The notes under the pieces: model-generated | Told to the model about the DNA's origin: nothing | What the model saw: the letters and a program-made list of their open reading frames with translations, nothing else | The model's database searches: none | Program-made: the position numbers and the translations under genes | Assembly (NCBI GenBank): GCA_002389295.1 | Contig: DGOE01000041.1 | Span: 15,080 to 79,079 of the forward strand | DNA: 64,000 nt | Reading direction: 5' to 3' | From: Flavobacteriales bacterium UBA4474 | GTDB taxonomy: Bacteria > Bacteroidota > Bacteroidia > Flavobacteriales_D > Sanyastnellaceae | Shown here: positions 1-64,000 of the stretch, one piece after another | How the letters are laid out: each line of letters begins with the position of its first letter | Numbering within the stretch: position 1 is the stretch's first letter

Positions 1-271
1 CAACACCAAAGCGGTTGGGCAGACTCGAAGTCAGGGTGACGCTGCTTGTCGAAGGTGCACCATGAAAACCCACCCATTGCTCCCTGTGACTCAAGGAAGC
101 GAAGGTGCCCAGCTCGGTTCCTGCAAAAGCGGGATTCACGAGGAAGGGGTTCTGAACGAATTGACTCTGGCGGGAGAGTTGTTGTGCGTTCAAGTCGGTG
201 ACTCCCGACAACGCCATGGTCAATGCCAAGGCGCAAAGCAACGGCCATGCCGTATTTCTATCCGTGCGCAT
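1..271 (-). CDS. PorP/SprF-family type IX secretion system membrane protein (N-terminal fragment; gene runs off the left edge)
   Basis: Not in the ORF track because there is no stop in the window. Manual minus-strand translation from ATG at 271 gives MRTDRNTAWPLLCALALTMALSGVTDLNAQQLSRQSQFVQNPFLVNPAFAGTELGTFASLSHREQWVGFHGAPSTSS. This is a signal peptide plus the QQ..SQ[FY]..N....NPA....R.QW.G..GAP signature of PorP/SprF. It starts 6 nt after the stop of a type-B CTD gene, which is the usual pairing. Confidence 0.8.
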   Translation of the reverse strand, partial: MRTDRNTAWPLLCALALTMALSGVTDLNAQQLSRQSQFVQNPFLVNPAFAGTELGTFASLSHREQWVGFHGAPSTSSVTLTSSLPNRFGV

Positions 272-276
272 CGTCA

Positions 277-3200
277 TCAGTACTTGAGGGTTACGGTTCC
301 GGTGATGGGTTGAGCACCTGGCTCCACCGAAATCACATAATAATAATCGCTGGCGGGAAGCAATGCCCCATTGAAGGTGCCGTCCCACCAAGTGGTGCCA
401 GGCTTGGACCTGAAGATCAACTGGCCCCAACGGTTAAACACTTCCACCTCGCTCTGCGGGAAGAATTCAAGTCCGCCCACGACCCAACGGTCATTGATGC
501 CGTCGCCATTGGGCGTGATGGCATCTGCTATGAAGAGGCAATCTTCGGTGGGGTCAACTGTCGCCAGGAACCCGAGCGTGCACCCGATATTGTCGGTGAC
601 GGTGACGCTGTACACGTCCTCTGGCAACCCGATGGCGGTAGCCGTCGTTTGGCCACTGGCATCGCTCCATTCGTATTGGATGGGCAATTGCCCCCCTGTG
701 ACCGCTGCCGTGACTGTACCATCGGAAGTCTGCCAACACGTCACTGGGGTGGAGAAGATTTCGACCAGCATGTCGGTCACGATGTCCGCCTCGACCATGA
801 AACTGGAGTCAGCCGTGCACCCTGCGGTATCGGCGGCAGCGACGAAGTATTCCCCCTCGAAGAGGTTGAGCACATCCACGGATCCGCCTACGAATTCCCA
901 TGCGGTTTCTCCCGACCCTCCTACAGTGCCAATGATGGCCACGCCATCGTCCATTCCGGTGCAGGTCACATTCTGTACGGTGATGTCAAACAACAACGGA
1001 TCAGGCTCTTCGATTTCCACGGTCGCCGAATCCAAACAGCCGTTCTCATCACTGAGGTACAGCGGATAGACTCCCGCGCAGAGGTTGACCAACCCGCTCG
1101 GCACCACGGCAGTGGAATCACTCACACTGCCTTCGTAAAGTGAGAGCAGCCCTGTGCCGCCTGTGAATGCAACTTCGATGCCGCCTGTGCAGTCTCCCCC
1201 GCATTCCGGAAATACGGCGGTCAAGACGTCCAAATCCACCAATTCCGGTTCGGGAATTCCAATCTCCAAACTGTCGATGCAGCCCAGTGTGTCGCCGACC
1301 ACCAGCATCAAGGAGTCGGGTCCCAGGTTCGGCAGGGTGTCGGGCAGGTTGTAGAATACAAAGGGCGAGATGAGCTCGAGGTCTCCGCTGCCTCCAAGGG
1401 CATTGACCACCAGGATACCATCAGCCGCCCCCGTGCAGGAGATCGGGGTGATGGAGGGAATGATCTGGATGGGGGCCGGTTCTTCCACGGATACTTCGTA
1501 GAAGTCACTGGTGCACCCGATGCTGTCCTGCACCAAGACGTCATAATTGCCCGCAGGGACATTGAAACAACTGCCATCCCAACTTCCGGTGGGCAGCGGC
1601 ACCAGTTGAGGTGTCAATGGTCCTGTTCCGCCTTCGAGGTCTCCCACGCAGATTTGGCCACCTGCGCCGCCACTGCACGGCACGTTCGACGCGCTGAAAG
1701 TGAACAGGATGGTGTCGGGGCCCAAGATTTCCAGTGTGTCCGTCACCAGGCATTCGTTGCCGTCCTCGGTGATGTGGATGTAGGCGCCAGGACACAACTG
1801 ACCCGATATGACCGGTGTCCCATCGAGTTGGGCCGTGGTGATGATGTAGGGCAATTCACCCCCCTCCACATCGGCCAAAATGAGCCCATTGCAATCTCCT
1901 GCGCAGGCCACATCCGTAATGGCGTATTCCACTTGCAATCCTTCGGGCTCTTCGATGACCAAGGGCTCGGTGTAAGTGCAGCCATTGTCATCGGTGATGG
2001 TAAAGGTGTACGTGCCGCTGGGCAAGCCATCCTGTTCGAAGTCGATGTTGCCGTTGAAATCAATGGTCACGGCGAGTTCTGGCACTTCAAAAACCACATT
2101 ACCTGTGCCACCCGCAGCCGAAGCGCTGAAGCTGGCATCGCTGTATCCCGTGCAGCTCACTTCCGTGGAAGACACATCAAAGAAGAGCGGTTCCGGACAG
2201 GAAATCGTGACCGTTGTATCCACGGAGCAACCGACCTGATCGGTGACGGTCAGGGTGTAATCTCCATCTCCGCCAAAACAAGAAAGCGGGCCAAAACAGT
2301 CACTGGCGTTGGGCTCGAGGATCAAGCCAAGGGCATTGGAGGCCTGTGTGGTCAATCCGCCAGATCCTCCTACTGCGGTGAAGCACACCTCTGCTTGATC
2401 CAGGTCACCACAGATGTTGTCTTGGGTCAGCGTGGCTTCCAGCTGTATCTCGTCGGGAGAAAGAAAAGCAAACACACCGGTCGTGTCACGGCACGTGTTG
2501 CTGGAGAACGCCACGGTCTGGGCCGTATCGAACAGGGCGACGAAGTAATTGCCATCAGAGATGCCATCGAAAACGGGATCGCCGACCTGCTGCTGCATCA
2601 GCGTAGTGTCGGTGCCAGTGAACTGGTAGAGGCTGTACTCCACTGATGCAGTCAATGGCTGTGCGGGGTCGTTGGGCAAGACTTGGATGGTCGCCGTCTC
2701 CCCGAAGCATTCTATTTCTTCCATTACCGTGTACTGCGGGTCCACCATGGGCTCGCAGAAGTCTCCCACTTCTACATAGCCATCCGTGCAGTACGGCGTG
2801 ACAGTCGTTCCAAGCTGCATCGCCACGCAGACCTGGAATGAAAAGGACTCACAGGTGGTGATTTGTCCAATCAGGGCGCGGCCATTTTGCACCGTCGCGT
2901 GAACGGGGTCGGCGTTGGTGACCACCAGTCCCCCTTGGACCACCTCGTCTGAACAACTGTCGAACCCCAAGGGAAACATGCCCGCTGTCTCAAATACGGT
3001 GGTACCCGGCGTTCCTTGCGCAATGTGGGTCGTCCACCACGTGTCGTAAACGATGTGAGGATCGATGGCGATGAACCCCGCATTGACGTTTGACCCCGAG
3101 TTGTATCCGTTCGGGACAAACAGAGACTCATAATTGTAGCAACCGCACGGAGCGTCAAAACCGAATCCGGGAATGACTGGAACGCTCACGTCGTCCGCCG

Positions 3201-3411
3201 CCGGGCCCAGCATCACGTGATCATCTGAGGGCAGGACAGCGTACAATCTGTAGCGGCGAAACCCAGCTGGCACATCGGCAACACCGTCATACAGTACAGT
3301 GTCCAGGACAACGTCCACCTCCAGATCATAGTTGAGCTGGGCATGAATACTGTCTCCGAGCGACAGCCCGAAAACAAGTGTGAGTAAGAGATAACTGATG
3401 TGTGCTCTCAT
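277..3411 (-). CDS. SprB-repeat cell-surface protein with type-B T9SS (gliding-motility/CHU_C) C-terminal domain
   Basis: 1044-aa ORF with signal peptide MRAHISYLLLTLVFGLSLGDSIHAQ. Many SprB-type repeats (C.G..DG.i.v...GG.g...y.w, e.g. VTCWQTSDGTVTAAVTGGQLPIQYEW). The C-terminus ITPNGDGINDRWVVGGLEFFPQSEVEVFNRWGQLIF...YYYV is the classic type-B sorting domain. Confidence 0.9.
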   Translation of the reverse strand: MRAHISYLLLTLVFGLSLGDSIHAQLNYDLEVDVVLDTVLYDGVADVPAGFRRYRLYAVLPSDDHVMLGPAADDVSVPVIPGFGFDAPCGCYNYESLFVPNGYNSGSNVNAGFIAIDPHIVYDTWWTTHIAQGTPGTTVFETAGMFPLGFDSCSDEVVQGGLVVTNADPVHATVQNGRALIGQITTCESFSFQVCVAMQLGTTVTPYCTDGYVEVGDFCEPMVDPQYTVMEEIECFGETATIQVLPNDPAQPLTASVEYSLYQFTGTDTTLMQQQVGDPVFDGISDGNYFVALFDTAQTVAFSSNTCRDTTGVFAFLSPDEIQLEATLTQDNICGDLDQAEVCFTAVGGSGGLTTQASNALGLILEPNASDCFGPLSCFGGDGDYTLTVTDQVGCSVDTTVTISCPEPLFFDVSSTEVSCTGYSDASFSASAAGGTGNVVFEVPELAVTIDFNGNIDFEQDGLPSGTYTFTITDDNGCTYTEPLVIEEPEGLQVEYAITDVACAGDCNGLILADVEGGELPYIITTAQLDGTPVISGQLCPGAYIHITEDGNECLVTDTLEILGPDTILFTFSASNVPCSGGAGGQICVGDLEGGTGPLTPQLVPLPTGSWDGSCFNVPAGNYDVLVQDSIGCTSDFYEVSVEEPAPIQIIPSITPISCTGAADGILVVNALGGSGDLELISPFVFYNLPDTLPNLGPDSLMLVVGDTLGCIDSLEIGIPEPELVDLDVLTAVFPECGGDCTGGIEVAFTGGTGLLSLYEGSVSDSTAVVPSGLVNLCAGVYPLYLSDENGCLDSATVEIEEPDPLLFDITVQNVTCTGMDDGVAIIGTVGGSGETAWEFVGGSVDVLNLFEGEYFVAAADTAGCTADSSFMVEADIVTDMLVEIFSTPVTCWQTSDGTVTAAVTGGQLPIQYEWSDASGQTTATAIGLPEDVYSVTVTDNIGCTLGFLATVDPTEDCLFIADAITPNGDGINDRWVVGGLEFFPQSEVEVFNRWGQLIFRSKPGTTWWDGTFNGALLPASDYYYVISVEPGAQPITGTVTLKY

Positions 3412-3441
3412 GGCGAATGGTCCGGTACTTTGCGCCGCGTT

Positions 3442-4260
3442 ATGAATCTGCTCGTTCCCAAAGGGTCGCGCAAATTAATGCAATTGATGCCGGCAGTACC
3501 CATAGGAATATCGCGCACTGGACAGATTCGGTTGCTTTTTGAGGATGACCGCTACCTGGCGGTCATTAAACCCGCCGGTTTGCTCATGCACAAGACGCCC
3601 ATCGATGCGCACGAAAAAGAAAACCTCCGGGACATTCTTAAAGCGGTGCGGACAGGCCGACTCGATCCCGTGCACAGATTGGACAAACCCACCAGCGGCG
3701 TCGTTGTTTTTGGCAAAGACTCCGAGGCCATTGATGCATGCAAACAGCAATTTGAGTCCCGCAAAACCCAAAAGGCATACCTCTGCTTGGTGCGCGGACA
3801 TGTGCCTTTTGCGGGGTGCTTGTTGAAACCCCTGCCCAAAGGCATGGAAGGCCCTCCCCGTGAAGCGAGAACGTCTTTTGACCCTGTGGAATCCTGTGAA
3901 TTGCCTTACGCCGTCTCTCGATATGCTTCGGCGAGGTTGAGCTTGCTGCGCTGCACTCCGCACACCGGACGCTATCATCAAATCCGCTTGCACATGCGGC
4001 ATTTCAGGCACCCCATTCTCGGCGACTCTCAGCACGGTGACAAGCATCAAAACCGCGCATTTACGGCCCACACAGGAGTTTCCGGCCTGATGCTCCATGC
4101 GCAGCGTTTTGCCTTTGCACACCCCGAAGGCGGGACAGTGGATCTGTGCGCGGCCATTCCCGATCGTTGGTTGTCGCTGGAAAACGTAACCGGATGGAAT
4201 CTGAGCCGTTTCAGCATAGACAGCGCCGCACATTTTCAAAGCGACACGGCAACACCATGA
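3442..4260 (+). CDS. RluA-family pseudouridine synthase (TruC-like)
   Basis: Motifs LAVIKPAGLLMHKT and GRLDPVHRLDKPTSGVVVFGKD (catalytic Asp in HRLD), plus KAYLCLVRG and HQIRLHM. Start is uncertain: ATGs at 3400, 3442 and 3478. 3400 would overlap the divergent upstream gene. Confidence 0.85.
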   Translation: MNLLVPKGSRKLMQLMPAVPIGISRTGQIRLLFEDDRYLAVIKPAGLLMHKTPIDAHEKENLRDILKAVRTGRLDPVHRLDKPTSGVVVFGKDSEAIDACKQQFESRKTQKAYLCLVRGHVPFAGCLLKPLPKGMEGPPREARTSFDPVESCELPYAVSRYASARLSLLRCTPHTGRYHQIRLHMRHFRHPILGDSQHGDKHQNRAFTAHTGVSGLMLHAQRFAFAHPEGGTVDLCAAIPDRWLSLENVTGWNLSRFSIDSAAHFQSDTATP

Positions 4261-5291
4261 TATTCGGAAGCGACCACAGGGACAAGACGGAGCATCCTGG
4301 GCCCTTTGCCCAATTTGAGGCTCCTCCCCCACCGGATTATGCCAACCCCAAGGCTTGGGCGGCATACCCTGGGCGCAATCCCATTGGCCACTGGCCCGAG
4401 CGCATTCCCGTGCTGCCAGTCTCTCCAGAGCAACAACCTCAGCCCATCCCCGTCCAGACTTTCTTCATTCACCCCACGACGTTTCGCGGATTGGGCGTCG
4501 GCTGGAACGCGGCTTGGGACGACACGGCCATTGCCGCCATCACCGACGAATGGCCCTTGCGGCACCAAGCCAGCGTGTTTAGATCGGTCGGTCGGGTCAC
4601 TGCGCCGCGCTATCGACAGGCCCACCTGCGCACCTTTTTCTTGCGTGGAGCAGACAGCCAAGCGGCATTGGAACTGGCCTACTCCGACATTCGGCGGGCC
4701 TTTCTTCATTTCCTTCAATCCATTGATGACAAGACCGGCATCATCATCGCCGGTCACAGCCAAGGTTCACACCACGGTTGGCGCATCCTGCAGGAATTCT
4801 TCGACGGCTCGGGTTTGCAGCCCCGATTGGTGGCCGCCTACCTGCCCGGCTACCCCATCCCCGGGGACAGCCTGCATGCGATTCCTTTTGCCGACCGTGA
4901 GGCCCATGTGGGTGCCGCGCATGGCTGGATGACGTTTGCCGAGTCTTTTGTCCCCGAATTCCACCCGACCCACATGCAAAACACCCGCATGATCCACCCG
5001 ATCCTGTGGACCCCCGAGGAAGGTCAATGGAACCACTGGGATGCCCACAGGGGCATCATCACACGCAATTTCAAACTGCGGCACAAGGGCGCGCTTTCCG
5101 GCGCGCTGCATGAAGGCATGCTCTGGATCAAACCGCTCCGGGTCCTCGGTGCAGGCATGTTTGCCATGAAGAATTGGCACGTGGCTGACTACAACCTCTT
5201 CTGGGACAACATCCGATTGAATTTGGAGAAACAGGTCGAATTGTACCGCTTTGCGACCTCCAGGGTCGACGAATTGGGCGGAAAATCGTAA
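4257..5291 (+). CDS. DUF3089-like alpha/beta hydrolase
   Basis: FFIHPTT early motif and the nucleophile elbow IIIAGHSQGS. The internal ATG at 4257 overlaps the upstream stop (ATGA), so I prefer it to the ORF-track start at 4146. Confidence 0.6.
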   Translation: MIFGSDHRDKTEHPGPFAQFEAPPPPDYANPKAWAAYPGRNPIGHWPERIPVLPVSPEQQPQPIPVQTFFIHPTTFRGLGVGWNAAWDDTAIAAITDEWPLRHQASVFRSVGRVTAPRYRQAHLRTFFLRGADSQAALELAYSDIRRAFLHFLQSIDDKTGIIIAGHSQGSHHGWRILQEFFDGSGLQPRLVAAYLPGYPIPGDSLHAIPFADREAHVGAAHGWMTFAESFVPEFHPTHMQNTRMIHPILWTPEEGQWNHWDAHRGIITRNFKLRHKGALSGALHEGMLWIKPLRVLGAGMFAMKNWHVADYNLFWDNIRLNLEKQVELYRFATSRVDELGGKS

Positions 5292-5302
5292 ATTCCTGTT
5301 AC

Positions 5303-8300
5303 ATGTTATCCATTGCCAGATTAACGCTGCTCCGCAGTGCAGGTTTGATTGTTGCTTTTTTCTGCTTGTCCTCTTGGAGCGTTGAAGCCCAAGACACCAT
5401 ACCCGCAGCGTGGGCAGGCTCACTTTCCGGAAGCCAAATCGCCAGCTTTGAGGTGACCGCAGGATGCAGTCTGCTCTCGTTTGACATCAGCTTGGACATC
5501 GTGGCCCCCGGCAGCAATTGGGCAGGTGACATGGCCCTGGCCATTACCGCGCCCAATGGCAACCGCATCGAGGTGGGTGGCTACAATGTCAATTTCGGGT
5601 ACGTGGATGCAGGAGGCTGGCCCAGCGGGTGGAACACCAATGCAGACGGAAACTTCACCGCATCCATGACCGGGCTTGACCAATACAACCTCGCGGGGTC
5701 TGGATGCTGGCTGATTGAAGTCATGAACGCGTGGAACTCAGCCGCATCGAGCGACTATGTGATGTCCTTGGATCTGATTGGCTTGTGCAGTGAAGGAGAC
5801 TTGGAGGGCTGCACGGATCCAGCGGCGCTCAACTACAACGCTTGTGCCATGCTGGATGATGGCAGCTGCCTCTACCCCCCGCTTTCCGCCAACTTCGATT
5901 GGACATCGAGCTGTGGATTGCCCCTCACGGCCAATTTCAGTGACGAGAGCATGGGCAATGTGGTCACCTATGATTGGAGTTTTGCTGGAGGCACCCCTGC
6001 GACCAGCAGCTCGGCTTCTCCGGAGGTGGTTTGGGACGCCCCTGGAACTTTTGAAGTCACATTGACCGTGGGTGACGGCGCCGGAGGCACTTCCACCAAC
6101 ATGGGCACCATTGACGTAGGAGAAAACCTCCACCGCCTCGAAATCGACATTGTGCCCGATGGGTTTCCCCAAGAAACCTCTTTCGTCGTGGTCACCGAAG
6201 CCGGGGACACCTTGCACACCGGAGGTGCGGAAGGCCTCGATGTCTGTATCCCCGATGGGTGTGTTTCCGTGTGGATGTACGATTCGGGTGCAGATGGCTT
6301 TTCCATCGGTGGCACCTACCAAATTCGCTACGACGGCACTGTCCTGCGCGATGGTGAACACTTCGATGCGGCCCTGCTGACCCTGGTGGGTTGTCCCGAA
6401 GGAAGCAGCTGTGACAGCGCCATCGACTTGTTGTTGCCCCCCAACGGAGACACCTTGTCCTTTGTGGCCCCCTTGTCCAGCACTTGGTATTACTTCCAAG
6501 TCGATACCACGGGACAGTACCGCTTTTCCACCTGCGACTTGACCGGCTGCGACACGCGGATCCACCTGTATGATTACTGCGACATGGCGGTCTTTGAGAC
6601 TTCTTCGGAGGCCTTCATCACCATGTCGGATGACGATTGTGGCCTCCAAAGTGTGGTCACACCGGTGCTCATCTCGGGAGAGACCATCTACATCCAAATC
6701 GAAGGAGACGGCGATTGCAATGCCGGGGCCGGCGGCGTGCCTTTTGAAGCCCACTATTTGGGTGGCATCCCGGGCTGCATGAACATCGAAGCCTGCAACT
6801 ACCTGCCCATCGCGACCACCGCCGACACCTGCTATCTGGCCGGCGATCCGGAATGTCCCAACATCGGCCCCGACCTCATCATCAATGGTCCCCGGGCTTA
6901 CAGCACACTGGAGATGACGCTGGAAAACAGCTCCGACGGCTGCATGATTGAAGAGGGCTGTATTCAGGGGTATGGCTCGCGCGAAATCGTGCGCTTCGAC
7001 ACCGAAATCGCCAACATCGGCACCGAAGACTATTTCATCGGCGCCCCTTCGGCCCAGCCCGACCAATTCGAGTGGGACGCCTGTCACAACCACTACCACT
7101 ATGAGGGTTATGCCGAATACGCATTGTACGATGCCAGTGGCTCCCCCCTCCCCACCATCGGCTTCAAAAACGGTTTCTGTGTATTGGACCTGGGCAGTTG
7201 CAACTACGGCGGCGGTCCCCAGAAGTACACCTGCTCCAACATGGGCATCACCGCAGGTTGTCAGGACATATACTCCCGCTACCTCGATTGCCAATGGGTC
7301 GACATCACCGACCTCGACGCTGGGGACTACACGTTGGTCATTCGCGTGAATTGGGACTACAGCCCCGACGCCAATGGCAGCTACGAGTTGAACTACGCCA
7401 ACAATGCTGTGGCCGTCTGCTTCTCATTTGAGCGCGACGCCAGCGGTACCGCCATCAACTTCGCCAAGTATGAAGACTGCCCTGTACCGGTGGACTGCCT
7501 GGGACACCCCTTCGGCTCGGAGGAACCAGACTGTGCCGGCAACTGTCCGGGCTTTCTGGTCAAGGGCGATCTGGACCAAGACGGCGAAGTCGACGCGGAC
7601 GACCCCTTGCTCTATGCAGACTTGCTCATTGACGGGGTCGAATCTTCAGCGCCCTGCGTGGACCTCAATGGCGACGGCACGCTGAGCATCACCGATGTTG
7701 CGCTGGCCGCAGACTGCGCCCATTTGGGACACAACCACCTCGGAGACAATGGTGTGGAAGACCACTGCGATTGGAATGGGCCCTTGCTGGTGCCGGATGA
7801 GGAGGTCATGTTCTCCTTGATCCTTCCGCACGAAGACTCCAGTTTTGTCGACCTGTATGTCCACAACCCACAGACCTGGCTGAGCGGTTGGTCGGTGCAA
7901 CTCGACGGCGCTGCCTTCACGGCATTGACGCCCTTGTTTGATACCACGGGCTTTTCCCACTACTTCCACCTGTCCGCTTCGGGCATGGTCTTTGGCGTGG
8001 CCCTCGAGGACAGTTTGGTGCACAAGAGCACCCTTCCACAACCCCTCGTTCGCTTGCACTTTACAGATGCAGCGGCAGAAATCTGCATGATCGGCAATGC
8101 CGAAGTCACGAACCACGACCGCCACAACGTTGCGGCTTCCGCCACAGGTTGCATAGTCCCGGGCACCTTCTGCCTCGGCGACATCAACGACAACGGCATC
8201 CGCGATGTGGGCGACCTGCTGGTGGCCCTCGGGATTTTTGGTTGCAATACGGATTGCGGACCGGCCGATGTGGATGGGGACGGGATTGTAGGGGTCAATG

Positions 8301-8344
8301 ACCTTTTGATCATGCTCGGCCTCTTTGGAGACCCCTGTCAATAA
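5303..8344 (+). CDS. Secreted multidomain lysyl-oxidase-like copper amine oxidase with tandem dockerin-like C-terminal tail
   Basis: Signal peptide. PKD-like segment (NFSDESMGNVVTYDWSFAGG...FEVTLTVGD). PPC-like segment (SCDSAIDL...WYYFQVDTTGQYRFSTC...DTRIHLYDYC). Two GC..ACNY modules. LOX catalytic domain, internal dockerin-like pair, and a C-terminal double tail. No T9SS CTD. Confidence 0.85.
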   Translation: MLSIARLTLLRSAGLIVAFFCLSSWSVEAQDTIPAAWAGSLSGSQIASFEVTAGCSLLSFDISLDIVAPGSNWAGDMALAITAPNGNRIEVGGYNVNFGYVDAGGWPSGWNTNADGNFTASMTGLDQYNLAGSGCWLIEVMNAWNSAASSDYVMSLDLIGLCSEGDLEGCTDPAALNYNACAMLDDGSCLYPPLSANFDWTSSCGLPLTANFSDESMGNVVTYDWSFAGGTPATSSSASPEVVWDAPGTFEVTLTVGDGAGGTSTNMGTIDVGENLHRLEIDIVPDGFPQETSFVVVTEAGDTLHTGGAEGLDVCIPDGCVSVWMYDSGADGFSIGGTYQIRYDGTVLRDGEHFDAALLTLVGCPEGSSCDSAIDLLLPPNGDTLSFVAPLSSTWYYFQVDTTGQYRFSTCDLTGCDTRIHLYDYCDMAVFETSSEAFITMSDDDCGLQSVVTPVLISGETIYIQIEGDGDCNAGAGGVPFEAHYLGGIPGCMNIEACNYLPIATTADTCYLAGDPECPNIGPDLIINGPRAYSTLEMTLENSSDGCMIEEGCIQGYGSREIVRFDTEIANIGTEDYFIGAPSAQPDQFEWDACHNHYHYEGYAEYALYDASGSPLPTIGFKNGFCVLDLGSCNYGGGPQKYTCSNMGITAGCQDIYSRYLDCQWVDITDLDAGDYTLVIRVNWDYSPDANGSYELNYANNAVAVCFSFERDASGTAINFAKYEDCPVPVDCLGHPFGSEEPDCAGNCPGFLVKGDLDQDGEVDADDPLLYADLLIDGVESSAPCVDLNGDGTLSITDVALAADCAHLGHNHLGDNGVEDHCDWNGPLLVPDEEVMFSLILPHEDSSFVDLYVHNPQTWLSGWSVQLDGAAFTALTPLFDTTGFSHYFHLSASGMVFGVALEDSLVHKSTLPQPLVRLHFTDAAAEICMIGNAEVTNHDRHNVAASATGCIVPGTFCLGDINDNGIRDVGDLLVALGIFGCNTDCGPADVDGDGIVGVNDLLIMLGLFGDPCQ
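6868..7432 (+). other. Lysyl oxidase (LOX)-like catalytic domain
   Basis: PDLIINGPRAY...CMIEEGC...REIVRFDTEIANIGTEDYF...FEWDACHNHYHYEGY...IGFKNGFCVLDLGSC...GCQDIYSRYLDCQWVDITD...NYANN aligns motif-for-motif with animal LOX: WEWHSCHQHYH copper site, HKASFCLED lysine, GCYDTY tyrosine and DCQWIDITD. Confidence 0.8.
7529..7723 (+). other. Internal two-segment dockerin-like (EF-hand-like Ca-binding) module
   Basis: DCAGNCPGFLVKGDLDQDGEVDADDPLLYADLLIDG....APCVDLNGDGTLSITDVALAADCAH contains two D-x-[DN]-x-DG-x-[VIL]-x-x-x-D loop-helix segments. Confidence 0.55.
8168..8341 (+). other. Tandem Cys-bracketed dockerin-like C-terminal tail (two copies)
   Basis: FCLGDINDNGIRDVGDLLVALGIFGCNTDCGPADVDGDGIVGVNDLLIMLGLFGDPCQ* runs up to the stop codon. 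Confidence 0.7.
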
Positions 8345-8422
8345 TCCACAGGGCTTGGCGGCCAGAGGGTGCCATCAGCCTGCCCGGCTGGGCTAACTTT
8401 GGAGCGCTCCATTGAAACGCGC

Positions 8423-11400
8423 ATGGAATCTTCACAACCGAAAGACGCATCCACCTCCGCGGCCACGCGATCCGGACATCCCATCCGCATCGTTACGGCA
8501 GCTTCTCTCTTTGATGGCCATGACGCGGCCATCAACATCATGCGGCGGATCCTGCAGCGCTCGGGATGCGAGATCATCCACTTGGGCCATGACCGCTCTG
8601 TCGACGAAGTGGTGAACTGTGCCATTGAGGAGGACGCACAAGCCATTGCCATGACCTCCTACCAAGGGGGCCACATGGAGTACTTCAAGTACATGAAGGA
8701 CCTCCTGGACGAGCGCGGCGCTGGCCACATCCGCATTTTTGGCGGCGGCGGCGGCACCATCCTCCCCACGGAAATCGCGGAACTGCAGGAATACGGTATC
8801 GAGCGGATTTACCACCCTGATGACGGGCGGGAATTGGGCCTGCAGGGCATGATCGACGATGTCATCCAACGCTGCGACTTCCCCGTTGTGGGCGCGCCTT
8901 TTGGAGAGGCCGACCGGCTGAGTGAAAAGCGCCCTGGAGACCTTGCGCGGCTGATTACGGCTGCAGAGGTGGGCGCCAAGCCGTATGCCGATATCCTCGA
9001 CGGCATCAGGACAGCCGGCCAAACAGCCAACGTCCCTGTGCTGGGCATCACCGGTACCGGTGGAGCCGGTAAGAGCTCTCTGGTCGATGAACTGGTCCGC
9101 CGGTTTCTCATCGATTTTGACGACAAGCGCATGGCCATTGTGTCTGTGGACCCCTCCAAGCGCAAAACGGGCGGCGCCTTGCTCGGCGACCGCATCCGAA
9201 TGAATGCCATCGCTTCGGGGCGGGTGTACATGCGCTCTTTGGCCACGCGTCAATCCAACCTGGCACTCAGCCGCCATGTGGGCGATGCCCTCCAGATCCT
9301 GAAGGCGGCTGGATTCGACCTCATCGTGCTCGAGACCTCCGGCATTGGCCAAAGCGATACGGAGATCATGGAGCACAGCGATGTGGCCCTGTATGTCATG
9401 ACCCCTGAATTCGGGGCGGCCACGCAGCTCGAAAAGATCGACATGCTCGACTTCGCCGACGTGGTGGCGATCAACAAGTTTGACAAGCGCGGCGGCGCCG
9501 ATGCCCTGCGCGACGTGCGCAAGCAATACAAGCGCAACCACGAACTGTGGGAGGCCCAAGACGGGGACCTGCCCATCTTTGGCACCATTGCTTCGCAGTT
9601 CAACGACCCCGGAACCCACCGTTTGTACCGGACATTGATGAACGCCCTCTCGGAAAAGACCGGAGCTGTGCTGGCGAGCACCTTTGGTGCCGACGCCGGA
9701 GAGAGCGAAAAGGTTCATGTGATTCCGCCAAAACGGACGCGGTACTTGAGCGAAATCGCCGATGGCATCCGTGCCTACAACGATTGGACGGATGCCCAAG
9801 CTGCGCTTGCCGGAAAACTGCAGGCCCTGCGGATCGCACGCGCTGAACTGGCCGATACGGATGCCGATACGCTCCTGGCGGCGAAGGCGGAAGGGCTTAC
9901 ACGGGAACTTGACCCCAAGAACCTGCACTGGCTCGAAACATGGCCGGAGGAGGCCGACCGCTATCGCAATGCGGAGTACATCTTCGAAGTGCGGGGCAAG
10001 GAAATCCGGATCCCTACGACCACCAAGAGCCTGAGTCACCAGGACATCCCCAAGGTCAGCGTGCCTCGGCTCACCGGATGGCGCGACCTGTTGCGTTGGG
10101 GCCTGCAGGAAAACGTGCCCGGCGCTTTTCCCTTTACAGCCGGTATCTATCCCTTCAAGCGCCAAGGCGAAGACCCCACCCGCATGTTTGCCGGCGAGGG
10201 CGGACCGGAGCGAACGAATCGGCGGTTCCACTATGTCTCTGGAGACATGCCGGCCAAACGGCTGTCTACAGCGTTTGATTCCGTCACCCTTTACGGGCGC
10301 GATCCGGACCTGCGGCCCGATATCCATGGAAAGGTGGGCAACTCCGGGGTGAGCGTTTGTTCCCTCGACGATGCCAAGCGCCTTTACAGCGGTTTTGACC
10401 TCTGCGACCCCTCTACCAGTGTGTCGATGACCATCAACGGTCCGGCGCCCATGGTGTTGGCCTTCTTCCTCAACGCCGCCATCGACCAGCGCTGCGAGAA
10501 GTACATCCGTGCGCATGGATTGGAAGCCGAGGTGGAAGCCGTGCTCAAGGCCCGATGGGACGACCAGGGCCTCTCCCGCCCGGTCTACCGCGGTGCCTTG
10601 CCCGAGGGCAATGACGGATTGGGGCTGCTCCTGCTCGGGTGCACCGGTGATGAAGTGCTCGATGCCAAAACCTACGCCCCTTTGGCTGCCGAAGCGCTGT
10701 CCCAGGTGCGCGGCACTGTGCAGGCCGACATCCTCAAGGAGGACCAGGCCCAAAACACCTGCATTTTCTCTACCGAGTTTGCCTTGCGGCTCATGGGCGA
10801 TGTGCAGTCTTACTTTATTGACCAGAAAGTCCGCAATTTCTATTCGGTCTCGATTTCTGGCTACCACATCGCAGAGGCGGGGGCCAACCCCATCACGCAG
10901 CTCGCCTTTACCCTAGCCAACGGCTTTACTTATGTGGAGTATTACCTGAGCCGGGGCATGGACATCAACCACTTTGGACCCAACCTCAGCTTCTTCTTCT
11001 CCAATGGCATCGATCCGGAATATGCGGTGATTGGCCGCGTCGCCCGGCGCATTTGGGCCAAGGCCATGGACAAGAAGTACGGTGCAGATGAGCGGGCCCA
11101 AAAGCTCAAGTACCACATCCAGACCAGTGGCCGCTCCCTGCACGCGCAAGAAATCGACTTCAACGATATCCGCACGACGCTGCAGGCCCTCTACGCCATT
11201 TACGACAACTGCAACTCCCTGCACACCAACGCCTTTGACGAGGCCATCACCACACCTACCGAGGGCAGCGTCCGGCGGGCCATTGCCATTCAGCTCATCA
11301 TCAACCGGGAGTTGGGGCTGGCCAAAAACGAAAACCCGCTGCAGGGCGCCTTCATCATCGAGGAACTCACCGACCTGGTCGAGGAAGCGGTGATGGTGGA

Positions 11401-11809
11401 ATTCGATAGACTCACCGAACGCGGCGGGGTGCTCGGCGCCATGGAAACCATGTACCAGCGCAGCCGCATCCAAGAGGAGAGCCTGCACTATGAGACGCTG
11501 AAGCACACGGGCGAGTACCCCATCATCGGGGTGAATACCTTCCTGTCCAAGGAGGGCTCCCCCACCATTGTGCCGGGCGAAGTCATCCGCGCCACGCCGG
11601 AAGAGAAGCAGGGCCAAATCGACGGTCTTGCGGCGCTGCACAGCGCCCATGGCGACCGGACGGAAGCTGCCCTGGAAAATGTGCGGCGCATTGCTGTAGA
11701 ACACGGCAATCTGTTTGCCGAGTTGATGGAAGCGGTGAAGTCCTGCTCGCTGGGGCAATTGACCGAAGCGATGTTTGAAGTGGGCGGCGCCTACCGCCGC
11801 AACATGTGA
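8423..11809 (+). CDS. icmF: Fused isobutyryl-CoA mutase IcmF (B12-binding domain + MeaB-like GTPase + mutase catalytic domain)
   Basis: N-terminal B12 domain ([22 protein letters not shown], DxHxxG). P-loop G-protein ([24 protein letters not shown]). Large C-terminal methylmalonyl/isobutyryl-CoA-mutase-type TIM barrel. About 1128 aa from the ATG at 8423 (MESSQPKD). Confidence 0.9.
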
Positions 11810-11819
11810 GTCCCTCAGC

Positions 11820-12536
11820 GTGATCGTTTCCCTCTGGTCCGGCCCGCGTTCCATGAGCACTGCGCTCATGTACAGCATGGCGCAGCGGGTAGATACGCGG
11901 GTGCTCGACGAACCCCTTTACGGCCACTTCCTCGCGCACACTGGCGCTGAGCGTCCGTGTCGGGCCGCTACGCTCGCTGCGTGGCCGACCACGCCCCAAG
12001 CCGCCCTTGATTTCATGGCGCCGAAACCAGCGGAGCTCAGCGGCAACCATGTGCTGTTCTGCAAGCACATGGCCAACCACATTGACGGGCTACCGTGGGG
12101 TGCCTTTGAAGGCCATCGGCACGTGTTGCTCTTCCGCAACCCAGCTGCAGTGATGGCTTCATATGGCGCCCACATCCAGCGTCCGACGCTGGCCGATCTC
12201 TGTTATGACCACCAGCTGGAATTGCTCGAGCGAATGAACCAGGCCGGTACTGCGCCTGTGGTCGTGTGCAGCGACCGGTTGCAGGCCGACCCAGAGCGGG
12301 TCTTGCGCGCCATGTGCGGCGCGTTGGGGCTCGATTGGGACCCGGCCATCATGCGTTGGCAGGCCGGGGCGCGGCCAGAAGACGGTCCTTGGGCGCCTTG
12401 GTGGTATGACGGGGTGCACGCCTCTGCGGGTTGGGAGGCCCGTCCGGTGCGCACGCATGCCGTTCCGCTGCATCTTACCGACCTTCACGCCGCATGTGAG
12501 GGCGCCTACAACCAGCTCCTAGAACGCGCGATCTGA
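11820..12536 (+). CDS. Sulfotransferase-fold (P-loop-like) protein of unknown function
   Basis: VIVSLWSGPRSMSTALMYSMAQRVDTRVLDEPLYGHFL...FCKHMANH...VLLFRNPAAVMASY. The likely GTG start at 11820 avoids overlapping the icmF stop. The stop overlaps the start of the next gene by 1 nt. Confidence 0.65.
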   Translation: MIVSLWSGPRSMSTALMYSMAQRVDTRVLDEPLYGHFLAHTGAERPCRAATLAAWPTTPQAALDFMAPKPAELSGNHVLFCKHMANHIDGLPWGAFEGHRHVLLFRNPAAVMASYGAHIQRPTLADLCYDHQLELLERMNQAGTAPVVVCSDRLQADPERVLRAMCGALGLDWDPAIMRWQAGARPEDGPWAPWWYDGVHASAGWEARPVRTHAVPLHLTDLHAACEGAYNQLLERAI

Positions 12537-13450
12537 TGGCCAAGTACAACCAACCCGACCCCCGCAACGAACGCACCCAATGCTGGGTCAACGGCCTCGT
12601 CCCCAGGGCGGAGGCCAAGGTGCACGCCCTCGACAGTGTCGTCCAGGGTGGCGATGCCGTCTGGGAAGGACTGCGCATCACCGATGGCCGGGCCATTCAA
12701 TTGGAAGAACACCTGACGCGGCTGTTGGACTCCGCCCACGCCCTGGCATTTGCGGACATTCCGTCCCGCGAAGAATTGCGACAGGCCATTTTCGACACCC
12801 TCAAGGCCAATGAAATGCGGGACGGTGTGCATTGCCGCATCACCCTGTCACGTGGCGTGAAATCCACCAGCGGCATGGACCCCCGCTTGAATGTGCACGG
12901 TCCTACCCTGATCATCGTGCCCGAGTACAAAGGCATGGTGTACGGCGACGAAGGCATCCGGCTCGTGACCAGTGCGATCCGGCGCAACGGTCCGCAGTTT
13001 CTCGACAGCCACATTCACCACAACAACCTGCTCAACAACATCCTCGCCAAGATCGAGGCCAATGTCGCCGGTGCCGATGATGCCATCATGCTTGACGACC
13101 GCGGATTTCTCGCAGAAACCAACGCCACCAACCTCTTCCTTGTCCGCGACGGGGCATTGCTCACCCCCTACGCCCACGCCTGCCTTCCGGGCCTGACCCG
13201 GCAGTTCGTGTGCGATGCGGCAGCAGCAGCGGGGATTCCCGCACGCGAGGCCGACCTCACCTTGACGCAGCTGTATACGGCGGATGAAGCCTTCACCACC
13301 GGCACCATGGGTGCCTTGGCCCATATCGTGGAGGCCGATGGAAGGCGGATTGCGGATGGCACCAAAGGGCCGGTGACGCGCCGTTTACAAGAGGCTTACC
13401 ATGCGCAAATTTTGGATACGGCCATCCCTTTGCCTGACATTGCAGGCTGA
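12536..13450 (+). CDS. Class IV (fold type IV) PLP aminotransferase (branched-chain/D-amino-acid aminotransferase or aminodeoxychorismate-lyase family)
   Basis: 304 aa. Family-typical segments: VVQGGDAVWEGLR, RITLSRG, LLNNILAKIEA..AGADDAIMLD..GFLAETNATNLF, LTPYAHACLPGLTR, ADEAFTTGT. Confidence 0.85.
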   Translation: MAKYNQPDPRNERTQCWVNGLVPRAEAKVHALDSVVQGGDAVWEGLRITDGRAIQLEEHLTRLLDSAHALAFADIPSREELRQAIFDTLKANEMRDGVHCRITLSRGVKSTSGMDPRLNVHGPTLIIVPEYKGMVYGDEGIRLVTSAIRRNGPQFLDSHIHHNNLLNNILAKIEANVAGADDAIMLDDRGFLAETNATNLFLVRDGALLTPYAHACLPGLTRQFVCDAAAAAGIPAREADLTLTQLYTADEAFTTGTMGALAHIVEADGRRIADGTKGPVTRRLQEAYHAQILDTAIPLPDIAG

Positions 13451-13485
13451 TAAGGCCGGTCAACCTGCCCCAACACTGCTCACCG

Positions 13486-13929
13486 ATGTCCCCCACCCTC
13501 CGCAATATTCTCGCCGGCCTGGCCGGTGCCATCGCCAGTCAACCCGCCAATATGCTGTTGTTGGCGCCCATGGCCCGCCTCACCGGAGCACCTGAGCTGC
13601 CCCAGCCCCCTGAGGGCATGTCGATGCTGGAAGTCCATGAATTCTACGCGCCGCTCATCGCCCAATTCGAGCCGGTTCACTTCGTGGGTCCCATTGTCGC
13701 CCATTGGAACGGGGCATTCATCGGCGCCCTGGTCGCCGCATTGCTCATGAGTGGAAAAAAAGGAACCGTCCCTTTGATTGTGGCCAGCTTGTCCCTTGTG
13801 GGCGGAATCATGATGGCCTTCCTCACCTCCAGTCAGCCCGTTTGGTCCATGGCGCTTGACCTTGCCGGCTATCTGCCCATGGGGTGGCTGGGTTGGCAAC
13901 TGGCACTCCGCTTGCGCCAGAAGCGCTGA
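13486..13929 (+). CDS. Small integral membrane protein, unknown function
   Basis: 147-aa ORF with about 4 hydrophobic helices (ILAGLAGAIASQ, GAFIGALVAALLM, LIVASLSLVGGIMMAFL, LAGYLPMGWLGW). The antisense 166-aa ORF looks like junk. Confidence 0.5.
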   Translation: MSPTLRNILAGLAGAIASQPANMLLLAPMARLTGAPELPQPPEGMSMLEVHEFYAPLIAQFEPVHFVGPIVAHWNGAFIGALVAALLMSGKKGTVPLIVASLSLVGGIMMAFLTSSQPVWSMALDLAGYLPMGWLGWQLALRLRQKR

Positions 13930-13973
13930 ATGGGGTAGACAGAACCGGGCGCCAGGGCCGACCTTTGCAGCGG

Positions 13974-14831
13974 ATGTCACGTGGCTTGGTCTTTATGTTG
14001 CAGTCGGTGGTGCTCTACACCTCCGCCAACCTGCTGGTCAAGGCCCTCGCGGTCCTTCCGACGCCGCAATTGGTCTTCCTGCGCAGCGTCATCAGCCTGT
14101 TTTTTTGCGTCATCTGGCTCTGGAGAAAGGGCCAACCGCTGTGGGGTCACAACCGCAAATGGCTGGTCGTCCGGGGCGTGATGGGCATGATCGGGTTGAC
14201 CTTGTTTTTCCATATCATCCGGCACATCCCGCTGGCCAGCGCCACGGTCATCCAGTACCTCTCCCCCATTTTCACGGTGCTGCTGGCCATCCTGTTTGAC
14301 GGTCAGCGGATCAAGACCCACCGCTGGGTCTACTTCGCCGCAGCCTTTGGCGGCGTGCTGATGGTGAAGGGCTTTGATCCACGTGTCTCTTGGCTTTACC
14401 TGGCCATGGGCGTGGGCAGCGCTTTGGCCGCCGCTGTGGCCTACCTCGCCACCATCAAGTGCCGCGAGACCGACAGCCCCGTCGGGATTGTCGCCTATTT
14501 CCACCTGATTGCCACCCCCATCATGGGCACGTGGAGCGCCGCGGTGTGGCACCCCATGACGGCCAGCCAATGGGGCATGGCCCTGGGAATCGGGGGGCTT
14601 TCGTTGCTCGCTCAGGTGGCGATGACCAAGGCTTTGCACCTGGAAGATGCAGCCCGCGTGATGCCGTTCAAATATTTCGGCGCCTTGCTCGCACTGGGGC
14701 TGGCTTGGATCTTGTTCGATGAAAAAATCACCGGCTGGGCCTTGGTCGGCATCGGCGTGGTCTTGGCCGCTGTGACCGCCAACACCATCGCCGGAAAGCG
14801 CAAGCCGCCCGCAGTGGTCAGCGCACCGTGA
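13974..14831 (+). CDS. DMT-superfamily (EamA-like) transporter
   Basis: About 10 TM helices in two EamA-type halves. Start placed at MSRGLVFMLQSVVLYTSANLLVKAL (13974) because the upstream ORF extension overlaps the previous gene. Confidence 0.8.
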   Translation: MSRGLVFMLQSVVLYTSANLLVKALAVLPTPQLVFLRSVISLFFCVIWLWRKGQPLWGHNRKWLVVRGVMGMIGLTLFFHIIRHIPLASATVIQYLSPIFTVLLAILFDGQRIKTHRWVYFAAAFGGVLMVKGFDPRVSWLYLAMGVGSALAAAVAYLATIKCRETDSPVGIVAYFHLIATPIMGTWSAAVWHPMTASQWGMALGIGGLSLLAQVAMTKALHLEDAARVMPFKYFGALLALGLAWILFDEKITGWALVGIGVVLAAVTANTIAGKRKPPAVVSAP

Positions 14832-17256
14832 CGCGGCGCGTGTGCTCCAATGTGGCGCCTCCGGGAACCGTCTGCACCACTTGCAACAGGTAAGCTCCAG
14901 GCACGCGGCCTGCCGTTGAAAGGGCCATTTGACGCCCTCCCGTCCATTGTTCGCGGGCAACGATGCGCCCGGTCAAATCCAACCAACGTACCGCTGCGCC
15001 GTCCAACACTCCCCCGCCAAAGGACAACCGCAGCGGCTCTCCGGCCTGCACGGGGTTGGGGCTCACCGAGAACGTGGGCCCTGCCACGATGCCGCCGATG
15101 CCGTTGACTGTGGCACAGGGGTCTACGAGGTAAGGCACTGCGTTTTGGTACATGTCGTTCACGACTTCGGTGATGCCGTTGATGCAAAGCTCCGTCTCGG
15201 GTGCCTGGGTCCAGTAAATCCGGCACAAAGGCGTCCACTCATAGTGCTTGGACATGGAGGCGTTGTCATAGCTCAAACCAATGAGGGTATTGCCGCCCAA
15301 CGCATGCTCCGGTTGGATCATGTACTCCAGCGGATCGGTCAGGCTGACAGCCTGCTGAATGCCACAGCTGACATCGAACTGGTAACCGAGGATGCGGTTG
15401 TGCGGATTGAGCACCTGGACGTCAAAGAAGCCCTGCGCCCAGTTGACCTCCCCAAGCTTGAACCACACGCTGTCATAGGGATTCACCACATGGGGTGCCG
15501 GAAACTGGCACTTGTCATGGAATCCTGAGCTGTCGGGGTTGCTGTGGGCAATGTCCCAATATTGGCAACGCGCCATCAAGGCCGCATCGGATACCGTCAG
15601 CTCTCCATCCTGGTCCAGGTCGTTGCATGGTGCGGCTTGAAGGTCATTGCCCAAGATGCCATCCACATAGGCCTCCGCATCGGTGAGGTCCTGGTCGGCA
15701 TCGGCGTCGAGGTCCCCCATGAGGGCCGTGCCGCCGCAATCCCCCATGCAATCCATCTGTGCTGTTCCGTAAGGCTCTCCCGTGCAATCCACCAGTTGGT
15801 CGCAGTCGTCCCAAACATCCACCTGCAGTTCACCCGAGGTGCGGTCCATGTTGATGCAGACCACGCCCCAGTTGTTTTCGTAGTCGTTCTCCTGGCGGCC
15901 CAGCGCATCGGGGCTGTAGTCCCAATTCACCCGTACCACGAGGTGGTACAGGCCATCTGGAATGCCCGTTACATCGATCCATTGGCAGGAAAGCCCTGCG
16001 CCGTAGATGTCACCGCAATGGGCCGAAATGCCCATGTTGCTGCAGCCGTATTGGAAGGTGCCGCCGTCGCTGCATTCGAGGTCCATGACGCAGAATCCGT
16101 TTTTGAACCCGATGGGCAACATCTGGCCCTCCATGGTGAAGAGGTCGTATTTCGCATAGCCCTTGTAGTGCCAGTGGTTGTGACACTCTCCCCATTCGAA
16201 CTGCTGGGTCGAATCGCTCTGGGCGGTGGTGCCGATGTAGTAATCGATGTCGCCGATGTTTTTGATGTGGGTGGTAAAACGCACCAGTTCCCGCTCGCCG
16301 TAGCCGTTGAGACAACCTTCCACGATGTAGCAGTTGTTTTCGTCGACCATCATGGTCTCAGCCTGCAAGCTGTTCTCGATGGCGCTCTCCACCACCATGA
16401 GGTCAGGCCCCGTGCAGAGTGGATCGCCCGGGTAAACACAGCTTCCGTTGTCCAATTCCGCTGCCGGGTTGTAGTTGCACGCTTCGTCATCGGTACATCC
16501 CTCTGGTGGTCCGACATAGTTCAAGCTCCAATCGAAACCGCTGCAGTCACCCGTTAGGTTGGCAAAACGCACCCAATAGGTCACGCCACCCTCGAGCAAG
16601 ACGAGCAGCTGCGCACTTTCCACATTGTCTTCGCACCCCCCTTGATTGTCATCGTAGTAGATCGACCCTTCATTGGTGTCGTCGAAGTTGTTCATGTTGC
16701 AGTAATCGTAGATCCACAGGCGCGTATCGCACCCCGACCCACAGCTGGTCAATGCGTACATGCCGTTCTGCCCCGGCGTAAACGTCCACCACTCCACATT
16801 TTCTCCCGCCGTCACCTGCAGGGGGTCTTCTCCAAGCTCCAGGAGGATGGCCTCGTTGCAGGTCCAGCCTGGAGGGCAATCAATGGCGTGGCTTTGTCCG
16901 TAACCGTAGTTTCCGCTGCCTTGGACGAGCAATTCACCGTCCAACAACACCTGGTAATATGCGTCACCGACAAGGCCATCACCGTAGGTGTCGTTCATGG
17001 TGAACACCATGCAGTCCTCCCAATCTGCCGTGTCCACGCAGAATGTGTAGAGCGTATCGTTGGCGTCGGCCACATCTGCCTCGAGCAGGATGTCTCCCGA
17101 GCCATTGGTCAGGTCCCAGCTCATTTCATAAGGCCACGCATCGGGTGCGATGATGACGGAAAAGGTGTGCTGATCGTCTGCACAGTCCTGCCCGCAGATG
17201 GCAGAACAAAAAAGAAATGCAGCAATGAGTAAGGGAACCCGGGTGGCGAATGACAT
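14818..17256 (-). CDS. Secreted lysyl-oxidase-like copper amine oxidase with type-A T9SS C-terminal domain
   Basis: Paralogue of 5303..8344 with the same module order: signal peptide, D.W.YE.SW...DTYGDG module, PPC-like segment, GCTDDEACNYNPAAELDNGSCVY, LOX domain, dockerin-like pair, conserved beta-rich region. It ends in a Por-type CTD (FSVSPNPVQAGEPLRLSF...GAYLLQVV...RRVTVR). Confidence 0.85.
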   Translation of the reverse strand: MSFATRVPLLIAAFLFCSAICGQDCADDQHTFSVIIAPDAWPYEMSWDLTNGSGDILLEADVADANDTLYTFCVDTADWEDCMVFTMNDTYGDGLVGDAYYQVLLDGELLVQGSGNYGYGQSHAIDCPPGWTCNEAILLELGEDPLQVTAGENVEWWTFTPGQNGMYALTSCGSGCDTRLWIYDYCNMNNFDDTNEGSIYYDDNQGGCEDNVESAQLLVLLEGGVTYWVRFANLTGDCSGFDWSLNYVGPPEGCTDDEACNYNPAAELDNGSCVYPGDPLCTGPDLMVVESAIENSLQAETMMVDENNCYIVEGCLNGYGERELVRFTTHIKNIGDIDYYIGTTAQSDSTQQFEWGECHNHWHYKGYAKYDLFTMEGQMLPIGFKNGFCVMDLECSDGGTFQYGCSNMGISAHCGDIYGAGLSCQWIDVTGIPDGLYHLVVRVNWDYSPDALGRQENDYENNWGVVCINMDRTSGELQVDVWDDCDQLVDCTGEPYGTAQMDCMGDCGGTALMGDLDADADQDLTDAEAYVDGILGNDLQAAPCNDLDQDGELTVSDAALMARCQYWDIAHSNPDSSGFHDKCQFPAPHVVNPYDSVWFKLGEVNWAQGFFDVQVLNPHNRILGYQFDVSCGIQQAVSLTDPLEYMIQPEHALGGNTLIGLSYDNASMSKHYEWTPLCRIYWTQAPETELCINGITEVVNDMYQNAVPYLVDPCATVNGIGGIVAGPTFSVSPNPVQAGEPLRLSFGGGVLDGAAVRWLDLTGRIVAREQWTGGRQMALSTAGRVPGAYLLQVVQTVPGGATLEHTRRVTVR
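15844..16410 (-). other. Lysyl oxidase (LOX)-like catalytic domain
   Basis: PDLMVVESA...CYIVEGC...RELVRFTTHIKNIGDIDYY...FEWGECHNHWHYKGY...IGFKNGFCVMDLECS...HCGDIYGAGLSCQWIDVTG...DYENN. The His triad, the lysine and the tyrosine are all conserved. Confidence 0.8.
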
Positions 17257-17373
17257 GACGCCAATTTACCCCGCAAATCTTCGCCCCTCGCCCATCACCG
17301 AATGCAGCACGCAGAATATCGAAGGGACGCTGCCTTGTCCTATTTTTGCGCCAGCACACGACGCAATCGCATT

Positions 17374-17496
17374 ATGGCCCACGATCAAGACCACCACGAC
17401 CACTCAGAAGCCGAGCAGAATGAAATCGGCGGACCGGTTGTACTCGCGCTATTTCTCTTCGGATTGGTCATATTGACCATCTACTTCCTCAGCTGA
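17374..17496 (+). CDS. Possible 40-aa His/Asp-rich single-pass membrane peptide
   Basis: MAHDQDHHDHSEAEQNEIGGPVVLALFLFGLVILTIYFLS*. Acidic/His-rich head plus one TM helix. Divergent from the LOX gene. Only ORF-level support. Confidence 0.3.
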   Translation: MAHDQDHHDHSEAEQNEIGGPVVLALFLFGLVILTIYFLS

Positions 17497-17510
17497 GGAA
17501 GCAGCCCCGT

Positions 17511-19838
17511 TTATTCTTTGTCGGCCTCCATTTGGCGCCGGCGCTCCTTCATCCGCTCCATCGAGCGGCGGCGGAACTCATCCCTGAGTTCGTCCTCATC
17601 CTGCTCATAACCGCGCCCCATTCCCGTTCCGCTGCCAAACGGGCGCCAATTGGGACTCAAATTGTCTGGATCCCGCTCGGTCAGGGTCATCTCCTGAACG
17701 AGGTGGGTCGCCCCGGCATAGATATCGGTGACCCAAAGTACGTAGCGCATGTCGACCATGATGTTGCGACAGCGGTCCGCATCGAAGCGGACATCGCTCA
17801 TGGTGCTTTCCCATGTGCGGTCAAAATTCAATCCCACGAGGTCACCCGTGGCATTGATCGCCGGAGAACCGGAATTGCCACCTGTGGTGTGGTTTGACCC
17901 GAGAAAGCAAACGCGGAGGTGGCCATCAGCATCGGCATAAGGACCATAGGATTCGGCGCGCAATTTGGTCACGAGGTCTGCAGGAAGGTCAAACTCCGCA
18001 TCCCCGGGCACGTACTTGTCGAGCACACCGCGCGCGGTAGAAAATGGCTTGTAGCTCACGGCATCGCGGGGTGCACTCCCTTCCATGCGGCCATAAGTGA
18101 GCCTCAATGTGCTGTTGGCATCGGGCCAGAATGTGCTGTCGGGATAGACCTTGGCCAGTGCCTGGAGGTAGCGGCCCATGTCCGTCTCCATGGCCCCCTG
18201 CCGCTTTGAATATTCGTTTCTGACTTTGACCCAGTAGCTGTCGCTCGTTTGGCGCGCCCAGGTCACCAAGTCGTCCTTGGCCCGCTTTTTCAGGCCTTTT
18301 CTGTTGCGGTCTTTGAGCAAGGTCATGAAGTCATCGCCATCATCGAGGATGCTGCCTTCGTACAATGCCGTCGCCAAGTCCATGGGGTCTACTTGATCAT
18401 CCGCGGCTTGCTGGGCCACCTCAGGCGCAAAGCCCTCAGGCATGGCCTCCATGTAGAGCGGAAACACGGCGGCAAAGACCTTCATGTCCACTGCTGCGCG
18501 GTAGTCGGGATAGAACTTCAATGCCGCCGCCAACACCTCTTCAGCCCGGGCGTCGAAAGCACTGTCGGAAACCGCCTTGTCGCCCGCCATGTCCAGGATA
18601 TCGCCCACTCGGTCCGCCCAACGCAAAATTTCTGGACCGTAATAAAACCACTCGATAAACAAGGACCGCGCCTCCAAATAGGGCTGCAATGCCGCAAAGT
18701 CCTTGGTCAAGTCGCCCACGACAGTGCTGTAATCAGCGAGCCCTTGCTGGCGCACGGCTTTGCCCAATTCGATTTGGGCCTTTCGCTTTTCAGCCACAGC
18801 GCCAAAATCGATGAGCCCCTCATTCTGGCCGATCCACTTCTTCCAAGCATTGGCGATTCGGCTCTGCTTGGCGGCATATGCGATGCGCGTGGCATCGTCT
18901 GACCGCATGGCGGAATTGATGATGTCGAGGCTGGCTGAGCGCATCCCAATGCGGACGGGGTTCAGTGTTTCAATAAGGTGCTGCACCTGCACAGAGGGGA
19001 TGTAGCGCTCAGTGGTGCCGGGAAAACCAAACACCATGGTAAAATCACCTTCGTCCACGCCGTGCATGGACACCGGAAGGTGGTGTGCAGGGTCGAGCGG
19101 GATGTTCTCGTCACTGGGCTCGGCCGGTGCACCGTCCGGGCCACTGTAAATGCGAAACAACGAGAAATCACCTGTGTGGCGCGGCCAAACCCAATTGTCG
19201 GTGTCGCCTCCAAACTTGCCGATTGAACTCGGGGGTGCTCCCACCAAGCGCACATCCTTGAATGTTCGGGTGACAATGACGAATTGCTGATTGCCGTAGA
19301 GAAAGTCCCGGACCACAGCGTCGTGATCGGTGCCCGCTGTGGCCGCGGCTGCCAGCCGCTCCCGCATGGCTTTCTCTGCCTCTGGGCCAAGGGCGCGCGC
19401 CGCTTGAACCGAATCGGTCACGTCCTCGATCCGGACAATGAACATGGCCGTGAGGCCAGGGTTGGTCAATTCCTCTGCCATGGACATCGCCCAAAAACCA
19501 TCCTTCAAAATGTCGCGCTCAAGGCTGCTGTGCGATTGAATCTGTCCGAAGCCGCAATGGTGGTTGGTGAGGAGCAGTCCCCGGTCAGAAATCACACTGG
19601 CCGTGCACCCCCCACCGAATTGCACGATGGCGTCCTTCAAAGAGCTGCGGTTGATGGAATAAATGTCCTCTGCCGTCAGCTTGAGGCCCATGTCTTGCAT
19701 GTCCCCTTCGACAGCACTGAGCAAAGCGGGAATCCACATGCCCTCTGTCGCGCGGGCAGAAACGAAGGCCCCCAGGGCAAGGATGATAACGGCTCCTCTT
19801 CGCAGAGCGGAACCGGCGGTCACGGTGGTCTTGATCAT
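17511..19838 (-). CDS. S46-family serine dipeptidyl-peptidase (DPP7/DPP11-like)
   Basis: Signal peptide followed by EGMWIP. Catalytic His in LLTNHHCG. Catalytic Ser in HTTGGNSGSPAIN. Length and order are typical of S46, with an extra charged C-terminal tail. Confidence 0.9.
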   Translation of the reverse strand: MIKTTVTAGSALRRGAVIILALGAFVSARATEGMWIPALLSAVEGDMQDMGLKLTAEDIYSINRSSLKDAIVQFGGGCTASVISDRGLLLTNHHCGFGQIQSHSSLERDILKDGFWAMSMAEELTNPGLTAMFIVRIEDVTDSVQAARALGPEAEKAMRERLAAAATAGTDHDAVVRDFLYGNQQFVIVTRTFKDVRLVGAPPSSIGKFGGDTDNWVWPRHTGDFSLFRIYSGPDGAPAEPSDENIPLDPAHHLPVSMHGVDEGDFTMVFGFPGTTERYIPSVQVQHLIETLNPVRIGMRSASLDIINSAMRSDDATRIAYAAKQSRIANAWKKWIGQNEGLIDFGAVAEKRKAQIELGKAVRQQGLADYSTVVGDLTKDFAALQPYLEARSLFIEWFYYGPEILRWADRVGDILDMAGDKAVSDSAFDARAEEVLAAALKFYPDYRAAVDMKVFAAVFPLYMEAMPEGFAPEVAQQAADDQVDPMDLATALYEGSILDDGDDFMTLLKDRNRKGLKKRAKDDLVTWARQTSDSYWVKVRNEYSKRQGAMETDMGRYLQALAKVYPDSTFWPDANSTLRLTYGRMEGSAPRDAVSYKPFSTARGVLDKYVPGDAEFDLPADLVTKLRAESYGPYADADGHLRVCFLGSNHTTGGNSGSPAINATGDLVGLNFDRTWESTMSDVRFDADRCRNIMVDMRYVLWVTDIYAGATHLVQEMTLTERDPDNLSPNWRPFGSGTGMGRGYEQDEDELRDEFRRRSMERMKERRRQMEADKE

Positions 19839-19896
19839 GCCGGCAAATTAATGCCCGGTGACCACCCGGCATTCACCCCAAGCCGTGTGTTGACAT

Positions 19897-20913
19897 TCAG
19901 CGCCAGTCAGCGAGGGCCGCAAGCACGTGTTTGAGGCCCTCATCGCCGAAGTCAAGATGGGTCACCCACCTCACTTTGTGGGGACCAAAAGCCGAACAAA
20001 GGATGCCTTGCGCGCGCTGTGCTTCCACCAAATCCGATGCTGGACGCCCTCCAGCAAGGCTGGCAATAACGATGTTGGTTTCCACCTGGTCCACGTGGTC
20101 CACAGCAGGATGGTCCGCCAACAACTCACCAATGCGGGAGGCGCGGTCGTGGTCCTCTTGAAGCCGGTCGAAATGATGGTCCATGGCGTGCAGTCCGGCT
20201 GCCGCAAGGATGCCGACCTGCCGCATGCCGCCGCCCATCACCTTGCGGCTCCGGTGGGCTTCATCGATAAACGCCTTCGACCCAAGCAGCACAGAGCCCG
20301 CGGGGGTGCCGAGCCCCTTGGACAGACAAAGCGATACGCTGTCAAACATGCGCCCGTATGCCGTCCAATCCGCCCCGGTATTGCGCAAGGCATTCCATGC
20401 CCGCGCCCCGTCGAGGTGGAAAGGAAGCCCCAATTCATTGCACACTGTGCTGCCCTCCTTGAGGGTCTCGAGCGATTGCACCGCTCCACCGCCCTTGTTT
20501 ACCGTATCCTCCACACAGACGAGTCCGGTGCGCGCGAAATGGCTGTCGGCGGGGTTTACTTCAGAGCGAATGACCGCGGCGGGCATGGCCCCTCCGGGCG
20601 CCTCCAACAGCCGAACACTGGCGCCACTGTTTCTGGCGATTCCCCCTCCCTCGTAGTTGTAGACGTGGCTCAGCCTGTGGCACATCACCTCATCTCCTGG
20701 TGCGACGTGCACATTGATGGCGATCTGATTGGCCATCGTCCCCGAAGGACAGAACAGGCCGGCCTCGTGCCCAAAACGCTCTGCCAGCGTGTCCTGCAGG
20801 CGGTTCACCGTAGGGTCTTCACCGTATACATCGTCCCCGGTGGGTGCGGACATCATGGCCTTGAGCATGGCCCCGGTCGGTCTTGTGACCGTATCGCTCC
20901 TCAAATCAAACAT
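19897..20913 (-). CDS. ltaE: Low-specificity L-threonine aldolase
   Basis: [20 protein letters not shown]...[25 protein letters not shown], and the PLP lysine in [12 protein letters not shown]. Start set at MFDLRSD (20913). Confidence 0.9.
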
Positions 20914-20942
20914 GGTTTCCTTTCGGTGTTTCCGACGCCGCT

Positions 20943-22865
20943 TCAATTCAGCTGCAGACGGACTGCTGTCTCTGTGCCCTCGGCCACCCAGAGGTATTGG
21001 CCGGCGCTGAGACCGGAAGCAGACAATTCGAACTGCAGGGCACCCTGCAATGCCCGCGCTTGACCCTTTTCAATGATGCGGCCTGAGGCATCGCGCAAGG
21101 ACCAACTCCCCGCCCAATCCGCAGGCACCTGGCTCCACATGATGGTCCAACTTCCTCCCGGCGCAGCTGGATTGGGAAAAGCCTGCACTGAAGGTGCCGC
21201 GCTGTCCCATTCGCCCAAGCCGAGGGTGCAATCGAAAACGGTGACGAAAATGGCATCGGCATGCGAACAGCCAAATGCGTTGGATGCTTCGACGACAATG
21301 GGATAGGTTCCCGGTCCCAAATCAGCCCCATTTATGATGATGAATTGGTCTGCACTGCCGTTGCTCCAGAGGTACTCCAGGCCAGCAGGCGCAGAAAGCA
21401 CCAGCTGTTGGTCTTCGCAAATGGTGGTGTCGGGGCCCAGGGTGAAGGCAAAGGCGTCGTCCTCAGCCTGGAGGTCAAACTGGATTTCCTCTATACACCC
21501 GTTGCCGTCCTCCATGACCACTGTGAAGGCCCCTTCGGCCATGTCGTCAATGGCTGGCCCCGTGCCAAGTTCACCGAGTTCACCGGACCATGTGATGGAA
21601 TAAGGCTCCGTACCTCCGCTCACCGCCAAGGCGGCACTGCCGTTGGGCTGGTCGGGGCAACCGGGTGGCACCAGATCAAGGTCCAGGGAAATGGGGTCGG
21701 GTTGGGTCAAGGTCACCGCGTGGGTCAACGTGTTGCCACAGTTGGTCACGATCACGGCAGAATAGGTGCCCCCGCTCAAACCAGAAATCTGCTGGCCCTC
21801 GCCGGAAAATCCATCGGGGCCGATCCAAGCCGCAGTGAAATCCGCCCCCATGCCGATGGGATTCAACACGATCGTTCCGTTGGGGTCCTCCTCCTTGCCC
21901 AGTGGGCAACCAAGGCCTCCGGTGACGCTGGTCATCTCTTCGGCCAGGTCCGAACTCGTCTCGACCACGATTCCGACTGTTCCCCGCGCATTTTGCCACC
22001 CATCCACTTGGATGAGGTAGGTGGCGCCGCTGTCCAGACAGCCCGTCCACATTGAACTGGCATAATAGGCTCCTGAACCGCAGCCTCCGGGCATGTCGTC
22101 ATTGGCCCCCACGAGGGTGAATGTGGTGAAATCGCTGCAGTCTTCCGCCTTCCACAAGGCTATCTGCGTATCGAAATCGGTGGTGTCCGTGCACGCCGTC
22201 ACCAGGCAGTTGCCCGCGGTGGCCGTAAAGGACAGCCAGGCCGACCCCGTCACACCGCCTTCGCACCATCCGCCATTGATTTGGCAAGCATACACGCCGG
22301 GAAAATTGGGTGCACCAGGCTCGCCATAAGCGGCCGTGCAGCTGTCGTTTGAGACGATGGCCATGGGGCCGTCCACCACGACTTCTTCGGCACCACAGGG
22401 CGAATCATAAGCCGGTCCAGACATTTCGAAGGGATTGAAATCCCAGGTGTTTCCAAAGCCAGACCCGGGGAAGCTGTTGGTCAGCACGCCTTCATTGTAC
22501 ACTTCGAAATAAGTGCCCCCGTCCCCGTAGCTGTCCACGTGGTGCAGGGTCAGCACCTCATCCGGTGTGCCGCACAAGGTGTCCAGGATAAAGGTGGCAT
22601 TCGAAGCGTATTCGCCTGCGGGCGCCCCGGGCAGTCCCTCTCCGTCGCAGCCTACACCGGCCGCATTGCCTCCCCAATACAGGGCATCCACACCACACGC
22701 ACCGCCTTCTGGCGTGATCTCCCAATACATCTCATAGCCCCAGGCATCTGTATACAGGCGCAATTCAAACGGTGATTGGCCTTCAGGACAGTCTTGACTG
22801 AACGCATTCATGCCAGCTGTGCAGGACAGCATCAGCAAAAAGACCACTGGGGTTGAGGATTTCAT
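20943..22865 (-). CDS. Secreted SprB-repeat protein with type-A T9SS C-terminal domain
   Basis: True start [24 protein letters not shown] at 22865; the 811-aa ORF extension would overlap yaaA. N-terminal D.WGYEMYW...DSYGDGG module, PPC-like segment, SprB repeat ([30 protein letters not shown]). CTD is [14 protein letters not shown]...GQYLWV...VRLQLN. Confidence 0.85.
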
Positions 22866-22916
22866 GGCCGAAAAATAGGGCATTGCGCACATGGCATTCC
22901 GTAGCTTTGCGGGCCC

Positions 22917-23687
22917 ATGCGCTTTTTGCTTTCTCCTGCAAAGACATTTAGGACCGAAGCCCTGCCTGTGGTGGCCGGTGCCAGCCAACCTGTTTTTGTT
23001 GATCGGGCAGCCACCATCATGGAGGACTTGTCTCTTGTAAAGGAGCGGGACCTTATGGCGCACATGGACATCAGTGAGGCGTTGGCAGAAGAAACCGCTG
23101 CGCGGCACCAAGAATGGGGCACCCCCTTCCACCCCGGAAATGCCCGAGCGGCCATCCATTCTTTTCACGGTGAGGTCTACCGCGCTTTGGGTGCAGACCG
23201 CTGGAATGCCAACAACTTGGACCAAGCGCAAAGCATGATGCGCATCATCAGCGGTCTGTATGGCTTGCTCAGGCCATTGGACCTGATGCAGGAATACCGC
23301 TTGGAAATGGGCAGCCGCTGGTCTCCAAATGGAAAAGACAACCTCTATGCCTATTGGGGAACCGCGCTCGCCGACCATTTAGCGGCTGAAAGTGACGGTC
23401 CCATTGTCAACTTGGCCAGTCAGGAATATTTCAAAGCAGTGGACCACCCTTCGCTCAAGGGTAAGTTCATTCATATCCATTTCAAGGAGCAGCGAGGCGA
23501 CACCTTCAAAATGATCGGCACTTATGCCAAAACAGCGCGGGGCCGCATGGCGCGTTTCTTGGTGCAGGATGGCATCTCTTCACCCGAGGACATTCAGCAT
23601 TTCAATGAAGATGGTTATGCCTTTAACCCCAGCCTGAGTGGAGAGGACGCCTTTACTTTCACACGACATCATACACCCAACCCATGA
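22917..23687 (+). CDS. yaaA: Peroxide stress protein YaaA (UPF0246/DUF328)
   Basis: MRFLLSPAKTF start, GEVYRAL, RIISGLYGLLRPLDLMQEYRLEM, and NLASQEYFKAV. These are the hallmark YaaA motifs. Confidence 0.9.
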   Translation: MRFLLSPAKTFRTEALPVVAGASQPVFVDRAATIMEDLSLVKERDLMAHMDISEALAEETAARHQEWGTPFHPGNARAAIHSFHGEVYRALGADRWNANNLDQAQSMMRIISGLYGLLRPLDLMQEYRLEMGSRWSPNGKDNLYAYWGTALADHLAAESDGPIVNLASQEYFKAVDHPSLKGKFIHIHFKEQRGDTFKMIGTYAKTARGRMARFLVQDGISSPEDIQHFNEDGYAFNPSLSGEDAFTFTRHHTPNP

Positions 23688-24394
23688 AATACACCCCGAT
23701 TCACACCATGGTCCTGTCGGCCTGCCTGTTCATTGCCGCCTCGGCTTGGACTGGATGCGCTGTCAACGGCCAGAACACACCTACCCCCCAAATGGAAAAT
23801 ACCAATGACTCTTTGAGCTACGCCCTGGGCGTGCTGTTTGCCACCAATGTCGCCGGTCAAGGCATCAAGGATTACGTCCCCGCCCAAATTGCTCAGGCGT
23901 TTGCCGATGTGCAATCCGGCAATGCCTCCATGACACCGGAGCAAGCCAATGAGCTGGTTCGCACCTCTATGCAGGCCATGGAGGCCAAGGCTGGAGATGC
24001 CAACCTCGAGTTGGGACAGGCTTTCCTTGCTGAAAACAAAGGCAAGGATGGCGTTGTAGAGACCGGGTCCGGTTTGCAGTACCGCGTTGACCGTGAAGGT
24101 GACGGTGGAAGCCCTGACCAGAACGACCGCGTCACCGTCCACTATCACGGCACGCTCATTGACGGAACGGTTTTCGACAGCAGTTACGACCGCGGACAAC
24201 CGGCCACTTTCGGCCTGAACCAGGTCATCCCCGGCTGGACCGAGGGATTGCAGACCATGAAGCAGGGTGGCCAGACCACCTTTTACATCCCTTCCAACCT
24301 CGCTTACGGCCCCCGGGCTACAGGCGACGTGATCGGCGCGAATTCCACGCTCGTATTCAAAGTGGAGCTCCTCGAAGTGGAGACGGTCGACTGA
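23684..24394 (+). CDS. FKBP-type peptidyl-prolyl cis-trans isomerase lipoprotein (FkpA/FklB-like)
   Basis: Lipobox AWTGC. FKBP core VTVHYHGTLIDGTVFDSSYDRGQPATFGLNQVIPGWTEGLQTMKQGG...LVFKVELLEV. ATGA overlap with yaaA. Confidence 0.9.
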   Translation: MKYTPIHTMVLSACLFIAASAWTGCAVNGQNTPTPQMENTNDSLSYALGVLFATNVAGQGIKDYVPAQIAQAFADVQSGNASMTPEQANELVRTSMQAMEAKAGDANLELGQAFLAENKGKDGVVETGSGLQYRVDREGDGGSPDQNDRVTVHYHGTLIDGTVFDSSYDRGQPATFGLNQVIPGWTEGLQTMKQGGQTTFYIPSNLAYGPRATGDVIGANSTLVFKVELLEVETVD

Positions 24395-24420
24395 ATTTTT
24401 CGAAAAAATAAATTTTTGAA

Positions 24421-24456
24421 AGGCGGAGCCCCTCATTTGGGAGCTCTGCCTTTTTT
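24421..24456 (+). terminator. Rho-independent terminator after the FKBP gene
   Basis: AGGCGGAGCCCCTCATTTGGGAGCTCTGCCTTTTTT: an 8-9 bp GC-rich stem (one G-U pair) followed by a T6 run. Confidence 0.75.
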
Positions 24457-24597
24457 ATCAGCCTTTTCGTTGGCTGATTATACAGTACATGTGGATTTAA
24501 TGTAAGTGGTTGAAAAACAATAACAAGACACATTTCTCAGGCAAAATGTAACCCCAACTTGCGCATCGGAGTAAGGGTGCCAAACAACCTGCCCATC

Positions 24598-27500
24598 ATG
24601 CGCATTCCAGTTTTCTTTCTGACCGTTTTTGCTTCGCTTTCTTTTTGCACCGGCTACAGCCAAGCCGACCGCTGTCAATCCGCGGAACTTCAGGCCACGC
24701 TCATGGAAGATTCTGCATTTTCCAGAAGCTACTTCGCCTTTGAGGCGGCCATGGCCGACATGCAGCCCAATACCCAGCGATCCAGTCTGACCCATACGCT
24801 GCCTGTTGTTGTCCACATCATGCATGATGGTGCTCCAATCGGGGATGGATCCAATCTGTCTGATGCTCAAGTATTCAGCGCGATCGATGGATTGAATGAC
24901 GACTTTTCAGCACAATTTGCAGGTGTAGATATCGACATCGAATTCCAACTCGCGGTGCAAGACCCCGATGGAAACCCCACCTCCGGCATTGTACGGACCA
25001 ATGTGGCAGAGACCATTCCCAGTTACGCCACCTCAGGCATGGTGACGATGAACAATTTGGACCCCGCAGCCGAGCTTCTTGTGAAGCAATTGAGTCATTG
25101 GCCAGGCGAGGATTACATCAATATCTGGGTGGTCCACAAGTTGAATGGGGCTGCATCCCCACTCGGGTTTGCCTATTTGCCTCCAACATCAGGCGTTCAT
25201 GACGGCATAGTCGTCCACCGCCGTGTTTTTGGTGTCGGTGAAGATTTTGACCTCATGCAAAACTTTGACCTGAATCGAACCATCACGCACGAGATGGGGC
25301 ATTACCTGGGTTTATTTCACACCTTCAACAACACTTCATCTTGTGCAGACGAGAGCAATTGCTCGGCTCAGGGGGACCGCGTCTGCGATACTCCACCGAC
25401 AACGGGAAGTGTCGGTTGCAGCCCGGTGAGCTGTCCCAACACGCTTGTAGAAAACTACATGGATTACTCAAGCGATGCGTGCATGGATAGCTTCACCGAA
25501 GGTCAACGCACGAGAATGAGGAATGCCTTGGATGTTTTCCGCACTTCATTGCTGACCAGCTCTGGCAACATTCCTGTCATGGCCATTGATGGCGGGATAA
25601 GCTCACTCACTGGTATTCAGGAGTACGGATGTGCCTCTACCATCAATACTCAGGCACTGTTGCAAAATTTCGGAACTGACGAATTGACAAGTGCGAGCAT
25701 TCATTTCATGCTCGATGACGGCATGGAGCAAGAGTTGACCTGGTCTGGCAGCCTATTGTCAGGGGAGACGGAGCTTGTCGATTTGCCTTCACTTGCCGCC
25801 ACAACTGGGGCGCACACCATTTCAATATGGAGCGGTATAGACGGAGACGGATACGGCCCCAATGACACCTTGGTTGTCTCTTTTGAAATCTCCTCCGGTG
25901 ACTTCATCGAGATGGAAGTCCAATTGGATATGCTGCCTTACGGTTTTACTTGGGAAATAGAAAACGTGGACAATGGCAATATCCTGATGTCTGGTGGCCC
26001 TTACGACAACAGCACCGATGCCGGCGGCCTGTTTCTGGAAAGCCAATGTGCTGTTACCGGCTGTTATGAATTGACTGTAGAAGACATTTTCGGAAATGGT
26101 CTTCATTACACACCCTCTGGCTTTTACTCGCTGACCGATTCAGATGGAAATGTGCTCGGATACAACTGGGGAAATTTCGGCGGGTATCAACTCCATGAAT
26201 TCTGTATTGACGGCGATGGCGTAGAACCTTGCGTAGATGATAATGGCAATGGCATTTGCGATGAAGACGAGGACATCGTCATTACGGATGTGCCGGGTTG
26301 CACCGACGCTGGCAGCTGCACATATGATGCTGAGGCAAATACAGATGACGGCAGTTGCCAATACCTGGATGCCTTGGGCGACTGTGGCGGTGATTGTCCG
26401 GATGATTTGGATGCCGATGGCGTTTGCGACAATGCGGAAATTCCGGGGTGCACAGATGAAAACGCCTGCAACTTTGATGGCGCCGCCACAGATGATGCCG
26501 GGAATTGCAGCTATCCGCCGACCAATTATGACTGCGATGGCAACGTCACGGTGGTGATTGAGGGCTGCTTGGACGAGGCCAGCTGCACATACGACGCCAG
26601 TGCCAATGCCAACACTGACGATGGCAGCTGCGCTTACCTGGATGCCTTGGGCGATTGCGGTGGTGATTGTCCCGACGACGTCGACGGTGATGGCGTTTGC
26701 GACAACGCTGAGATTCCCGGATGTACCGACTTCACGGCCTGCAATTTTGAAGCCGGAGCTACCGATGACAACGGCGGATGCCTCTATCCAGAACCCGATC
26801 TGGATTGCAATGGAAACCCATTGGTTGTGATCGAAGGATGCATGGACCCCGCGAGTTGCACGTACGATGCGGCAGCCAACACAAACGACGACAGTTGCGA
26901 ATACCTGGACGCCATTGGGGTCTGCGGTGGAGATTGTCCTGGCGATGCTGACACCGATGGCGTGTGTGACAATGCTGAAATTGCAGGGTGCACCGATTCC
27001 CAGGCCTGCAACTATGACGCTTCGGCCACTGACGACGCCGGCAATTGCAGCTACCCGCCCACCAATTTCGATTGCGACGGCAACATCACGGTGGTGGTCA
27101 ATGGCTGCCTGGATGCCAGCAGCTGCACATTTGACGCCGACGCCAATACAGACGATGGCAGTTGCGACTACCTCGATGCCTTGGGTGAATGCGGTGGAGA
27201 TTGTCCAGACGACGTCGATGGCGACGGGGTGTGCGACAATGCCGAAATCCCCGGATGCACCGATGTATCCGCGTGCAATTATGATGCCACCGCCACCGAT
27301 GAAAATGGTGGATGTGAATACCCCGAAACGGGACTCGACTGCGCCGGCAACCCGCTGGTCATTGTCGAGGGCTGCACGGATGCCAGTAGCTGCACTTTTG
27401 ATGCCGCTGCCAATACCGATGACGGCAGTTGCGAATACCTGGACGCCTTGGGTGAATGTGGAGGAGATTGTCCAGCCGACGTCGATGGCGACGGCGTATG

Positions 27501-28191
27501 CGACAATGCCGAGATCCCCGGATGCACCGATGTGTCCGCGTGCAACTATGATGCGGCCGCCACCGATGAGAACGGCGCATGTGAATACCCCGAAGTCGGA
27601 TTTGACTGCGATGGCAATCCCTTGGTCATTGTCGAGGGCTGCACGGACCCCGGCAGCTGCACCTTTGATGCCGACGCCAATTCAGACGATGGCAGCTGCG
27701 AATACCTCGATGCCTTGGGTGAATGCGGCGGCGATTGCACAGCCGACCTCGATGAAGATGGCGTGTGTGACGATGCAGAAATTCTGGGCTGCACGGATAC
27801 TGAGGCTTGCAATTTTGACGAAGCGGCCACCGAAGAAAACGGCGGCTGCGAATACGCCGCTGAGGGCTTTGACTGCGATGGCAATCCGCTGACAAGTGGC
27901 GTCGGTGAAATCAGTGACGCCGCAGAGTCAATCAGCGCCTACCCCAACCCCGTGCTTCAAGGTGCACCGGTTCAATTGGCCGGTCTGACCGGTACAGGCC
28001 CGTGGACCATCGAAATTTGGAACGCTGCAGGACAGTGCGTGGCAAGGAACCAAGCCGTGGCCGCTCCAAGCTTGAATGGGTGGACCGCCACCGTGAATAC
28101 GCCGTCCATGCCCGGTCTATATTTCATCCGCGCCCAACGCTTAGGCGACAACAGTGTGCCTACGGCTGCTGGCCGACTGCTGGTACATTGA
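24598..28191 (+). CDS. Secreted M43-family (cytophagalysin/pappalysin-like) zinc metalloprotease with Cys-module array and type-A T9SS CTD
   Basis: Signal peptide MRIPVFFLTVFASLSFCTGYSQ. Zincin site TITHEMGHYLGLFHTF followed by C..GDRVCDTPP. Twelve 3-Cys modules in six super-repeats. CTD is ISAYPNPVLQGAPVQLAGL...GLYFIRAQ...GRLLVH. Confidence 0.9.
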   Translation: MRIPVFFLTVFASLSFCTGYSQADRCQSAELQATLMEDSAFSRSYFAFEAAMADMQPNTQRSSLTHTLPVVVHIMHDGAPIGDGSNLSDAQVFSAIDGLNDDFSAQFAGVDIDIEFQLAVQDPDGNPTSGIVRTNVAETIPSYATSGMVTMNNLDPAAELLVKQLSHWPGEDYINIWVVHKLNGAASPLGFAYLPPTSGVHDGIVVHRRVFGVGEDFDLMQNFDLNRTITHEMGHYLGLFHTFNNTSSCADESNCSAQGDRVCDTPPTTGSVGCSPVSCPNTLVENYMDYSSDACMDSFTEGQRTRMRNALDVFRTSLLTSSGNIPVMAIDGGISSLTGIQEYGCASTINTQALLQNFGTDELTSASIHFMLDDGMEQELTWSGSLLSGETELVDLPSLAATTGAHTISIWSGIDGDGYGPNDTLVVSFEISSGDFIEMEVQLDMLPYGFTWEIENVDNGNILMSGGPYDNSTDAGGLFLESQCAVTGCYELTVEDIFGNGLHYTPSGFYSLTDSDGNVLGYNWGNFGGYQLHEFCIDGDGVEPCVDDNGNGICDEDEDIVITDVPGCTDAGSCTYDAEANTDDGSCQYLDALGDCGGDCPDDLDADGVCDNAEIPGCTDENACNFDGAATDDAGNCSYPPTNYDCDGNVTVVIEGCLDEASCTYDASANANTDDGSCAYLDALGDCGGDCPDDVDGDGVCDNAEIPGCTDFTACNFEAGATDDNGGCLYPEPDLDCNGNPLVVIEGCMDPASCTYDAAANTNDDSCEYLDAIGVCGGDCPGDADTDGVCDNAEIAGCTDSQACNYDASATDDAGNCSYPPTNFDCDGNITVVVNGCLDASSCTFDADANTDDGSCDYLDALGECGGDCPDDVDGDGVCDNAEIPGCTDVSACNYDATATDENGGCEYPETGLDCAGNPLVIVEGCTDASSCTFDAAANTDDGSCEYLDALGECGGDCPADVDGDGVCDNAEIPGCTDVSACNYDAAATDENGACEYPEVGFDCDGNPLVIVEGCTDPGSCTFDADANSDDGSCEYLDALGECGGDCTADLDEDGVCDDAEILGCTDTEACNFDEAATEENGGCEYAAEGFDCDGNPLTSGVGEISDAAESISAYPNPVLQGAPVQLAGLTGTGPWTIEIWNAAGQCVARNQAVAAPSLNGWTATVNTPSMPGLYFIRAQRLGDNSVPTAAGRLLVH
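26293..27900 (+). repeat. Six in-frame tandem repeats of 267-273 bp (89-91 aa) inside the M43 gene
   Basis: Unit starts at about 26296, 26563, 26836, 27103, 27370 and 27637. Each unit is [GC.D..SCT[YF]D..AN.DDGSC.YLDA.G.CGGDC..D.D.DGVCDNAEI.GCTD..ACN[YF][DE]..ATD..G.C.YP....DC.GN.LV]. The last three units are about 90% identical at the DNA level by eye. Confidence 0.9.
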
Positions 28192-29053
28192 CCCCATCCT
28201 GAAGATGGAACAGGGCCGTCGAAAACGGCTTCGGCCCTGTTCCGCCTTCAAGGTCTTCGTCTCGAAGTTCCAAGGCGATCGCCCAAGCATGGTACTGTGC
28301 TGAGCCAACGGGCACCTTGTTGCGCTGCACCTCTTTTTTCAATGCGAGCATAAGCTCCCACCCCTCCGCGTTCCAAGCCTCAACTGAATCGCAACCAGCC
28401 TCCAACCCCAGCTGTGCTGGGTCCGATGCCGTGCGATCTGCTGTTGGTGTGACTTCCCTTGCGGCCAGCCACCGGCCACCGGGCCCGCTATAAGGCCGGC
28501 TCAAAAACAACAGGGGAAGCGTGTCCAATTGCGCCGCTGCATAGCCAGACAATTCGTCATCCTTGAGGGTGTCTCCAGTCAGTTCAAGACCGCCATAGGG
28601 CCAGCACTCCCATTGGCCTGCATCCCATTTCCCCTTCAATTCCCTGATGAGCTGCGCCCGATCGAAATGCCGGATTTCCGGCGCGCCCCAGATGAGATTG
28701 CCCAGGCGCTCAGGCCAAGGATAGCGCGTGGAAATGGATTCTGAAATGGTGACGCCTGTGGGTGATGCCTCCACGGTCACTTCCCATGTCCACCCCCCAT
28801 CATGGTCTCCTTCAAAGGTGGCCTTGACCCTGTCAGCACCCCTTTCGAAAGTGGGCCGTTCAATGGACGAGTGGTCCAGAAAAAAGGGATGTACCTGCGC
28901 CAAATCCCACAAGGCGTCATTGACCAGCACCGGGGCATACCTCACCTCTATTCGGTTCGTGCTCGTCTGACCAACGGGCGATGCCAAGGCCAGGGCCAAA
29001 CACCCCAGCATTACAATGCCCCCCATCAAACCCAACCAGCCCAGCACTTTCAT
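28160..29053 (-). CDS. Membrane-anchored/secreted hypothetical protein
   Basis: 297 aa with N-terminal hydrophobic anchor MKVLGWLGLMGGIVMLGCLALALA. ATGA-coupled to the upstream GT2 gene. No motif I recognise. Confidence 0.55.
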   Translation of the reverse strand: MKVLGWLGLMGGIVMLGCLALALASPVGQTSTNRIEVRYAPVLVNDALWDLAQVHPFFLDHSSIERPTFERGADRVKATFEGDHDGGWTWEVTVEASPTGVTISESISTRYPWPERLGNLIWGAPEIRHFDRAQLIRELKGKWDAGQWECWPYGGLELTGDTLKDDELSGYAAAQLDTLPLLFLSRPYSGPGGRWLAAREVTPTADRTASDPAQLGLEAGCDSVEAWNAEGWELMLALKKEVQRNKVPVGSAQYHAWAIALELRDEDLEGGTGPKPFSTALFHLQDGVNVPAVGQQP

Positions 29054-30105
29054 GTCTGAGCATTCAATTGGGGTGCCTCGGGCACGTCACGGACTTCTCC
29101 GATCAAGGAATCGCGCTGTTTGAACAGCACCACCGCAGCATACTCCGACAACAGCCCCCATCCATAAGCACTCAACTGAATTCGGGCTGCGCGCGGCACC
29201 AAGAGCGCGACTTTCAACGAGCGCGACTTGATCAGGGCCTCAACAAACAATGCCACATGCCACACTACAAAAGGCACCAGTGGCACCAATCCCCCCATGG
29301 TCCCCCACCCTTTCTTCCATAGGAGGGTGCCCAACAACAGGGGAATCAAGGCCAGAACATAGATGAGAAATGCGGTGGGCATCCAGTGCAAGGGCCGAAG
29401 ACTTCCAGGAAAGAACCGGCGAATATTGACCCGCGCCCGCCCAAAGAACTCAACCTGCTTGCGGAACTGTCTAAAATCTGTGCGCCGCTTGTGGAAGACG
29501 ACGGCATCGGGAATGAGCGCTGATTTCAGCCCATGGGCAAGGAGACGCATGGAAAATTCGATGTCCTCCCCCTTCACCGTAATGCGATATCCCCCGCTCA
29601 CCTCCCAGGCCTTTCGGGAAATCCCCATGTTGAAAGACCTCGGTTGGTAGGTGCCCACCTGCTGCTGACCTCCCCGGATGCCCCCTGTGGTCAGAAACGA
29701 AGTCATCGAATGGCTAATGGCCTTCTGAACGGGGGTGAAGGAGGGGTGCGCAGCGTCAGGCCCGCCGTAAACATCGACATCGGGATGCCCGTCAAGGAAA
29801 TCGACGACATGCTCGAAATAGCGCGCGGGAATCAAACAGTCCGAATCAAAGACCACCATCCAATCCCCTTTGGCGCGCTCAAATCCGAAGTTGCGGGTAA
29901 AGCCCTGCCGCTCGTTTTCCTTCCAGAAATATTGAACGTCCAACCGGTCTGCAAACGAAGACACAATCTCACGGGCATCTCGGTCACTGCCGTCCTCGAC
30001 CACAAGGACCTCAAAATCCTTGACCGTCTGCAGGGTCAAACTCTCGAGCAGCTCGCGGATTTCATCCGGTCGGTTATACAGGGGCACGATGACAGAAAAA
30101 CGCAC
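29050..30105 (-). CDS. Family 2 glycosyltransferase with C-terminal transmembrane segments
   Basis: MRFSVIVPLYNRPDEIRELLESL..QT..DFEVLVVEDGSD, FDSD (DxD), GEDIEFSMRL, then about 4 TM helices. Confidence 0.85.
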   Translation of the reverse strand: MRFSVIVPLYNRPDEIRELLESLTLQTVKDFEVLVVEDGSDRDAREIVSSFADRLDVQYFWKENERQGFTRNFGFERAKGDWMVVFDSDCLIPARYFEHVVDFLDGHPDVDVYGGPDAAHPSFTPVQKAISHSMTSFLTTGGIRGGQQQVGTYQPRSFNMGISRKAWEVSGGYRITVKGEDIEFSMRLLAHGLKSALIPDAVVFHKRRTDFRQFRKQVEFFGRARVNIRRFFPGSLRPLHWMPTAFLIYVLALIPLLLGTLLWKKGWGTMGGLVPLVPFVVWHVALFVEALIKSRSLKVALLVPRAARIQLSAYGWGLLSEYAAVVLFKQRDSLIGEVRDVPEAPQLNAQT

Positions 30106-30176
30106 AGCCCGAAAGTAGCACGTCCTTTCAAGGCGGCCACCGCATTCTCACAGGTGTCAACCTTTATATTGCCGAT

Positions 30177-31454
30177 GTGATCACACAAGACGCCCCCATC
30201 CTCGGCCTGTTGTTGGCCTGCCTTGCCCTGGTATTCCACACCTCACGCTTGGACAAATTCAAGGGATTCTACAAATACGTGCCTGCCCTGCTCATGGCCT
30301 ATTTCCTGCCGGCCATTCTCAATTCGACCGGAATCATCGAGGCAGGCGAGGGCAGCAGCCTGTATTTCGTGGCGAGCAGGTATTTGCTCCCGGCAAGCTT
30401 GATCATGTTCTGCCTGTCCATCGACATCAAAGGCATCATCAACCTGGGTCCCAAAGCGTTGATCATGTTTTTTGCGGCCACCCTCGGCATCATCATCGGA
30501 GGTCCTTTGGCGCTGTGGCTGGTCGGACAGATCCGTCCGGACGTCTTTGGAGGTGATGCCCCCGATGCGCTGTGGCGCGGGCTGTCCACCATTGCGGGCA
30601 GTTGGATTGGCGGAGGGGCCAACCAGACCGCTCTCAAAGAAATCGCGCAAGCCCAGGATGACCAGTTCAGCGTGATGATCATCGTGGATGTGTTTGTGGC
30701 CAATCTTTGGATGCCTTTTCTGCTCATCGGTGCGGGCATGAGTGCTGTCATTGACAAAAGGCTCAAGGCGGATGCGTCAGCCATCGATGACCTCAAGGAC
30801 AAGGTGGAGGCTTACCAGAGCAGCATCGCCCGAATCCCCTCATTCAATGACCTCATGGTATTGTTGGGCGTCATCTTCGGCATGGTAGGGCTGGCGCACC
30901 TGATGGGTGGTGGCATCAGCGGCGGAATGGCCGACTGGTACGACATGGCCTTGGCCCGCGATGCCGAGTCGCCCATGCGCTTCCTCAGCTCATTGAAAAG
31001 CCCCTTCTTTTGGTTGGTATTCCTGTCCACCATGTTTGGCGTGGCCTTGAGTTTTACGCCCATGAGGACCTACGAAGGCGCCGGGGCAAGCAAATTGGCC
31101 AGCGTCTTTCTCTACGTTTTGGTGGCCACCATCGGCGCCAAAATGGACATCGGCGAGCTGATCGCCTCTTGGAACCTGTATTGGCCTGTGCTGGTCATCG
31201 GCCTGCTGTGGATGCTGGTCCACGTCACCATCCTGCTTACGGTAGCCAAAATCATTCGCGCCCCATTCTTCTTTGTAGCGGTAGGCAGTCAAGCCAATGT
31301 CGGCGGCGCTGCCAGTGCGCCAATCGTAGCCAGTGCATTCAGTCCAGCCCTGGCGCCGGTCGGCGTGCTGCTGGCGGTATTGGGTTATGCCGTCGGCACC
31401 GTGGGCGCCGTGATTTGCATGGAGATCATGCGTTATCTGAGCATGGCTGGATGA
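30177..31454 (+). CDS. DUF819-like polytopic membrane protein
   Basis: 425 aa with about 11 TM helices. The N-terminus ITQDAPILGLLLACLALVFHTS and overall layout resemble DUF819, from memory. Confidence 0.55.
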   Translation: MITQDAPILGLLLACLALVFHTSRLDKFKGFYKYVPALLMAYFLPAILNSTGIIEAGEGSSLYFVASRYLLPASLIMFCLSIDIKGIINLGPKALIMFFAATLGIIIGGPLALWLVGQIRPDVFGGDAPDALWRGLSTIAGSWIGGGANQTALKEIAQAQDDQFSVMIIVDVFVANLWMPFLLIGAGMSAVIDKRLKADASAIDDLKDKVEAYQSSIARIPSFNDLMVLLGVIFGMVGLAHLMGGGISGGMADWYDMALARDAESPMRFLSSLKSPFFWLVFLSTMFGVALSFTPMRTYEGAGASKLASVFLYVLVATIGAKMDIGELIASWNLYWPVLVIGLLWMLVHVTILLTVAKIIRAPFFFVAVGSQANVGGAASAPIVASAFSPALAPVGVLLAVLGYAVGTVGAVICMEIMRYLSMAG

Positions 31455-32814
31455 GGTAGTTCGTCCGGCGCCGGTCCGCCTTGTCTTGTTCTCTGACAAT
31501 CAGAATTTGACCGTGAAACACCCGGTACTCGTTGTTGACTTCACGGATGGCTTGGGCCCTGCGCGAGCGCTTGGTTTCTTCTGATTGTTCCGCGTCAAGG
31601 CCAAGGAACTTGTTCAACTGTGCCGTATCCATCACCCCCTCACCGAAAGCCACAAAACGCTTGGTCAACTGAGAAAAAGAATGGTCGCCATTGCTGGGGG
31701 CCACTCCATTTTTGGGTTCCGGTGTTGAAACTTCCATGCCTGCCTCCGGTTCCTGCCTCAAGCTCACCCTGCGCCCCAACACGAATGCGCCTCCAGATAA
31801 TACCAAGGCCAACAAGGCCCAACCGCCGATAGGAAGAGGAGCCGCTGATGAAGTTGCGACTTCCTCTTGCCCCAATGCTTCAGCTGGAATCGGAACCACA
31901 AAAGGCACCGCGTCCTCGAGGCCCGCTTCAAATGATGCAACCACATCGAAATCAGCCAGCACGTGCCATTCGGAATCGGCATTGACCTTTTGCAACTTCT
32001 GGAATCGGCTATTGTCCGTTGTGGATAGAATAAACCCCCGTTGCCCATTCTCATTGATTACTGGGGGAGCAATCATGGATCGATTGAAATCCACCGTCAC
32101 CACTGCCATGAGGTCCGATTTCCTGACAATGAAAGACTTGTGCAATCCGACCCAGAAAAAGTATGACTCAAAATCAATGGGCTGAGCTCTTTGGTCTGTG
32201 AGGTGGATATCCAATAAGGGATTGGCCATGCCCAATGGAGCCCAGACATTGGTCACAAGATCTAGAGCATGAACCAAACGGCGGTTCTTATTGTTTGGAA
32301 ACCGCCCATCTTCTGGATCCATTGCGATAACACGGTCAGCGCCAGCATCGAGCCATGTTCCCCGCTTCAAACAGTATTCCGGCTCACCTTTCGTCATCAA
32401 CCACTCCCACTCCCCTGTAGACTTGATGAACTCCAACAACATGGAATGCCTTTTCCAAAACCCTGCACCACCTATCGCGAAATACCGATTGTTCCAGTAG
32501 AAATGCCGTGCACCGAGGTTAAACCCATGGTTGTGACTGCGGCCGATGATGGCGCCCGTTGAGTCCATGACCATCCGCATGTCATCCACACGATTAAACC
32601 ACGCTCCGCGGCTGCCTGCGACCATTTCCATGGTACCCGAATTGCATGAAATTCCCGCCCAATGGTGTTCCTTCTCTGCCAACAGCAATTCCCAAGAGGT
32701 CTGCACATCGTCAAGAGCGAACCAGTCGCTGGGATCCATGCGCCGCAAATCATCCTGGGCTCCCAGTCTCAAGCTGAGGACCACACACAACAGGGCAAGG
32801 TGCGTTAAGCGCAT
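31426..32814 (-). CDS. Single-pass membrane protein: signal peptide, about 330-aa exo-domain, TM helix, about 110-aa basic cytoplasmic tail
   Basis: MRLTHLALLCVVLSLRLGAQ. TM helix PLPIGGWALLALVLSGGAFVLG. Tail ...LNKFLGLDAEQSEETKRSRRAQAIREVNNEYRV...DKADRRRTNYLI. Visibly more A/T-rich than its neighbours. Confidence 0.6.
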   Translation of the reverse strand: MRLTHLALLCVVLSLRLGAQDDLRRMDPSDWFALDDVQTSWELLLAEKEHHWAGISCNSGTMEMVAGSRGAWFNRVDDMRMVMDSTGAIIGRSHNHGFNLGARHFYWNNRYFAIGGAGFWKRHSMLLEFIKSTGEWEWLMTKGEPEYCLKRGTWLDAGADRVIAMDPEDGRFPNNKNRRLVHALDLVTNVWAPLGMANPLLDIHLTDQRAQPIDFESYFFWVGLHKSFIVRKSDLMAVVTVDFNRSMIAPPVINENGQRGFILSTTDNSRFQKLQKVNADSEWHVLADFDVVASFEAGLEDAVPFVVPIPAEALGQEEVATSSAAPLPIGGWALLALVLSGGAFVLGRRVSLRQEPEAGMEVSTPEPKNGVAPSNGDHSFSQLTKRFVAFGEGVMDTAQLNKFLGLDAEQSEETKRSRRAQAIREVNNEYRVFHGQILIVREQDKADRRRTNYLIQPCSDNA

Positions 32815-32960
32815 GATGCAAATGTCGGCTCCAGGACGAAGTATGTGCAAGCATATTTGCGTGCGTTATGTTCACACATATATTTTGCAATACACCGGGA
32901 CATGCTTTGGTCCATTTTTTGCGCGCTGAATTTTACTTATTATTTTATGTTTTAACGCAT

Positions 32961-33860
32961 TTGATTTCTACTGCATTTCACCCCTCTTATCGCCACGTTC
33001 TCCCCGAAACCCACCGTTTCCCCATGGAGAAATACGACCTTTTGAAAGATCAGCTGATTCACGAAGGGCTGATTGAAGTGAGCGACATTATTGTCCCTAC
33101 AGTTATTTCAGAGGAAGCCATCTTGCGTTGCCACAACGGCGAATACCTCCAGAAACTCCAAGAAGGCCGCCTTTCACGCAATGAAGAGCGTCAATCGGGA
33201 TTTCCTTGGTCCTTGTCCCTGATCAAGAGGGAACGCATCATCATGGAAGGCACACGCCTCTGTGGACGCATTGCCGCGAAAGGCCACGTGGCCATGAACA
33301 TCGCTGGAGGCACACATCATGCCCACGCTGCTCATGCCGAAGGGTTTTGCCTGCTCAATGACCTGGTCATCGCGGCACATGACCTCTTGGCCTTGGGCTT
33401 GGAGCGCATCCTCATTGTGGATTTGGACGTTCACCAAGGCAACGGCACGGCACGGATGACCGAGGACGATCCTCGTGTTTTTTCTTTCAGCATGCACGGC
33501 GCTTCCAATTACCCGCTGAGAAAGGCGCAAAGCAATCTTGATGTAGCGCTACCGGACGGCACAGGAGACGGGGTGTATTTGCATCGGCTCGCACAATCAC
33601 TGGACGAGGTCATGTCCCATTTCCTTCCGGAAGTTGTGCTGTACCAATGCGGCGTTGACGTGCTGGACTCAGACCGGCTGGGCCACCTTTCTCTAACACT
33701 CGATGGGTGCGCCAGGCGAGACAAAATGGTATTTGACGCCTGTCGAACTGCCGATATTGGCATCCTGTGCGCCATGGGGGGCGGCTACTCGGAGAATGTA
33801 TCCACGATTGTTCGCGCCCACACCAACACCTTTCGGATGGCACGTGACTGCTGGACCTGA
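32961..33860 (+). CDS. Histone deacetylase-family (arginase fold) amidohydrolase
   Basis: HPSYRHVLPETHRFPMEKY, NIAGGTHHAHAAHAEGFCLLND, IVDLDVHQGNGT, GGGY. Start is uncertain: the ATG at 32868 gives an odd 31-aa leader, so the TTG at 32961 (LISTAFHPSY) is preferred. Confidence 0.85.
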   Translation: MISTAFHPSYRHVLPETHRFPMEKYDLLKDQLIHEGLIEVSDIIVPTVISEEAILRCHNGEYLQKLQEGRLSRNEERQSGFPWSLSLIKRERIIMEGTRLCGRIAAKGHVAMNIAGGTHHAHAAHAEGFCLLNDLVIAAHDLLALGLERILIVDLDVHQGNGTARMTEDDPRVFSFSMHGASNYPLRKAQSNLDVALPDGTGDGVYLHRLAQSLDEVMSHFLPEVVLYQCGVDVLDSDRLGHLSLTLDGCARRDKMVFDACRTADIGILCAMGGGYSENVSTIVRAHTNTFRMARDCWT

Positions 33861-33870
33861 TCGGCGCGCT

Positions 33871-34455
33871 TCAATAAAAGTGACCCGTGATCTCCCTTTT
33901 CGCCTGGAGGTAAGCCGCATTATCAGCGTTTCTGACGCCATTGATGGCCATACGCTTGGCGATTTCAATTCCCCCTTGCTGCATGGCCGCTGACTTATCC
34001 GGATTGTTGGTGAGCAGTTCAATCCGGTTTACCGCGTAATGGGAAAGGATGGCCACGGCCTCCGCGTAGCTGCGCTCATCTGCGCCATGCCCCATGGCCT
34101 CATTGGCCTCAAAGGTGTTCATGCCATCATCCTGAAGGTTGTAAGCTTTGAGCTTGTCCACAAGGCCAATGCCCCTTCCCTCCTGTCGCAGATAAATCAA
34201 CATACCGCCATGCTCTTTGAAATGCGTCAGTGCCGTGTGCAGCTGCTCACCGCAATCGCACCTGCGGCTGGCAAAGACGTCACCGGTCATGCACTCACTG
34301 TGAATCCGAACAGGAACAGGCGTGCCGTCCGCCTTATTGGCTTCAATGCCGCGATGAAGGACCACATGCGGGAAGCGGTCCCCCTCTTTGCCGAAGGCAG
34401 CGATTTCATACTCCCCCCACTCGGATGGCAACCTACTCGAGACCAACAACTCCAT
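33871..34455 (-). CDS. ribA: GTP cyclohydrolase II
   Basis: VRIHSECMTGDVFASRRCDCGEQL (three Zn-ligand Cys), YLRQEGRGIGL, LLTNNPDK. Confidence 0.92.
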   Translation of the reverse strand: MELLVSSRLPSEWGEYEIAAFGKEGDRFPHVVLHRGIEANKADGTPVPVRIHSECMTGDVFASRRCDCGEQLHTALTHFKEHGGMLIYLRQEGRGIGLVDKLKAYNLQDDGMNTFEANEAMGHGADERSYAEAVAILSHYAVNRIELLTNNPDKSAAMQQGGIEIAKRMAINGVRNADNAAYLQAKREITGHFY

Positions 34456-34517
34456 GGTGCAAAATTACGGCGCAACCCGGGTGTCTCGGCTCATGGCGTC
34501 AAGACAAGGACAAAGAG

Positions 34518-34545
34518 AAAGGGCCGCCCGGATGGGCGGCCCTTT
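34518..34545 (-). terminator. GC-rich hairpin terminator downstream of the giant surface-protein gene
   Basis: AAAGGGCCGCCC-GGAT-GGGCGGCCCTTT: a perfect 12-bp stem. On the minus strand it is followed by CTCTTTGTCCTTG. Confidence 0.7.
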
Positions 34546-34571
34546 CAGCATGGTATTTCAACGGGTTGGGC

Positions 34572-37500
34572 TTATTCGCAAGCCTGTCCGAATGCACCGA
34601 GGACGATCAACAGGTCGCCCACCGCAGTGGCACCGTCACCGTCGATATCCGTAGGACAATCGCTGGCCCCCGTGAAGATGCATGAGCCATCATCCGAACT
34701 GGAGGCGGGGTTGTAGTTGTCCGCATCCGCATAAGTGCAACCAAATACGAGCGGGGTAGCACAAGATCCATCGTCGCTTCCTGCGAAGGGGCTGAACTCA
34801 GCACTCAGCGGGTCGGTACAACCGGCACACGCCTCACAGCTGTTAAAGCAGACCACATCCAACGTCATGTCAGAACCGGCCACGGTCACCAGGCGGTTGA
34901 ATCCGCCCTGTCCATTGTCGGCACCACAGTCGGCTGGAACTGTTTCCTGACCATCCCAAACGTTGCCGTTGATGAAGATGTACTGATAGGAGCCATTCGC
35001 AAGCTGCACGGTGTACTCATACAAGCCCAAACCAGGGGTCGTCATGGGCGTCGATCCGGGGTCCCAACCTTGGAACGCACCCGCAACGTGAACACCTTCA
35101 GCAGAGACCGCTTGGGTGCTCATATCGAGTCGAATGGTCACCACGTAAGCACATGAACCATCGTCCGCGACCGCATCCGCATCGTAGTTCTGTGCGTCAG
35201 CGTCGGTACACCCTGTCGCTGCGTCACATGCGTAGCAAGAATTCCAGCAGACCACATCCAATGTGGATGCGCCCGCCACGTCGAAGGTTCTGTTTGTGAA
35301 ACCATCAATGGTGCTTGTGCAAACAGCGCTGGGGTCGAAGTTCTCCTGATCAGACCATCCGTCTACAGTGAACTTGTATTCCACTGTTCCGATAGCCAAG
35401 TCCACCGTGACTTCGTAGACGTTGTCCGAATCATCGTCGGTCATGGTGATGCAAGCACCACACCAACCGGCGAAACTTCCGTTGAGGTTTACCATGCCGT
35501 AAGTACCGCTGTAACCGTCCATGTCCACCTGGAAGGTGACAGGATACGTACAGCTGCCATTGTCGTCGGTCGCTATGTCAGAGTAGTTGGTTGCCGAAGC
35601 ATCGGTACATCCGAAAATCTGACCTCCGCCTTCACAGTCGGAACAGCTGTTCCAGCAAACGACCGGCTCGCTCTGGTCACCCGCCACCTGCAACACACGG
35701 TTGGTGAAACCGAAATTCTCGGTGACACAAGCACCAATACCGGCCAGGTTCTCCTCTGCCGTCCAGCCGTTCACCGTGTACTTGTACTCGTAGTAATCAT
35801 AGGCCAACTCAATGGTTGCACTGTACACTCCATCGCCATCCTCATCGAGGAGCGCGTTGCAAGGACCACACCAACCATTGAACGTGCCGTTGACATACAC
35901 GGAATCGAGATCTGCCAGCGGGTATTCCGCCATGTTGACACTGAAAGTCACGTCGTAGAGACAGCTGCCATTATTTGCAGTGGCCGCTGCATCATAGTTG
36001 GAGGCGGCATCGTCGGTGCAACCGAGAACGGCGTCACCGGCAGCGCACTCCAAGCAGGATGCCCAACACACGACTCCCAGATCAATGGCGTCCAAACTTG
36101 ACACATCCAGGTCGCGGTTCGTGAAGCCGCCCGCCGTGCGGACGCAAGGTCCAACTTGATCACCACCTGGGGCAAGGTCTTCCTGATCAGCCCAACCATC
36201 AACCTGGTACTTGTAGGATTGATTCTCTCCCTCCGGTACGATGAGGGTGCCGGACCAAATACCGTCCAAATCATCATCTGTCAACTGGTTGCAGTCGCCA
36301 CAGAATTCATTCCAAGAGCCGGACACATTAACGAAGCCAAACGTGCCGCCGTAGTTGTTCATGTCTACGGAGAAGGTGACCTCTGCGCCGACCACGCCAC
36401 CGCCACAGGCAGAGCAGCTGTTGAAACAGACCACGTCGAGTGTCTCGTCGGACCCACTGCGGTCATGTGTGCGGTTGAAACCACCCACACCATTGTCAAC
36501 GCCGCAACCTCCAGCAGCGAAGTCAGCGGTCTCGCCGCCTTCCTCAGTACCTGCACCGTTCGGGTAGGGGTTGCCATTGAAGAACTTGTAAGAAATGCCT
36601 GCAGGTCCTGAAATCAGCGCGGTCGCGGTGTACACCAAGTCACCGTCTGAATCGTCCATCAGAATGGCGCCGGCCTGCCACACGGGATCCGTGAAGCTTC
36701 CGATCATGTAAACACTGTCTGCAATCAAGTCCGTTACCTCGCTCATGTCCACCTGGAAGGTGACGTTCGCTGGATCGGGATCAACAGCGCATTCGGTAGC
36801 CTCACCGCACTGAGCGAAACAGCCGGTGTAAGAGACGGGGCCAGAACCGTCAACAGTAAGGGATCGGTTGCCTCCGCAATCCAATTCCTCCCATCCTCCT
36901 GCCCCATTCTGGAACTTGAACTCGTAAGCGCCCGCCTCGAGGTCGAGGGTAATGGACCAGCTGCCGTCTCCGTTGTCGGACATGGCGGTACCGGACCAAC
37001 CTTCAAAGGCACCCGCTGCGTACATGCCATCACCTGCCACGGTGATGTTGTCGGCCAAGACCGTCAAAGTCGCCGCATAGGTGGCCGCACCGCAAGGGTT
37101 GCAGCTTGCGTAGCAATGCACAGGGTGGCTGTAATCAGAGGTCGGGACATCGAAACCGCGGTTGGTATCACCGGGGTACTGACAATCTCCAGGAACAGTC
37201 TCCTCGAAGCCCCAAGCCGTTCCATTCATCCACTTGTACTGAACGTTGGTGCCAGGAGCAGCGTTGAAGCTGTAGGACCAAGTGCCGTCACCATTATCGG
37301 TGGCCAGGGTAGAACCCGGAGACCAACCTTGGAATGAACCCGCAACGAAGACTCCAATGGGGTTGACCTCCTCTTCGCTCATGTCCACCGTGATGGTCAC
37401 CATCACGCTGTCGGGGCCGGCACCACAGGGGGTGCATGTATCATAGGTATCGGCAATATTGCCGTCGGTCACCATCCACTGGCGGTTGGCGTAGTTGGCG

Positions 37501-39632
37501 TAGTCCGTAACCGGGGCGCAATCTGCGCCATCCACCATGTCTTGGATCAGGTTTTCCTGCACACTGTTGACCACCCAGAGGTACTCCATGGTCTCACTCG
37601 GAGCGGGATCAAACGTCACCTCCCAAAGGCCGGACGTTCCGTTGACAGTGGCCTCCGGACCACCAGCGGGGTCCCAGCCCCACCAAGGGCCTGTCAGTCT
37701 TACGGACGTCACATCGGCAACACCACTGCAGCTCACGTCCAACGTGGCCAAGAGGGGCTCGGTGGGCGGAGCGGAGCAGGATCCGTCCGTGCTGCACTCG
37801 GCGAAACACGTTGAAATGGTCGTATCCGAGACGATGTTCACCAGTTGGCGGTCGTTGAAGTTGGCCGGATCACCACAGGGAAGCCCGGAGAGGTTTTCCT
37901 TGCAGGAGTAGTCGGTGCAGGCGCCATTGGCAAACGTGTAGAAGCCGGTGTAGCCTGAGTCGAGATCCAACGTAATCGTCCAGATGTCGTCTCCGTCCGT
38001 GTCGGACATGGGGTTCGTACCCGGCGCACCAAAGTCAGCACCACCTGCCAAGAACACGCCTTCGGGCGAGGTGGCCTGGTTGGCCATGTTGACGTTGAGG
38101 GTCACGGAGACCGTTGTAGGATCGACGGGATTACCTCCGCCGCTTTCACAGGTGTCGCATGAGTTGTAGCATACCACGTCGAGGGTAGCATCCGCAGTAA
38201 CAATGATGGAACGGTTGGTGAAACCATCGATCGTGGACGTGCAGGACTCGCCGCCGGCGAATTCCTCCTGTGCCGTCCATCCGTCCAAGGTAAACTTGTA
38301 TTCCAGGGTGTCTGCGGGAACACTTGCAGTCAAGGTGTAGATGTTACCTCCTGCAGAAGCCATAGGAGCGCAAGGACCACACCACCCGTTGAAGCTTCCG
38401 TTGAGGTTGACCGTGCCATAGCTGCCCGTGTAATCGCTCATATCCACTTGGAACGTGACGTTGTATTGGCAAGAGCCATCATCGTAATCGGCCGCACCAT
38501 TGTAGTTGTTCGCTCCGGAATCGAGACATCCTCCTACACCTGCGGTGTTCTGCTCGTCACACGTTCCGCAGAAGTCGAAGCATTGAACAGCGAGTACCGT
38601 ATCTGCTACTCCGAGGTTGAAACCGCGGTTTCCGAAAGCATCACCGGGTATGAAGTCACATGCCGTGCCGCCGATGTTCTGCTCGTCTCCGCCCCAGGCG
38701 TTGATCATGTACTTAAACTCGTACCCTTGGCTGGGGGCGAGTGCCATGTCCACCGTGTAGACATTGTCTCCATCTGAATCGTCCATGGCCGTGCAGGGAC
38801 CGCACCATCCGTCAAAAGATCCCGTGACGTAAATGGTCTCTCCACCGGTCAAACCGGCGTTGGACATGTCCACCTGGAAGGTGACGATCGGCTCGTAGGA
38901 TGGTGTCTCACAGGAACCATCCGTAGTGCACTGGCTGAAGCAAGTGCTGATGGTCGTGTTCTCGGTGATGTTGCTCAAGAGACGATCACTGTAGGGACCA
39001 TCCGCACAGGGCTGACCGTTGATGTTCTCCTTGCAGCTCCAGTCGCCGCAGTTGCCGTTCAAAAAGGTGTAGTTCCCCGTGTAACCAACCGCCACAGGCA
39101 TGGTGATGGTCCAGATGTCGTCACCGTCGGTGTCGCTCATCGGATTGTCTCCGGCTACGCCAAAATCAGCGCCGCCCGCCAGGAATACACCATCTGGCGA
39201 AGTGGTCTCATTGGCCATGTTCACATTGAACGTGACGTCCACCGTAGAGGGACCTGCCGCTTCCACGATGATGGTTCCCACCATGCCCTGGGCCGCGTGT
39301 GAGCCGATGCTGCAGTCGTAAGTGTAGGTTCCGGGGGTGTTCAATGTCACCGTGCCCATGCAGACACCGCCTACCGAGCCGCTGTTGGCCCCGAGGGAGA
39401 AATCCTCCGGGTTGCCAAAAGACGTTCCCGTTTGGGTATCTGTCACGCCGTTCACATTGTGAAATCCGCCTTCATTGAGAAAGGCGATCGATTCACCAGC
39501 GGTGACAGTCAGCGTTGAGGGATTGTAATAATAGTTGCCTGCGAGCACGGTGTGGTCTGCACCGGTGCAGTCTTGAGCCTGAATTGAGCTGTAGCAGAAT
39601 ACAGCGAGGCTGAGCAGCAAAATATTGCGCAT
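34572..39632 (-). CDS. Giant (1686 aa) secreted protein: N-terminal cupredoxin + 12 CBM-like beta-sandwich repeats + 6 Cys modules + dockerin-like tail
   Basis: Start at MRNILLLSLAVFCYSSIQAQ (39632). Repeats have the form VTF.VDM....g.V.v.GsFnGWcg.c..M.DdDgD.vYt.t..l..g..EYKf.vdgW...E. Modules of GCTD...NY.....DDGSC.Y lie between repeats. Ends in CPTDIDGDGATAVGDLLIVLGAFGQACE*. Confidence 0.85.
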   Translation of the reverse strand: MRNILLLSLAVFCYSSIQAQDCTGADHTVLAGNYYYNPSTLTVTAGESIAFLNEGGFHNVNGVTDTQTGTSFGNPEDFSLGANSGSVGGVCMGTVTLNTPGTYTYDCSIGSHAAQGMVGTIIVEAAGPSTVDVTFNVNMANETTSPDGVFLAGGADFGVAGDNPMSDTDGDDIWTITMPVAVGYTGNYTFLNGNCGDWSCKENINGQPCADGPYSDRLLSNITENTTISTCFSQCTTDGSCETPSYEPIVTFQVDMSNAGLTGGETIYVTGSFDGWCGPCTAMDDSDGDNVYTVDMALAPSQGYEFKYMINAWGGDEQNIGGTACDFIPGDAFGNRGFNLGVADTVLAVQCFDFCGTCDEQNTAGVGGCLDSGANNYNGAADYDDGSCQYNVTFQVDMSDYTGSYGTVNLNGSFNGWCGPCAPMASAGGNIYTLTASVPADTLEYKFTLDGWTAQEEFAGGESCTSTIDGFTNRSIIVTADATLDVVCYNSCDTCESGGGNPVDPTTVSVTLNVNMANQATSPEGVFLAGGADFGAPGTNPMSDTDGDDIWTITLDLDSGYTGFYTFANGACTDYSCKENLSGLPCGDPANFNDRQLVNIVSDTTISTCFAECSTDGSCSAPPTEPLLATLDVSCSGVADVTSVRLTGPWWGWDPAGGPEATVNGTSGLWEVTFDPAPSETMEYLWVVNSVQENLIQDMVDGADCAPVTDYANYANRQWMVTDGNIADTYDTCTPCGAGPDSVMVTITVDMSEEEVNPIGVFVAGSFQGWSPGSTLATDNGDGTWSYSFNAAPGTNVQYKWMNGTAWGFEETVPGDCQYPGDTNRGFDVPTSDYSHPVHCYASCNPCGAATYAATLTVLADNITVAGDGMYAAGAFEGWSGTAMSDNGDGSWSITLDLEAGAYEFKFQNGAGGWEELDCGGNRSLTVDGSGPVSYTGCFAQCGEATECAVDPDPANVTFQVDMSEVTDLIADSVYMIGSFTDPVWQAGAILMDDSDGDLVYTATALISGPAGISYKFFNGNPYPNGAGTEEGGETADFAAGGCGVDNGVGGFNRTHDRSGSDETLDVVCFNSCSACGGGVVGAEVTFSVDMNNYGGTFGFVNVSGSWNEFCGDCNQLTDDDLDGIWSGTLIVPEGENQSYKYQVDGWADQEDLAPGGDQVGPCVRTAGGFTNRDLDVSSLDAIDLGVVCWASCLECAAGDAVLGCTDDAASNYDAAATANNGSCLYDVTFSVNMAEYPLADLDSVYVNGTFNGWCGPCNALLDEDGDGVYSATIELAYDYYEYKYTVNGWTAEENLAGIGACVTENFGFTNRVLQVAGDQSEPVVCWNSCSDCEGGGQIFGCTDASATNYSDIATDDNGSCTYPVTFQVDMDGYSGTYGMVNLNGSFAGWCGACITMTDDDSDNVYEVTVDLAIGTVEYKFTVDGWSDQENFDPSAVCTSTIDGFTNRTFDVAGASTLDVVCWNSCYACDAATGCTDADAQNYDADAVADDGSCAYVVTIRLDMSTQAVSAEGVHVAGAFQGWDPGSTPMTTPGLGLYEYTVQLANGSYQYIFINGNVWDGQETVPADCGADNGQGGFNRLVTVAGSDMTLDVVCFNSCEACAGCTDPLSAEFSPFAGSDDGSCATPLVFGCTYADADNYNPASSSDDGSCIFTGASDCPTDIDGDGATAVGDLLIVLGAFGQACE
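34575..34658 (-). other. Cys-bracketed dockerin-like C-terminal tail
   Basis: CPTDIDGDGATAVGDLLIVLGAFGQACE* lies directly at the stop codon. Confidence 0.7.
39261..39563 (-). other. Plastocyanin/azurin-like type-1 copper (cupredoxin) domain
   Basis: NPSTLTVTAGESIAFLNEGGFHNV....PGTYTYDCSIGSHAAQGMVGTIIV. Candidate ligand set is His (FHN), Cys (YDC), His (GSH) and Met (QGM), with the canonical C-x(n)-H-x(n)-M spacing. Confidence 0.7.
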
Positions 39633-39817
39633 TGGGTTTGGGTTACAGTTTGGTTCTTTCCAAGAACGAGCAATATAGTCCGAGAAGGTGTACTTCATAC
39701 ACCAAGTGCATATTCTTGGGAATAACTTGGGTATTATCAGGAAGCAATGGCCATTTAATGGTTGTGTACCATCCGTCAATACAGCGGCACAGTCTTTTTC
39801 GAAATGGACCTCGACGT

Positions 39818-41191
39818 TTACAAATTTGCCTCCACCAAACCGTCTGAACGCAAGTCTGAACGCCGAATGAAGAGGTTGAGTAGGCCGGCAATGATCAAAC
39901 TTATACCTGCCAGCACCATGGTCTGAATCACGTCTTCTCCCAAAAATGTTTTGTACGCCCAGTTGATTCCGCCCAGGGCAGCTGCAATCTGTGGGATGAC
40001 AATAAACATGTTAAACACGCCCATGCCCACGCCCATTCGATCGGCGGGAATGGCCCCGGAGAGCATGGCATAAGGCATACTCAATATGCTGCCCCAAGCG
40101 ATGCCGATCAACGCGAAACTCCACTTCAGGTTGCCAGCGGTTTCAGGTGTCCAGAGTACCATGGTCAGAAAGCCCACCCCGCCGAGCGTCAGGCTCGCCA
40201 AGTGTATCAACCTCTGGTCTATGCCTCGGCGGCTCGTCCATACTGAGAGAAGCAGCGCAAAAACCATGCTGCTCAGGCCATACACCCCCATGGCGCTCGA
40301 AACGGCGTTGGCCGCCTCGTTGTACGCGGCACTCAACACATTGAAGTCCTCCACACCATCCTGGGGCAAGGCAGCCGCAAAAACATGCTCAGTGAGCGCA
40401 GGGGTAGCAAAAGACCACATGGTGAAAAAGGCGAACCAACTGAAAAACTGGACCGCACCCAACTTGACCATGACACTCGGCATCCGCGCTATGAATGCGG
40501 AAATTTCCAAAGCGCCTGCGAACAGTCCGCGCTTTTCTGCCCGCTCAAGTTCAAATGCAGCCATGTCAGCCGGAGGTTCTTCTGTCGTCTTGAATACGGT
40601 GTAGAGAATGCTCGTCATGAATACGAAAGCACCTACCGCAAAGGAGACGTAAACGCTTTGGGGAATCTCACCCGCTCCGGCTTCATTTGATACGCCCATC
40701 GCGGTGACGAACCAAGGAAGGTTGGAGGCCACCCACGTTCCAATCCCAATGATCAAGGTCTGCAACACAAAGCCGTAGCTCCGCTGCTCCTCAGGCAGTT
40801 TGTCGGCCACCAATGCCCGGAACGGTTCCATGCTAATGTTGATGCTCGCATCCAAAATCCAGAGAAAGCCTGCCGCCATCCACAACGCAGAACTATATGG
40901 CATGAAGAACAAGGCCAGCGAACTGAATACCGCGCCGAGCAGGAAGTATGGCCGCCGTCTGCCCCACCGCGGATGCCAGGTCCTGTCGCTGAGATAGCCG
41001 ATTATGGGCTGCACCAACAGCCCTGTCAATGGTGCTGCAATCCACAGCATCGGGATCTCGTCCTTGGATGCTCCGAGCGTTTGAAAAATCCGAGACATGT
41101 TGCCCCCTTGGAGGGCAAAGCCGAATTGGATGCCGAGAAACCCGAAACTCATGTTCCAGATTTCCCAAAAGGAAAGCCGTTTGGTGTTCAT
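39818..41191 (-). CDS. SLC45/GPH-type MFS sugar:H+ symporter (sucrose/maltose-transporter-like)
   Basis: 12 TM helices. N-terminus SFWEIWNMSFGFLGIQFGFALQ. Signature LSDRTWHPRWGRRRPYFLLGA after TM2. Confidence 0.8.
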   Translation of the reverse strand: MNTKRLSFWEIWNMSFGFLGIQFGFALQGGNMSRIFQTLGASKDEIPMLWIAAPLTGLLVQPIIGYLSDRTWHPRWGRRRPYFLLGAVFSSLALFFMPYSSALWMAAGFLWILDASINISMEPFRALVADKLPEEQRSYGFVLQTLIIGIGTWVASNLPWFVTAMGVSNEAGAGEIPQSVYVSFAVGAFVFMTSILYTVFKTTEEPPADMAAFELERAEKRGLFAGALEISAFIARMPSVMVKLGAVQFFSWFAFFTMWSFATPALTEHVFAAALPQDGVEDFNVLSAAYNEAANAVSSAMGVYGLSSMVFALLLSVWTSRRGIDQRLIHLASLTLGGVGFLTMVLWTPETAGNLKWSFALIGIAWGSILSMPYAMLSGAIPADRMGVGMGVFNMFIVIPQIAAALGGINWAYKTFLGEDVIQTMVLAGISLIIAGLLNLFIRRSDLRSDGLVEANL

Positions 41192-41264
41192 TGCCTCAAA
41201 TTGAAATGCCCCCGACCAATGGCCGGAGGCATCAAAAGTAATTCAGGTCTGTGCCGGCCTGCAA

Positions 41265-43568
41265 TCAGGGGCAGGTGCTGTCGAAACTCGAAAGGAAGTC
41301 CACGAGGTCGGCAGCGCCGATCAGGCCATCACCAGTGGTATCAAACGGACATGACGAGCCTGTGGTGAACGTGCACGTGCCGTCGTCAATGGTCATGGTG
41401 TCGTCATAATTGTCCGCGTCTGCATATGTGCAACCCGCGCAGCTTTCGTAATCGCAATCACCTGAGTCTGTATTGGCGCTGGCGTCATAATTACAAGCAT
41501 AGGCGTCCAAACAACCATTGATTGGCGCGCTTTCTCCATCGGTAATGACCGCGTCGTCAGAGTCCGCCTCTCCTCCACCTCCACTTTCCGAGGAAATGCT
41601 GGAATCGTCCGTGAAGTCTTGTCCGGTGATGCTCCGCTCAGCAGAAGCATTCTCTGCAGTGTAGGTCAAACCCGCTTGGAAGAAGAAACTCTCCCCCAAA
41701 GGCATGGTGACCCGTGCAATGCGAACCGCATTGGCACAACCCGGACGGTTCAATAATTCCTCGCACCTGTTGGTTGGCTCACCCCCCGTTTCTCCGACGA
41801 TCTCCCACCCCAGCGTATCTCCGTCAGCCGCCAGCAATTCGCTGTCAAACTCAGTGGCAGAGGAAACGGCTGCCGTGTCAAAGCCGATGGCTTGAAGTGC
41901 CGGCCCCGAACCAATGGTGCCCCCAATGGTAAACCACGAATCAGCCAAGCAGTCTCCATTGAAGTATTCCGCGCCGTCCACCTCTACAGAGGCATCCATA
42001 TAATGCGGCATCCAGACGTCGCAGCTCGCGGACTGGTAAACAGCGCTAAACGGCTCGATGCGCAAGCGGGTTTCTCCATTTTTGACACCGAGTACCCGCT
42101 TCAAACGGATGGCGTCGGGTGGCAACAATGCATAGACCTCATTGGTATAGGTGCCAGCAGGAGCCCCAGCACCGTTGTAATTCGTACTGATGGGGGCTAT
42201 GGCCAGGATACCCGCGAAGACACAATCGGAATCATCCGAGATGATGGCGCTGGCGTTATAGTTGGTGGCCTCCGGATTGGTGCACCCCGCGCAGGACAGG
42301 TATTCACATATGGCCTCGGTCTGAATCTGTGCTTCGGGGTCGTAGTTACACGCTGCGGGATTAGAGCATCCTCGGCACGACAAAAACTCACAGTTGTCTT
42401 CAGTTGTCGGCACTTCAGGATCAAAGTTGCACGCCAATGGATTGCCACAGCCTTCCTCAGCCGAGCCCACGTCCTCGATACAGTTCCCATCCTCATCTGG
42501 GATGGTCAAATTCGGGTTGGTGTCATCGCAATCAATGGGCTGATAAGCATAAGCTTCCCCAAATTCAGAACAGTTGATATTGAAAGGAGACCCAATCAAA
42601 TCCGTCGTGTCTGCACTGCGGTAATTGTCGTTGTCAACGTCCCTAAAGCAAGTCTCGGCCCCATCGCAGTTTCCATCGATGCCGTCACCGACCAAATCCA
42701 TCGGATTGCCCGGATATGCCAGCGCCGTGCCGTCGTTGCAATCCCCGCCTTGTGTGGCGTATCCCGGTCCTCCTCCGCAGAGTTCTACAGGGGTCGTACC
42801 GTAACCATCTCCATCATTGTCCACATAAAACGTTGATGGATAAACACATTCGCACGGAGCTCCAATCATGAATGTCTCAATGTCCCACTGATCATCTCCA
42901 AATTGACCTTCCGGAAAGACCTGGATGTTGATGTTGCCAGAAAGCACGCCATCTGTAGTGAATTGTCCGAGCAGCACCCTGCCCGTCGTGTCCGGATAGC
43001 CGTTGGCATCGCCATTGAGCACATACCACGCTCCGCCTACAGCATCATCCATGGCCACGTTGCCCCCACCGTTGAATGAAACATCCCAAGCCTGAGCAGG
43101 AGAGGTGACGTATGAAACCGCGGCTTCTCCCTCGGCCGTGTTGGGAACAGCTTCGATACCGATCGAAACCCAGCTGTCATATGCAAGTGAAGGAAATGTG
43201 GAGTACAGCGTCGGGAAGATGCCATTGGGCGTGGTTCCGCCCAATGCATCCTGATAAAAACTGGTGGTCGTCTCGATGGCCAATGGGTATTCGGCATCAC
43301 CGAAAACGGCCGAAACGAAATCCATGGGGTGAGCCGAAACGAAATACAGCCTGTAGGTGGTCATCCCCGATAAAGGCCCTTCACCGTGCACATAGACCGT
43401 ATCCAATTCCAAACAGTATGGCCCCGCAGTTGGATTGTAGTTGCAAGCGGATTCATCCAGACAAGCCTGTCCAAAGACTTGACTTGCGCAAAAGCACAGC
43501 ACTAATGCCAAAAAACGATCGAAGCGGATACGGAATGGGTTCATTGTGTGATAGTTGGGATGACTCAA
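41265..43568 (-). CDS. Secreted 767-aa protein: YRLY...DSWVSIG...GRVLLGQFTT domain(s), 6 Cys modules, dockerin-like tail
   Basis: Signal peptide ...LVLCFCASQVFGQ. No catalytic motif recognised. Ca-binding-like D-rich stretch (DNDGDGYG, DGIDGNCDG, DVDNDNY). Ends in CPFDTTGDGLIGAADLVDFLSSFDSTCP*. Confidence 0.8.
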   Translation of the reverse strand: MSHPNYHTMNPFRIRFDRFLALVLCFCASQVFGQACLDESACNYNPTAGPYCLELDTVYVHGEGPLSGMTTYRLYFVSAHPMDFVSAVFGDAEYPLAIETTTSFYQDALGGTTPNGIFPTLYSTFPSLAYDSWVSIGIEAVPNTAEGEAAVSYVTSPAQAWDVSFNGGGNVAMDDAVGGAWYVLNGDANGYPDTTGRVLLGQFTTDGVLSGNINIQVFPEGQFGDDQWDIETFMIGAPCECVYPSTFYVDNDGDGYGTTPVELCGGGPGYATQGGDCNDGTALAYPGNPMDLVGDGIDGNCDGAETCFRDVDNDNYRSADTTDLIGSPFNINCSEFGEAYAYQPIDCDDTNPNLTIPDEDGNCIEDVGSAEEGCGNPLACNFDPEVPTTEDNCEFLSCRGCSNPAACNYDPEAQIQTEAICEYLSCAGCTNPEATNYNASAIISDDSDCVFAGILAIAPISTNYNGAGAPAGTYTNEVYALLPPDAIRLKRVLGVKNGETRLRIEPFSAVYQSASCDVWMPHYMDASVEVDGAEYFNGDCLADSWFTIGGTIGSGPALQAIGFDTAAVSSATEFDSELLAADGDTLGWEIVGETGGEPTNRCEELLNRPGCANAVRIARVTMPLGESFFFQAGLTYTAENASAERSITGQDFTDDSSISSESGGGGEADSDDAVITDGESAPINGCLDAYACNYDASANTDSGDCDYESCAGCTYADADNYDDTMTIDDGTCTFTTGSSCPFDTTGDGLIGAADLVDFLSSFDSTCP
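41268..41351 (-). other. Cys-bracketed dockerin-like C-terminal tail
   Basis: CPFDTTGDGLIGAADLVDFLSSFDSTCP* lies directly at the stop codon, preceded by GCTYADADNYDDTMTIDDGTCTF. Confidence 0.7.
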
Positions 43569-43708
43569 TATAGCGAGTCCATCAAATAATCAGCGCTGAT
43601 ATTCGTCATTATCCCCATCCGCACCCACGAATAGAATGTAATGCAGACCCTGCCTACATGGATTCCGGAAACCAATACAGTTGGACATTAGCGCTTAACT
43701 GGCCTTGT

Positions 43709-45451
43709 TTATTCTCCACATGGTTGTCCATATAAAGAAAGGAATACCAAAAGGTCAGCGGATCCGATCAGACCGTTGTCATCGGTATCAAACGAACAGC
43801 TTCCGCCTCCATCGCAATCAAATTCGCAGGACCCATCATCCAAATCAGCATCGGCATCATAGTTCGTGGCATCCCCATAGGTACATCCTTGCGTTCCTAC
43901 AATCAGGAATTCGCACGTCCCATTGTCTTCCGTCGCATTGGCGTTGTAATTCTGCGCATCTGCATCGGTACAACCTGAAATCTGGCATGAACCATCGTCA
44001 TCTGTGGCGGCGGGATTGTAATTGTCTGCGGTGGGGTCCGTGCAACCAGGCACTTCATTTTCATCGCAAATGCCATCTTCATCAGCATCGTTGAGACAAT
44101 TGCCGTCGCAATCCACAATATTGTTCGGGTAGTCTACAGGGTACTCACAGAGCGTATCATCAATGATTACGGCCTGTGGGTTGTAGTTGCAGGCTTCGGC
44201 ATCCGAGCAGCCTGCGCAGCTCAAGAAATCACAAGACCCATCATCAAAGTCAGCGGCGGGATCGTAGTTGCAGGCACCGGCATCCGTGCAGCCCGGTGTC
44301 ACAACAGGGAAAGTCAATGTTGTCCCCGTCACTTGAATGTTTGTCCCAGCAGAATTGCGGTATTGGATGTTGAGCAAAATGTCCACGATGCCATCTGTGG
44401 TGAATTGTCCGAGCAAAACCCGACCATCATCATCTGGGAAGGCCGCAGGCTCCAAATTGGGCAAGATGTACCATGTGCCCCCCACAGGGTCGTTCACTTC
44501 GATATTGCCTCCCGCCTCGAAGGCCAAAAAGTCAATGCCGATGAAATCAACAGACCCCGTATTGTCATCGGAACCGATGGTCACCCATGAATCGTATGCC
44601 AAATTGGGGAAGGAGGGAAACAGGATGGGATTGATGGTGTTTGATAACGAACCACCCAATACATCTTGGTAGAACGAACCTGTTGTCGTGATGCTGAGCG
44701 CAGTATCCTGCAAGCCGTACACGGCCACAACTTGAGCGCCGGGGTCCGCCAAATTCGCGTAGACCCGATAAGTATCGAAGCCTGCCGCTGTGGTGTTTTC
44801 TGCTACGAGCTCATAAGAGAGGCCTTCAAAGTCGGTCTGCTCATAGCCCACGGAAATACCGGTCTCGTTGAAGACGTTGAGGTTTTCATCGCGCCACTGA
44901 ATGTTGCACAGCATGTTCCACCCTCCCGTTGTGGTCAACTGGGCGAGCAGCACGCGGCCGTCTGCATCAGGTTGCGCTTGGACTTGGTTTGGCGTCACAA
45001 AGACACTGCCGCCTACACCATCATTGACGAAGAAATCGCCCCCGTTCTCAAATGCGAGAGAAGCCGAAGACCAGGCAGCGCCGCCAACGGCACCAATGTT
45101 GCTCGGCAGGCTGCTGTCCTCCTGCCCCAGCGTGATCCAAGAATCATAGATCAGATTTGGAAAAGAAGCGTAGAGCAGCGGATTGATGGATTCAGGGGTG
45201 TAGTTCCCAAATGCGTCCTGGTAAAAACCGGCCGTCGAGGTGATGGACAAGGCAGAAGGCGCTTCTGCATACAAAGCCTGGGCGATGTCCGTCGGGTTGT
45301 CAAAATTGGCGTAGACCCTGTAGGTGGTGCCCACAGACGACGTGGCCACTGTTTCGTAGGTCAATCCTGTGAATTCAGCTTTAGAGGTGAAACCCAACAG
45401 GAGCAAGGACGCCGCAATGCATAAACGGCGTAGAGGAAAGTACTTTGGCAT
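43709..45451 (-). CDS. Secreted 580-aa protein: two YRVYA...DSW[IV]T[LI]G...GRVLL.Q.TT domains, 5 Cys modules, dockerin-like tail
   Basis: Start at MPKYFPLRRLCIAASLLLLGFTSKA (45451). Two about 160-aa internal repeats. GCTDAGACNYDPAADFDDGSCDF and related modules. Ends in CSFDTDDNGLIGSADLLVFLSLYGQPCGE*. Confidence 0.8.
   Translation of the reverse strand: MPKYFPLRRLCIAASLLLLGFTSKAEFTGLTYETVATSSVGTTYRVYANFDNPTDIAQALYAEAPSALSITSTAGFYQDAFGNYTPESINPLLYASFPNLIYDSWITLGQEDSSLPSNIGAVGGAAWSSASLAFENGGDFFVNDGVGGSVFVTPNQVQAQPDADGRVLLAQLTTTGGWNMLCNIQWRDENLNVFNETGISVGYEQTDFEGLSYELVAENTTAAGFDTYRVYANLADPGAQVVAVYGLQDTALSITTTGSFYQDVLGGSLSNTINPILFPSFPNLAYDSWVTIGSDDNTGSVDFIGIDFLAFEAGGNIEVNDPVGGTWYILPNLEPAAFPDDDGRVLLGQFTTDGIVDILLNIQYRNSAGTNIQVTGTTLTFPVVTPGCTDAGACNYDPAADFDDGSCDFLSCAGCSDAEACNYNPQAVIIDDTLCEYPVDYPNNIVDCDGNCLNDADEDGICDENEVPGCTDPTADNYNPAATDDDGSCQISGCTDADAQNYNANATEDNGTCEFLIVGTQGCTYGDATNYDADADLDDGSCEFDCDGGGSCSFDTDDNGLIGSADLLVFLSLYGQPCGE
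43712..43798 (-). other. Cys-bracketed dockerin-like C-terminal tail
   Basis: CSFDTDDNGLIGSADLLVFLSLYGQPCGE* lies directly at the stop codon, preceded by GCTYGDATNYDADADLDDGSCEF. Confidence 0.7.
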
Positions 45452-45521
45452 GGTAACCTGAAGATACGAACCAACCCCTGCGCGAGCCGCAGACCAAGAG
45501 GTGATTTTTGTCACTGCTGTC

Positions 45522-47165
45522 CTACAGCAACTTGCGCAGCGCCTCGGATCCGGGTGTCCAACGCTCTGACGCCCCCTCCTTGTCTAGTTGCTGCGCCAAT
45601 GCTTTGCCCAACTCAACGCCCCATTGGTCAAAGCTGTATATGTTCCAAAACAGCCCTTCGAGGAAAATTTTGTGCTCGTGTGCAGCAATCAAACCGCCCA
45701 AAGAGAAGGCGTCCAGCGCATCGCCCAACATGAAGGTCGATGGGCGTCCTCCGGGGAAACTCCTGTGCGGTGCCACGGCCTCGATGCGCTCCTTCTGCCC
45801 CCCCGCAGCTGCCATTTCAGCTTGAACAGAGGCCAGCCCCCTGCCCATGCAAAAGGCTTCGGATTGGGCCAGGGCATTGTTGAGCAACAAGCGGTGCATA
45901 TCACTGTCTGACCCCATAGGTTGCTTGAATGCAATAAAATCCACGGGGTGTGCCTGCGTACCCTGGTGAAGCAACTGATGGAAGGCATGCTGCCCATTGG
46001 TCCCCGGCTCACCCCACACCACGGGGTGTGTGGCCCATGAAACGGGGAGGCCATCGCGTCCAACCGCCTTTCCATTGGATTCCATTTCCGCCTGCTGGAG
46101 ATAGGCCGGCAACCGGTGGAGCGCTTGCGCATATGGCAAAACAGCCCGACTGGTATGCCCCATGAAATTGACATTCCAGATTTCAATGAGCGCCAAATGC
46201 AAAGGCACATTGCGGTCGGCATCGGCTTCAACAAAATGCCGGTCCATGGCCCTCGCCCCGTCGAGCAAAGCGCGGAACGCTGCGGCGCCAGAACCTAAGG
46301 CAATGGCCAACCCCACAGGGCCCCACAGCGAGAACCGCCCCCCGACCCAATTGTCGAATCCAAAGACCCGCCCCTCGGCGATGCCCATGTCCGCTGCACC
46401 GGGTACGTTGGATGTCACAGCCGCGAGGTGATGTCCGGCTGATGCCCCGAGCCCGAACTCCAACCACGCCAACGCCCGGCGCGCATTGGCCATGGTTTCC
46501 TGCGTGGTAAACGTCTTGGACACAATGACCACAAGGGTTCTGGCCGGATCCAATCCTGCCAACGCCATGTCCAAATGAAGGGGGTCTACGTTGCTGACAA
46601 AGCGCACCTCCAGTGGCGATCCTTCCTGCATGCGCGCAGCGGCGAGCGCTTCGTGCACCATGACTGGCCCCAGATCGGAGCCGCCAATGCCGATGTTGAC
46701 CACGTGGGTAAACCGCGCACCATCGGTTGCTGGATACCCCCCAGACCTCACTGCATCTGCGAAGTCAAGAAAGGCCTCGCGGGTGGCCACAACCTCCGGC
46801 ATAACCGGCTTTCCGGCAAAGGCGAAACCGTCTGAAGGCGCGCCCCTCAGCGCCATATGAAGGACCGCTCGCCCCTCTGTGCTGTTGATGATACCGCCAC
46901 TGAATTGCGCGTCCCGCGCGCCTTTCCAATCCGCTTCTTCCGCCAGCGACTTCAGCGCGGACCAGGCATCTCCATCGATGCACTGTTTGGTGAAATCAAA
47001 CCGCCAGCGCAGGCCTTCGGGCTCCAACACCCAACGCTCCACGCGGCCTTCCTCTTGCTGAAGGCGCTGCAGTCCTTTTTGCTGAAGCCGGTCTGCTTGC
47101 GACTGGATAGAAAACCGCTCCGCGGACCGCGCAAAATCAAAAGGAGAAAGCCCGCTTTCGTTCAT
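45522..47165 (-). CDS. pgi: Glucose-6-phosphate isomerase
   Basis: 547 aa. NIGIGGSDLGP, FVSNVD, SKTFTTQET, GEPGTNGQHAFHQL, and a C-terminal ...QWGVELGK motif. Confidence 0.95.
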   Translation of the reverse strand: MNESGLSPFDFARSAERFSIQSQADRLQQKGLQRLQQEEGRVERWVLEPEGLRWRFDFTKQCIDGDAWSALKSLAEEADWKGARDAQFSGGIINSTEGRAVLHMALRGAPSDGFAFAGKPVMPEVVATREAFLDFADAVRSGGYPATDGARFTHVVNIGIGGSDLGPVMVHEALAAARMQEGSPLEVRFVSNVDPLHLDMALAGLDPARTLVVIVSKTFTTQETMANARRALAWLEFGLGASAGHHLAAVTSNVPGAADMGIAEGRVFGFDNWVGGRFSLWGPVGLAIALGSGAAAFRALLDGARAMDRHFVEADADRNVPLHLALIEIWNVNFMGHTSRAVLPYAQALHRLPAYLQQAEMESNGKAVGRDGLPVSWATHPVVWGEPGTNGQHAFHQLLHQGTQAHPVDFIAFKQPMGSDSDMHRLLLNNALAQSEAFCMGRGLASVQAEMAAAGGQKERIEAVAPHRSFPGGRPSTFMLGDALDAFSLGGLIAAHEHKIFLEGLFWNIYSFDQWGVELGKALAQQLDKEGASERWTPGSEALRKLL

Positions 47166-47177
47166 GGATGCTGGCTC

Positions 47178-48248
47178 TCAGCCTTTGTTGCGGCCCAAAC
47201 AGTTCAGGTCGTCAAACGCCTGTGTCAACCGCTGGACGAAATACTGCTCACCTTGCCGCAACCAAACGCGCGGGTCGTACCGCTTCTTGTTGGGCTGATC
47301 GGCACCATCGGGATTGCCTATCTGAGACTGCAAGTATGGCGACCACTCCCCCACGTAATCCCGCACGCCGCTGAGGTAAGCCCACTGCATGTCGGTGTCG
47401 ATGTTCATCTTGACGGCACCGTATGAGATGGCTTCCCGAATCTCATCGACGCTGCTGCCCGATCCTCCGTGGAAGACGAAGTTCACCGGACGTGGACCTG
47501 TGCCGTGCTTGGCAGAAATGTGCTCCTGGCTGTTCTTGAGGATCACTGGAGTCAGCTCCACATTGCCTGGCTTGTACACGCCATGTACGTTTCCAAATGC
47601 TGCCGCCACTGTGAATTGCGGACTCACGGCGCCGAGCTGTTCAAAAGCGTAGGCGACTTCTTCGGGCTGCGTGTAGAGGTGCTTGGCATCGAGGTCTGTA
47701 TTGTCCACGCCATCTTCTTCGCCACCCGTAACGCCCAATTCGATTTCAAGGAACATGCCCAAAGGCGCCATGCGCTTCAAATACTCCACGCATGTGGCGA
47801 TGTTCTCTTCGATGGGCTCTTCGCTCAGGTCAATCATGTGCGAGGAAAACAAGGGCGCACCATGAGTGGCGTGGTGCTGCTCTCCGCGGTCCAGCAGCCC
47901 ATCAATCCAGGGCAACAGTTTCCGAGCGCAGTGGTCTGTGTGCAGCACGACGGGAACGTCATATGCACGGGCCATTTCATGCACATGCAGTGCTGCAGAA
48001 ACGCTGCCGTGCACTGGCCCTGCTTGATTGTTGAGCTTCAGGGATTTGCCGGCATAAAAAGCCGCTCCACCGTTTGAAAGCTGCACGATGACTGGAGAGC
48101 CCACAGAAGCTGCAGTCTCGAGCGTGGCATTGAGTGAATTCGTGCCGATGATGTTGACTGCGGGCAATGCGTAGCCTTTGGCCTGCGCATCATCAAAAAG
48201 GGCATCAACTTCCTCACCGTGGAGTACGCCTGAACGAAAATTGGACAT
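47178..48248 (-). CDS. fbaA: Class II fructose-1,6-bisphosphate aldolase
   Basis: 356 aa. GYALPAVN, VVLHTDHC, E.E.GVTGGEEDGV, FGNVHGVYKPGNV, FVFHGGSGS. Confidence 0.95.
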   Translation of the reverse strand: MSNFRSGVLHGEEVDALFDDAQAKGYALPAVNIIGTNSLNATLETAASVGSPVIVQLSNGGAAFYAGKSLKLNNQAGPVHGSVSAALHVHEMARAYDVPVVLHTDHCARKLLPWIDGLLDRGEQHHATHGAPLFSSHMIDLSEEPIEENIATCVEYLKRMAPLGMFLEIELGVTGGEEDGVDNTDLDAKHLYTQPEEVAYAFEQLGAVSPQFTVAAAFGNVHGVYKPGNVELTPVILKNSQEHISAKHGTGPRPVNFVFHGGSGSSVDEIREAISYGAVKMNIDTDMQWAYLSGVRDYVGEWSPYLQSQIGNPDGADQPNKKRYDPRVWLRQGEQYFVQRLTQAFDDLNCLGRNKG

Positions 48249-48345
48249 GAATCGAACCTAAAATTTATGGAACGCAAGGTACCCCCTTGCGCCCTCAACA
48301 AGCAATCTCAAGAAGCCTGTTTTACAGGGTCTGCCTCCGCTGCAT

Positions 48346-48903
48346 TCACAGCCCTGACCCGAGGGAGCGCAACAGCTCTTTTTCGCTGAATGTCAATGCG
48401 GTAGATGCCATTTTGGCCTGTTCTGACCAAGGGCTTTCAGGAAAAGACGTCACCAGCTGACCGTAAGCCTTGAGCGCACCGACCGTATCGCGCAGTGCGG
48501 TTTCCCTCACAAAACCAATCCTGAACATGGCTTCAGGCGCAAACCCCGTGCGCGGATAGCCTTCGACCACATCCAACCATTGACTCACCGCCTTTTCCGC
48601 ATCACCCCTGCCCTGCAGCAAATCCGCCCGCCGCATCAGATAGACACCAGAGAGGCTGTCACCATGGTTGACATTCGCATAGGCCGCATAAGCACGCAGC
48701 AATCGGCTCACTTCCTCCTGCACCTCCTCAGCAGCCCAGTCGACATCGGCTTCGCGCTTTAACCGGTTGGAAAAAACCACTTCAGCGCCGGCCACGTCCG
48801 CGGCCAGGTCACGATGGGCTTCCTCCCCTCGACTCGGGCCTGAGCACCCTGCACATGTGATGGCCAAAAAGACCCCGAAAACCCGGCGGATGGCGCTCCT
48901 CAT
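48346..48903 (-). CDS. TPR-like lipoprotein (YbgF/BamD-like helical repeat), function unknown
   Basis: Lipobox LAITCAGCSG. Helical repeat content (YAAYANVNHGDS...LQGRGDAEKAVSQWLDVVEGYP...APEAMFRIGF). ATGA-coupled to def. Confidence 0.55.
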   Translation of the reverse strand: MRSAIRRVFGVFLAITCAGCSGPSRGEEAHRDLAADVAGAEVVFSNRLKREADVDWAAEEVQEEVSRLLRAYAAYANVNHGDSLSGVYLMRRADLLQGRGDAEKAVSQWLDVVEGYPRTGFAPEAMFRIGFVRETALRDTVGALKAYGQLVTSFPESPWSEQAKMASTALTFSEKELLRSLGSGL

Positions 48904-49475
48904 CGGCCTTTTCTTGCGGGATGACGCATGGGGTAATCCGAAGGAACTTTCCCCACCGCGATGTCCTTCAATTTGCTTTGAAGCATGGCTTTTCTGAGGG
49001 GTGATGCGTAGTCGGGGATCATGACACCATCCAAGTGGTCATTTTCGTGCTGCACAATGCGCGCCGCGATTCCAGAGAGCGACTCTTCGCGCAACACCCA
49101 CCCTTCATCATAGTATTCCACTTTGACCGAAACGGGACGGGTCACCGGCTCTCGCACACCGGGGATGGAGAGGCAGCCCTCCTCCATGGCACACTCATCG
49201 GCACTTTCATCGAACAACACGGGATTGATCATGACCCTTTTGAAGTCTTTGCAGCCCGCATCACCCTCTTCTCCTTCGCCGAATGGCGAACCATCCACGA
49301 CGAACATTCTCAATGACTGCCCGACCTGTGGAGCCGCCAACCCAACGCCTTCTGCGCGGTACATGGTTTCCCACATATTGGCAATCAACGCGTCCAGGCC
49401 CTCCATGCCCTCTTCTATGTCTTGGGCCTCCTTCCTCAAGACGGGGTCACCGTATGCGACTACCGGTAGAATCAT
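48900..49475 (-). CDS. def: Peptide deformylase
   Basis: MILPVVAYGDPVLRK, GVGLAAPQVG, EGCLSIPG, QHENDHLDG. Start set at MILPV (49475). Confidence 0.93.
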   Translation of the reverse strand: MILPVVAYGDPVLRKEAQDIEEGMEGLDALIANMWETMYRAEGVGLAAPQVGQSLRMFVVDGSPFGEGEEGDAGCKDFKRVMINPVLFDESADECAMEEGCLSIPGVREPVTRPVSVKVEYYDEGWVLREESLSGIAARIVQHENDHLDGVMIPDYASPLRKAMLQSKLKDIAVGKVPSDYPMRHPARKGR

Positions 49476-49532
49476 TGTGCAAATTTGCGCCATTCAGCGG
49501 ATTTGGCCCGCTCCCCCCGCTACCTTTGCTGC

Positions 49533-50678
49533 ATGACGGATTCACCACGTCCTCTCGACCGGATCGAGGACGCCATCGAAGACATCAAAAATGGCAAGGT
49601 GGTCATCGTTGTGGATGACGAAGACAGGGAAAATGAAGGCGACTTTGTCGCTGCCGCGCGATTCGCCACGCCCGAGATGATCAACTTCATGGCCACAGAA
49701 GGCCGGGGACTGATATGCGCCCCCTTGGTGGAAGACCGTTGCGAAGCATTGGACCTTGAACTGATGGTGAGCAGAAACAATGCCGCTTATGAAACGCCGT
49801 TTACGGTGAGTGTCGACCTGGTTGGGGATGGTTGTACCACAGGGATTTCAGCCTCAGACCGGTCCAAAACGATACAGGCGCTCATCAACCCCGCCACCCG
49901 CCCTGCGCAGCTCGGACGGCCTGGCCATATTTTTCCGCTGAAAGCCCGCAAAGGTGGCGTGCTCAGGCGAGCGGGCCACACGGAAGCCGCCATCGACCTG
50001 GCCAGGCTTGCCGGACTGGAACCAGCCGGCGTGATTGTCGAAATCATGAATGCGGATGGCACCATGGCCCGGCTTCCACAATTGCTGGAGATGGCCGACA
50101 AATGGGACATGAGGATCGTGTCCATAGAGGACCTCATCGCCTACCGCATCGCGCATGACACGCTCATCCACCGCACCGGACAACGCCAGATTGAAACCAC
50201 TTTTGGCTCCTTCGAATTGAGGACCTACCGCCAAACCACGAGCGATAGAGAACACTTCGCCTTGATCAAAGGGTCATGGTCACCCGACGCCACCGTTCCC
50301 GTCCGGATGCACGCCAGCCAGCCCCACTTGGACATCCTCAGTGAGCGCGAAATGGGGAAAGGCCAGACGCTCCATCAAGCGATGACGCGACTGCAACAAT
50401 TGGAGTACGGGGCATTGGTTTATCTGCAGAAGTCACCAGGCACTTGGGAAGATGCCCTCAGCAACCACAGCAGCGCAGAGGCAGAAACCCAAGGCGGCAG
50501 CGTGAGCGAGGCTGAGATTCTCCGCAAGCAAGGGCGCGCCTTTGGTTTGGGCGCTCAGATTTTGCGGGACCTTGGGATTTCCAAACTGCAACTGATGAGC
50601 GACACCGCCGTCATCAGCAAGGGCATGACATTGTACGGCCTTGAGATCACGGGGGTCACCCCCACAGTAAAAAAGTGA
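49533..50678 (+). CDS. ribBA: 3,4-dihydroxy-2-butanone-4-phosphate synthase fused to a degenerate GTP-cyclohydrolase-II-like domain (RibBA/RibBX-type)
   Basis: The N-terminal half is canonical RibB ([42 protein letters not shown]). The C-terminal half aligns to RibA, but the Zn-ligand cysteines are replaced ([20 protein letters not shown] versus [20 protein letters not shown]). Confidence 0.85.
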
Positions 50679-50702
50679 CCGCGGCGCAGGAAGCGCCGTA
50701 AA

Positions 50703-50735
50703 TGAGAGAAGCCCGGCTGTACCGGGCTTCTCTCA
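50703..50735. terminator. Bidirectional hairpin terminator between convergent ribBA and rpmE
   Basis: TGAGAGAAGCCCGG-CTGTA-CCGGGCTTCTCTCA: a perfect 14-bp stem flanked by A/T runs on both sides. Confidence 0.8.
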
Positions 50736-50759
50736 TAAACAATATCGGTTGGCCGAAGC

Positions 50760-51014
50760 TTACTTCTTGTGCTTGGCGTAACGCGTGCGGAACTTATCGA
50801 TCCGACCAGCGGTGTCCACAAGGGTATTCTTGCCCGTAAAGAAGGGGTGGCTCGCCGAGCTGACTTCCACCTTGATGACGGGATACTCGTCACCATCCTC
50901 CCATTTTTCGGTTTCCTTGCTCTCGGCGCAGCTCTTTCCGAGGAAGCGCCAATCCGCAGTCAAATCCTTGAAGATGACCGTGCGGTAATTTTCGGGGTGG
51001 ATGCCTTGTTTCAT
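50760..51014 (-). CDS. rpmE: 50S ribosomal protein L31, type B (non-zinc form)
   Basis: [17 protein letters not shown]...HPFFTGK...[14 protein letters not shown]. Lacks the CxxC zinc knuckle. Confidence 0.93.
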
Positions 51015-51263
51015 TTGGGAGAACTAATGGGGCGCAAAAGTACAATGGATTCCCCAACCCTACAAAGGGCACACAGAGTGTCGCGGCCGAACCCGAATTC
51101 GGCGAATTCATCAGGGCACCGAACATAATCAACAAGCCAAATTGAATAAGATTAGCAACTTACACGCTGTATCAGGCAGGCCCTTGAGATACCTTGCAAC
51201 GGTTTTAAGTGAGAAGGCTAGCTCCGGCTAGCTGAGCATCAAGTGATAATTTGGTTAAGTAGT

Positions 51264-51294
51264 CCCGCGGTGAAACGTCACCGCGGGATTTTTC
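51264..51294 (+). terminator. Orphan strong intrinsic terminator (+ strand) in the rpmE / SPOR-gene intergenic region
   Basis: TCCCGCGGTGA-AACG-TCACCGCGGGA followed by TTTTT. No + strand ORF precedes it within 250 nt. See the finding on a candidate sRNA or leader. Confidence 0.7.
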
Positions 51295-51376
51295 ATTTAA
51301 AGCCTTCCACATCTGCATGTCGACACATTCCCAGCCGCCTCACAGAGCCTTGGGTCATTCGTTGGAATCTTAGGGT

Positions 51377-52567
51377 ATGCCGCTCAGGAGCACATTGGTT
51401 ATCGTGTCGCTGTCCCTCGCGCTCGGTTTGGCCATGGCCATTCCTGGGGGCGTCGTGGTGGAGGGACGGCTCGACTCCCCTCCTTCTCCCGGCATGTCTA
51501 CTGCCTTCACCATAGGCATCACCAAGGGAGGTCTCGAATACTTTGGCAGAATCTTGATCTCCTTGCCGAAAGACTGCCGACTCCGTCCGAAACAGCTCCA
51601 CGGTGGGGGAATCACCTATGACGAAGAACGCAGTATCGCCGTCATCAGTTGGCTCAAACTCCCTGAGCCGGACCAATTTGAGTTGCTCCTGGACCTTGAA
51701 GTTTCCCCCAATGCTGCCCCAGGACCCCGCAGTATTGAATGGGACTTCAGCTTTATCAGAAACAACGACCGGGTCACCCTCCGCCCTGCGCCTTTCCATT
51801 TTGAGGTGGTTCCTCAACCGGGGCATTCAACATCGCCAACTGTGGCTGAAACGAGGACATCGGACAGTAATCCTGCGGCGGTAGCACCCTTACAGACAGG
51901 CGTCTTTCCTCAAGCATTACGCAGCATCACACCCTTGCGGGACGGTGGCGCTGAAGTCCGGATCACCATCTCGAACCTGCCCGAAGGCGGCTTCGTGAAA
52001 TTGGTGGAAAAGATGCCCCAAGGATGCGCCGTTGAAGTCGTCTCAGGAGGCGGCAGTGTGTCTCAGATCACCGGTGAAGAAGCCCGATTTCTGTGGTTCG
52101 ACTATCAAAAAGCAGGCTCGCTCATTTATCAAGTCAAACACTGCTCTTTATCCAACTTCGGTTCTATTATCGGCGTATTATCATTCATTGAAGGTGACAA
52201 TCCACGTGAAATTGACGTAATTCAGATTGAAGGAGAATTGCCAACCGTTCCAATCCCCCCTGATCTTGCCACATCTGGGGGTGATGTGAGCTTTGGAGTA
52301 CAAGTAGCTGCAACGAAAAAAGCGGTGGTTACCGATTATTTCAAACAGCGGTTGGACTTTCGCCTTCCACTGTCAATGGAGGAGGATGCAGGTTGGGTGA
52401 AATACCTGAATGGTAGTTTCACTGATTACCGCGAGGCGAGAGACCACAGAGAGGCCATAAATGCGCGCCATGCGTTCATCGGTCCGTTCGTGGTAGCTCG
52501 GAAAAGAGGGCGTCGCATTTCTGTCCAAGAAGCTTTGATGCTGACTGGTCAAGAATGGAGACCCTGA
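51377..52567 (+). CDS. Secreted/periplasmic protein with C-terminal SPOR-like (peptidoglycan-binding) domain
   Basis: Signal peptide MPLRSTLVIVSLSLALGLAMA. C-terminus VSFGVQVAATKK...GWVKYLNGSFTDYREARDHREAINA..AFIGPFVVA matches the SPOR pattern by eye. Confidence 0.5.
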   Translation: MPLRSTLVIVSLSLALGLAMAIPGGVVVEGRLDSPPSPGMSTAFTIGITKGGLEYFGRILISLPKDCRLRPKQLHGGGITYDEERSIAVISWLKLPEPDQFELLLDLEVSPNAAPGPRSIEWDFSFIRNNDRVTLRPAPFHFEVVPQPGHSTSPTVAETRTSDSNPAAVAPLQTGVFPQALRSITPLRDGGAEVRITISNLPEGGFVKLVEKMPQGCAVEVVSGGGSVSQITGEEARFLWFDYQKAGSLIYQVKHCSLSNFGSIIGVLSFIEGDNPREIDVIQIEGELPTVPIPPDLATSGGDVSFGVQVAATKKAVVTDYFKQRLDFRLPLSMEEDAGWVKYLNGSFTDYREARDHREAINARHAFIGPFVVARKRGRRISVQEALMLTGQEWRP

Positions 52568-52599
52568 CATTGACAGATGAAATAAGGACCAAGGATAAG

Positions 52600-53559
52600 A
52601 TGAGCAACGAGTCATCCATACGCAAACCAGAGCACTTGCCACCAGACGCTGGATGGACAGTGTGCATGAGGGGCTTTCGCTCTTGGTTGCAATTGGAGCG
52701 TGGATTGAGCTCCAATTCCGTAGAGGCGTATTTGAGGGACGTACAGCGTCTGGCGTTTTTTGCCCAAAACCTCGCCTCTCCTGTTTTTGAACCCGCTGGC
52801 TTTGAAACCCTTCATGTGGACGCCTTTGTAGCGCAACTCTACGATGAGGGATTGAGCCGCAACAGCCAGAGCCGCATCCTCAGTGGCGTTCGGAATTTCT
52901 GCAAGTACCTGTTGCTCGAAGGCATCTTGGAGCGCGACCCTCTGGAATTAATGGATTCTCCACGTCCAGAGCGGAAGCTTCCAGACGTGTTGAGCATCGG
53001 TGAAATCGAAGCCATCATTGAAGCCATTGATTTGGCGAGAAAAGAAGGCATCAGGAACCGGGCCATTCTTGAAACCATGTACAGCTGTGGCCTGCGGGTC
53101 TCAGAAGTGGTGGGCTTGAGGTTGAGCTGCATCGACGAGGTCGATGGTTTTGTCAAAGTCATCGGCAAAGGCAACAAGGAGCGCATCATCCCGATCGGTG
53201 AAATGGCCTTGAACACCATTGCCCGCTACGTGGAGGAGTACCGCAGGTTTGTGGAAATCGAATCTGGTTACGAAGACACCCTCTTCTTGGGCCGCAGGGG
53301 CCGTGAGTTGACGCGTCAAATGGTGTTTACCATGTTGCGCCGCACTGCGCACGAAGCGGGAATCAGAAAGCAAGTCAGTCCCCACACTTTCCGGCATTCT
53401 TTCGCAACCCACCTGATGGAGAGCGGAGCAGACATCCGTGTGGTGCAAGAGATGTTGGGGCACAGTTCCATCAGCACAACGGAGATCTACACCCATCTGG
53501 ATCAGAACTTCCTGAGGGAACAGATGAACCGCTTCCACCCAAGAAGCGTCAAAGCATAA
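52600..53559 (+). CDS. xerD: Tyrosine site-specific recombinase XerD
   Basis: LERGLSSNSVEAYLRDVQRL, NRAILETMYSCGLRVSEVVGL, HTFRHSFATHLMESGADIRVVQEMLGHSSISTTEIYTHL. The R-K-H-R-H-Y set is complete. Confidence 0.88.
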   Translation: MSNESSIRKPEHLPPDAGWTVCMRGFRSWLQLERGLSSNSVEAYLRDVQRLAFFAQNLASPVFEPAGFETLHVDAFVAQLYDEGLSRNSQSRILSGVRNFCKYLLLEGILERDPLELMDSPRPERKLPDVLSIGEIEAIIEAIDLARKEGIRNRAILETMYSCGLRVSEVVGLRLSCIDEVDGFVKVIGKGNKERIIPIGEMALNTIARYVEEYRRFVEIESGYEDTLFLGRRGRELTRQMVFTMLRRTAHEAGIRKQVSPHTFRHSFATHLMESGADIRVVQEMLGHSSISTTEIYTHLDQNFLREQMNRFHPRSVKA

Positions 53560-54485
53560 TGCACCGCTCAGCCTGTTGGCTGCATTTGCTCCTTTTTTTC
53601 ACCTGTGGCGCTGCGCCGCAAACAGACACTGGCCCTGATTGCTGTGGACAGGATGGCCTGTCCGATTCCCTTTTTCAAACCCACGTTTATTCCATCAACG
53701 GCGCGGACACCTTGATGCTGGACTTGCGGATGCCGGTGCGCAAAGTGCCCGGCTCGCCCGGCGTAATTTTTCTTCACGGTGGTGGGTTCAGCCAAGGGCA
53801 ACGCGACAGAGGGCCACATGTGCAACTCTTGGATACGCTGTGCGCCAAGGGGATTGTATCTGCCAGTATTTCCTACCGGCTGACCATGACTGGGAAGGGT
53901 TTTGGATGTCAAGTCCCCGCCCTTGAGAAGCAGGGCGCTGTGGCCACTGCAGCGGAGGATCTGAATGCCGCGCGTTCCTGGCTGGAGCTCGCCGATCCCC
54001 GACTGCCCAAATCCTGGATCGCCATGGGAAGCAGTGCAGGGGCCGAAGCCGCCATGTGGGCCGGTTATGGTTTGGCAGAGAACCGCTATGCGGGTGTGGT
54101 GGCTTTTTCAGGAGCCATCGCGGACTCGGCGGCCGTGGATGCCTCTGCCCCGCCCTTTTTTGGCGTGCACGGCACATGCGATGAGGTCGTGCCTCCAAAC
54201 CAAGCCATACACAGACGTTGCGGTGCTGAAGACCCCGGTGCCTGGGCGCTATGCGGCGGAATGTGTTGGGCGGAGCGCATGGCGGCACAAGGACGGCCTG
54301 CCCACTTTCATGGCTACTGTGGAGGAGACCACGCCGTTTGCAATGCTGCGATGACCGACTCCGCGCTTACAGCGGCATTGATCGCCTGGATTGTTCAACC
54401 TGAATTGCACACCTCGCAGTTCCTCGGCATGAAAACTGAGGGCGGGATTTTCGCTGAAAATCAGGACTGCCCCCCTTGCCAATAA
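53559..54485 (+). CDS. Secreted alpha/beta hydrolase (esterase/lipase-like)
   Basis: Signal peptide. VIFLHGGGFSQG oxyanion-hole motif. MGSSAGAEA nucleophile elbow (G-S-S-A-G). 1-nt overlap with the xerD stop. Confidence 0.7.
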   Translation: MHRSACWLHLLLFFTCGAAPQTDTGPDCCGQDGLSDSLFQTHVYSINGADTLMLDLRMPVRKVPGSPGVIFLHGGGFSQGQRDRGPHVQLLDTLCAKGIVSASISYRLTMTGKGFGCQVPALEKQGAVATAAEDLNAARSWLELADPRLPKSWIAMGSSAGAEAAMWAGYGLAENRYAGVVAFSGAIADSAAVDASAPPFFGVHGTCDEVVPPNQAIHRRCGAEDPGAWALCGGMCWAERMAAQGRPAHFHGYCGGDHAVCNAAMTDSALTAALIAWIVQPELHTSQFLGMKTEGGIFAENQDCPPCQ

Positions 54486-55366
54486 AGGGGCCCGGCCGGA
54501 ACACGGTCCATGCGCCAATGGTCCACCGCCCAAGAAAGAATGGATGAGACGCCCGCCGAGGCTTGAATCTCACCTGCGCCGCCCGCTGGCAGCTGGCCGA
54601 GCAGCTGCAATGCCTCCATGAGTAAGTATGGCGCGCGATCCACTTCCAATGGTTCGGCCAAGGTTTGCTTGCTCCATTTCTGCCCTGCTGCATTGACAAG
54701 GAGCGGCAGGTGTCCCCAATGACCCGCTTCGCGGCCAGCACCCAAAACATCCCACAAGGCCATCTGCCCCGGAGTACTGTCCATCAAATCTGCCCCTCTG
54801 ACTACGGCGTTGACCCCTTGATCCACGTCGTCCACCACCACGGCCAACTGGTAAGCCCAAAAACCATCTGCCCTGCGCACCACGAAATCATCCAACATCT
54901 CTTGACCTGCGGACTGTGGGCCCTGGATTTCGTCTTGCCAGTGAATCGTTTGCTCTGGCATGATGAAACGGTAAGACCTCGCATCCTGCCCCCCGGGGAT
55001 ACCCTGCTTACAAGTGCCCGGGTAGACAGCGTGATCGGCGAGCATTTTTCGCGTGCAGGCGCAACCGAACGCACGCCCCTCCGCAATCAGCATTTCCAAT
55101 GCATCCGCATACGCCTCCTGGCGTTTCGACTGGTAGCGCACGCTTCCATCCCAAGTCAGGCCAAAGCCCTCCAAGGTGCTCAGGATGTCATCCGCCGCTC
55201 CCGGCACTTCCCTGGGAGGATCGAGGTCCTCCATGCGCACCAGCCACTGCCCCCCTCGGTGGCGCGCATCGCACCACGACGCCAAAGCGGCAATGAGGCT
55301 GCCCATGTGCAACCGCCCCGTAGGAGACGGCGCAAAGCGGCCGACATAGCCGCTGCCCTGCATCAA
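54461..55366 (-). CDS. gluQ: tRNA glutamyl-Q(34) synthetase (GluRS paralogue lacking the anticodon-binding domain)
   Basis: GRFAPSPTGRLHMGSLIAAL, VRMEDLD, YQLAVVVDD. 301 aa, so the catalytic domain only. Confidence 0.88.
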   Translation of the reverse strand: MMQGSGYVGRFAPSPTGRLHMGSLIAALASWCDARHRGGQWLVRMEDLDPPREVPGAADDILSTLEGFGLTWDGSVRYQSKRQEAYADALEMLIAEGRAFGCACTRKMLADHAVYPGTCKQGIPGGQDARSYRFIMPEQTIHWQDEIQGPQSAGQEMLDDFVVRRADGFWAYQLAVVVDDVDQGVNAVVRGADLMDSTPGQMALWDVLGAGREAGHWGHLPLLVNAAGQKWSKQTLAEPLEVDRAPYLLMEALQLLGQLPAGGAGEIQASAGVSSILSWAVDHWRMDRVPAGPLYWQGGQS

Positions 55367-57048
55367 CGGACCAGTTTGCGGTACTTGATGCGCTTGGGGC
55401 CTGCATCGCCCAGGCGCTCCTTGCGGTTGGCCTCGTATTCACTGTAAGTGCCCTCGAACCAAACCACCTGGCTGTCGCCTTCGAACGCCAGAATGTGCGT
55501 GCAGATCCTGTCCAAGAACCAGCGGTCGTGCGATATGACCACCGCGCAGCCCGCAAAGCTCATGATGCCCTCCTCCAAAGCGCGGAGGGTGCCTACATCA
55601 ATGTCGTTGGTCGGCTCGTCCAGCAGCAGCACATTCGCCTCGGTTTTGAGGGTCATGGCCAAATGCAAGCGGTTGCGCTCGCCTCCCGACAGCACGCCAC
55701 ATTTCTTTTGTTGGTCTGAACCGCCAAAATTGAACTTGGAGACATACGCCCTGGAATTCACCAGGCTGCCGCCGATATCCAGCTGCTCATTGCCTCCGGA
55801 GACGACCTGCCAGACTGTTTTCTCGGGGTCGATTTCCTTGTGGCGTTGGTCCACGTAACCGATTTCCACAGAATCTCCAAAATCCACTGCACCCGCATCG
55901 GGCTGCTCCAGGCCCATCATCATGCGGAACAAGGTGGTTTTTCCTGCGCCATTCGGTCCGATAATGCCCACAATGCCCGCAGGGGGCAGCGAAAAATTGA
56001 GGTCTTCGATGAGCAAACGGTCGCCAAAGGCCTTTTGCAGGCCCGTCACCTCGATGACCTTGTTGCCCAGGCGCGGACCATTGGGGATGGGGATTTCGAG
56101 GCGGGCCTCCTTCTCTTTGGTCCCCTCGGCCATCATCGCGTCGTAGTTGTTGAGGCGGGCCTTGTTCTTGGCACGGCGGCCTTTCGGGTTTTGGCGCACC
56201 CAATCCAACTCGCGCTCCAACTCTTTGCGGCGCTTGCTCTCGTGCTTTTCCTCCTGCGCCATGCGCGTGGTCTTCTGGTCGAGCCACTCGGCGTAGTTGC
56301 CCTTCCAAGGGATGCCTTCCCCGCGGTCGAGCTCCAGGATCCAGCCGGCCACATTGTCCAAGAAGTAGCGGTCGTGGGTCACGCACAACACGGTGCCTTT
56401 GTAACGCTCCAGGTGCTGCTCGAGCCAATCGATGGTCTCGGCGTCGAGGTGGTTTGTGGGCTCGTCCAACAACAGGACGTCTGGCGCCTGCAAGAGCAGA
56501 CGGCACAGGGCGACCCTGCGGCGTTCACCACCTGAGAGCTCCCCGATTTTCTGGTCGTCTGGTGGGCAACGCAAGGCGTCCATCGCAATGTTGAGCTTGG
56601 TGTCGAGCTCCCATGCGTCGAGGGCGTCGATGCGGTCTTGAACCTGCCCCTGCCTGTCCATCAATGCCTGCATCTTGTCGGGATCATTCAAGATCTCCTC
56701 GTCCATGAACTTGGCGTTGATCTCCTCATAATCCTTGAGCACAGCCACGATTTCCTGTGTGCCCTCCTCGACCACTTCTCTGACGGTCTTGCTCTCGTCG
56801 AGCTTGGGCTCCTGGGGCAAATAGCCCACTGTGTAGCCGTCGGCCCAGACAACCTCACCTTGGTAGGCTTCATCCAAACCGGCGATGATTTTCATGACGG
56901 TGGACTTACCCGAACCGTTGGTACCGATGATGCCAATCTTGGCACCGTAGTAAAAGGACAGGTAGATGTCCTTGAGGATGTGTTTTCCGGTCGGGGTCGT
57001 CTTGTTGACCTTGACCATCGAAAAAATGACCTTCTTGTCGTCGCTCAT
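55363..57048 (-). CDS. ettA: ABC-F translational throttle protein EttA
   Basis: 561 aa with two ABC cassettes (GTNGSGKST/LSGGERRRVAL and GPNGAGKTT/LSGGERNRLHL). N-terminus is the typical EttA start MS..K.IFSM..V.K. Confidence 0.92.
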   Translation of the reverse strand: MSDDKKVIFSMVKVNKTTPTGKHILKDIYLSFYYGAKIGIIGTNGSGKSTVMKIIAGLDEAYQGEVVWADGYTVGYLPQEPKLDESKTVREVVEEGTQEIVAVLKDYEEINAKFMDEEILNDPDKMQALMDRQGQVQDRIDALDAWELDTKLNIAMDALRCPPDDQKIGELSGGERRRVALCRLLLQAPDVLLLDEPTNHLDAETIDWLEQHLERYKGTVLCVTHDRYFLDNVAGWILELDRGEGIPWKGNYAEWLDQKTTRMAQEEKHESKRRKELERELDWVRQNPKGRRAKNKARLNNYDAMMAEGTKEKEARLEIPIPNGPRLGNKVIEVTGLQKAFGDRLLIEDLNFSLPPAGIVGIIGPNGAGKTTLFRMMMGLEQPDAGAVDFGDSVEIGYVDQRHKEIDPEKTVWQVVSGGNEQLDIGGSLVNSRAYVSKFNFGGSDQQKKCGVLSGGERNRLHLAMTLKTEANVLLLDEPTNDIDVGTLRALEEGIMSFAGCAVVISHDRWFLDRICTHILAFEGDSQVVWFEGTYSEYEANRKERLGDAGPKRIKYRKLVR

Positions 57049-57075
57049 GGCATCGTTTTGGGCTCCGGAAGGTAA

Positions 57076-58317
57076 TCAGGCCTTGCGGAGCGTGAGTTCT
57101 GTGATTTCTGGTGGCATGCCAATGCGGCCGGGAAACCCGAGGAGTCCGAAACCACGGTTGACATGCAGGTGCTGGTTGCCCTCTGTATACAAGCCTCCCC
57201 AGCGCTTGTAGCGCAGGCTGCTCGGTGAGAATTTGATGCCCAAGGCGGGGAGCTCGAGCCCCATTTGCATGCCGTGGGTATGGCCTGACAATGTCAATTC
57301 AATGGGGGCCTTGTCTCCCATGACGCGCTCCTCCCAGTGCGTCGGGTCATGGCTCAACAACACCGTTGAAAGCGCCAAGTCCGCCTTGTCCATCGCCGCA
57401 TCCAAATCGCCACTTTGGCGAAAACCCTTGCCCCAAGTCTGCACCCCCACCAGCAAGAGCTGATCCCCTTCTCGCTCGATGACGCGGTGCTCGTTCATCA
57501 GCAGGTCAAACCCCATTTCTGCGTGGATGTCGCGAATGCGGCGGCGGATTTTTTCGCGTTCCTCATCCGTTCTGCGGGCGTAGTCGGCATAATCGTGGTT
57601 TCCAAGAATGCTGAACTTGCCGTATTTGGCCGTCAGGGATTTGAACCGGTCAATCCAAGGTTCGGCTTCATCACTGTGGTCATTGACCAGGTCTCCCGTA
57701 AAACACAAAACATCGGGCTCAAGTGATTGGATGAGGTCTAGTCCGCGCTCCACCGGTCCGAAATCCTCCAAAAAGCTTCCGAGGTGGGCATCCGAAATCT
57801 GGACAATGCGCAGGCCATCGAGGCCATCGGGCAACCCCTTCATGGGCACCTCATGGCGGCGCACATGGTATCCGTAGCGCCCACGGGTCATGCCGTAGGC
57901 AAAGGATCCGAAAAGCACACCGGCAGCGGCCTGTCCGGTCCAGGAGATAAACGTGCGCCTTGGAATGCCCGGGCGGCTGTCCGTGCTGGTAAACAACCAC
58001 TGAGCACCAAACCGCAATGATTCGATGATTTCTGTGCCACTCAGCCAAAGTTTTGGCACCAGCAGGCTGATGAGCACGGCATGGGTAAGCAGCAGATATT
58101 GGGGGTGATGTTCCCTCCAAATGGGCCAACGAAACACATAAATACCGAACCAAACGAACTGGATGACAGCTGTTGCGAACCACACCCGTCGGACCAGAGG
58201 AAACCGGGCATTTGACGACCAGACCCTATGGATGTTGCGCCAGGCGCCCCATTCAATGAGCAACAGGATTCCAAGCAAAATGAGTGCGGACCAAATCATG
58301 CGGGCCGTGGATGGCAT
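57076..58317 (-). CDS. Membrane-anchored metallophosphoesterase (YkuE/calcineurin-like)
   Basis: 4-5 N-terminal TM helices, then RIVQISDAHLG, FTGDLVN, LGNHDY, SGHTHG. Confidence 0.85.
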   Translation of the reverse strand: MPSTARMIWSALILLGILLLIEWGAWRNIHRVWSSNARFPLVRRVWFATAVIQFVWFGIYVFRWPIWREHHPQYLLLTHAVLISLLVPKLWLSGTEIIESLRFGAQWLFTSTDSRPGIPRRTFISWTGQAAAGVLFGSFAYGMTRGRYGYHVRRHEVPMKGLPDGLDGLRIVQISDAHLGSFLEDFGPVERGLDLIQSLEPDVLCFTGDLVNDHSDEAEPWIDRFKSLTAKYGKFSILGNHDYADYARRTDEEREKIRRRIRDIHAEMGFDLLMNEHRVIEREGDQLLLVGVQTWGKGFRQSGDLDAAMDKADLALSTVLLSHDPTHWEERVMGDKAPIELTLSGHTHGMQMGLELPALGIKFSPSSLRYKRWGGLYTEGNQHLHVNRGFGLLGFPGRIGMPPEITELTLRKA

Positions 58318-58388
58318 GGCGCGAAATTAACCCGTGGATACCGGCCATTGGGTGCCGATGTGAAGGTTTGGGAAATGAAACTTGAACG

Positions 58389-59102
58389 TCAGGCCTCTCC
58401 CGTCAAAATAGACCTGGCCTTTTGGGCATTGAAGGCCTCGTCCAGCAGCAAGCTGCCCCCCTGCTCAGGGGTCCGCAATACCAACCAACGGTTGGCCCAA
58501 CCCGCTTGCTCGACGGCCTCCAGGTCATGGGTTGCCAAGACGACCGATTTTCCAGAAGCGCACCATTTCCCCAAATCATGCATCACCTCACGCCTGCCCA
58601 CCACGTCCAAAAACGCCGTGGGTTCATCCAGAAGGACCATGGAACCCGCTTGGTTGAAGGCCCTGGCCATCATGACGCGTTGGGCCATGCCATCGCTCAG
58701 GGTGTCGAGCTGAACATCGATCCAGTCGGCTATGTCCGCCATTTCAAGCGCAGCTGCCACATCGGATGGACCTGCGCTTTTGCTACCGGCTTCGAGGGCC
58801 AGCCCCACAACATCCCCGACCGTCAGAGCCGATCCTCGGGGTGGCGTGGATGCTACGAACGCCATGTGCTCGGCCCTGCGCCCGGGCGACATGGCCCCGA
58901 CTTCGTGTCCGCCGAGGCTAACCTGCCCGCTGCGCGGGGTCAAGAGCCCCGCCAAAGACCGCAGCAAAGTGGACTTTCCCGCGCCATTGCGTCCCAATAT
59001 GACCAGGTTGCCGCCTGGAGACAATTCCAGGTTCAGTGGACCTACTCCTGCTGTGGGGTAGACCAATTCGAGGTCGCGCATCACCAGTTGTGCTTCACTC
59101 AT
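58389..59102 (-). CDS. ABC transporter ATP-binding protein (FecE/BtuD-type)
   Basis: Start at MSEAQLVMRDLEL (ATGA overlap with the permease stop). Walker A GRNGAGKSTLL, signature LSDGMAQRV, Walker B LLDEP. Confidence 0.88.
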   Translation of the reverse strand: MSEAQLVMRDLELVYPTAGVGPLNLELSPGGNLVILGRNGAGKSTLLRSLAGLLTPRSGQVSLGGHEVGAMSPGRRAEHMAFVASTPPRGSALTVGDVVGLALEAGSKSAGPSDVAAALEMADIADWIDVQLDTLSDGMAQRVMMARAFNQAGSMVLLDEPTAFLDVVGRREVMHDLGKWCASGKSVVLATHDLEAVEQAGWANRWLVLRTPEQGGSLLLDEAFNAQKARSILTGEA

Positions 59103-60118
59103 AGCCTTGCTCCGGTTTTGCCTGCGGAACCAAAGGGGCCCCTTCCCATGATCAACAAAAGCACCACGGGAGCCCCGACCAAGCTCAGTACGGCATTGAG
59201 TGGGACGCCCGCCCAGCGCACGACCCCATCGGCAAAGAGGGCCAAAGCCCCTCCGGTCAGCACGACCGACCACAGCATCTTGCTGTGGCGCCCCGAGATC
59301 CCCGTGGCCCTGACCAGGTGTGGCGTGGCCAACCCCAAAAAAGCGATGGGTCCACACCAGGCCGTCACCAAGCCGGCAAGCACACCCGCTGTGCCGAGTG
59401 CACTCCAGGTCAGTTTACGTTCGTCCACACCCATGGTCCGGGCTGTCAAGGAACCCATGGTCCACATGTCCAATTGACTGCACGTGCGGGCCGTCCATAC
59501 AATGCTCCCCGAGAGCGCTACCAGGATGAAGACGCAAGATGACCAACCTCCATTGGCGAATGACCCCATCCCCCAATGAACAAAGGCTTGCAATGCCCCC
59601 GCGTCGGCGCCTGCCTGCAACACCGTGACCAGTGCGCCCGTCAAGTAGCCCACCATCAAGCCGAAGATCAGCAAGGCCGTCATGGACCTGAACCGCCCCA
59701 TGACCAAGCCCAACAGCACCATGACGGCACCTCCGCCAAGCAGCGCCCCCAATACTTGTGACCCCATGCCCATGTTGCGTGAAGCCCAGCCGAGAGAGGC
59801 CCCGCCAAGGGCCACCATGGCCACACCGAGTGTCGCACCTGAGGAGACACCCAAAACACTGGGGCCGGCCAGCGGGTTGCGGAAATAGGTCTGCATCAGC
59901 AAACCCGAAAGGCCCAAGGCCGCGCCAGAAAAGGCCGCCATCATGAGCCTGGGCAACCGGAGACGCCACATAATGGTCTGTGTGGTCGCGTCACCCCTTC
60001 CCATCAGGGCTGCCCATTCCGCCGACCAATCCAATTGCGCCGGACCAGAAAACAAGCCCGAGGCGAAAAAGACCACCATCAGCAGCACCAGGACCATTTG
60101 TGATTGGCGTACACTCAT
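59099..60118 (-). CDS. FecCD/BtuC-family ABC permease (iron-siderophore/heme/cobalamin type)
   Basis: 339 aa with about 9-10 TM helices. RLPRLMMAAFSGAALGLSG and GPIAFLGLATPHL motifs. Confidence 0.88.
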   Translation of the reverse strand: MSVRQSQMVLVLLMVVFFASGLFSGPAQLDWSAEWAALMGRGDATTQTIMWRLRLPRLMMAAFSGAALGLSGLLMQTYFRNPLAGPSVLGVSSGATLGVAMVALGGASLGWASRNMGMGSQVLGALLGGGAVMVLLGLVMGRFRSMTALLIFGLMVGYLTGALVTVLQAGADAGALQAFVHWGMGSFANGGWSSCVFILVALSGSIVWTARTCSQLDMWTMGSLTARTMGVDERKLTWSALGTAGVLAGLVTAWCGPIAFLGLATPHLVRATGISGRHSKMLWSVVLTGGALALFADGVVRWAGVPLNAVLSLVGAPVVLLLIMGRGPFGSAGKTGARL

Positions 60119-61326
60119 GGCCGCGGCAAGGTCTTTTGGAAATACCCCATGCCCTCAGTTTCCCGCGGCAGTCCATGGAGAATGGACACCAGGTCGGACA
60201 GCATGCGGTCAGGCTCAATCACCGCACGGCCGAAATAATCCGTCTCTGCGGTATTGCAATGGAACAGCAACTTGTCCGACAACGGCAACCACGACAGGGC
60301 CTGCTCGGCATCCTCCCGGTGCCAGCCTTCTGGGGCAAAGACAACTTTTCCCCACGCATCCGCTTCTGCCGCCATCAGGGCGAATTGCTCCCTGTCCATC
60401 TCCACGTTGCTGCCCTTGCGGCGCAGGCCCCATTGCTGCTCTTTGTGTTCATCGATGAGGTAGGCTCCTCCGGCATCCTCTACAAGCCGCGCCACCAGAC
60501 CATCACCGGCTGGGGCTGTCCAAGCGCCGCCTTGTTCGCTGCCGGTAAAAACGAGGGGATACCCCCCCTTCTCGGCGGCTTCCCTTCCACGCTTGCGCAG
60601 CGACTCATAGCGCCCTGCAATGCCCTCAAAAATGGCATCAGCTGTGTCCATCTTTCCCGTCAGCCAGCCAAACACCTTGATGTACTCCGCCCGGCCCAGG
60701 GGATGCGGCTCGGCGTATTCGCTCAATGACATTACGGGAATGCCCGTCCGCTCGGCCACACCTTTCATGGGATCGCCAAAAGGGTAGGAAGTCAACAGCT
60801 GGGCACCCGAGGCCACCAGTGCTTCTTCGTCTAAGCCACCGTCTCCTCCGAGGTTGGTCAGGTCCTTGAGCAGTGCAGCCGGAATGTCCTCTATCCGGTG
60901 AATAAAACCCGCAGCGCGCCATGCTTCGTGCGTATCCAACGCCAGCAAATAGGGCGCATGGGTGGTCGACCAGGTGGCCAATGCGCAGTCTGCAGGAATA
61001 GCGTGCACAAGCCCTTCAGCATTCCCCCTCGTGCGGTGCGGTGCACCGGCTCGGTGGTGAACCCAAGCTGTGGCAGTGCCCCCTTTGTCCTGCAGCCAGA
61101 GGGTGTCACCTCGAGCAGAGAACCAGAAAAACTGGGCATACTTCACCCCTTCTTTTTGGGACGAACCCAGCCCAGCGCTGTTGTTTTGGGCGCTGTCCAT
61201 TCGGCACCCAACCCCCATGAACATGAGGACTCCAAACCCCGCCAATGCCCAGACCAGGCCGTATACCGACAGCCGCCCCCCGGTCAAGGCAATACCTCTG
61301 CGCGCGCAGTTGGTGGGAAACTCCAT
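60115..61326 (-). CDS. Periplasmic-binding-protein (BtuF/FhuD cluster A) lipoprotein of the ABC importer
   Basis: The hydrophobic leader ends in the lipobox MGVGC. ATGA-coupled to the permease. Two-lobe PBP-like length. Start codon choice is uncertain. Confidence 0.7.
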   Translation of the reverse strand: MEFPTNCARRGIALTGGRLSVYGLVWALAGFGVLMFMGVGCRMDSAQNNSAGLGSSQKEGVKYAQFFWFSARGDTLWLQDKGGTATAWVHHRAGAPHRTRGNAEGLVHAIPADCALATWSTTHAPYLLALDTHEAWRAAGFIHRIEDIPAALLKDLTNLGGDGGLDEEALVASGAQLLTSYPFGDPMKGVAERTGIPVMSLSEYAEPHPLGRAEYIKVFGWLTGKMDTADAIFEGIAGRYESLRKRGREAAEKGGYPLVFTGSEQGGAWTAPAGDGLVARLVEDAGGAYLIDEHKEQQWGLRRKGSNVEMDREQFALMAAEADAWGKVVFAPEGWHREDAEQALSWLPLSDKLLFHCNTAETDYFGRAVIEPDRMLSDLVSILHGLPRETEGMGYFQKTLPRP

Positions 61327-61388
61327 GCGGACAAAAGTACGGGGGGCCGCGAGGCTGTAAATTGGGTTCGAAACCGCAACGATCGGAA

Positions 61389-63035
61389 ATGCCCATTCCA
61401 GCAGAGGAAATCGAACGCCAACAGCGCACAGACGCGATGAAGTTGAAGCTTTCGGAAATGGACCACCTGTTTCAAAAAGTCCGTCTTGGCGGCGGCCAAG
61501 CGCGCGTGGACAAGGAGCATGCGAAAGGCAAGCTGACCGCCCGAGAAAGGCTCGAATTGCTGATGGACGAGGGCGCCGCGCTCCTCGAAATCGGTGCCTT
61601 TGCCGGACACGGCATGTACAAGGAGCACGGCGGATGCCCCGGAGGAGGCTGTGTGGTGGTCATGGGCCAAGTCAGCGGTGTGCGCTGTATTGCCGTTGCC
61701 AATGACGCCACGGTCAAAGCCGGCGCCTGGTTTCCAATCACCGGAAAGAAGCACCTGCGGGCCCAGGAATTGGCCTTTGAACTTCACCTGCCCATCATCT
61801 ACTTGGTGGACAGTGCCGGGGTCTACCTCCCCATGCAGGATGAGATCTTCCCCGACAAAGAGCATTTTGGCCGGATTTTCCGCAACAATGCACGGCTCAG
61901 TGCCCTGGGCATTCCGCAACTCGCAGCCGTCATGGGCAGTTGTGTGGCCGGCGGCGCCTATCTGCCGATCATGAGCGATGAGAGCATCATTGTCAAAGGA
62001 ACGGGCAGCATCTTTCTCGCCGGCCCATACCTGGTCAAGGCGGCCATCGGCGAGACCGTGGAGGCCGAAGACCTCGGGGGTGCGGAAATGCACGGCAGCA
62101 TCTCCGGTGTGGTGGACCACGTGGTGGAGGACGACAGGGAGGCCATTGCCTTGCTGCGCCAATTGATGGTGGACCGCGCAGGGCGTCCGAGCATCCGAAA
62201 TTTTGCGCGGGCCACCCCCGCCCTCCCCAAAGGCGACGGCGAGGCCTTGCTTTCCGCCCTCCCCGCTTCGCGCAGGGCATCATACGATGTCAAATCATTA
62301 ATTGGCGCATTGGTCGATGGCGGGGATTTCAATGAATTCAAACGCGATTACGGCAAGACCCTGCTGTGTGCCACAGCCAAGATTGACGGATGGAGCGTGG
62401 GGATTGTGGCCAACCAGCGGACGCTGGTCAAAAGCGCCACGCAAGGCACTCAATTTGGTGGTGTCATCTACTCTGACAGCGCGGACAAGGCCGCACGCTT
62501 CATCATGAACTGCAACCAGAAAGGGCTGCCCTTGGTGTTCCTTCAGGATGTGACCGGATTTATGGTGGGATCCAAAAGTGAACAGGGCGGCATCATCAAG
62601 GATGGGGCCAAGCTGGTCAATGCCATGGCCAACTCCGTGGTCCCCAAATTCACCGTTATCGTCGGCAACAGCTACGGTGCGGGCAACTATGCCATGTGCG
62701 GAAAGGCCTACGACCCCAAGCTCATCGTGGCTTGGCCCTCCGCCGAACTGGCCGTTATGGGTGGTGCCCAGGCCGCCGGAGTGTTGCTGCAGATCGAAAT
62801 CGCGGGGCGCAAGAAAAAAGGCGAAGACATCACACCCGAACGCGAGGCGGAACTCAGAGCGGCGATCGAATCGAAGTATGCCGAACAGGTATCTCCTTTC
62901 TATGCCGCAGGCCGGCTCTGGGTGGATGCCATCATTGACCCAAGGGAGACGCGCACTTGGATATCAGAAGGCATCGCCGCTGCCGATGGCACCCCAAAAG
63001 AAGGGCCGTTTACTACAGGTGTATTGCAGACCTGA
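61389..63035 (+). CDS. Acyl-CoA carboxylase carboxyltransferase (beta) subunit, methylcrotonoyl-CoA-carboxylase-like
   Basis: GKLTARERLELLMDEG, VANDATVKAGAWFP, YLVDSAGVYLPMQDEIFPDKEHFGRIF, MGSCVAGGAYLPIMSDE, AEDLGGAEMH, NSYGAGNYAMCG. Start set at MPIPAEEIE (61389). Confidence 0.9.
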   Translation: MPIPAEEIERQQRTDAMKLKLSEMDHLFQKVRLGGGQARVDKEHAKGKLTARERLELLMDEGAALLEIGAFAGHGMYKEHGGCPGGGCVVVMGQVSGVRCIAVANDATVKAGAWFPITGKKHLRAQELAFELHLPIIYLVDSAGVYLPMQDEIFPDKEHFGRIFRNNARLSALGIPQLAAVMGSCVAGGAYLPIMSDESIIVKGTGSIFLAGPYLVKAAIGETVEAEDLGGAEMHGSISGVVDHVVEDDREAIALLRQLMVDRAGRPSIRNFARATPALPKGDGEALLSALPASRRASYDVKSLIGALVDGGDFNEFKRDYGKTLLCATAKIDGWSVGIVANQRTLVKSATQGTQFGGVIYSDSADKAARFIMNCNQKGLPLVFLQDVTGFMVGSKSEQGGIIKDGAKLVNAMANSVVPKFTVIVGNSYGAGNYAMCGKAYDPKLIVAWPSAELAVMGGAQAAGVLLQIEIAGRKKKGEDITPEREAELRAAIESKYAEQVSPFYAAGRLWVDAIIDPRETRTWISEGIAAADGTPKEGPFTTGVLQT

Positions 63036-63037
63036 GG

Positions 63038-63580
63038 TCAGGCGCGCTCCCGGCGCATCAGCTCGGCGAGCATCAATTTGAGCATCTCTTCTTCTGCCGT
63101 GGCATTGCCCCCCTTCCTGGCCTGCAGTCCCTGCTGAAGGATGAGCATGGAATCCAACAAGTCCGCCTCATCGTCTACCCATTCGGGCAAGGCCTCAAAC
63201 AAGGTCAACGCCTCTACCATGACCGGCATGCCCAGCGCCACCGCACGGGTGGACAAAACTTGAAGGTGCCCTTCAGCGCTGCCCCCACATTCCCAGAGGA
63301 AGCCCAATAATTCAGGCAATTGATCGGCGTGCTCTGGCTGCAAGGCCGTCTCGATCAACACGGCTCCAGCCCCTTCCAACTTCAACCCCCGCAAGAGCTT
63401 TCCGATCTCCTCTTTGACGACAGGCTCATCCGTTTCTCCACGCAACCGCACCAATTCTTCAATGGTGCTCAACTCGCCTTCTTGTGCCACACGCTTCAAA
63501 GCTGCATCGCGTCTCTCTTCGAGGGGAGAGCGAAGGCCCTCGTGCAGGTCGACGAGCGCCTGTGCCTTTTTTGCTTCCAT
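63038..63580 (-). CDS. Acidic all-helical (HEAT-like) hypothetical protein
   Basis: 180-aa ORF with repeated helix pairs (ALKRVAQEGELSTIEELVRLRGETDEPVVKEEIGKLL). No recognisable motif. Confidence 0.45.
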   Translation of the reverse strand: MEAKKAQALVDLHEGLRSPLEERRDAALKRVAQEGELSTIEELVRLRGETDEPVVKEEIGKLLRGLKLEGAGAVLIETALQPEHADQLPELLGFLWECGGSAEGHLQVLSTRAVALGMPVMVEALTLFEALPEWVDDEADLLDSMLILQQGLQARKGGNATAEEEMLKLMLAELMRRERA

Positions 63581-63598
63581 GCCGCGAAAATACTGCCG

Positions 63599-64000
63599 TC
63601 ACCCCCGATTTGTGGACCATTGCTCAAACCAATCAGCGACTTCCGATAGGATGAGCGCGGTGGCGCCCCACACGAAGGGAACGCCGGGCAAGGCAAAACC
63701 GGGGACGGTCCACCGAAATCCGGTTTTGCCCGGCATTTGAACGCGCACCGCTTCGTGCTGTCTGTATTGGTTGTTGGTCAAATCAAGCAGGCTGACCCTG
63801 TGCACAGCAGCCACTTCAATCGTGTCAGGTATGAATTCTGAAGGCAGCGAAACCGGCGCAATGAACGGACGGACCACAAACCCACTAGGCACAACGTGCA
63901 CTTCTGTCAAAGGCACCGGATCGCGCAATGGCAAAAGCGCAACATCGAGACCCAACTCCTCTCGCCATTCGCGCAATGCGCAGGCCTTCATGGACTCGCC
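63599..64000 (-). CDS. NUDIX hydrolase (CoA-pyrophosphatase-like), 5' end beyond the window
   Basis: The reading frame continues to the window edge. GESMKACALREWREELGL is the Nudix box (GE..x..A.RE..EE.G). Confidence 0.7.
   Translation of the reverse strand, partial: GESMKACALREWREELGLDVALLPLRDPVPLTEVHVVPSGFVVRPFIAPVSLPSEFIPDTIEVAAVHRVSLLDLTNNQYRQHEAVRVQMPGKTGFRWTVPGFALPGVPFVWGATALILSEVADWFEQWSTNRG

Follow-up and report, generated by a model that had tools for sequence, protein, structure and literature searches.

Two multi-module lysyl oxidase family proteins encoded together in a Flavobacteriales genome are probable extracellular copper/LTQ amine oxidases

We analysed a 64,000-nucleotide stretch of DNA (the window) from the uncultured aquatic Flavobacteriales bacterium UBA4474, in which two open reading frames, ORF A and ORF B, each encode a lysyl oxidase (LOX)-like domain flanked by several other modules (Table 1). 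An earlier sequence-only reading had reported two LOX-like domains within 12 kb; this spacing is correct, and the window contains no third LOX core. Both proteins matched the Pfam Lysyl_oxidase model (PF01186) well above its gathering score of 20.4 bits, ORF A at 109.7 bits (E 1.9e-31, aa 555-710) and ORF B at 103.8 bits (E 1.2e-29, aa 318-467), so that the hmmscan suggested in that reading was significant for both. NCBIfam searches with the whole proteins gave no match for either. In a phmmer search of the PDB, human LOXL2 (5ZE3) was the only match (E 2.5e-21 for ORF A and 1.5e-19 for ORF B), and a profile built from 22 cores matched 5ZE3 at E 1.9e-47.

We modelled both proteins with AlphaFold. 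The ORF B model had a pLDDT of 90.1 and a pTM of 0.80; the ORF A model had a pLDDT of 80.6, with low confidence over residues 1-165 and in the C-terminal tail. The best Foldseek match was 5ZE3 in each case (5ZE3_A for ORF B, E 1.5e-14 over 224 columns with an rmsd of 4.0; E 1.5e-12 for ORF A). Thus, the catalytic domain in both models has the beta-sandwich fold of LOXL2. A CopC-like structural match also occurred among the Foldseek matches of the ORF B model, in a region that was not assignable.

Table 1. Features of ORF A and ORF B, in window coordinates
Feature	Residues	Position (nt)	Strand	Basis or detail
ORF A	1013 aa	5303..8344	+	ORF list, stop-free translation
A: signal peptide	about 1-29	5303..5389	+	hydrophobic N-terminus, helix aa 6-20 in model
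A: N-terminal beta domain, ORF A-specific	30-165	5390..5797	+	fold uncertain, pLDDT about 40-55
A: PKD domain	about 195-270	5885..6112	+	Pfam PKD_4 E 2.8e-11, PKD E 1.3e-8, aa 202-267
A: 'ETSW/GDG' module and PPC/collagen-binding-domain-like module	275-362 and 366-488	6125..6766	+	
A: LOX catalytic domain	520-725	6860..7477	+	Pfam, 5ZE3 alignment, Foldseek, 155-core conservation
A: putative copper His triad, CHNHYHY	594-600	7082-7102	+	Cu His595/597/599 (7085-7099)
A: putative LTQ lysine motif, IGFKNGFC	619-626	7157-7180	+	Lys622 (7166-7168)
A: putative LTQ tyrosine motif, GCQDIY	652-657	7256-7273	+	Tyr657 (7271-7273)
A: CQW motif, CQWVDIT		7289-7309	+	
A: Cys-rich linker and internal dockerin-like double EF-hand module	726-808	7478..7726	+	
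A: cohesin-like beta-sandwich	812-947	7736..8143	+	Foldseek, fold level only
A: C-terminal dockerin-like tail	957-1013	8171..8341	+	
ORF B	812 aa	14818..17256	-	ORF list, stop-free translation
B: 'ETSW/GDG' module and PPC/collagen-binding-domain-like module	29-125 and 130-250	16507..17172	-	
B: LOX catalytic domain	280-485	15802..16419	-	Pfam, 5ZE3 by sequence and Foldseek
B: putative copper His triad, CHNHWHY	358-364	16185-16165	-	Cu His359/361/363 (16182-16168)
B: putative LTQ lysine motif	382-389		-	Lys385 (16104-16102)
B: putative LTQ tyrosine motif, HCGDIY	413-418		-	Tyr418 (16005-16003)
B: CQW motif, CQWIDVT			-	
B: Cys-rich linker, dockerin-like module, cohesin-like beta-sandwich	dockerin-like 513-566, cohesin-like 590-716	15109..15801	-	
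B: C-terminal beta-sandwich	728-812	14821..15075	-	7 strands in model

The copper His triad, the LTQ lysine and the LTQ tyrosine of both ORFs aligned with LOXL2 His626/628/630, Lys653 and Tyr689, as these reference residues are defined in PMC5899467. Across 155 related cores, the three His residues and the tyrosine were kept in every sequence and the lysine in 154, and the LOX residues of ORF B fall in invariant columns of a 77-homologue alignment. Thus Pfam, the LOXL2 alignment and conservation among the 155 cores all bear out the proposal of two paralogues with copper site and LTQ residues intact. The motif positions given in that proposal were also right, with one deviation: the pattern GC.DIY does not hold in ORF B, where His precedes the Cys. 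Nine of the ten disulfide-forming cysteines of the LOXL2 catalytic domain have an aligned Cys in both ORFs (by alignment only), in agreement with the earlier claim that these are retained. LOXL2 C573, C579, C625, C657, C663, C673, C685, C695 and C732 correspond, in the same order, to C547, C553, C594, C626, C633, C644, C653, C663 and C706 of ORF A and to C309, C315, C358, C389, C395, C405, C414, C424 and C467 of ORF B; the partner in the last disulfide (LOXL2 Cys746) lies outside the alignments and can be assigned only tentatively. In the seven of these nine columns that were counted, Cys was kept in 148-155 of the 155 cores.

The calcium site is similarly preserved. ORF A D524/L525/E695/N700/N701 align with LOXL2 D549/L550/E722/N727/N728, four of the six LOXL2 calcium-site residues are kept in both ORFs, and a fifth, Asp724, is Asp in ORF B and Asn in ORF A; among the 155 cores the calcium-site residues are invariant or near-invariant. 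The position of human LOX His289, where His is typical in animals, is occupied by Asp in ORF A and Gly in ORF B. Purifying selection was strongest in the LOX core relative to the flanking modules (dN 0.03-0.09, omega about 0.02-0.04, the omega values being only rough because dS is saturated). We conclude that ORF A and ORF B carry genuine PF01186 domains and are most likely active extracellular copper/LTQ amine oxidases.

Both proteins begin with an N-terminal signal sequence, which together with the Pfam matches and the models agrees with their earlier description as large surface proteins with several modules. The predicted cleavage site of ORF A lies between SWSVEA and QDT and leaves Gln at +1, matching the 'Q-rule' of Bacteroidetes signal peptidase I. 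The beta domain that follows has no counterpart in ORF B in the A-B alignment, and its sole Pfam match was a weak one to Invasin_D3 (E 0.0016), under the cut-off. Of the PKD and PPC-like modules that had been ascribed to the proteins, PKD was confirmed by Pfam in ORF A only, and PPC-like modules were recovered at the level of fold only: a Pfam search of the flanking regions with an E limit of 5 gave no PPC match and nothing significant for the N-terminal modules. The pair of beta-sandwiches at aa 275-488 of ORF A aligned with aa 24-250 of ORF B, and is confidently modelled in both. Foldseek matched this region of ORF A to 3jqw, the collagen-binding domain of ColH (TMt 0.62, prob 1.00), with a further match to the ColG tandem domains 5iku; the corresponding region of ORF B, which has conserved columns in an alignment of 77 sequences, matched ColG 5iku (E 1.9e-5, prob 1.00).

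Beyond the LOX domain, the internal double EF-hand module of ORF A, modelled with two helices (aa 766-776 and 796-808), scored 16.8-19.1 bits against Pfam Dockerin_1 (E 0.0015-0.008), versus a gathering score of 22.9. The ORF B model likewise has two helices (aa 524-535 and 555-566) with a beta-sandwich after them, and 10 of 60 B-type homologues matched Dockerin_1 at E <= 0.001. The sandwich that follows resembled cohesins in both proteins (ORF A aa 812-947 versus 5nrm_A, TMt 0.55, rmsd 4.3, 141 columns, prob 1.00; ORF B versus the cohesin of 2w1n, E 4.7e-8); a Pfam search of these segments gave no sequence-family match. The C-terminal tail of ORF A carries a pair of D-x-[ND]-x-[DN]-G loops, with a helix after each. 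This tail is kept in A-type orthologues of many MAGs and spanned the whole of the NCBIfam model NF041540 (dockerin_GC) at E 9.4e-4, scoring 19.5 versus a cut-off of 29 bits. Since the cut-offs of PF00404 and NF041540 were missed, we refer to the internal modules and the ORF A tail as dockerin-like and not as members of these families. The closest known counterparts of the double EF-hand dockerin-like modules and cohesin-like sandwiches are non-cellulosomal cohesin/dockerin modules; ORF A and ORF B have no scaffoldin or glycoside hydrolase context.

ORF B ends differently. As in T9SS cargo, its C-terminal beta-sandwich stands at the position of the Por_Secre_tail (PF18962), which was detected at that same position in 55 of 60 full-length aligned B-type homologues, whereas ORF B itself gave no Pfam or NCBIfam T9SS match at thresholds (PF18962, TIGR04183). 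The ORF B C-terminus weakly matched the tail of an M36 peptidase that depends on T9SS (E 0.041), and an 80%-identical relative of ORF B (P0095) matched TIGR04183 at E 0.09. Homologues and model together suggest that this sandwich probably serves as a T9SS type A sorting domain. In ORF A, neither a T9SS domain nor an outer-membrane route was recognised. Thus the proposed contrast between a dockerin-like tail and a T9SS C-terminal domain holds in that the two ends differ, but neither end reaches a curated cut-off. Other T9SS cargo in the window comprises CHU_C and SprB. PF01186 was matched by all 60 B-type homologues, and the succession of two beta-sandwiches, LOX, dockerin-like module, cohesin-like module and T9SS C-terminal domain in about 800 aa is a common architecture, to which ORF B belongs.

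LOX homologues outside animals had been described as sporadic, and this view did not survive a wider search. By exhaustive search we identified 2,920 clusters of relatives at 50% identity, compared with just 14 relatives found by a word-indexed search, and a scan with a single peptide pattern gave confirmed relatives in at least 588 GTDB species genomes. Hosts are mostly uncultured Flavobacteriales, Saprospiraceae and Chitinophagales; several LOX paralogues per genome are common, the longest relatives exceed 2,000 aa, and NCBI already labels relatives 'lysyl oxidase family protein'. The LOX family is therefore common in aquatic Bacteroidota, not rare. Bacteroidetes had already been listed by Grau-Bove et al. 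2015 as one of five LOX-bearing bacterial clades (PMC4448552). In that survey nearly all prokaryotic LOX were single-domain proteins (PMC4448552); ORF A and ORF B share with them PF01186, the His triad and the LTQ residues, but are 800-1000 aa long, have 7-10 modules and belong to a separate Bacteroidota clade. The companion statement, that few prokaryotic LOX have been characterised, stands: our literature searches returned one biochemical study, of the archaeal HTU-LOX (PMC6452851).

A phylogeny with animal LOX had also been proposed earlier; in our core tree the Bacteroidota sequences form a clade apart from human LOXL2 and an animal-type sequence (P0011). Within this clade the core sequences place ORF A (long subfamily) and ORF B in two old subfamilies, ORF A in an older sister clade. 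ORF A and ORF B share 36% identity across about 700 aa, far beyond the LOX core, and a recent tandem duplication is ruled out by LOX cores that are only about 49-50% identical and lie in separate clades. Orthologues of ORF A, all free of stop codons, occur at loci L001-L010 with 74-83% identity, and those of ORF B at L001 and L003-L009 with 78-86% identity; at least seven related MAGs have the two genes in synteny.

We found bacterial housekeeping genes around both ORFs, whose GC content resembles that of the rest of the window. Across Flavobacteriales, 18 of 80 loci retained a position beside the IcmF-like gene, and synteny (IcmF-like mutase, DUF3089, MsrB, UvrA, EamA, S46 peptidase) was lineage-specific only. 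Neighbour analysis revealed no conserved substrate gene, copper chaperone, maturation factor or other partner adjoining ORF A or ORF B, and the S46 peptidase gene that lies upstream of ORF B is not a conserved neighbour of other B-type genes. Inference of function from operons was dropped, given that the synteny is lineage-specific and involves housekeeping genes only; with no conserved neighbouring partner, the physiological role is a guess. New here are the ORF B architecture, the ORF A sister clade, the synteny of the pair and the lack of a conserved adjoining partner. A literature search (LOX with Flavobacteriales or T9SS, GC-type dockerins, Bacteroidetes non-cellulosomal cohesin/dockerin) found no published pairing of LOX with such modules.

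In the mechanism that we propose, both proteins would use Sec for export, and signal peptidase I would cleave them ahead of the Gln. ORF B would then cross the outer membrane by T9SS through its C-terminal beta-sandwich, as its homologues suggest, and might be either released or anchored at the surface. If the chemistry follows that of LOXL2, the His triads would bind Cu(II), and Tyr657 of ORF A and Tyr418 of ORF B would be oxidised and cross-linked to Lys622 and Lys385, respectively, to form LTQ. As in the archaeal and animal enzymes, primary amines would then yield aldehydes, NH3 and H2O2, with epsilon-amino groups of peptidyl-lysine and possibly free amines as candidate substrates. The N-terminal beta-sandwiches, one with the clostridial collagen-binding/PPC fold, probably keep the enzyme attached to a polymeric or particulate substrate, and the dockerin-like and cohesin-like modules may, more speculatively, assemble the proteins on the surface.

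Known systems bear on this proposal in different ways. Human LOXL2 (5ZE3) shares with ORF A and ORF B the Pfam family, the fold, the CHxHxH copper motif and the LTQ lysine and tyrosine, but only about 25% identity; unlike animal LOX, the two proteins lack SRCR domains and a propeptide and place the LOX domain between bacterial modules (beta-sandwich, dockerin-like, cohesin-like and T9SS). HTU-LOX of Haloterrigena turkmenica is an active, BAPN-sensitive amine oxidase of broad substrate range; the authors propose that it contributes to nitrogen availability and term the function of prokaryotic LOX enigmatic (PMC6452851). LodA/AlpP of marine Gammaproteobacteria oxidise the epsilon-amine of lysine extracellularly with a protein-derived quinone, giving aldehyde, NH3 and H2O2, and like the family described here occur in marine bacteria with several paralogues per genome. 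However, LodA/AlpP have an unrelated fold, a CTQ cofactor that needs the flavoprotein LodB, and no copper site, so that the likeness is a functional analogy only.

The role that we tentatively favour is oxidation, at the cell surface, of amine-rich or proteinaceous organic matter to ammonium and reactive aldehydes. The same chemistry might instead serve to make H2O2, directed against competitors or prey or used in dispersal of biofilms or aggregates, in the manner of LodA/AlpP of marine Marinomonas and Pseudoalteromonas. LodA does act through H2O2, with antimicrobial effects and effects on biofilm differentiation in marine bacteria (PMC4699246); moreover, the ORF A and ORF B proteins are predicted to be extracellular, are widespread in aquatic particle-associated lineages and, like lodA-like genes, often occur as several paralogues per genome. 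We nonetheless consider this purpose unlikely: the proteins are not homologous to LodA and differ from it in fold, the cofactor would be LTQ and not CTQ, the neighbourhood shows no linked gene for immunity or catalase, and a diffusible oxidant needs neither binding modules nor a surface anchor. Somewhat less probable again is cross-linking as in animal LOX, in which lysines of the cell's own surface layer, of matrix or of captured polymers would be converted to allysine and then to covalent links, hardening the surface coat or fixing cells to particles. The family's canonical role is cross-linking (PMC5899467, PMC4448552); in addition, a collagen-binding-domain fold is seen in one accessory module, and an ordered assembly at the surface is suggested by the cohesin-like and dockerin-like modules. 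However, no gene for a collagen-like or elastin-like protein or any other candidate substrate is linked, Grau-Bove et al. thought it unlikely that bacterial collagen-like proteins are cross-linked (PMC4448552), and HTU-LOX, the only prokaryotic LOX with biochemistry in our searches, acts promiscuously on small amines.

Two further explanations deny the enzyme or its bacterial origin. That the LOX-like domains are non-catalytic, serving as structural or binding modules or as pseudo-enzymes in adhesin-like surface proteins, would fit their placement among binding-type beta-sandwiches in very large surface proteins, some relatives of which exceed 2,000 aa. We regard this as very improbable, because the copper, LTQ and calcium-site residues are invariant or near-invariant in 155 diverse cores and constraint in both genes peaks in the LOX core, a pattern of an active site and not of a scaffold. 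As LOX is best known in animals and horizontal transfer has been discussed for the family, the genes might also have been acquired recently from an animal or other eukaryote, or reflect assembly contamination. This possibility is effectively refuted by the window-like GC content and bacterial housekeeping neighbours, by the conserved adjacency to the IcmF-like gene and the synteny of the pair among related MAGs, and by a core tree that separates the Bacteroidota clade from LOXL2 and P0011, with Asp or Gly at the His289 position.

Within the favoured role of surface amine oxidation, the modules of the two proteins allow a more specific arrangement. ORF A, with a dockerin-like tail in place of a T9SS domain, might bind a cohesin-like module, for example the one in ORF B. 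The two would then form a cohesin-dockerin-type surface assembly, with ORF B anchored through T9SS and ORF A recruited by its tail; we consider this speculative and doubtful. If it were true, abundant uncultured aquatic Flavobacteriales would display a multi-enzyme copper/quinone amine-oxidase complex, and the oxidation of protein-bound lysine and other amines outside the cell by this large family would be a so far unrecognised source of ammonium and H2O2 in surface waters.

Our analysis suggests that the largest reservoir of bacterial LOX may be a multi-module, T9SS-linked clade of uncultured aquatic Bacteroidota, present in hundreds of species genomes, with an active site fully conserved but for one lysine in 155 cores. 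Compact bacterial LOX cores are possible soluble models for LTQ biogenesis, which is unsettled in LOXL2. If the proteins are active on the cell surface, they would bear on the processing of protein and amines by major marine and freshwater degraders of organic matter, on extracellular fluxes of H2O2 and ammonium, and on the bacterial ancestry of an animal matrix cross-linking enzyme.

We found two long open reading frames of the lysyl oxidase (LOX) family, ORF A (1013 aa) and ORF B (812 aa), in the ORF list and translations at the positions proposed by a sequence-only reading of the window, and the motifs that it had listed lie in both ORFs where it had placed them. Both also passed the check that this reading had proposed, the Pfam Lysyl_oxidase model (PF01186; gathering score 20.4), ORF A with 109.7 bits (E 1.9e-31) and ORF B with 103.8 bits (E 1.2e-29). 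The sole solved structure matched by sequence was human LOXL2 (5ZE3; E 2.5e-21 for ORF A, 1.5e-19 for ORF B), and a profile from 22 related cores matched it with an E-value of 1.9e-47. At the sequence level, the match of both ORFs to LOX far exceeds chance. No other LOX cores were detected in the 64-kb window.

Predicted structures gave the same assignment. The AlphaFold2 model of ORF B, built from a 77-sequence alignment, had a pLDDT of 90.1 and a pTM of 0.80; that of ORF A had a pLDDT of 80.6, with low confidence in the first 165 and last 57 residues. Foldseek searches of the PDB ranked LOXL2 first for both models (ORF B, E 1.5e-14 over 224 columns, rmsd 4.0, 26% identity; ORF A, E 1.5e-12). 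We conclude that both ORFs are correctly identified at the family level, in LOX-family membership and in fold. Further matches were to cohesins (2w1n, E 4.7e-8; 5nrm_A, TMt 0.55) and to the collagen-binding domains of clostridial collagenases, which have a PPC-type jelly-roll fold (5iku; 3jqw, TMt 0.62). The ORF B list also included the CopC copper chaperone-like structure 5icu (91 columns, TMt 0.58, 25% identity, E 8.5e-5), a match of the model that may reflect just a generic Ig-like sandwich.

Using the LOXL2 crystal-structure paper (PMC5899467) as the reference for the Cu/Zn ligands and for the lysine and tyrosine that form the lysine tyrosylquinone (LTQ) cofactor, we mapped residues of both ORFs by sequence and profile alignments to LOXL2. 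In the LOXL2 precursor structure this lysine and tyrosine are separated by 16.6 A. Across 155 related cores aligned with MAFFT, all three copper histidines and the LTQ tyrosine are kept in 155 of 155 sequences and the LTQ lysine in 154; of the nine aligned cysteine columns, the seven that were counted are each kept in 148-155 sequences. The position of human LOX His289 differs, being Asp in ORF A and Gly in ORF B. Mapping and conservation together bear out, for both ORFs, the earlier claim of an intact copper site with intact LTQ residues and disulfide cysteines. Each ORF has the full set of catalytic residues, under strong constraint.

Positions of the LOX ORFs, their motifs, mapped residues and modules, and of other features of the window
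Feature	ORF A	ORF B	LOXL2	Other ORFs
ORF	5303..8344 (+)	14818..17256 (-)		
Copper His triad motif	CHNHYHY, nt 7082-7102 (+)	CHNHWHY, aa 358-364		
LTQ lysine motif	IGFKNGFC, nt 7157-7180 (+)	IGFKNGFC, aa 382-389		
LTQ tyrosine motif	GCQDIY, nt 7256-7273 (+)	HCGDIY, aa 413-418		
CQW motif	CQWVDIT, nt 7289-7309 (+)	CQWIDVT		
Cu/Zn ligands	His595/597/599	His359/361/363	His626/628/630	
LTQ lysine	Lys622	Lys385	Lys653	
LTQ tyrosine	Tyr657	Tyr418	Tyr689	
Cysteines	C547, C553, C594, C626, C633, C644, C653, C663, C706	C309, C315, C358, C389, C395, C405, C414, C424, C467	C573, C579, C625, C657, C663, C673, C685, C695, C732	
Ca ligands	D524/L525/E695/N700/N701		D549/L550/E722/N727/N728	
Module 1, signal peptide		N-terminal		
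Module 2, 'ETSW/GDG' beta-sandwich		aa 29-125		
Module 3, PPC / collagen-binding-domain-like sandwich		aa 130-250		
~20-aa Cys mini-module (module 4 of ORF B)	5810-5869 (+)	CTDxxACNYNPxAxxDNGSC, 16438-16497 (-)		26722-26781, 27256-27315, 27790-27849 (+), M43 peptidase ORF; 44231-44290 (-), ORF 43709..45514
Module 5, LOX domain		aa 280-485		
Module 6, Cys-rich linker				
Module 7, dockerin-like double EF-hand		aa 513-566		
Module 8, cohesin-like sandwich		aa 590-716		
Module 9, C-terminal 7-strand sandwich		aa 728-812		
Dockerin-like tail	8171-8341 (+)			
EamA transporter ORF				13884..14831
Overlap of ORF B and EamA 3' ends		14818-14831		14818-14831
IcmF-like fused gene				8369..11809 (+)
M43 peptidase ORF				24559..28191 (+)
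Plastocyanin/azurin-like ORF				34572..39779 (-)
SprB-repeat T9SS cargo				277..3411 (-)
Second SprB-repeat-like ORF				20943..23378 (-)

The modules of ORF B are numbered in the table in order from the N- to the C-terminus. ORF A and ORF B have far more in common than the LOX core, since residues 271-942 of ORF A and 24-705 of ORF B are 36% identical across ~700 residues. At its N-terminal end, ORF A has in addition a beta domain, a further Cys mini-module and a PKD domain (Pfam PKD_4, E 2.8e-11), and at its C-terminus a 57-aa dockerin-like tail instead of the last sandwich of ORF B. This tail occupies aa 957-1013, and the cohesin-like module of ORF A aa 812-947. The dockerin-like modules fall below curated cut-offs (Dockerin_1, 16.8-19.1 bits versus 22.9; NCBIfam dockerin_GC, 19.5 bits versus 29), yet the dockerin_GC match spans the full length of the model. 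The ORF A tail, with the pattern D-x-N-x-DG...DLLxFLxxFGxxC, is one such sub-cut-off dockerin_GC match, and the tail is conserved, without a type IX secretion (T9SS) sorting domain, in ORF A and its orthologues at related loci L011-L019, L021, L023-L025, L036 and L065.

Both proteins carry secretion signals. The first mature residue would be Gln in each, with VEA preceding QDT in ORF A and ICG preceding QDC in ORF B, in agreement with the signal-peptidase-I 'Q-rule' of Bacteroidetes. The C-terminal domain of ORF B has no significant HMM match of its own; because a passing Pfam Por_Secre_tail match lies at this position in 55 of the 60 full-length homologues aligned, we regard it as probably a type A sorting domain for T9SS. 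We found no description of LOX in a multi-module, T9SS-linked architecture in the literature searched.

A word-indexed search returned 14 relatives; HMMER, run exhaustively on 1.84 billion cluster representatives, returned 2,920 at E <= 1e-3, of which 1,486 reach E <= 1e-10 and 389 reach E <= 1e-30. Among the best 150 HMMER relatives, about half have lengths of 750-850 aa, and most of the latter in which the LOX core lies at ~250-490 share the ORF B architecture. With one genome per GTDB species and a single peptide pattern, we confirmed at least 588 relatives, the best 80 of which are nearly all from uncultured aquatic metagenome-assembled genomes (MAGs) of Flavobacteriales, Saprospiraceae and Chitinophagales, from marine, estuarine and lake samples. 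The nearest among the matches listed is a Flavobacteriales MAG (L001; 95% core identity). Sequences identical to ORF B are present in 37 blocks of a public collection of assemblies, spread over at least 22 contigs, and the source is therefore an abundant environmental population. LOX homologues outside animals had been described in the sequence-only reading as sporadic, a term that does not suit these numbers or a family already known: a 2015 survey by Grau-Bove et al. (PMC4448552) counted Bacteroidetes as one of five bacterial clades that have LOX, and almost all prokaryotic LOX known then were single-domain. Existing annotation calls ORF A a 'PKD repeat protein' and ORF B a 'hypothetical protein'; relatives are 'lysyl oxidase family protein' at NCBI. 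ORF A and ORF B are new, uncharacterised members of a family previously reported and annotated in the phylum.

A neighbour-joining tree, computed without support values, separates the whole Bacteroidota group from other bacterial LOX as well as from human LOXL2 and one animal-type sequence; it places ORF A with other long proteins (1,000-2,300 aa) in one clade and ORF B in the main ~800-aa clade. On the sequence evidence, the two are old paralogues. Local duplication as the origin of the pair was ruled out by their separate clades. The pair is kept, convergent and ~9 kb apart, at no fewer than seven related loci (L001, L003 and L005-L009). Pairwise dN/dS against four orthologues indicated strong purifying selection, with dN lowest in the LOX core (0.03-0.09; omega ~0.02-0.04), the ratios being rough because dS is saturated.

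Neighbouring genes encode CHU_C/SprB T9SS cargo, DUF3089, an IcmF-like mutase, a sulfotransferase, a class IV aminotransferase, an EamA transporter, an S46 dipeptidyl-peptidase and a threonine-aldolase-like lyase. The ORF B and EamA transporter genes are convergent and overlap by 14 nt at their 3' ends. De novo neighbour clustering at 80 loci, with the context of one distant B-type gene, identified no partner conserved family-wide, and no copper chaperone, maturation enzyme or candidate substrate among conserved neighbours. The absence of a conserved partner would fit LTQ biogenesis by self-processing; the neighbourhood offers no hint of substrate. The IcmF-like gene, which fuses B12-binding, MeaB GTPase and methylmalonyl-CoA mutase domains, adjoins the A-type gene at 18 of the 80 loci, and DUF3089 at 15. 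Conservation of A-type neighbours points to genes that have resided stably in the chromosome and descended vertically; the IcmF-like association, seen across Flavobacteriales, is probably plain synteny and not a functional link.

Four different large secreted ORFs share the ~20-aa Cys mini-module (CTDxxACN[YF]xxxAxxDDGSC), which had no match in Pfam and could represent a so far undescribed type of linker or knot in the surface proteins of Bacteroidota. One of them, with three copies, is a 1210-aa secreted M43 (pappalysin-like) metallopeptidase, whose long C-terminal extensions bear the mini-module. Elsewhere in the window, a 1735-aa protein has a plastocyanin/azurin-like copper-binding domain together with numerous modules for binding starch or glycogen (CBM48/AMPK1_CBM, CBM20, pullulanase X25), an unusual pairing. 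The T9SS cargo is a SprB-repeat protein of 1044 aa that carries a CHU_C type B sorting domain; a second ORF matches the SprB repeat below threshold. At related loci, an ORF for a membrane protein that resembles PorP/SprF by its N-terminal sequence lies near SprB/CHU_C cargo (for example, L006:3329-4306).

By extension from LOXL2 and the active archaeal HTU-LOX (PMC5899467, PMC6452851), both LOX domains would bind copper, form LTQ autocatalytically and oxidise primary amines to aldehyde, NH3 and H2O2. Homologues suggest that ORF B would be exported by T9SS. More speculatively, the PPC-like modules might target a polymeric substrate, and the dockerin-like tail of ORF A might dock on a cohesin-like module such as that of ORF B. 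Our preferred guess for the role is nitrogen release from amine-rich organic matter, as suggested for HTU-LOX (PMC6452851). Two candidates drawn by analogy start from the same chemistry: the H2O2 could serve antagonism or biofilm control, as with LodA/AlpP, quinoproteins that are analogous but unrelated to ORF A and ORF B (PMC4699246), or surface or matrix proteins could be cross-linked, as by animal LOX. The added interest of these proteins lies in the size of the Bacteroidota clade, in the conservation of a multi-module architecture with T9SS, cohesin-like and dockerin-like parts, in the conservation of the paralogue pair, and in the question of which function lysyl oxidases have in prokaryotes.

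Follow-up and report, generated by a model that had tools for sequence, protein, structure and literature searches.

Four secreted proteins encoded in the 64,000-nucleotide stretch of marine Flavobacteriales DNA that we analysed (the window) end in a Cys-bracketed sequence resembling half of a dockerin, with both halves present in one of the four. In the other three, the tail appears from its sequence to be one dockerin F-hand, corresponding to half of the GC-type dockerin with its two repeats and four Cys, and more than 100 large exoproteins of uncultured Flavobacteriales end exactly in this conserved single-repeat form. We put at about one half the probability that the tail, at the mature C-terminus of exoenzymes and glycan-binding proteins exported through Sec, is a tag for Ca2+-dependent docking and not an export signal.

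Tail-bearing genes of the window

The three single-tail genes adjoin in one conserved cluster. Protein 1 (34572..39632, minus strand; 1686 aa, with its start codon checked and metagenome gene calls also giving 1686 residues) has a signal peptide, an N-terminal cupredoxin domain and about 10 CBM48/CBM20/X25-like modules, as judged by Pfam and NCBIfam matches, followed by a composite tail; CTD-type Cys modules separate the CBM48/CBM20/X25-like modules from one another. Next to its stop codon (34572-34574, minus strand), translation gives the single Cys-bracketed F-hand tail CPTDIDGDGATAVGDLLIVLGAFGQACE (34575..34658, minus strand), which scores 51 bits with the tail HMM. This is preceded by a Tyr-variant two-Cys module and a 7-residue spacer, GCTYADADNYNPASSSDDGSCIFTGASD (34659..34742, minus strand), and together with the tail these make up a 56-aa composite C-terminal domain. 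Protein 2 (41265..43544, minus strand; 759 aa) consists of a signal peptide, an unknown N-terminal domain, a MopE-like metal motif, Cys modules and a composite tail. Its single F-hand tail, CPFDTTGDGLIGAADLVDFLSSFDSTCP (41268..41351, minus strand; identified by translation and the tail HMM), likewise follows a Tyr-variant module and spacer, GCTYADADNYDDTMTIDDGTCTFTTGSS (41352..41435, minus strand). Protein 3 (43709..45451, minus strand; 580 aa) has a signal peptide, the unknown N-terminal domain in two copies, four Cys modules and a composite tail. The single F-hand tail CSFDTDDNGLIGSADLLVFLSLYGQPCGE (43712..43798, minus strand) was identified by the same two means, and the Tyr-variant module with its 9-residue spacer, GCTYGDATNYDADADLDDGSCEFDCDGGGS (43799..43888, minus strand), contains a fifth Cys, a form found in 18 of 101 composites.

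Protein 4 is encoded on the plus strand (5303..8344; 1013 aa) and carries a signal peptide, a PKD domain, a lysyl-oxidase-like domain, an internal conventional dockerin-like pair (7562-7705, plus strand) and a tandem Cys-bracketed dockerin tail. Repeat 1 of this tail, CLGDINDNGIRDVGDLLVALGIFGC (8171..8245, plus strand), and repeat 2, CGPADVDGDGIVGVNDLLIMLGLFGDPCQ (8255..8341, plus strand), were both identified by translation and the tail HMM, and the stop codon follows at 8342-8344 (plus strand).

An earlier note on this DNA had quoted these tail peptides, and translation confirms that all of them are present and that each runs to a stop codon. The note gave the right positions for the three single tails and left their strand unstated; they read correctly on the minus strand alone. 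The tandem pair lies on the plus strand at 8171-8341; the note's start of 8168 is one residue ahead of the first Cys. A profile HMM built from the five copies and run against the six-frame stop-to-stop segments of the window returned those five copies alone, at 46-55 bits each, the next-best match having E = 1.9. Because the HMM returns only those five in six frames, the five copies are not due to chance. All five are C-terminal, and the four proteins are secreted, as had been claimed, since each has an N-terminal Sec-type signal peptide (4/4). The anatomy described for the tail also holds: one 12-residue Ca2+-type loop, then an amphipathic helix, bracketed by Cys residues.

Relationship to dockerins and EF-hands

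For the tandem tail of protein 4, AF2 gives a model with a pLDDT of 90.9, whose top 32 Foldseek matches are all dockerins, the best being 2Y3N_B (TM 0.81/0.83, rmsd 0.9 A). The tandem tail is confidently predicted by this model to fold as a bona fide dockerin. The 'GC-type dockerin' model that the earlier note mentioned does exist, as NCBIfam NF041540, which spans two repeats and 67 positions and has a curated cut-off of 29 bits. The match of protein 4 to this model is weak (14.6 bits over its full length and 18.1 bits when the last 100 aa are scored, both below the cut-off), and homologous tandem tails score 23-78 bits, with P0024, P0037, P0013 and P0030 passing the cut-off. By these scores the tandem tail of protein 4 is a sub-threshold relative of NF041540. 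The note also mentioned such tails in other phyla, and related tandem tails are indeed present in Phycisphaerales. Like the window tails, NF041540 has a Cys-Pro-x, a D-x-N-x-D-G loop, a DLLxxLxxFG/WG helix and then Cys, and its Cys-flanked repeats lie at the extreme C-terminus of multidomain signal-peptide proteins. Protein 4 carries its full two-repeat, four-Cys form. Unlike NF041540, the three single tails have one repeat each, and they are coupled with a Tyr-variant Cys module absent from that model; NF041540 gives no match to them at E <= 10. A literature search for the NF041540 family found no paper.

No match to the three single tails was found among the Pfam and NCBIfam models. When scored against profiles of the individual repeats, the single tails reach 47.5 bits with the repeat-2 profile and 42.0 bits with the repeat-1 profile, repeat 2 being higher in 45 of 47. 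The best PDB sequence matches of the tails are the dockerins 2CCL, 2Y3N and 1OHZ together with calmodulin EF-hands, in agreement with the dockerin/EF-hand affinity proposed earlier. PF00404 matches none of the tails at E <= 0.1, and its sole match in protein 4 is an internal segment at 16.8 bits, against a gathering threshold of 22.9; many homologous tandem tails have a precomputed PF00404 match. PF00404 dockerins have a pair of tandem F-hand segments, each about 22 residues long; the single tails have one such segment and the tail of protein 4 has two. Like the tails, the cellulosomal dockerins of PF00404 (2Y3N_B, 2CCL_B and 1OHZ_B) have a loop of F-hand chemistry in which position 12 is Asp, a helix after the loop, and a location at the C-terminus of extracellular enzymes. 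Classical dockerins differ from the single tails in having two repeats and no Cys bracket, and they bind cohesins in Gram-positive cellulosomes, whereas the single tails occur in diderm, T9SS-bearing Flavobacteriales.

A canonical EF-hand identity was considered and rejected, as the tails have no entering helix (Cys-Pro-x stands before the loop) and position 12 is Asp, not Glu, in 101 of 101 tails. The combination of Cys-Pro-x and Asp12 reads as the pattern of a dockerin-type F-hand.

A composite C-terminal domain and its conservation

The earlier note treated the 28-aa tail as the unit, which proved too narrow for the single tails, where the functional unit is a larger composite of about 56 aa that includes the Tyr-specific variant of the upstream module. 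At the C-terminus of the single-tail proteins, three elements make up a composite domain of 56-59 aa: the two-Cys spacer module in its Tyr variant (GCT-Y-xDAxNY-x6-DDGSC-x-F), a spacer, about 7 residues long (exactly 7 in 64 of 100), and one dockerin-type F-hand, made up of Cys-Pro-x, the loop D-x-N/D-x-D/N-G-x-V/I-x-x-x-D, the helix DLLxFLxxFG and a final Cys. The upstream motif reported for the three proteins, GCTY[AG]DA[DT]NY...DDG[ST]C.F, is common to all of them. Position 4 of the module is Tyr in all three window composites and in 23 of 23 loci tails not matching the seed pattern. Among internal modules, 27 of 466 have Tyr there; in the modules ahead of tandem tails it is D or N (11 of 11). 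The single tail is thus coupled to the Tyr variant of the upstream two-Cys module. When 96 composites were analysed for mutual information, no clear couplings between module and tail emerged.

Scanning species-representative genomes yielded 202 related stretches, the majority from uncultured Flavobacteriales, to which nearly all of the best 80 loci belong; 79 loci were fetched, with flanks of 10 kb or less. This HMM scan of relatives bears out the C-terminal placement of the motif, with 103 of 105 tail-bearing reading frames ending in the tail; of the 105, 102 are single-copy at the exact C-terminus, 1 is a double and 1 is internal. The last Cys lies 0-2 residues before the stop in 99 of the 102 single-copy tails. 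Across 101 tails, the loop is conserved at D1 (100%), N/D3 (93%), D/N5 (97%), G6 (93%), V/I/T8 (100%) and D12 (100%), with Cys at -3 in 96%. The DLLxFL segment is predicted to be helical. The hydrophobic helix positions are nearly invariant, and the roughly 100 tail sequences otherwise show just 41-82% identity to the window's own composite tail. Signal peptides are present in 69 of 75 full-length carriers, whose cargo includes GH16, subtilase S8, esterase, CBM48/CBM arrays and lysyl oxidase. Strict four-Cys tandem tails end the protein in 53 of 150 top representatives. The carriers come from uncultured organisms, and a literature search found no experimental study of them.

The carriers of the tail form a sizeable group of large secreted enzymes and glycan-binding proteins in abundant uncultured Flavobacteriales of marine and fresh waters, and this group (GH16, subtilases, CBM arrays) carries none of the known T9SS sorting domains. 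A profile of the 56-aa composite would let annotators flag carriers that are now annotated 'hypothetical protein', and would allow a second class of exoproteins, beside T9SS cargo, to be read out at the genome level.

Possible roles in docking, pairing and export

The earlier note had proposed attachment, sorting or oligomerisation as the role of the tail. Attachment or oligomerisation is the best reading of our results, and sorting is unlikely. By homology with dockerins, the loop would bind Ca2+ and the tail would dock to a putative partner. A lone F-hand would be unable to bury its helix, and its fold must therefore be completed in cis or in trans. In the cis route, the Tyr-variant module would pack onto the F-hand helix. 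In the trans route, a second tail would pair with the first and recreate a dockerin-like two-F-hand bundle, which Cys(-3)/C-terminal-Cys pairs could lock covalently. We slightly favour cis completion because of the strict Tyr coupling of the module to the single tail. Such docking would, in the manner of dockerins, hold the carrier proteins at the cell surface or assemble them there. To our knowledge, textbooks treat dockerins as two-repeat modules, and half-dockerins have so far been studied as engineered truncations. A conserved natural single-repeat form, putatively Cys-locked, coupled to a Tyr module and borne by more than 100 exoproteins, is a test of how small a docking unit can be.

Completion in trans was considered in its own right. 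EF-hands and F-hands fold in pairs, and the unpaired EF5 of penta-EF-hand proteins (calpain, sorcin) mediates dimerisation. Like EF5, the single tail would be a Ca2+-loop-plus-helix unit that is unable to fold alone and is completed by another chain's copy. Unlike it, EF5 is a cytosolic, eukaryotic helix-loop-helix with Glu at position 12, has no Cys bracket and is not a C-terminal tag, and the likeness extends to the working principle only. In the trans reading, the lone F-hands of two tail proteins, the same or different, would pair antiparallel, with Cys(-3) of one chain bonded to the C-terminal Cys of the other, giving covalent, cohesin-free homo- or heterodimers. We hold this reading tentatively, as rather doubtful. 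The disulfide pattern, which we take from homology, bears on it: the earlier note had suggested an intra-repeat disulfide closing the hairpin, and dockerin geometry suggests otherwise. The dockerin residues immediately preceding loop 1 touch the far C-terminus of repeat 2 and not that of repeat 1, and residues -1 to -3 form with the C-terminus a terminal 'clasp' that is stabilising and non-covalent (PMC3821032). Likewise, the AF2 tandem model has a beta-bridge from loop-1 residue 14 to Pro59, adjoining the last Cys, which brings the C-terminal Pro-Cys to loop 1. Pairing in trans is also favoured by the adjacency of the three single-tail genes in a conserved cluster, by the odd, fifth Cys of protein 3 orthologs, and by the AF2 model of the composite monomer, which is not confident (pLDDT 54, with the F-hand helix alone predicted). 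That low confidence may simply reflect an alignment of just 13 sequences, however, and the strict Tyr-module coupling and fixed 7-residue spacer point to a cis partner. In its most specific form, in which single tails are natural half-dockerins that self-dock in trans without cohesin through two intermolecular disulfides from Cys(-3) to the C-terminal Cys', we judge it unlikely. If pairing in trans were true, the three proteins encoded side by side could dock to each other, and there would be a self-assembling, covalent complex of exoenzymes and glycan-binding proteins on the surface of abundant uncultured marine Flavobacteriales. It is a sub-variant of the docking-tag explanation with distinct predictions.

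We also weighed whether the tail could be a new class of C-terminal signal for the T9SS, or for another outer-membrane translocation or attachment machinery, that replaces type A/B/C CTDs. T9SS CTDs resemble the tail in that they form the very end of large, secreted proteins of Bacteroidota, with similar kinds of cargo, and the tail's strict C-terminal position (at most 2 residues past the last Cys), a cargo spectrum typical of T9SS substrates, and the lack of a recognised CTD in the carriers, although the organism has T9SS substrates, would all fit such a signal. A precedent outside types A and B exists in NCBIfam NF033708 (type C, ChiA-like). However, the last 100 aa of the four tail proteins give no match to TIGR04183, TIGR04131 or NF033708 even at E <= 10, whereas positive controls from the same window do match, confirming the absence of a T9SS CTD from these proteins. 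The tail differs from the CTDs in size and predicted secondary structure as well, being short and helical where they are Ig-like beta-sandwiches of about 70-100 aa. By sequence comparison, it belongs to none of the T9SS sorting-domain types A, B and C. Canonical CTDs had been ascribed to the window's other large secreted proteins. This is clear for one type B protein (277-3411, minus strand; 78.5 bits with TIGR04131, cut-off 35) and borderline for one type A protein (24559-28191, plus strand; 23.4 bits, cut-off 23), while two divergent type-A-like ends (20943-23378 and 14818-17256, both minus strand) are sub-threshold. Mutual exclusivity between tail and CTD holds in the window and in the 79 related loci, where the tail-bearing proteins have no T9SS CTD. 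It fails at the level of the family: tail relatives co-occur with type A CTDs in single proteins, and P0013 and P0030 each score above the cut-off with both NF041540 and TIGR04183 in one polypeptide, the dockerin repeats lying directly upstream of the CTD. In these Bacteroidota-type proteins, export is the task of the bona fide type A CTD and not of the dockerin. Homologous tandem tails also occur in Phycisphaerales, a planctomycete order in which we know of no T9SS. A role as an export signal is therefore improbable.

Finally, the single tails could be functionless relics of tandem dockerins that have lost repeat 1, as their resemblance to repeat 2 of the tandem form and their absence from the matches of curated models might suggest, but this reading is effectively refuted by the conservation pattern, in which, among about 100 sequences that are otherwise just 41-82% identical to the window composite, D1, D12 and the Cys bracket never vary and G6 and the hydrophobic helix positions hardly do, the exact C-terminal position is kept in 102 of 105, and the upstream module has a co-varying Tyr signature.

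Tail-bearing proteins of the window

The tail peptides quoted in the earlier note are real and form the C-terminal residues of open reading frames, three of them only when read on the minus strand; translation of the plus strand at 34575-34661, 41268-41354 and 43712-43801 yields unrelated sequence. By translation, the long open reading frames that end in single tails lie at 34572-39779, 41265-43568 and 43709-45514 on the minus strand, and the frame that ends in a tandem pair lies at 5303-8344 on the plus strand. Following a check of start codons against metagenome gene calls, the genes were set at 34572-39632(-) for protein 1 (1686 aa), 41265-43544(-) for protein 2 (759 aa), 43709-45451(-) for protein 3 (580 aa) and 5303-8344(+) for protein 4 (1013 aa). 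Each of the four proteins has a Sec-type signal peptide at its N-terminus, and DLLIVLGAFGQACE is an example of a C-terminal tryptic peptide from the tail proteins. When a profile of the five tail copies was searched against all six-frame segments of the window, only those five were recovered, at 46-55 bits each. No sixth copy was found in this search, the next-best match having E = 1.9, and the recovery of the known copies alone rules out a chance motif.

In protein 1, about ten CBM48/CBM20/X25-like modules come after a cupredoxin domain; protein 4 is a PKD and lysyl-oxidase-like protein. In its interior, at 7562-7705(+), protein 4 also carries a conventional dockerin-like pair that lacks a Cys bracket (KGDLDQDGEVDADD…VDLNGDGTLSITDVAL) and scores 16.8 bits against Pfam Dockerin_1, under the threshold of 22.9. 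An uncharacterised domain of about 150 aa occurs twice in protein 3 (44300-45370(-)) and once in protein 2 (about 42900-43360(-)). Its copies are 40-47% identical and share the motif …TYRVYANF…FYQDxxG…NPxL…FPxLxYDSWxTxG…. The domain has no match in Pfam or NCBIfam, and the N-terminal domain of protein 3, used as a query against PDB sequences, matched nothing.

Relation of the tails to dockerins

The "GC-type dockerin" family model mentioned in the earlier note exists as NCBIfam NF041540 (dockerin_GC). Its 67 positions comprise two repeats and align end to end with the tandem tail of protein 4, which stays below the cut-off of 29 bits (the whole protein scores 14.6 bits and its last 100 aa score 18.1 bits). 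When 1.84 billion representative proteins were searched exhaustively with HMMER, 7,566 of them matched at E <= 1e-3. Among the best 150 of these 7,566, two tandem copies are present in 115, a copy ends no more than 5 residues from the C-terminus in 124, and strict four-Cys tandem tails of the form C...G-C-x(1-8)-C...G-x-x-C-end are present in 53. The four-Cys tandem homologues score 23-78 bits on NF041540, several of them over the cut-off, and many tandem homologues have precomputed Pfam Dockerin_1 or EF-hand matches. Some are annotated from Phycisphaerales, in line with the earlier note's mention of similar tails in other phyla. AlphaFold2 modelling of the last 61 residues of protein 4 from an alignment of 43 homologues predicted two helices with a pLDDT of 90.9. 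The best 32 PDB matches to this model are all dockerins, the closest being 2Y3N_B (TM 0.81/0.83, rmsd 0.9 Å over 54 columns). The dockerin homologues, together with the model and its PDB matches, indicate that the protein 4 tail is a genuine dockerin bracketed by cysteines. It is either a divergent member of NF041540 or a neighbour of that family and, compared with NF041540 and the cellulosomal dockerins, the closest known systems, an ordinary though divergent example.

Judged by its sequence, a single tail is one dockerin F-hand. A PDB sequence search with the tail profile matched each of the two segments in the dockerins 2CCL_B and 2Y3N_B as well as single EF-hand loops of calmodulin, in agreement with the dockerin and EF-hand likeness first proposed. 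For 45 of 47 single tails the profile of repeat 2 outscores that of repeat 1 (means of 47.5 vs 42.0 bits). None of the Pfam and NCBIfam models reports the single tails, and we found no literature on GC-type dockerins or on this tail, nor on natural single-repeat dockerins in Bacteroidota. For the dockerin field, the single tail represents a natural half-dockerin.

The single-tail composite, its spread and its fold

An upstream two-Cys module is indeed common to the three single-tail proteins. This module of about 22 aa, GCTDxxAxNY...DDGSCx[YF] with six residues between NY and DDGSC, is a general inter-domain spacer: protein 1 has five copies, protein 3 has four, and the 79 loci taken from a scan of species-representative genomes (L006-L084) contain 466 internal ones. 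It is found in tail-bearing proteins 1-4 and also in the T9SS-CTD proteins 24559-28191(+) and 14818-17256(-). Pfam and NCBIfam do not recognise it, and a literature search for it found nothing. Residue 4 of the 466 internal copies is D in 335, N in 67 and Tyr in 27. In the copy immediately ahead of a single tail, Tyr occupies this position in each of the three window cases and in 23 of 23 tails from the loci that do not match the search pattern and are therefore free of ascertainment bias; all 11 modules ahead of tandem tails have D or N there. Module and tail are separated by a spacer of 7 residues in 64 of 100 cases. Given the context-dependent Tyr and the spacer, the conserved C-terminal unit is a composite of about 56 aa with four Cys (five in the composites of protein 3 orthologs). 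The tail as originally described, a unit of 28 aa, thus stands as a C-terminal Cys-bracketed F-hand, but the unit of the single-tail proteins is larger and includes the Tyr-variant module. In comparison with NF041540 and the cellulosomal dockerins, this composite shares the structural principle but lacks the defining two-repeat feature, falls under the score cut-offs of both families and is a non-member by family definition.

A scan of one genome per species with the module-plus-tail alignment gave 208 pattern matches, and a relative is encoded by 202 of them. Of the best 80 loci, nearly all belong to MAGs of uncultured Flavobacteriales, Crocinitomicaceae or Cryomorphaceae, and five loci come from one 3.48-Mb scaffold. 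A protein homologue search with module plus tail returned only 14 ortholog fragments. A search with the tail profile of every six-frame segment from the 79 loci, which total about 0.7 Mb, found 105 tail-bearing reading frames. In 102 of them there is one copy, and it runs to the stop codon. The remainder are one C-terminal tandem pair, one frame running off its contig and one internal tail. This sole internal single tail, L068:2321-3595(+), is a composite followed by 104 further residues unlike a T9SS CTD. The last Cys lies 0, 1 or 2 residues before the stop in 99 of the 102 single tails, and the Cys bracket is kept in 98. The loop follows the textbook pattern of an F-hand (D1 100%, N/D3 93%, D/N5 97%, G6 93%, V/I/T8 100%, D12 100%) and is preceded by Cys at position -3 in 96% and by Pro at position -2 in 78%. 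This conservation, along with the coupling to the Tyr module, effectively rules out the single tail as a decayed remnant.

A signal peptide is recognisable in 69 of 75 full-length carriers, the others being broken by N runs or frameshifts. The sampled carriers, namely GH16 hydrolases with CBM48-like modules, a subtilase, an esterase, a P-domain protein and CBM arrays, are typical extracellular cargo. In eight loci (L009, L011, L014, L016, L037, L051, L066 and L076), species-representative MAGs labelled Nitrosopumilus, Comamonadaceae or Gammaproteobacteria carry Flavobacteriales-type tail contigs, and L009 holds the entire protein 3 / protein 2 locus. These labels are probably due to mis-binning or mislabelling.

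By homology, the tail would be expected to bind Ca2+ and to dock as dockerins do. An F-hand on its own has no way to bury its amphipathic helix, so the fold of a single tail needs completing. In cis, the Tyr-variant module would pack onto the helix of its own tail, and the Tyr coupling and fixed spacer argue for such a physical contact. In trans, two single tails would pair as two dockerin repeats do. In published dockerin structures, residues -1 to -3 ahead of loop 1 form a stabilising "clasp" with the far C-terminus (PMC3821032), and our AlphaFold2 tandem model has a beta-bridge from loop-1 residue 14 to Pro59, which adjoins the last Cys. Clasp and bridge therefore place Cys(-3) of one repeat beside the C-terminal Cys of its partner repeat instead of its own, a geometry that does not suggest a disulfide within one repeat, the probable closure of the hairpin in the earlier note. 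In a trans dimer of single tails, the clasp geometry would give two intermolecular disulfides. AlphaFold2 modelling of the single-tail composite from an alignment of only 13 sequences gave a pLDDT of 54, and mutual information over 96 composites gave no informative module-tail signal.

Relation to T9SS sorting domains and genomic setting

The source organism possesses T9SS substrates. The earlier view that the other large secreted proteins of the window have canonical CTDs is correct for 277-3411(-), with a clear type B CTD (TIGR04131, 78.5 bits), and borderline for 24559-28191(+), with a type A CTD at 23.4 bits vs a cut-off of 23, but not for 20943-23378(-) and 14818-17256(-), whose C-termini are divergent type-A-like and sub-threshold. 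Even at E <= 10, the last 100 residues of proteins 1-4 match none of the T9SS models for types A, B and C. Together with the co-occurrence of relatives with type A CTDs, this rules out the tail as a CTD of any of these types.

The mutual exclusivity of tail and T9SS CTD proposed from the window holds locally, in 4 of 4 window proteins and 104 of 105 frames of the loci. It fails at the family level, because two database proteins exceed the cut-offs of both NF041540 and TIGR04183: P0013 (40.8 and 38.5 bits) and P0030 (77.9 and 44.1 bits). In both, the dockerin repeats lie immediately upstream of the type A CTD; export is supplied by the CTD, after removal of which the dockerin would be the C-terminal module. 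P0013, P0030 and P0028 represent small proteins and M57-family metalloproteases with 2-5 GC-type dockerin repeats and then a T9SS CTD, which in P0028 (a 56-member cluster) is weak only, unlike in P0013 and P0030. The extreme C-terminal position of the tail, cargo that resembles T9SS cargo and carriers without any CTD would fit a sorting or export signal that replaces the T9SS CTD. We consider this unlikely, since the tail is both helical and short and matches none of the three T9SS signal models, Phycisphaerales have homologous tandem tails, and P0013 and P0030 combine the repeats with a type A CTD just downstream. On Sec-exported proteins of extracellular type that have no known T9SS signal, the tail forms a single F-hand that is bracketed by Cys, strictly C-terminal and homologous to the repeats of GC-type dockerins. 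For work on T9SS and marine Flavobacteriales, it defines a second class of exoproteins. The window also holds two lysyl-oxidase-like paralogs with unlike C-terminal devices, a tandem dockerin in 5303-8344(+) and a divergent type-A-like CTD in 14818-17256(-).

The window has a G+C content of 57% and is 99.96-99.98% identical in nucleotide sequence to marine metagenome contigs; the nearest species-representative genome is the uncultured Flavobacteriales MAG JBDQOI01, at 95-97%. Directly 3' of protein 4, 8369-11809(+) encodes a fused isobutyryl-CoA mutase/GTPase, IcmF (1754 bits), which is ordinary housekeeping with no relation to the tail. The single-tail genes lie in a conserved cluster at 34572-48248(-), in the order fructose-bisphosphate aldolase, glucose-6-phosphate isomerase, protein 3, protein 2, a sucrose/H+ symporter-like MFS gene and protein 1. 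The same order is found in L001-L010 and L056, suggesting a surface locus for glucan capture and uptake that lacks SusC/D. In the metagenome contig L002, the protein 3 gene is broken into calls of 379 aa and 197 aa.

Follow-up and report, generated by a model that had tools for sequence, protein, structure and literature searches.

Marine Flavobacteriales are main consumers of algal glucans. In Bacteroidota, the SusE and SusF proteins are non-catalytic proteins whose tandem starch-binding modules hold glucan at the cell, as does Sas6 of Ruminococcus bromii, a protein of the amylosome that carries a dockerin too. Proteins of the Cbp2D/Cbp2E type contain cellulose-binding CBM2 modules. Cbp2D and Cbp2E of Cellvibrio japonicus, as well as TERTU_2913 and TERTU_3803 of Teredinibacter turnerae, are secreted, non-hydrolytic proteins in which CBMs are joined to a redox-type domain, and a role for them in extracellular electron transfer during the breakdown of polysaccharides has been discussed (PMC8981238, PMC12542752, PMC10916295).

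We analysed a stretch of 64,000 nucleotides (hereafter called the window) from an uncultured member of the Flavobacteriales, which encodes a protein of 1,686 residues composed of a Sec signal peptide, a cupredoxin, 12 modules of the CBM48/CBM20 clan, six Cys-containing connectors and a dockerin-like tail. It represents a new domain combination made from known parts. Our preferred reading, to which we assign a probability of roughly 0.6 based on sequence comparisons and structural models, is that it is a secreted, non-catalytic glucan-capture protein with a genuine type-1 copper head serving a generic copper function at the cell exterior. The first-pass annotation of this DNA had described the association of a cupredoxin with a long CBM stalk as unusual. 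Consistent with this, our full-text literature search returned no paper describing a cupredoxin-CBM combination, and a search of the literature on plastocyanins or cupredoxins and type IX secretion (T9SS) returned no paper on such a protein. However, the protein is not a one-off, as it belongs to a conserved family.

Gene, protein layout and genomic context

The open reading frame extends over positions 34572..39779 of the minus strand, on which all the features described below are also found. Translation from the ATG codon at 39632 yields a sequence starting with MRNILLLSLAVFCYSSIQAQ|DC and a product of exactly 1,686 residues, and this initiator Met is common to many orthologues. The gene thus delimited (34572..39632, i.e. 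1,686 codons followed by the stop codon at 34572-34574) has the start and length initially proposed. The Sec signal peptide (39573..39632) was read directly from the sequence and is conserved in orthologues. Its predicted cleavage site, AQ|DC, places an Asp residue ahead of the Cys, leaving no lipobox Cys at position +1, and that Cys residue is absent from three orthologues. A Pfam scan of the protein yielded no match to the type A C-terminal domain of T9SS substrates (CTD; PF18962), unlike its paralogues C74 and C125, in which this domain is present. Export as a lipoprotein or by means of a T9SS CTD was therefore discarded, neither signal being found in the sequence. A match of one CBM repeat to the T9SS 'plug' entry NF052315, at 35 bits for a cut-off of 100, was similarly set aside as fold-level similarity.

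At the C-terminus, the dockerin-like tail reported by the first-pass annotation is indeed present as CPTDIDGDGATAVGDLLIVLGAFGQACE (34575..34673). It consists of a single D.D.DG....DLL loop-helix between two Cys residues, whereas a type I dockerin (PF00404) has two Ca-binding loop-helix units of 22 residues in tandem, and no Pfam match to the Dockerin family was obtained at E<=1 in the 1,686-residue protein. Tails of the same type close at least 22 ORFs of the genome, including secreted glucanases. As for the connectors, the first (c1, 38463..38534) has the sequence pattern GC...NY...DDGSC.Y, c2 (35955-36026) and c3 (35544-35615) are found between repeats R9 to R11, and parsing of the sequence placed c4, repeat R12, c5 and c6 in this order in the segment 34674..35216. 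They had been presented as six modules with three Cys residues. Their number is right, but each has only two Cys residues (GC.D..A.NY......DDGSC in general form, including c1), as the central Cys found in the modules of neighbouring proteins is missing.

The gene is present in 19 of 19 genomes of a single uncultured marine genus of Flavobacteriales and is hence part of its core genome. Orthologues range from 1,091 to 2,001 residues with variable numbers of repeats, and some that are devoid of a cupredoxin occupy the same genomic slot. The gene order fba-pgi-X-MFS-[1,686-residue protein gene]-ribA is kept irrespective of the presence of the head. The upstream neighbour (39818..41191) codes for an MFS sugar/H+ symporter of the GPH-sucrose/SLC45 type, and this adjacency was found in all orthologous loci examined. 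Nevertheless, the entire neighbourhood, including def, ribA and the FKBP gene, is syntenic, and the adjacency of the MFS gene is therefore weak evidence of a functional link. We did not retain gene order as a functional argument, given that synteny reaches unrelated housekeeping genes. In addition to the MFS and ribA genes, the neighbours include genes for unnamed secreted proteins, and no SusC or SusD was found among the genes examined around this locus.

The gene is transcribed as its own unit and above its neighbours in three to four of five metatranscriptomes. In four of the five, which stem from three studies, the gene has a contig depth, a coarse measure of expression, of approximately 5-54, compared with 0-4 for the MFS and ribA genes on either side. 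RNA contigs cover positions ~34553-39625 in these four runs, dropping to zero or almost zero in the two adjacent genes, and one contig of 5,016 nt is confined to the gene. Run X33 showed no enrichment. A hairpin resembling an intrinsic terminator (34517..34546) is located 26 nt after the stop codon. Its 13-bp stem includes 10 GC pairs and leads into a T-rich tail (TCTTTGTCCT), and the coverage by RNA contigs ends there. No sigma-70-like site was predicted in the region 34300-34700, 3' of the gene, with a tool whose coverage does not extend to Bacteroidota promoters.

The copper head

The N-terminal domain (residues 21-127; 39252..39572) was identified as a type-1 copper cupredoxin by profile, ligand alignment, AlphaFold2 modelling and Foldseek comparisons. 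Residues 31-124 match the Copper-bind profile (PF00127) with 37.6 bits for a cut-off of 21.2, and a full-length alignment brings His58 (39459-39461), Cys107 (39312-39314), His112 (39297-39299) and Met117 (39282-39284) in register with the copper ligands of plastocyanin. All four residues are intact in 24 of 25 orthologues and invariant in a 41-sequence alignment of the family, and ~88% of 164 cupredoxin domains of the family keep the type-1 ligands. The AlphaFold2 model is a confident Greek-key beta-sandwich of the cupredoxin type (pLDDT of 97.4) with nine strands of at least three residues. Its best Foldseek matches are AcoP, plastocyanins, pseudoazurin and amicyanin, and the best 50 of the 431 PDB matches at E<=0.001 are all cupredoxins or copper domains of cupredoxin fold. 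By sequence, the closest PDB entry is the plastocyanin 1b3i (E value of 2.5e-7). Nevertheless, the head does not reach the plastocyanin equivalog TIGR02656 (37.3 bits for a threshold of 87.85), which in sequence terms makes it plastocyanin-like rather than a plastocyanin proper. Cys22 and Cys91 probably form a disulfide bond, and both are lost together in three orthologues. The head and the tail are the most conserved parts of the protein, with a median identity across orthologues of 81% for the head and 37-77% for the repeats. The plastocyanin-like ligand set initially noticed at 39261..39563 thus agrees with the profile, the ligand alignment and the predicted fold, all of which identify a genuine type-1 cupredoxin that is predicted to bind copper.

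The cupredoxin is a promiscuous module. The genome harbours six copies of it, on proteins whose other parts are unrelated. There are three to seven copies per genome in the genus, compared with zero or one in 12 other families of the order. More broadly, 1,318 clusters at 50% identity contain the module, many of them with T9SS CTDs. It is combined with the CBM of our protein in 8 of 147 representatives. Architectures in other orders include three CBMs followed by a cupredoxin and a T9SS CTD, and a cupredoxin followed by two CBMs and a T9SS CTD. As the head is found on three to seven different surface proteins per genome, its role is probably a generic copper-dependent function at the exterior, which might consist of one-electron transfer or of copper handling.

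A more specific proposal is that the 12-module array parks the copper centre on glucan, where it would exchange single electrons with an enzyme acting oxidatively on the glycan and support an extracellular one-electron chemistry without LPMOs. The strict conservation of the type-1 ligands, a domain surface as conserved as expected of an electron-transfer interface (81% median identity), the recurrence of the cupredoxin with this CBM in further orders and alongside different sorting tails, and the precedent of CBM-fused redox proteins (PMC8981238, PMC12542752, PMC10916295) all speak for such a targeted shuttle, but we hold it to be unlikely. The first-pass annotation had suggested an LPMO-type partner, yet no match to LPMO_10 (PF03067) was found in the genome (93% complete), nor in another 18 genomes of the genus, including a closed one of 3.0 Mb. 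An LPMO is thus not supported as the partner of the head, and we rejected this candidate. Neither haem nor PQQ nor other redox domains were detected among the tail-bearing proteins scanned, which comprise GH13, GH16, GH81, esterase, FG-GAP/ASPIC and Kazal proteins. The other suggestion, that neighbouring copper oxidases accept the electrons, did not hold up either. These neighbours are lysyl oxidases encoded ~25 kb from the gene, which according to their established enzymology use O2 and do not need a protein electron donor, and a multicopper oxidase is present in just 11 of 19 genomes of the genus. Finally, the head is also found on proteins whose other parts are unrelated to carbohydrates and, in a degenerate form, on fasciclin proteins, and is therefore not glycan-specific. 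Should the shuttle exist, its partner might be an oxidative enzyme that has so far escaped recognition, dissolved organic matter with redox activity or superoxide, or else lysyl or multicopper oxidases co-docked through the dockerin-like tail. Marine carbon turnover would then involve blue-copper redox proteins of a new, CBM-targeted class.

Somewhat less probable still is a role in copper handling proper, whereby the surface heads would bind copper tightly, either to buffer toxic copper or to hold it for secreted cuproenzymes, in this case the two lysyl oxidases and the multicopper oxidase. The occurrence of three to seven cupredoxin modules together with two lysyl oxidases in 19 of 19 genomes, with both missing from most other families of the order, is in line with this idea, and so is the generic presence of the head across unrelated carriers. 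However, one copper per 1,686 residues makes a poor buffer, and the co-occurrence of lysyl oxidases and cupredoxin expansion is seen at genus level only, in a single lineage, and hence counts as one evolutionary event. Furthermore, type-1 copper sites are buried and kinetically inert, and they are not known to serve as exchangeable copper stores.

The repeat array

A hmm profile built from the repeats detected exactly 12 copies in the ORF. In Pfam searches the whole protein scored 142 bits with AMPK1_CBM, 110 with CBM_48, 73 with X25 and 44 with CBM_20, each above its cut-off, and 7 of the 12 single repeats match AMPK1_CBM. Searched against the PDB, the repeat profile matches the CBM of AMPK beta, pullulanase, the starch-binding domain of glucoamylase, SEX4 and GlgB. 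A phmmer search of PDB sequences with the whole repeat region gave no match, and the AMPK CBM was reached with the repeat profile only. The AlphaFold2 model of R10 (pLDDT of 89.5) has as its best PDB matches the AMPK beta CBM (1z0n), the CBM48 of 6rzn and the CBM20 of STBD1, with TM scores of 0.5-0.76 across matches and target-normalised values of 0.69-0.76 for AMPK beta CBMs. Per-repeat Pfam searches, the profile and the R10 fold thus converge on the 12 CBM20/48-like repeats recognized at first reading. Two CBM48 structures from feruloyl esterases, 6rzn and 8bf3, also rank with the best matches. Binding of alpha-glucan is not universal among CBM48-fold modules.

The repeats belong to several subtypes. 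R2 (38535..38891), with W, K, W and N contact residues and a C-G-x-C pair, and R3 (38118..38462) are canonical CBM48-like modules. R9, R10 and R11, which together with c2 and c3 occupy 35217..36389, are canonical modules with six Cys residues. R6, R7 and R8 (36390..37409) have four Cys residues each and no C-G-x-C pair. In the divergent R1 (38892..39251), GGADFG replaces GSFNGW and the W/K contact residues are missing, and R4 (37758..38117) is of the same subtype. R5 (37410..37757) represents a third subtype, marked by the sequence LTGPWWGWDP, in which just two of the four contacts are kept, namely the first Trp and the Asn. Based on a remote profile alignment (E value of 1e-4) and on fold similarity (TM of 0.5-0.76), the equivalents of Trp100, Lys126, Trp133 and Asn150 of AMPK beta1 form a complete set in R2, R3, R6, R7, R10 and R11, and also in R9 except that a Phe takes the place of the first Trp. 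R8 lacks the second Trp, and R12 (34824-35144) has the set W/I/W/N. Across 726 homologous repeats, these residues are found in 82% (first Trp), 81% (Lys), 70% (second Trp) and 86% (Asn) of cases.

The extra Cys pairs and the VVC[WF]NSC..C endings described in the first reading are both real. Weak matches of the WCGPC segments of R2, R3 and R10 to Pfam and NCBIfam thioredoxin entries were dismissed, as the motif is in fact C-G-x-C, in which the third residue varies across 956 homologous repeats (G, A, T, S, D or P, among others). Its two Cys residues occur together or not at all, irrespective of the other four, which fits with a small structural disulfide beside the first Trp.

The same genome also encodes fusions of this CBM module with glucanases (two of family GH13 and one each of GH16 and GH81) and with one esterase, and a distant relative of the protein adjoins GH16 and GH3 genes. 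Its attachment to GH13, GH16 and GH81 glucanases makes sugar binding by the repeats credible. As GH16 and GH81 are beta-1,3-glucanases, the ligand may not be an alpha-glucan. The array could bind laminarin-type beta-1,3-glucan, alpha-glucan or both. That the modules are instead Ig-like spacers of a structural stalk or adhesin, with no sugar binding, appears improbable. Five of the 12 repeats lack the complete contact set (two partial ones and the three divergent R1, R4 and R5), repeat numbers vary between orthologues of 1,091 to 2,001 residues, and filamin is among the weak PDB profile matches, all of which would suit a stalk. Conversely, the position of the module next to GH13, GH16 and GH81 catalytic domains is classic for a CBM, and its contacts are conserved in 70-86% of the 726 repeats.

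Proposed glucan capture and relation to known systems

Least probable of all is the possibility raised in the first-pass annotation that the cupredoxin serves as a non-redox beta-sandwich for docking or binding, with copper structural or absent: it does apply to the paralogues C125 and C29 of this genome, in which Cys is replaced by Ser and His by Gln, and may apply to small clades elsewhere with Ser and Asp in place of Cys and His or with His alone replaced by Asn, all of which retain the domain, but it is disfavoured for the 1,686-residue protein because the conservation of the four ligands in 24 of 25 orthologues, along with that of the Asn beside His58 and of the ligand-loop spacing, would be hard to explain without a metal.

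In the glucan-capture reading that we favour, the 12 disulfide-stapled beta-sandwiches would act extracellularly as a multivalent capture line for glucan, whether soluble or particulate. The array would operate together with the enzymes of families GH13, GH16 and GH81 bearing the same module and dockerin-like tail, and the SLC45/GPH-type sugar symporter encoded next to the gene would act downstream of it. The gene is a well-transcribed core gene of an uncultured genus seen in numerous metagenomes from the ocean. Should laminarin or alpha-glucan be a ligand of the array, the protein would be a large and abundant non-catalytic capture protein outside the classic SusC/D scheme. With genuine copper heads, this abundant ocean genus would display type-1 copper centres on several giant exoproteins. 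If in addition the head is redox-active outside the cell, extracellular copper redox chemistry would take part in polysaccharide use without LPMOs, which goes beyond published models.

Compared with Cbp2D, Cbp2E and the TERTU proteins, which combine their CBMs with c-type cytochrome (X183) and YceI-like domains in LPMO-containing Gammaproteobacteria, our protein harbours a blue-copper domain and 12 CBM48-like modules in a genus devoid of LPMOs, and there is no sequence relationship between them. With respect to SusE, SusF and Sas6, it has 12 modules rather than two or three, a copper head and no lipoprotein signal, and its tail is a single Cys-bracketed dockerin-like loop and not a two-repeat dockerin. 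A faint precomputed match to CBM_1st_SusF is on record for orthologues.

Most of the repeats keep the GSFN.W, YKF, DGW and N motifs of the AMPK beta glycogen-binding module (CBM48) and of starch-binding domains of the CBM20/48 clan. However, they share only 17-24% identity with AMPK beta CBMs and starch-binding domains, and they are longer by ~30 residues and end in C-x3-C-x2-C, many of them having a C-G-x-C pair as well. They also carry invariant Glu and Arg residues that are specific to the family. The head has the fold and the His/Cys/His/Met set of plastocyanin, pseudoazurin, amicyanin and AcoP (Foldseek TM of up to 0.75), but it is only ~30% identical to plastocyanin-type single-domain cupredoxins and contains an additional disulfide. 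Its Cys-His loop is two residues longer than that of plastocyanin, and its resulting C-x4-H-x4-M spacing is that of rusticyanin. Lastly, plastocyanin-type proteins are free periplasmic or lumenal carriers, whereas this head sits on a secreted protein of 1,686 residues.

Architecture, conservation and transcription of the gene

The locus holds a single long minus-strand ORF (window 34572-39779), in which an ATG at 39632 that is common to many orthologs gives rise to a 1,686-aa product (34572-39632) with the N-terminus MRNILLLSLAVFCYSSIQAQ. Its domain boundaries were set by eye and then checked with HMM profiles, yielding a signal peptide, a cupredoxin head (residues 21-127), 12 repeats of 103-128 residues, six Cys connectors of 24-26 residues and a 33-residue dockerin-like tail ending in CPTDIDGDGATAVGDLLIVLGAFGQACE (34575-34673, minus strand). 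Pfam families that exceed their own curated cut-offs in this protein are Copper-bind (PF00127, residues 31-124, 37.6 bits for a cut-off of 21.2), AMPK1_CBM (142 bits), CBM_48 (110 bits), X25_BaPul_like (73 bits) and CBM_20 (44 bits). The twelve CBM20/48-like repeats proposed by the first-pass annotation are thus borne out, and so is the number of its '3-Cys modules', six, if not their description: these connectors carry two Cys residues each and lack the additional central Cys found in the connectors of neighbouring secreted proteins.

A search of 5.8 billion proteins returned 589 relatives, with source names corresponding to marine Flavobacteriales MAGs. Approximately 25 of them combine head, array and tail in 1,091 to 2,001 residues, indicating that repeat number is plastic; one of these is named by NCBI merely as a 'plastocyanin/azurin family copper-binding protein'. 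Many more have array and tail but no head. The gene order is fba, pgi, one or two genes for unnamed secreted proteins, an MFS symporter gene, the target slot and ribA, and since this slot is filled by both headed and headless orthologs, the head has been gained or lost inside one orthologous group. Whole-genome searches found the gene in all 19 genomes of this uncultured marine Flavobacteriales genus, with ORFs of ~1,550-1,730 codons where contigs allow. The MFS neighbour (39818-41191, minus strand) matches the GPH sucrose/H+ symporter model over its entire length, at 84 bits, far under the cut-off; as synteny also includes unrelated housekeeping genes, the adjacency of a transporter is weak evidence.

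The gene is real, conserved and transcribed. Near-identical DNA is present in marine metagenomes from about ten studies, and 20 metatranscriptome runs, drawn from at least seven studies, contain the 5' portion of the gene. In four of five runs (three studies), contig depth, a coarse measure, was ~5-54 over the target and 0-4 over MFS and ribA on either side; the fifth showed no enrichment over the target gene. Where RNA covers the target well, it is almost lacking over the MFS gene. One 5,016-nt RNA contig is confined to the target gene, and RNA coverage stops at a GC-rich hairpin (13 bp) that lies 26 nt past the stop codon and leads into a T-rich tail. Although contig depth is coarse, coverage limited in this way to one gene speaks for a well-expressed transcript of its own. 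The two genes for unnamed secreted proteins that lie upstream (41265-45514, minus strand) match the target in their metatranscriptome representation, and they are probably co-transcribed, as a 4,193-nt RNA contig (run X27) spans both. At 43951-44063, where the 601-aa protein has its Cys-connector region, RNA contigs from two runs of different studies have 39 other nucleotides in place of 111, a strain-level length variant of the repeat region.

A plastocyanin-like head on diverse exoproteins

The head aligns over its full length with plastocyanins in a search of PDB sequences (top match 1b3i, E = 2.5e-7), and its His58, Cys107, His112 and Met117 fall on the plastocyanin ligands, which agrees with the ligand set noted in the first-pass annotation. 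Its Cys-His loop is two residues longer than that of plastocyanin, and it scores below the plastocyanin equivalog cut-off. By sequence, the domain is a cupredoxin that resembles plastocyanins but does not belong to them. Across 25 orthologs, head identity is 74-94% and the four ligands are kept in 24, the single exception being a Cys-to-Ser replacement. Cys22 and Cys91 are missing jointly in three orthologs, which argues for a disulfide between them. Modelling of the domain, as the first-pass annotation had advised, predicted a confident cupredoxin fold (AlphaFold2 with a 41-sequence family alignment, mean pLDDT of 97.4), with AcoP, plastocyanins, pseudoazurin and amicyanin as the nearest PDB folds. 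In this cupredoxin the type-1 ligand set is intact and conserved and the predicted fold is confident; the head would be expected to bind copper.

Six copies of the cupredoxin are found in the source genome. Four have intact ligands: that of the target (contig C62), the head of a protein with an unknown region and a T9SS CTD (C74), an internal copy between repeated unnamed domains in a 1,560-aa secreted protein with a dockerin-like tail (C36:55400-60079, plus strand) and a copy at a contig end (C1). The other two, a head followed by fasciclin domains and a T9SS CTD (C125:11309-13411, minus strand) and an internal copy with no other Pfam family match (C29:4670-6676, plus strand), have Cys-to-Ser and His-to-Gln replacements. 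Genomes of the genus harbour 3-7 copies, versus 0-1 in twelve other families of the order. Among 1.84 billion cluster representatives, 1,318 clusters have the domain (340 at E<=1e-10), mostly in N-terminal position, with T9SS-type ends on many carriers and Cys/His/Met retained in ~88% of the domains. The best 147 representatives are 102-1,521 residues long; eight of them, from other orders and with different tails, have the CBM repeat as well.

GTDB species genomes yielded 393 matching stretches, of which the best 80 come nearly all from uncultured Flavobacteriales, Crocinitomicaceae or Saprospiraceae MAGs. The module also occurs, at 58-79% identity, at five loci of MAGs with archaeal or proteobacterial labels (L042, L062, L081, L105 and L088; the records of the last three read Nitrosopumilus sp., Comamonadaceae and Neomarinimicrobiota, respectively); these contigs are likely mis-binned.

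Together with the tail, the head is the most conserved portion of the protein, which favours a specific function. That unrelated carriers use it speaks for a generic function, not one specific to glycans; electron transfer, copper handling or a purely structural role may be considered.

Putative glucan-binding repeats and the dockerin-like tail

Scanned singly, as the first-pass annotation had proposed, seven of the twelve repeats match AMPK1_CBM and five the pullulanase X25 domain. Against the PDB, a profile of all twelve matches the AMPK beta1 CBM (E = 1e-4), a GH13 pullulanase, a glucoamylase starch-binding domain, SIP2, SEX4, GlgB and SusF. The model of the tenth repeat, R10 (pLDDT of 89.5), is closest to AMPK-beta CBMs (target-normalised TM of 0.69-0.76) and also near a feruloyl esterase CBM48 and the STBD1 CBM20. 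In the profile alignment, the contact residues W100, K126, W133 and N150 of AMPK beta1 correspond to the repeat motifs GSFNGW, EYKF, DGW and FTNR. All four are present in R2, R3, R6, R7, R10 and R11; R9 has Phe for the first Trp, R8 and R12 have a partial set, and R1, R4 and R5 lack the set. In 726 non-identical homologous repeats, the four positions hold W in 82%, K in 81%, W in 70% (F/Y in 23% more) and N in 86%; a Glu (99%) and an Arg (100%) specific to the family are conserved as well. A thioredoxin-like reading of the WCGPC motif was rejected: homologues have C-G-x-C with a variable third residue, gained or lost as a pair.

The repeat HMM matches 11 additional ORFs in the 2.54-Mb source assembly. 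Five share the target's dockerin-like tail and carry catalytic domains: GH13 alpha-amylase domains in two (C63:4738-7992 and C119:1712-4900), GH16 in one (C144:1253-3385), GH81 in one (C168:29916-32909) and a BD-FAE esterase domain in one (C23). In all five, the repeats are C-terminal to the catalytic domain, the classic placement for a carbohydrate-binding module. The twelve are CBM48/20-clan modules of a kind that also serves glucanases in the same genome. As they serve alpha-glucanases and beta-1,3-glucanases alike, we name the ligand only 'glucan', and the array would provide multivalent glucan capture. A distant relative with a T9SS CTD has genes of GH16 and GH3 as its neighbours, a set of the laminarin type. 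In a more distant flavobacterium (L108, relative P0052, 421-11462), two CBM-repeat/T9SS-CTD proteins directly follow CBM30-like, GH16 and GH3 genes and one further T9SS-CTD protein gene, again a laminarin-type arrangement.

The same Cys-bracketed single dockerin-like module ends at least 22 ORFs for secreted proteins of the source genome, including GH13, GH16, GH81, esterase, lysyl oxidase, FG-GAP/ASPIC and Kazal-type proteins; two others in the window are at 41265-41350 and 43709-43800. The target, the one tail-bearing ORF scanned at a loose threshold, has no T9SS CTD even so. The tail resembles a sorting or anchoring tag specific to this lineage, and the protein is presumably extracellular or surface-located.

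Candidate partners and known analogues

An LPMO-type partner, envisaged in the first-pass annotation, finds no counterpart in the genomes: LPMO_10 was not found in the source genome (93% complete) or in the 18 other genomes of the genus, one of them closed. Lysyl oxidase is present in two copies in 18 of the 19 genomes, with at least one in the nineteenth; of 12 further families in the order, 2 have it. Where target and lysyl oxidase genes are on one contig, the two latter genes are ~25-30 kb away in the same syntenic region (window 5303-11809 versus 34572-39632; contig C1 of G009, another genome of the genus, 701422-733730). A multicopper oxidase occurs in 11 of the 19 genomes, and ten further tail-bearing proteins (FG-GAP/ASPIC, Kazal-type or unnamed) have no recognisable haem or PQQ domain. 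The LPMO idea is thus unsupported, and no other partner for the head stands out.

Both building blocks are known families, and the head is already named by automatic annotation. The literature searched holds no description of the cupredoxin-CBM combination or of its 12-module scale, of such proteins without a T9SS CTD or lipobox, or of a genus-wide set of cupredoxin-headed exoproteins. SusE/F and Sas6, which are non-catalytic glucan binders, we take to be comparable with the present protein; its nearest functional analogues are Cbp2D/E and their Teredinibacter relatives, in which CBMs are fused to cytochrome or YceI proteins.
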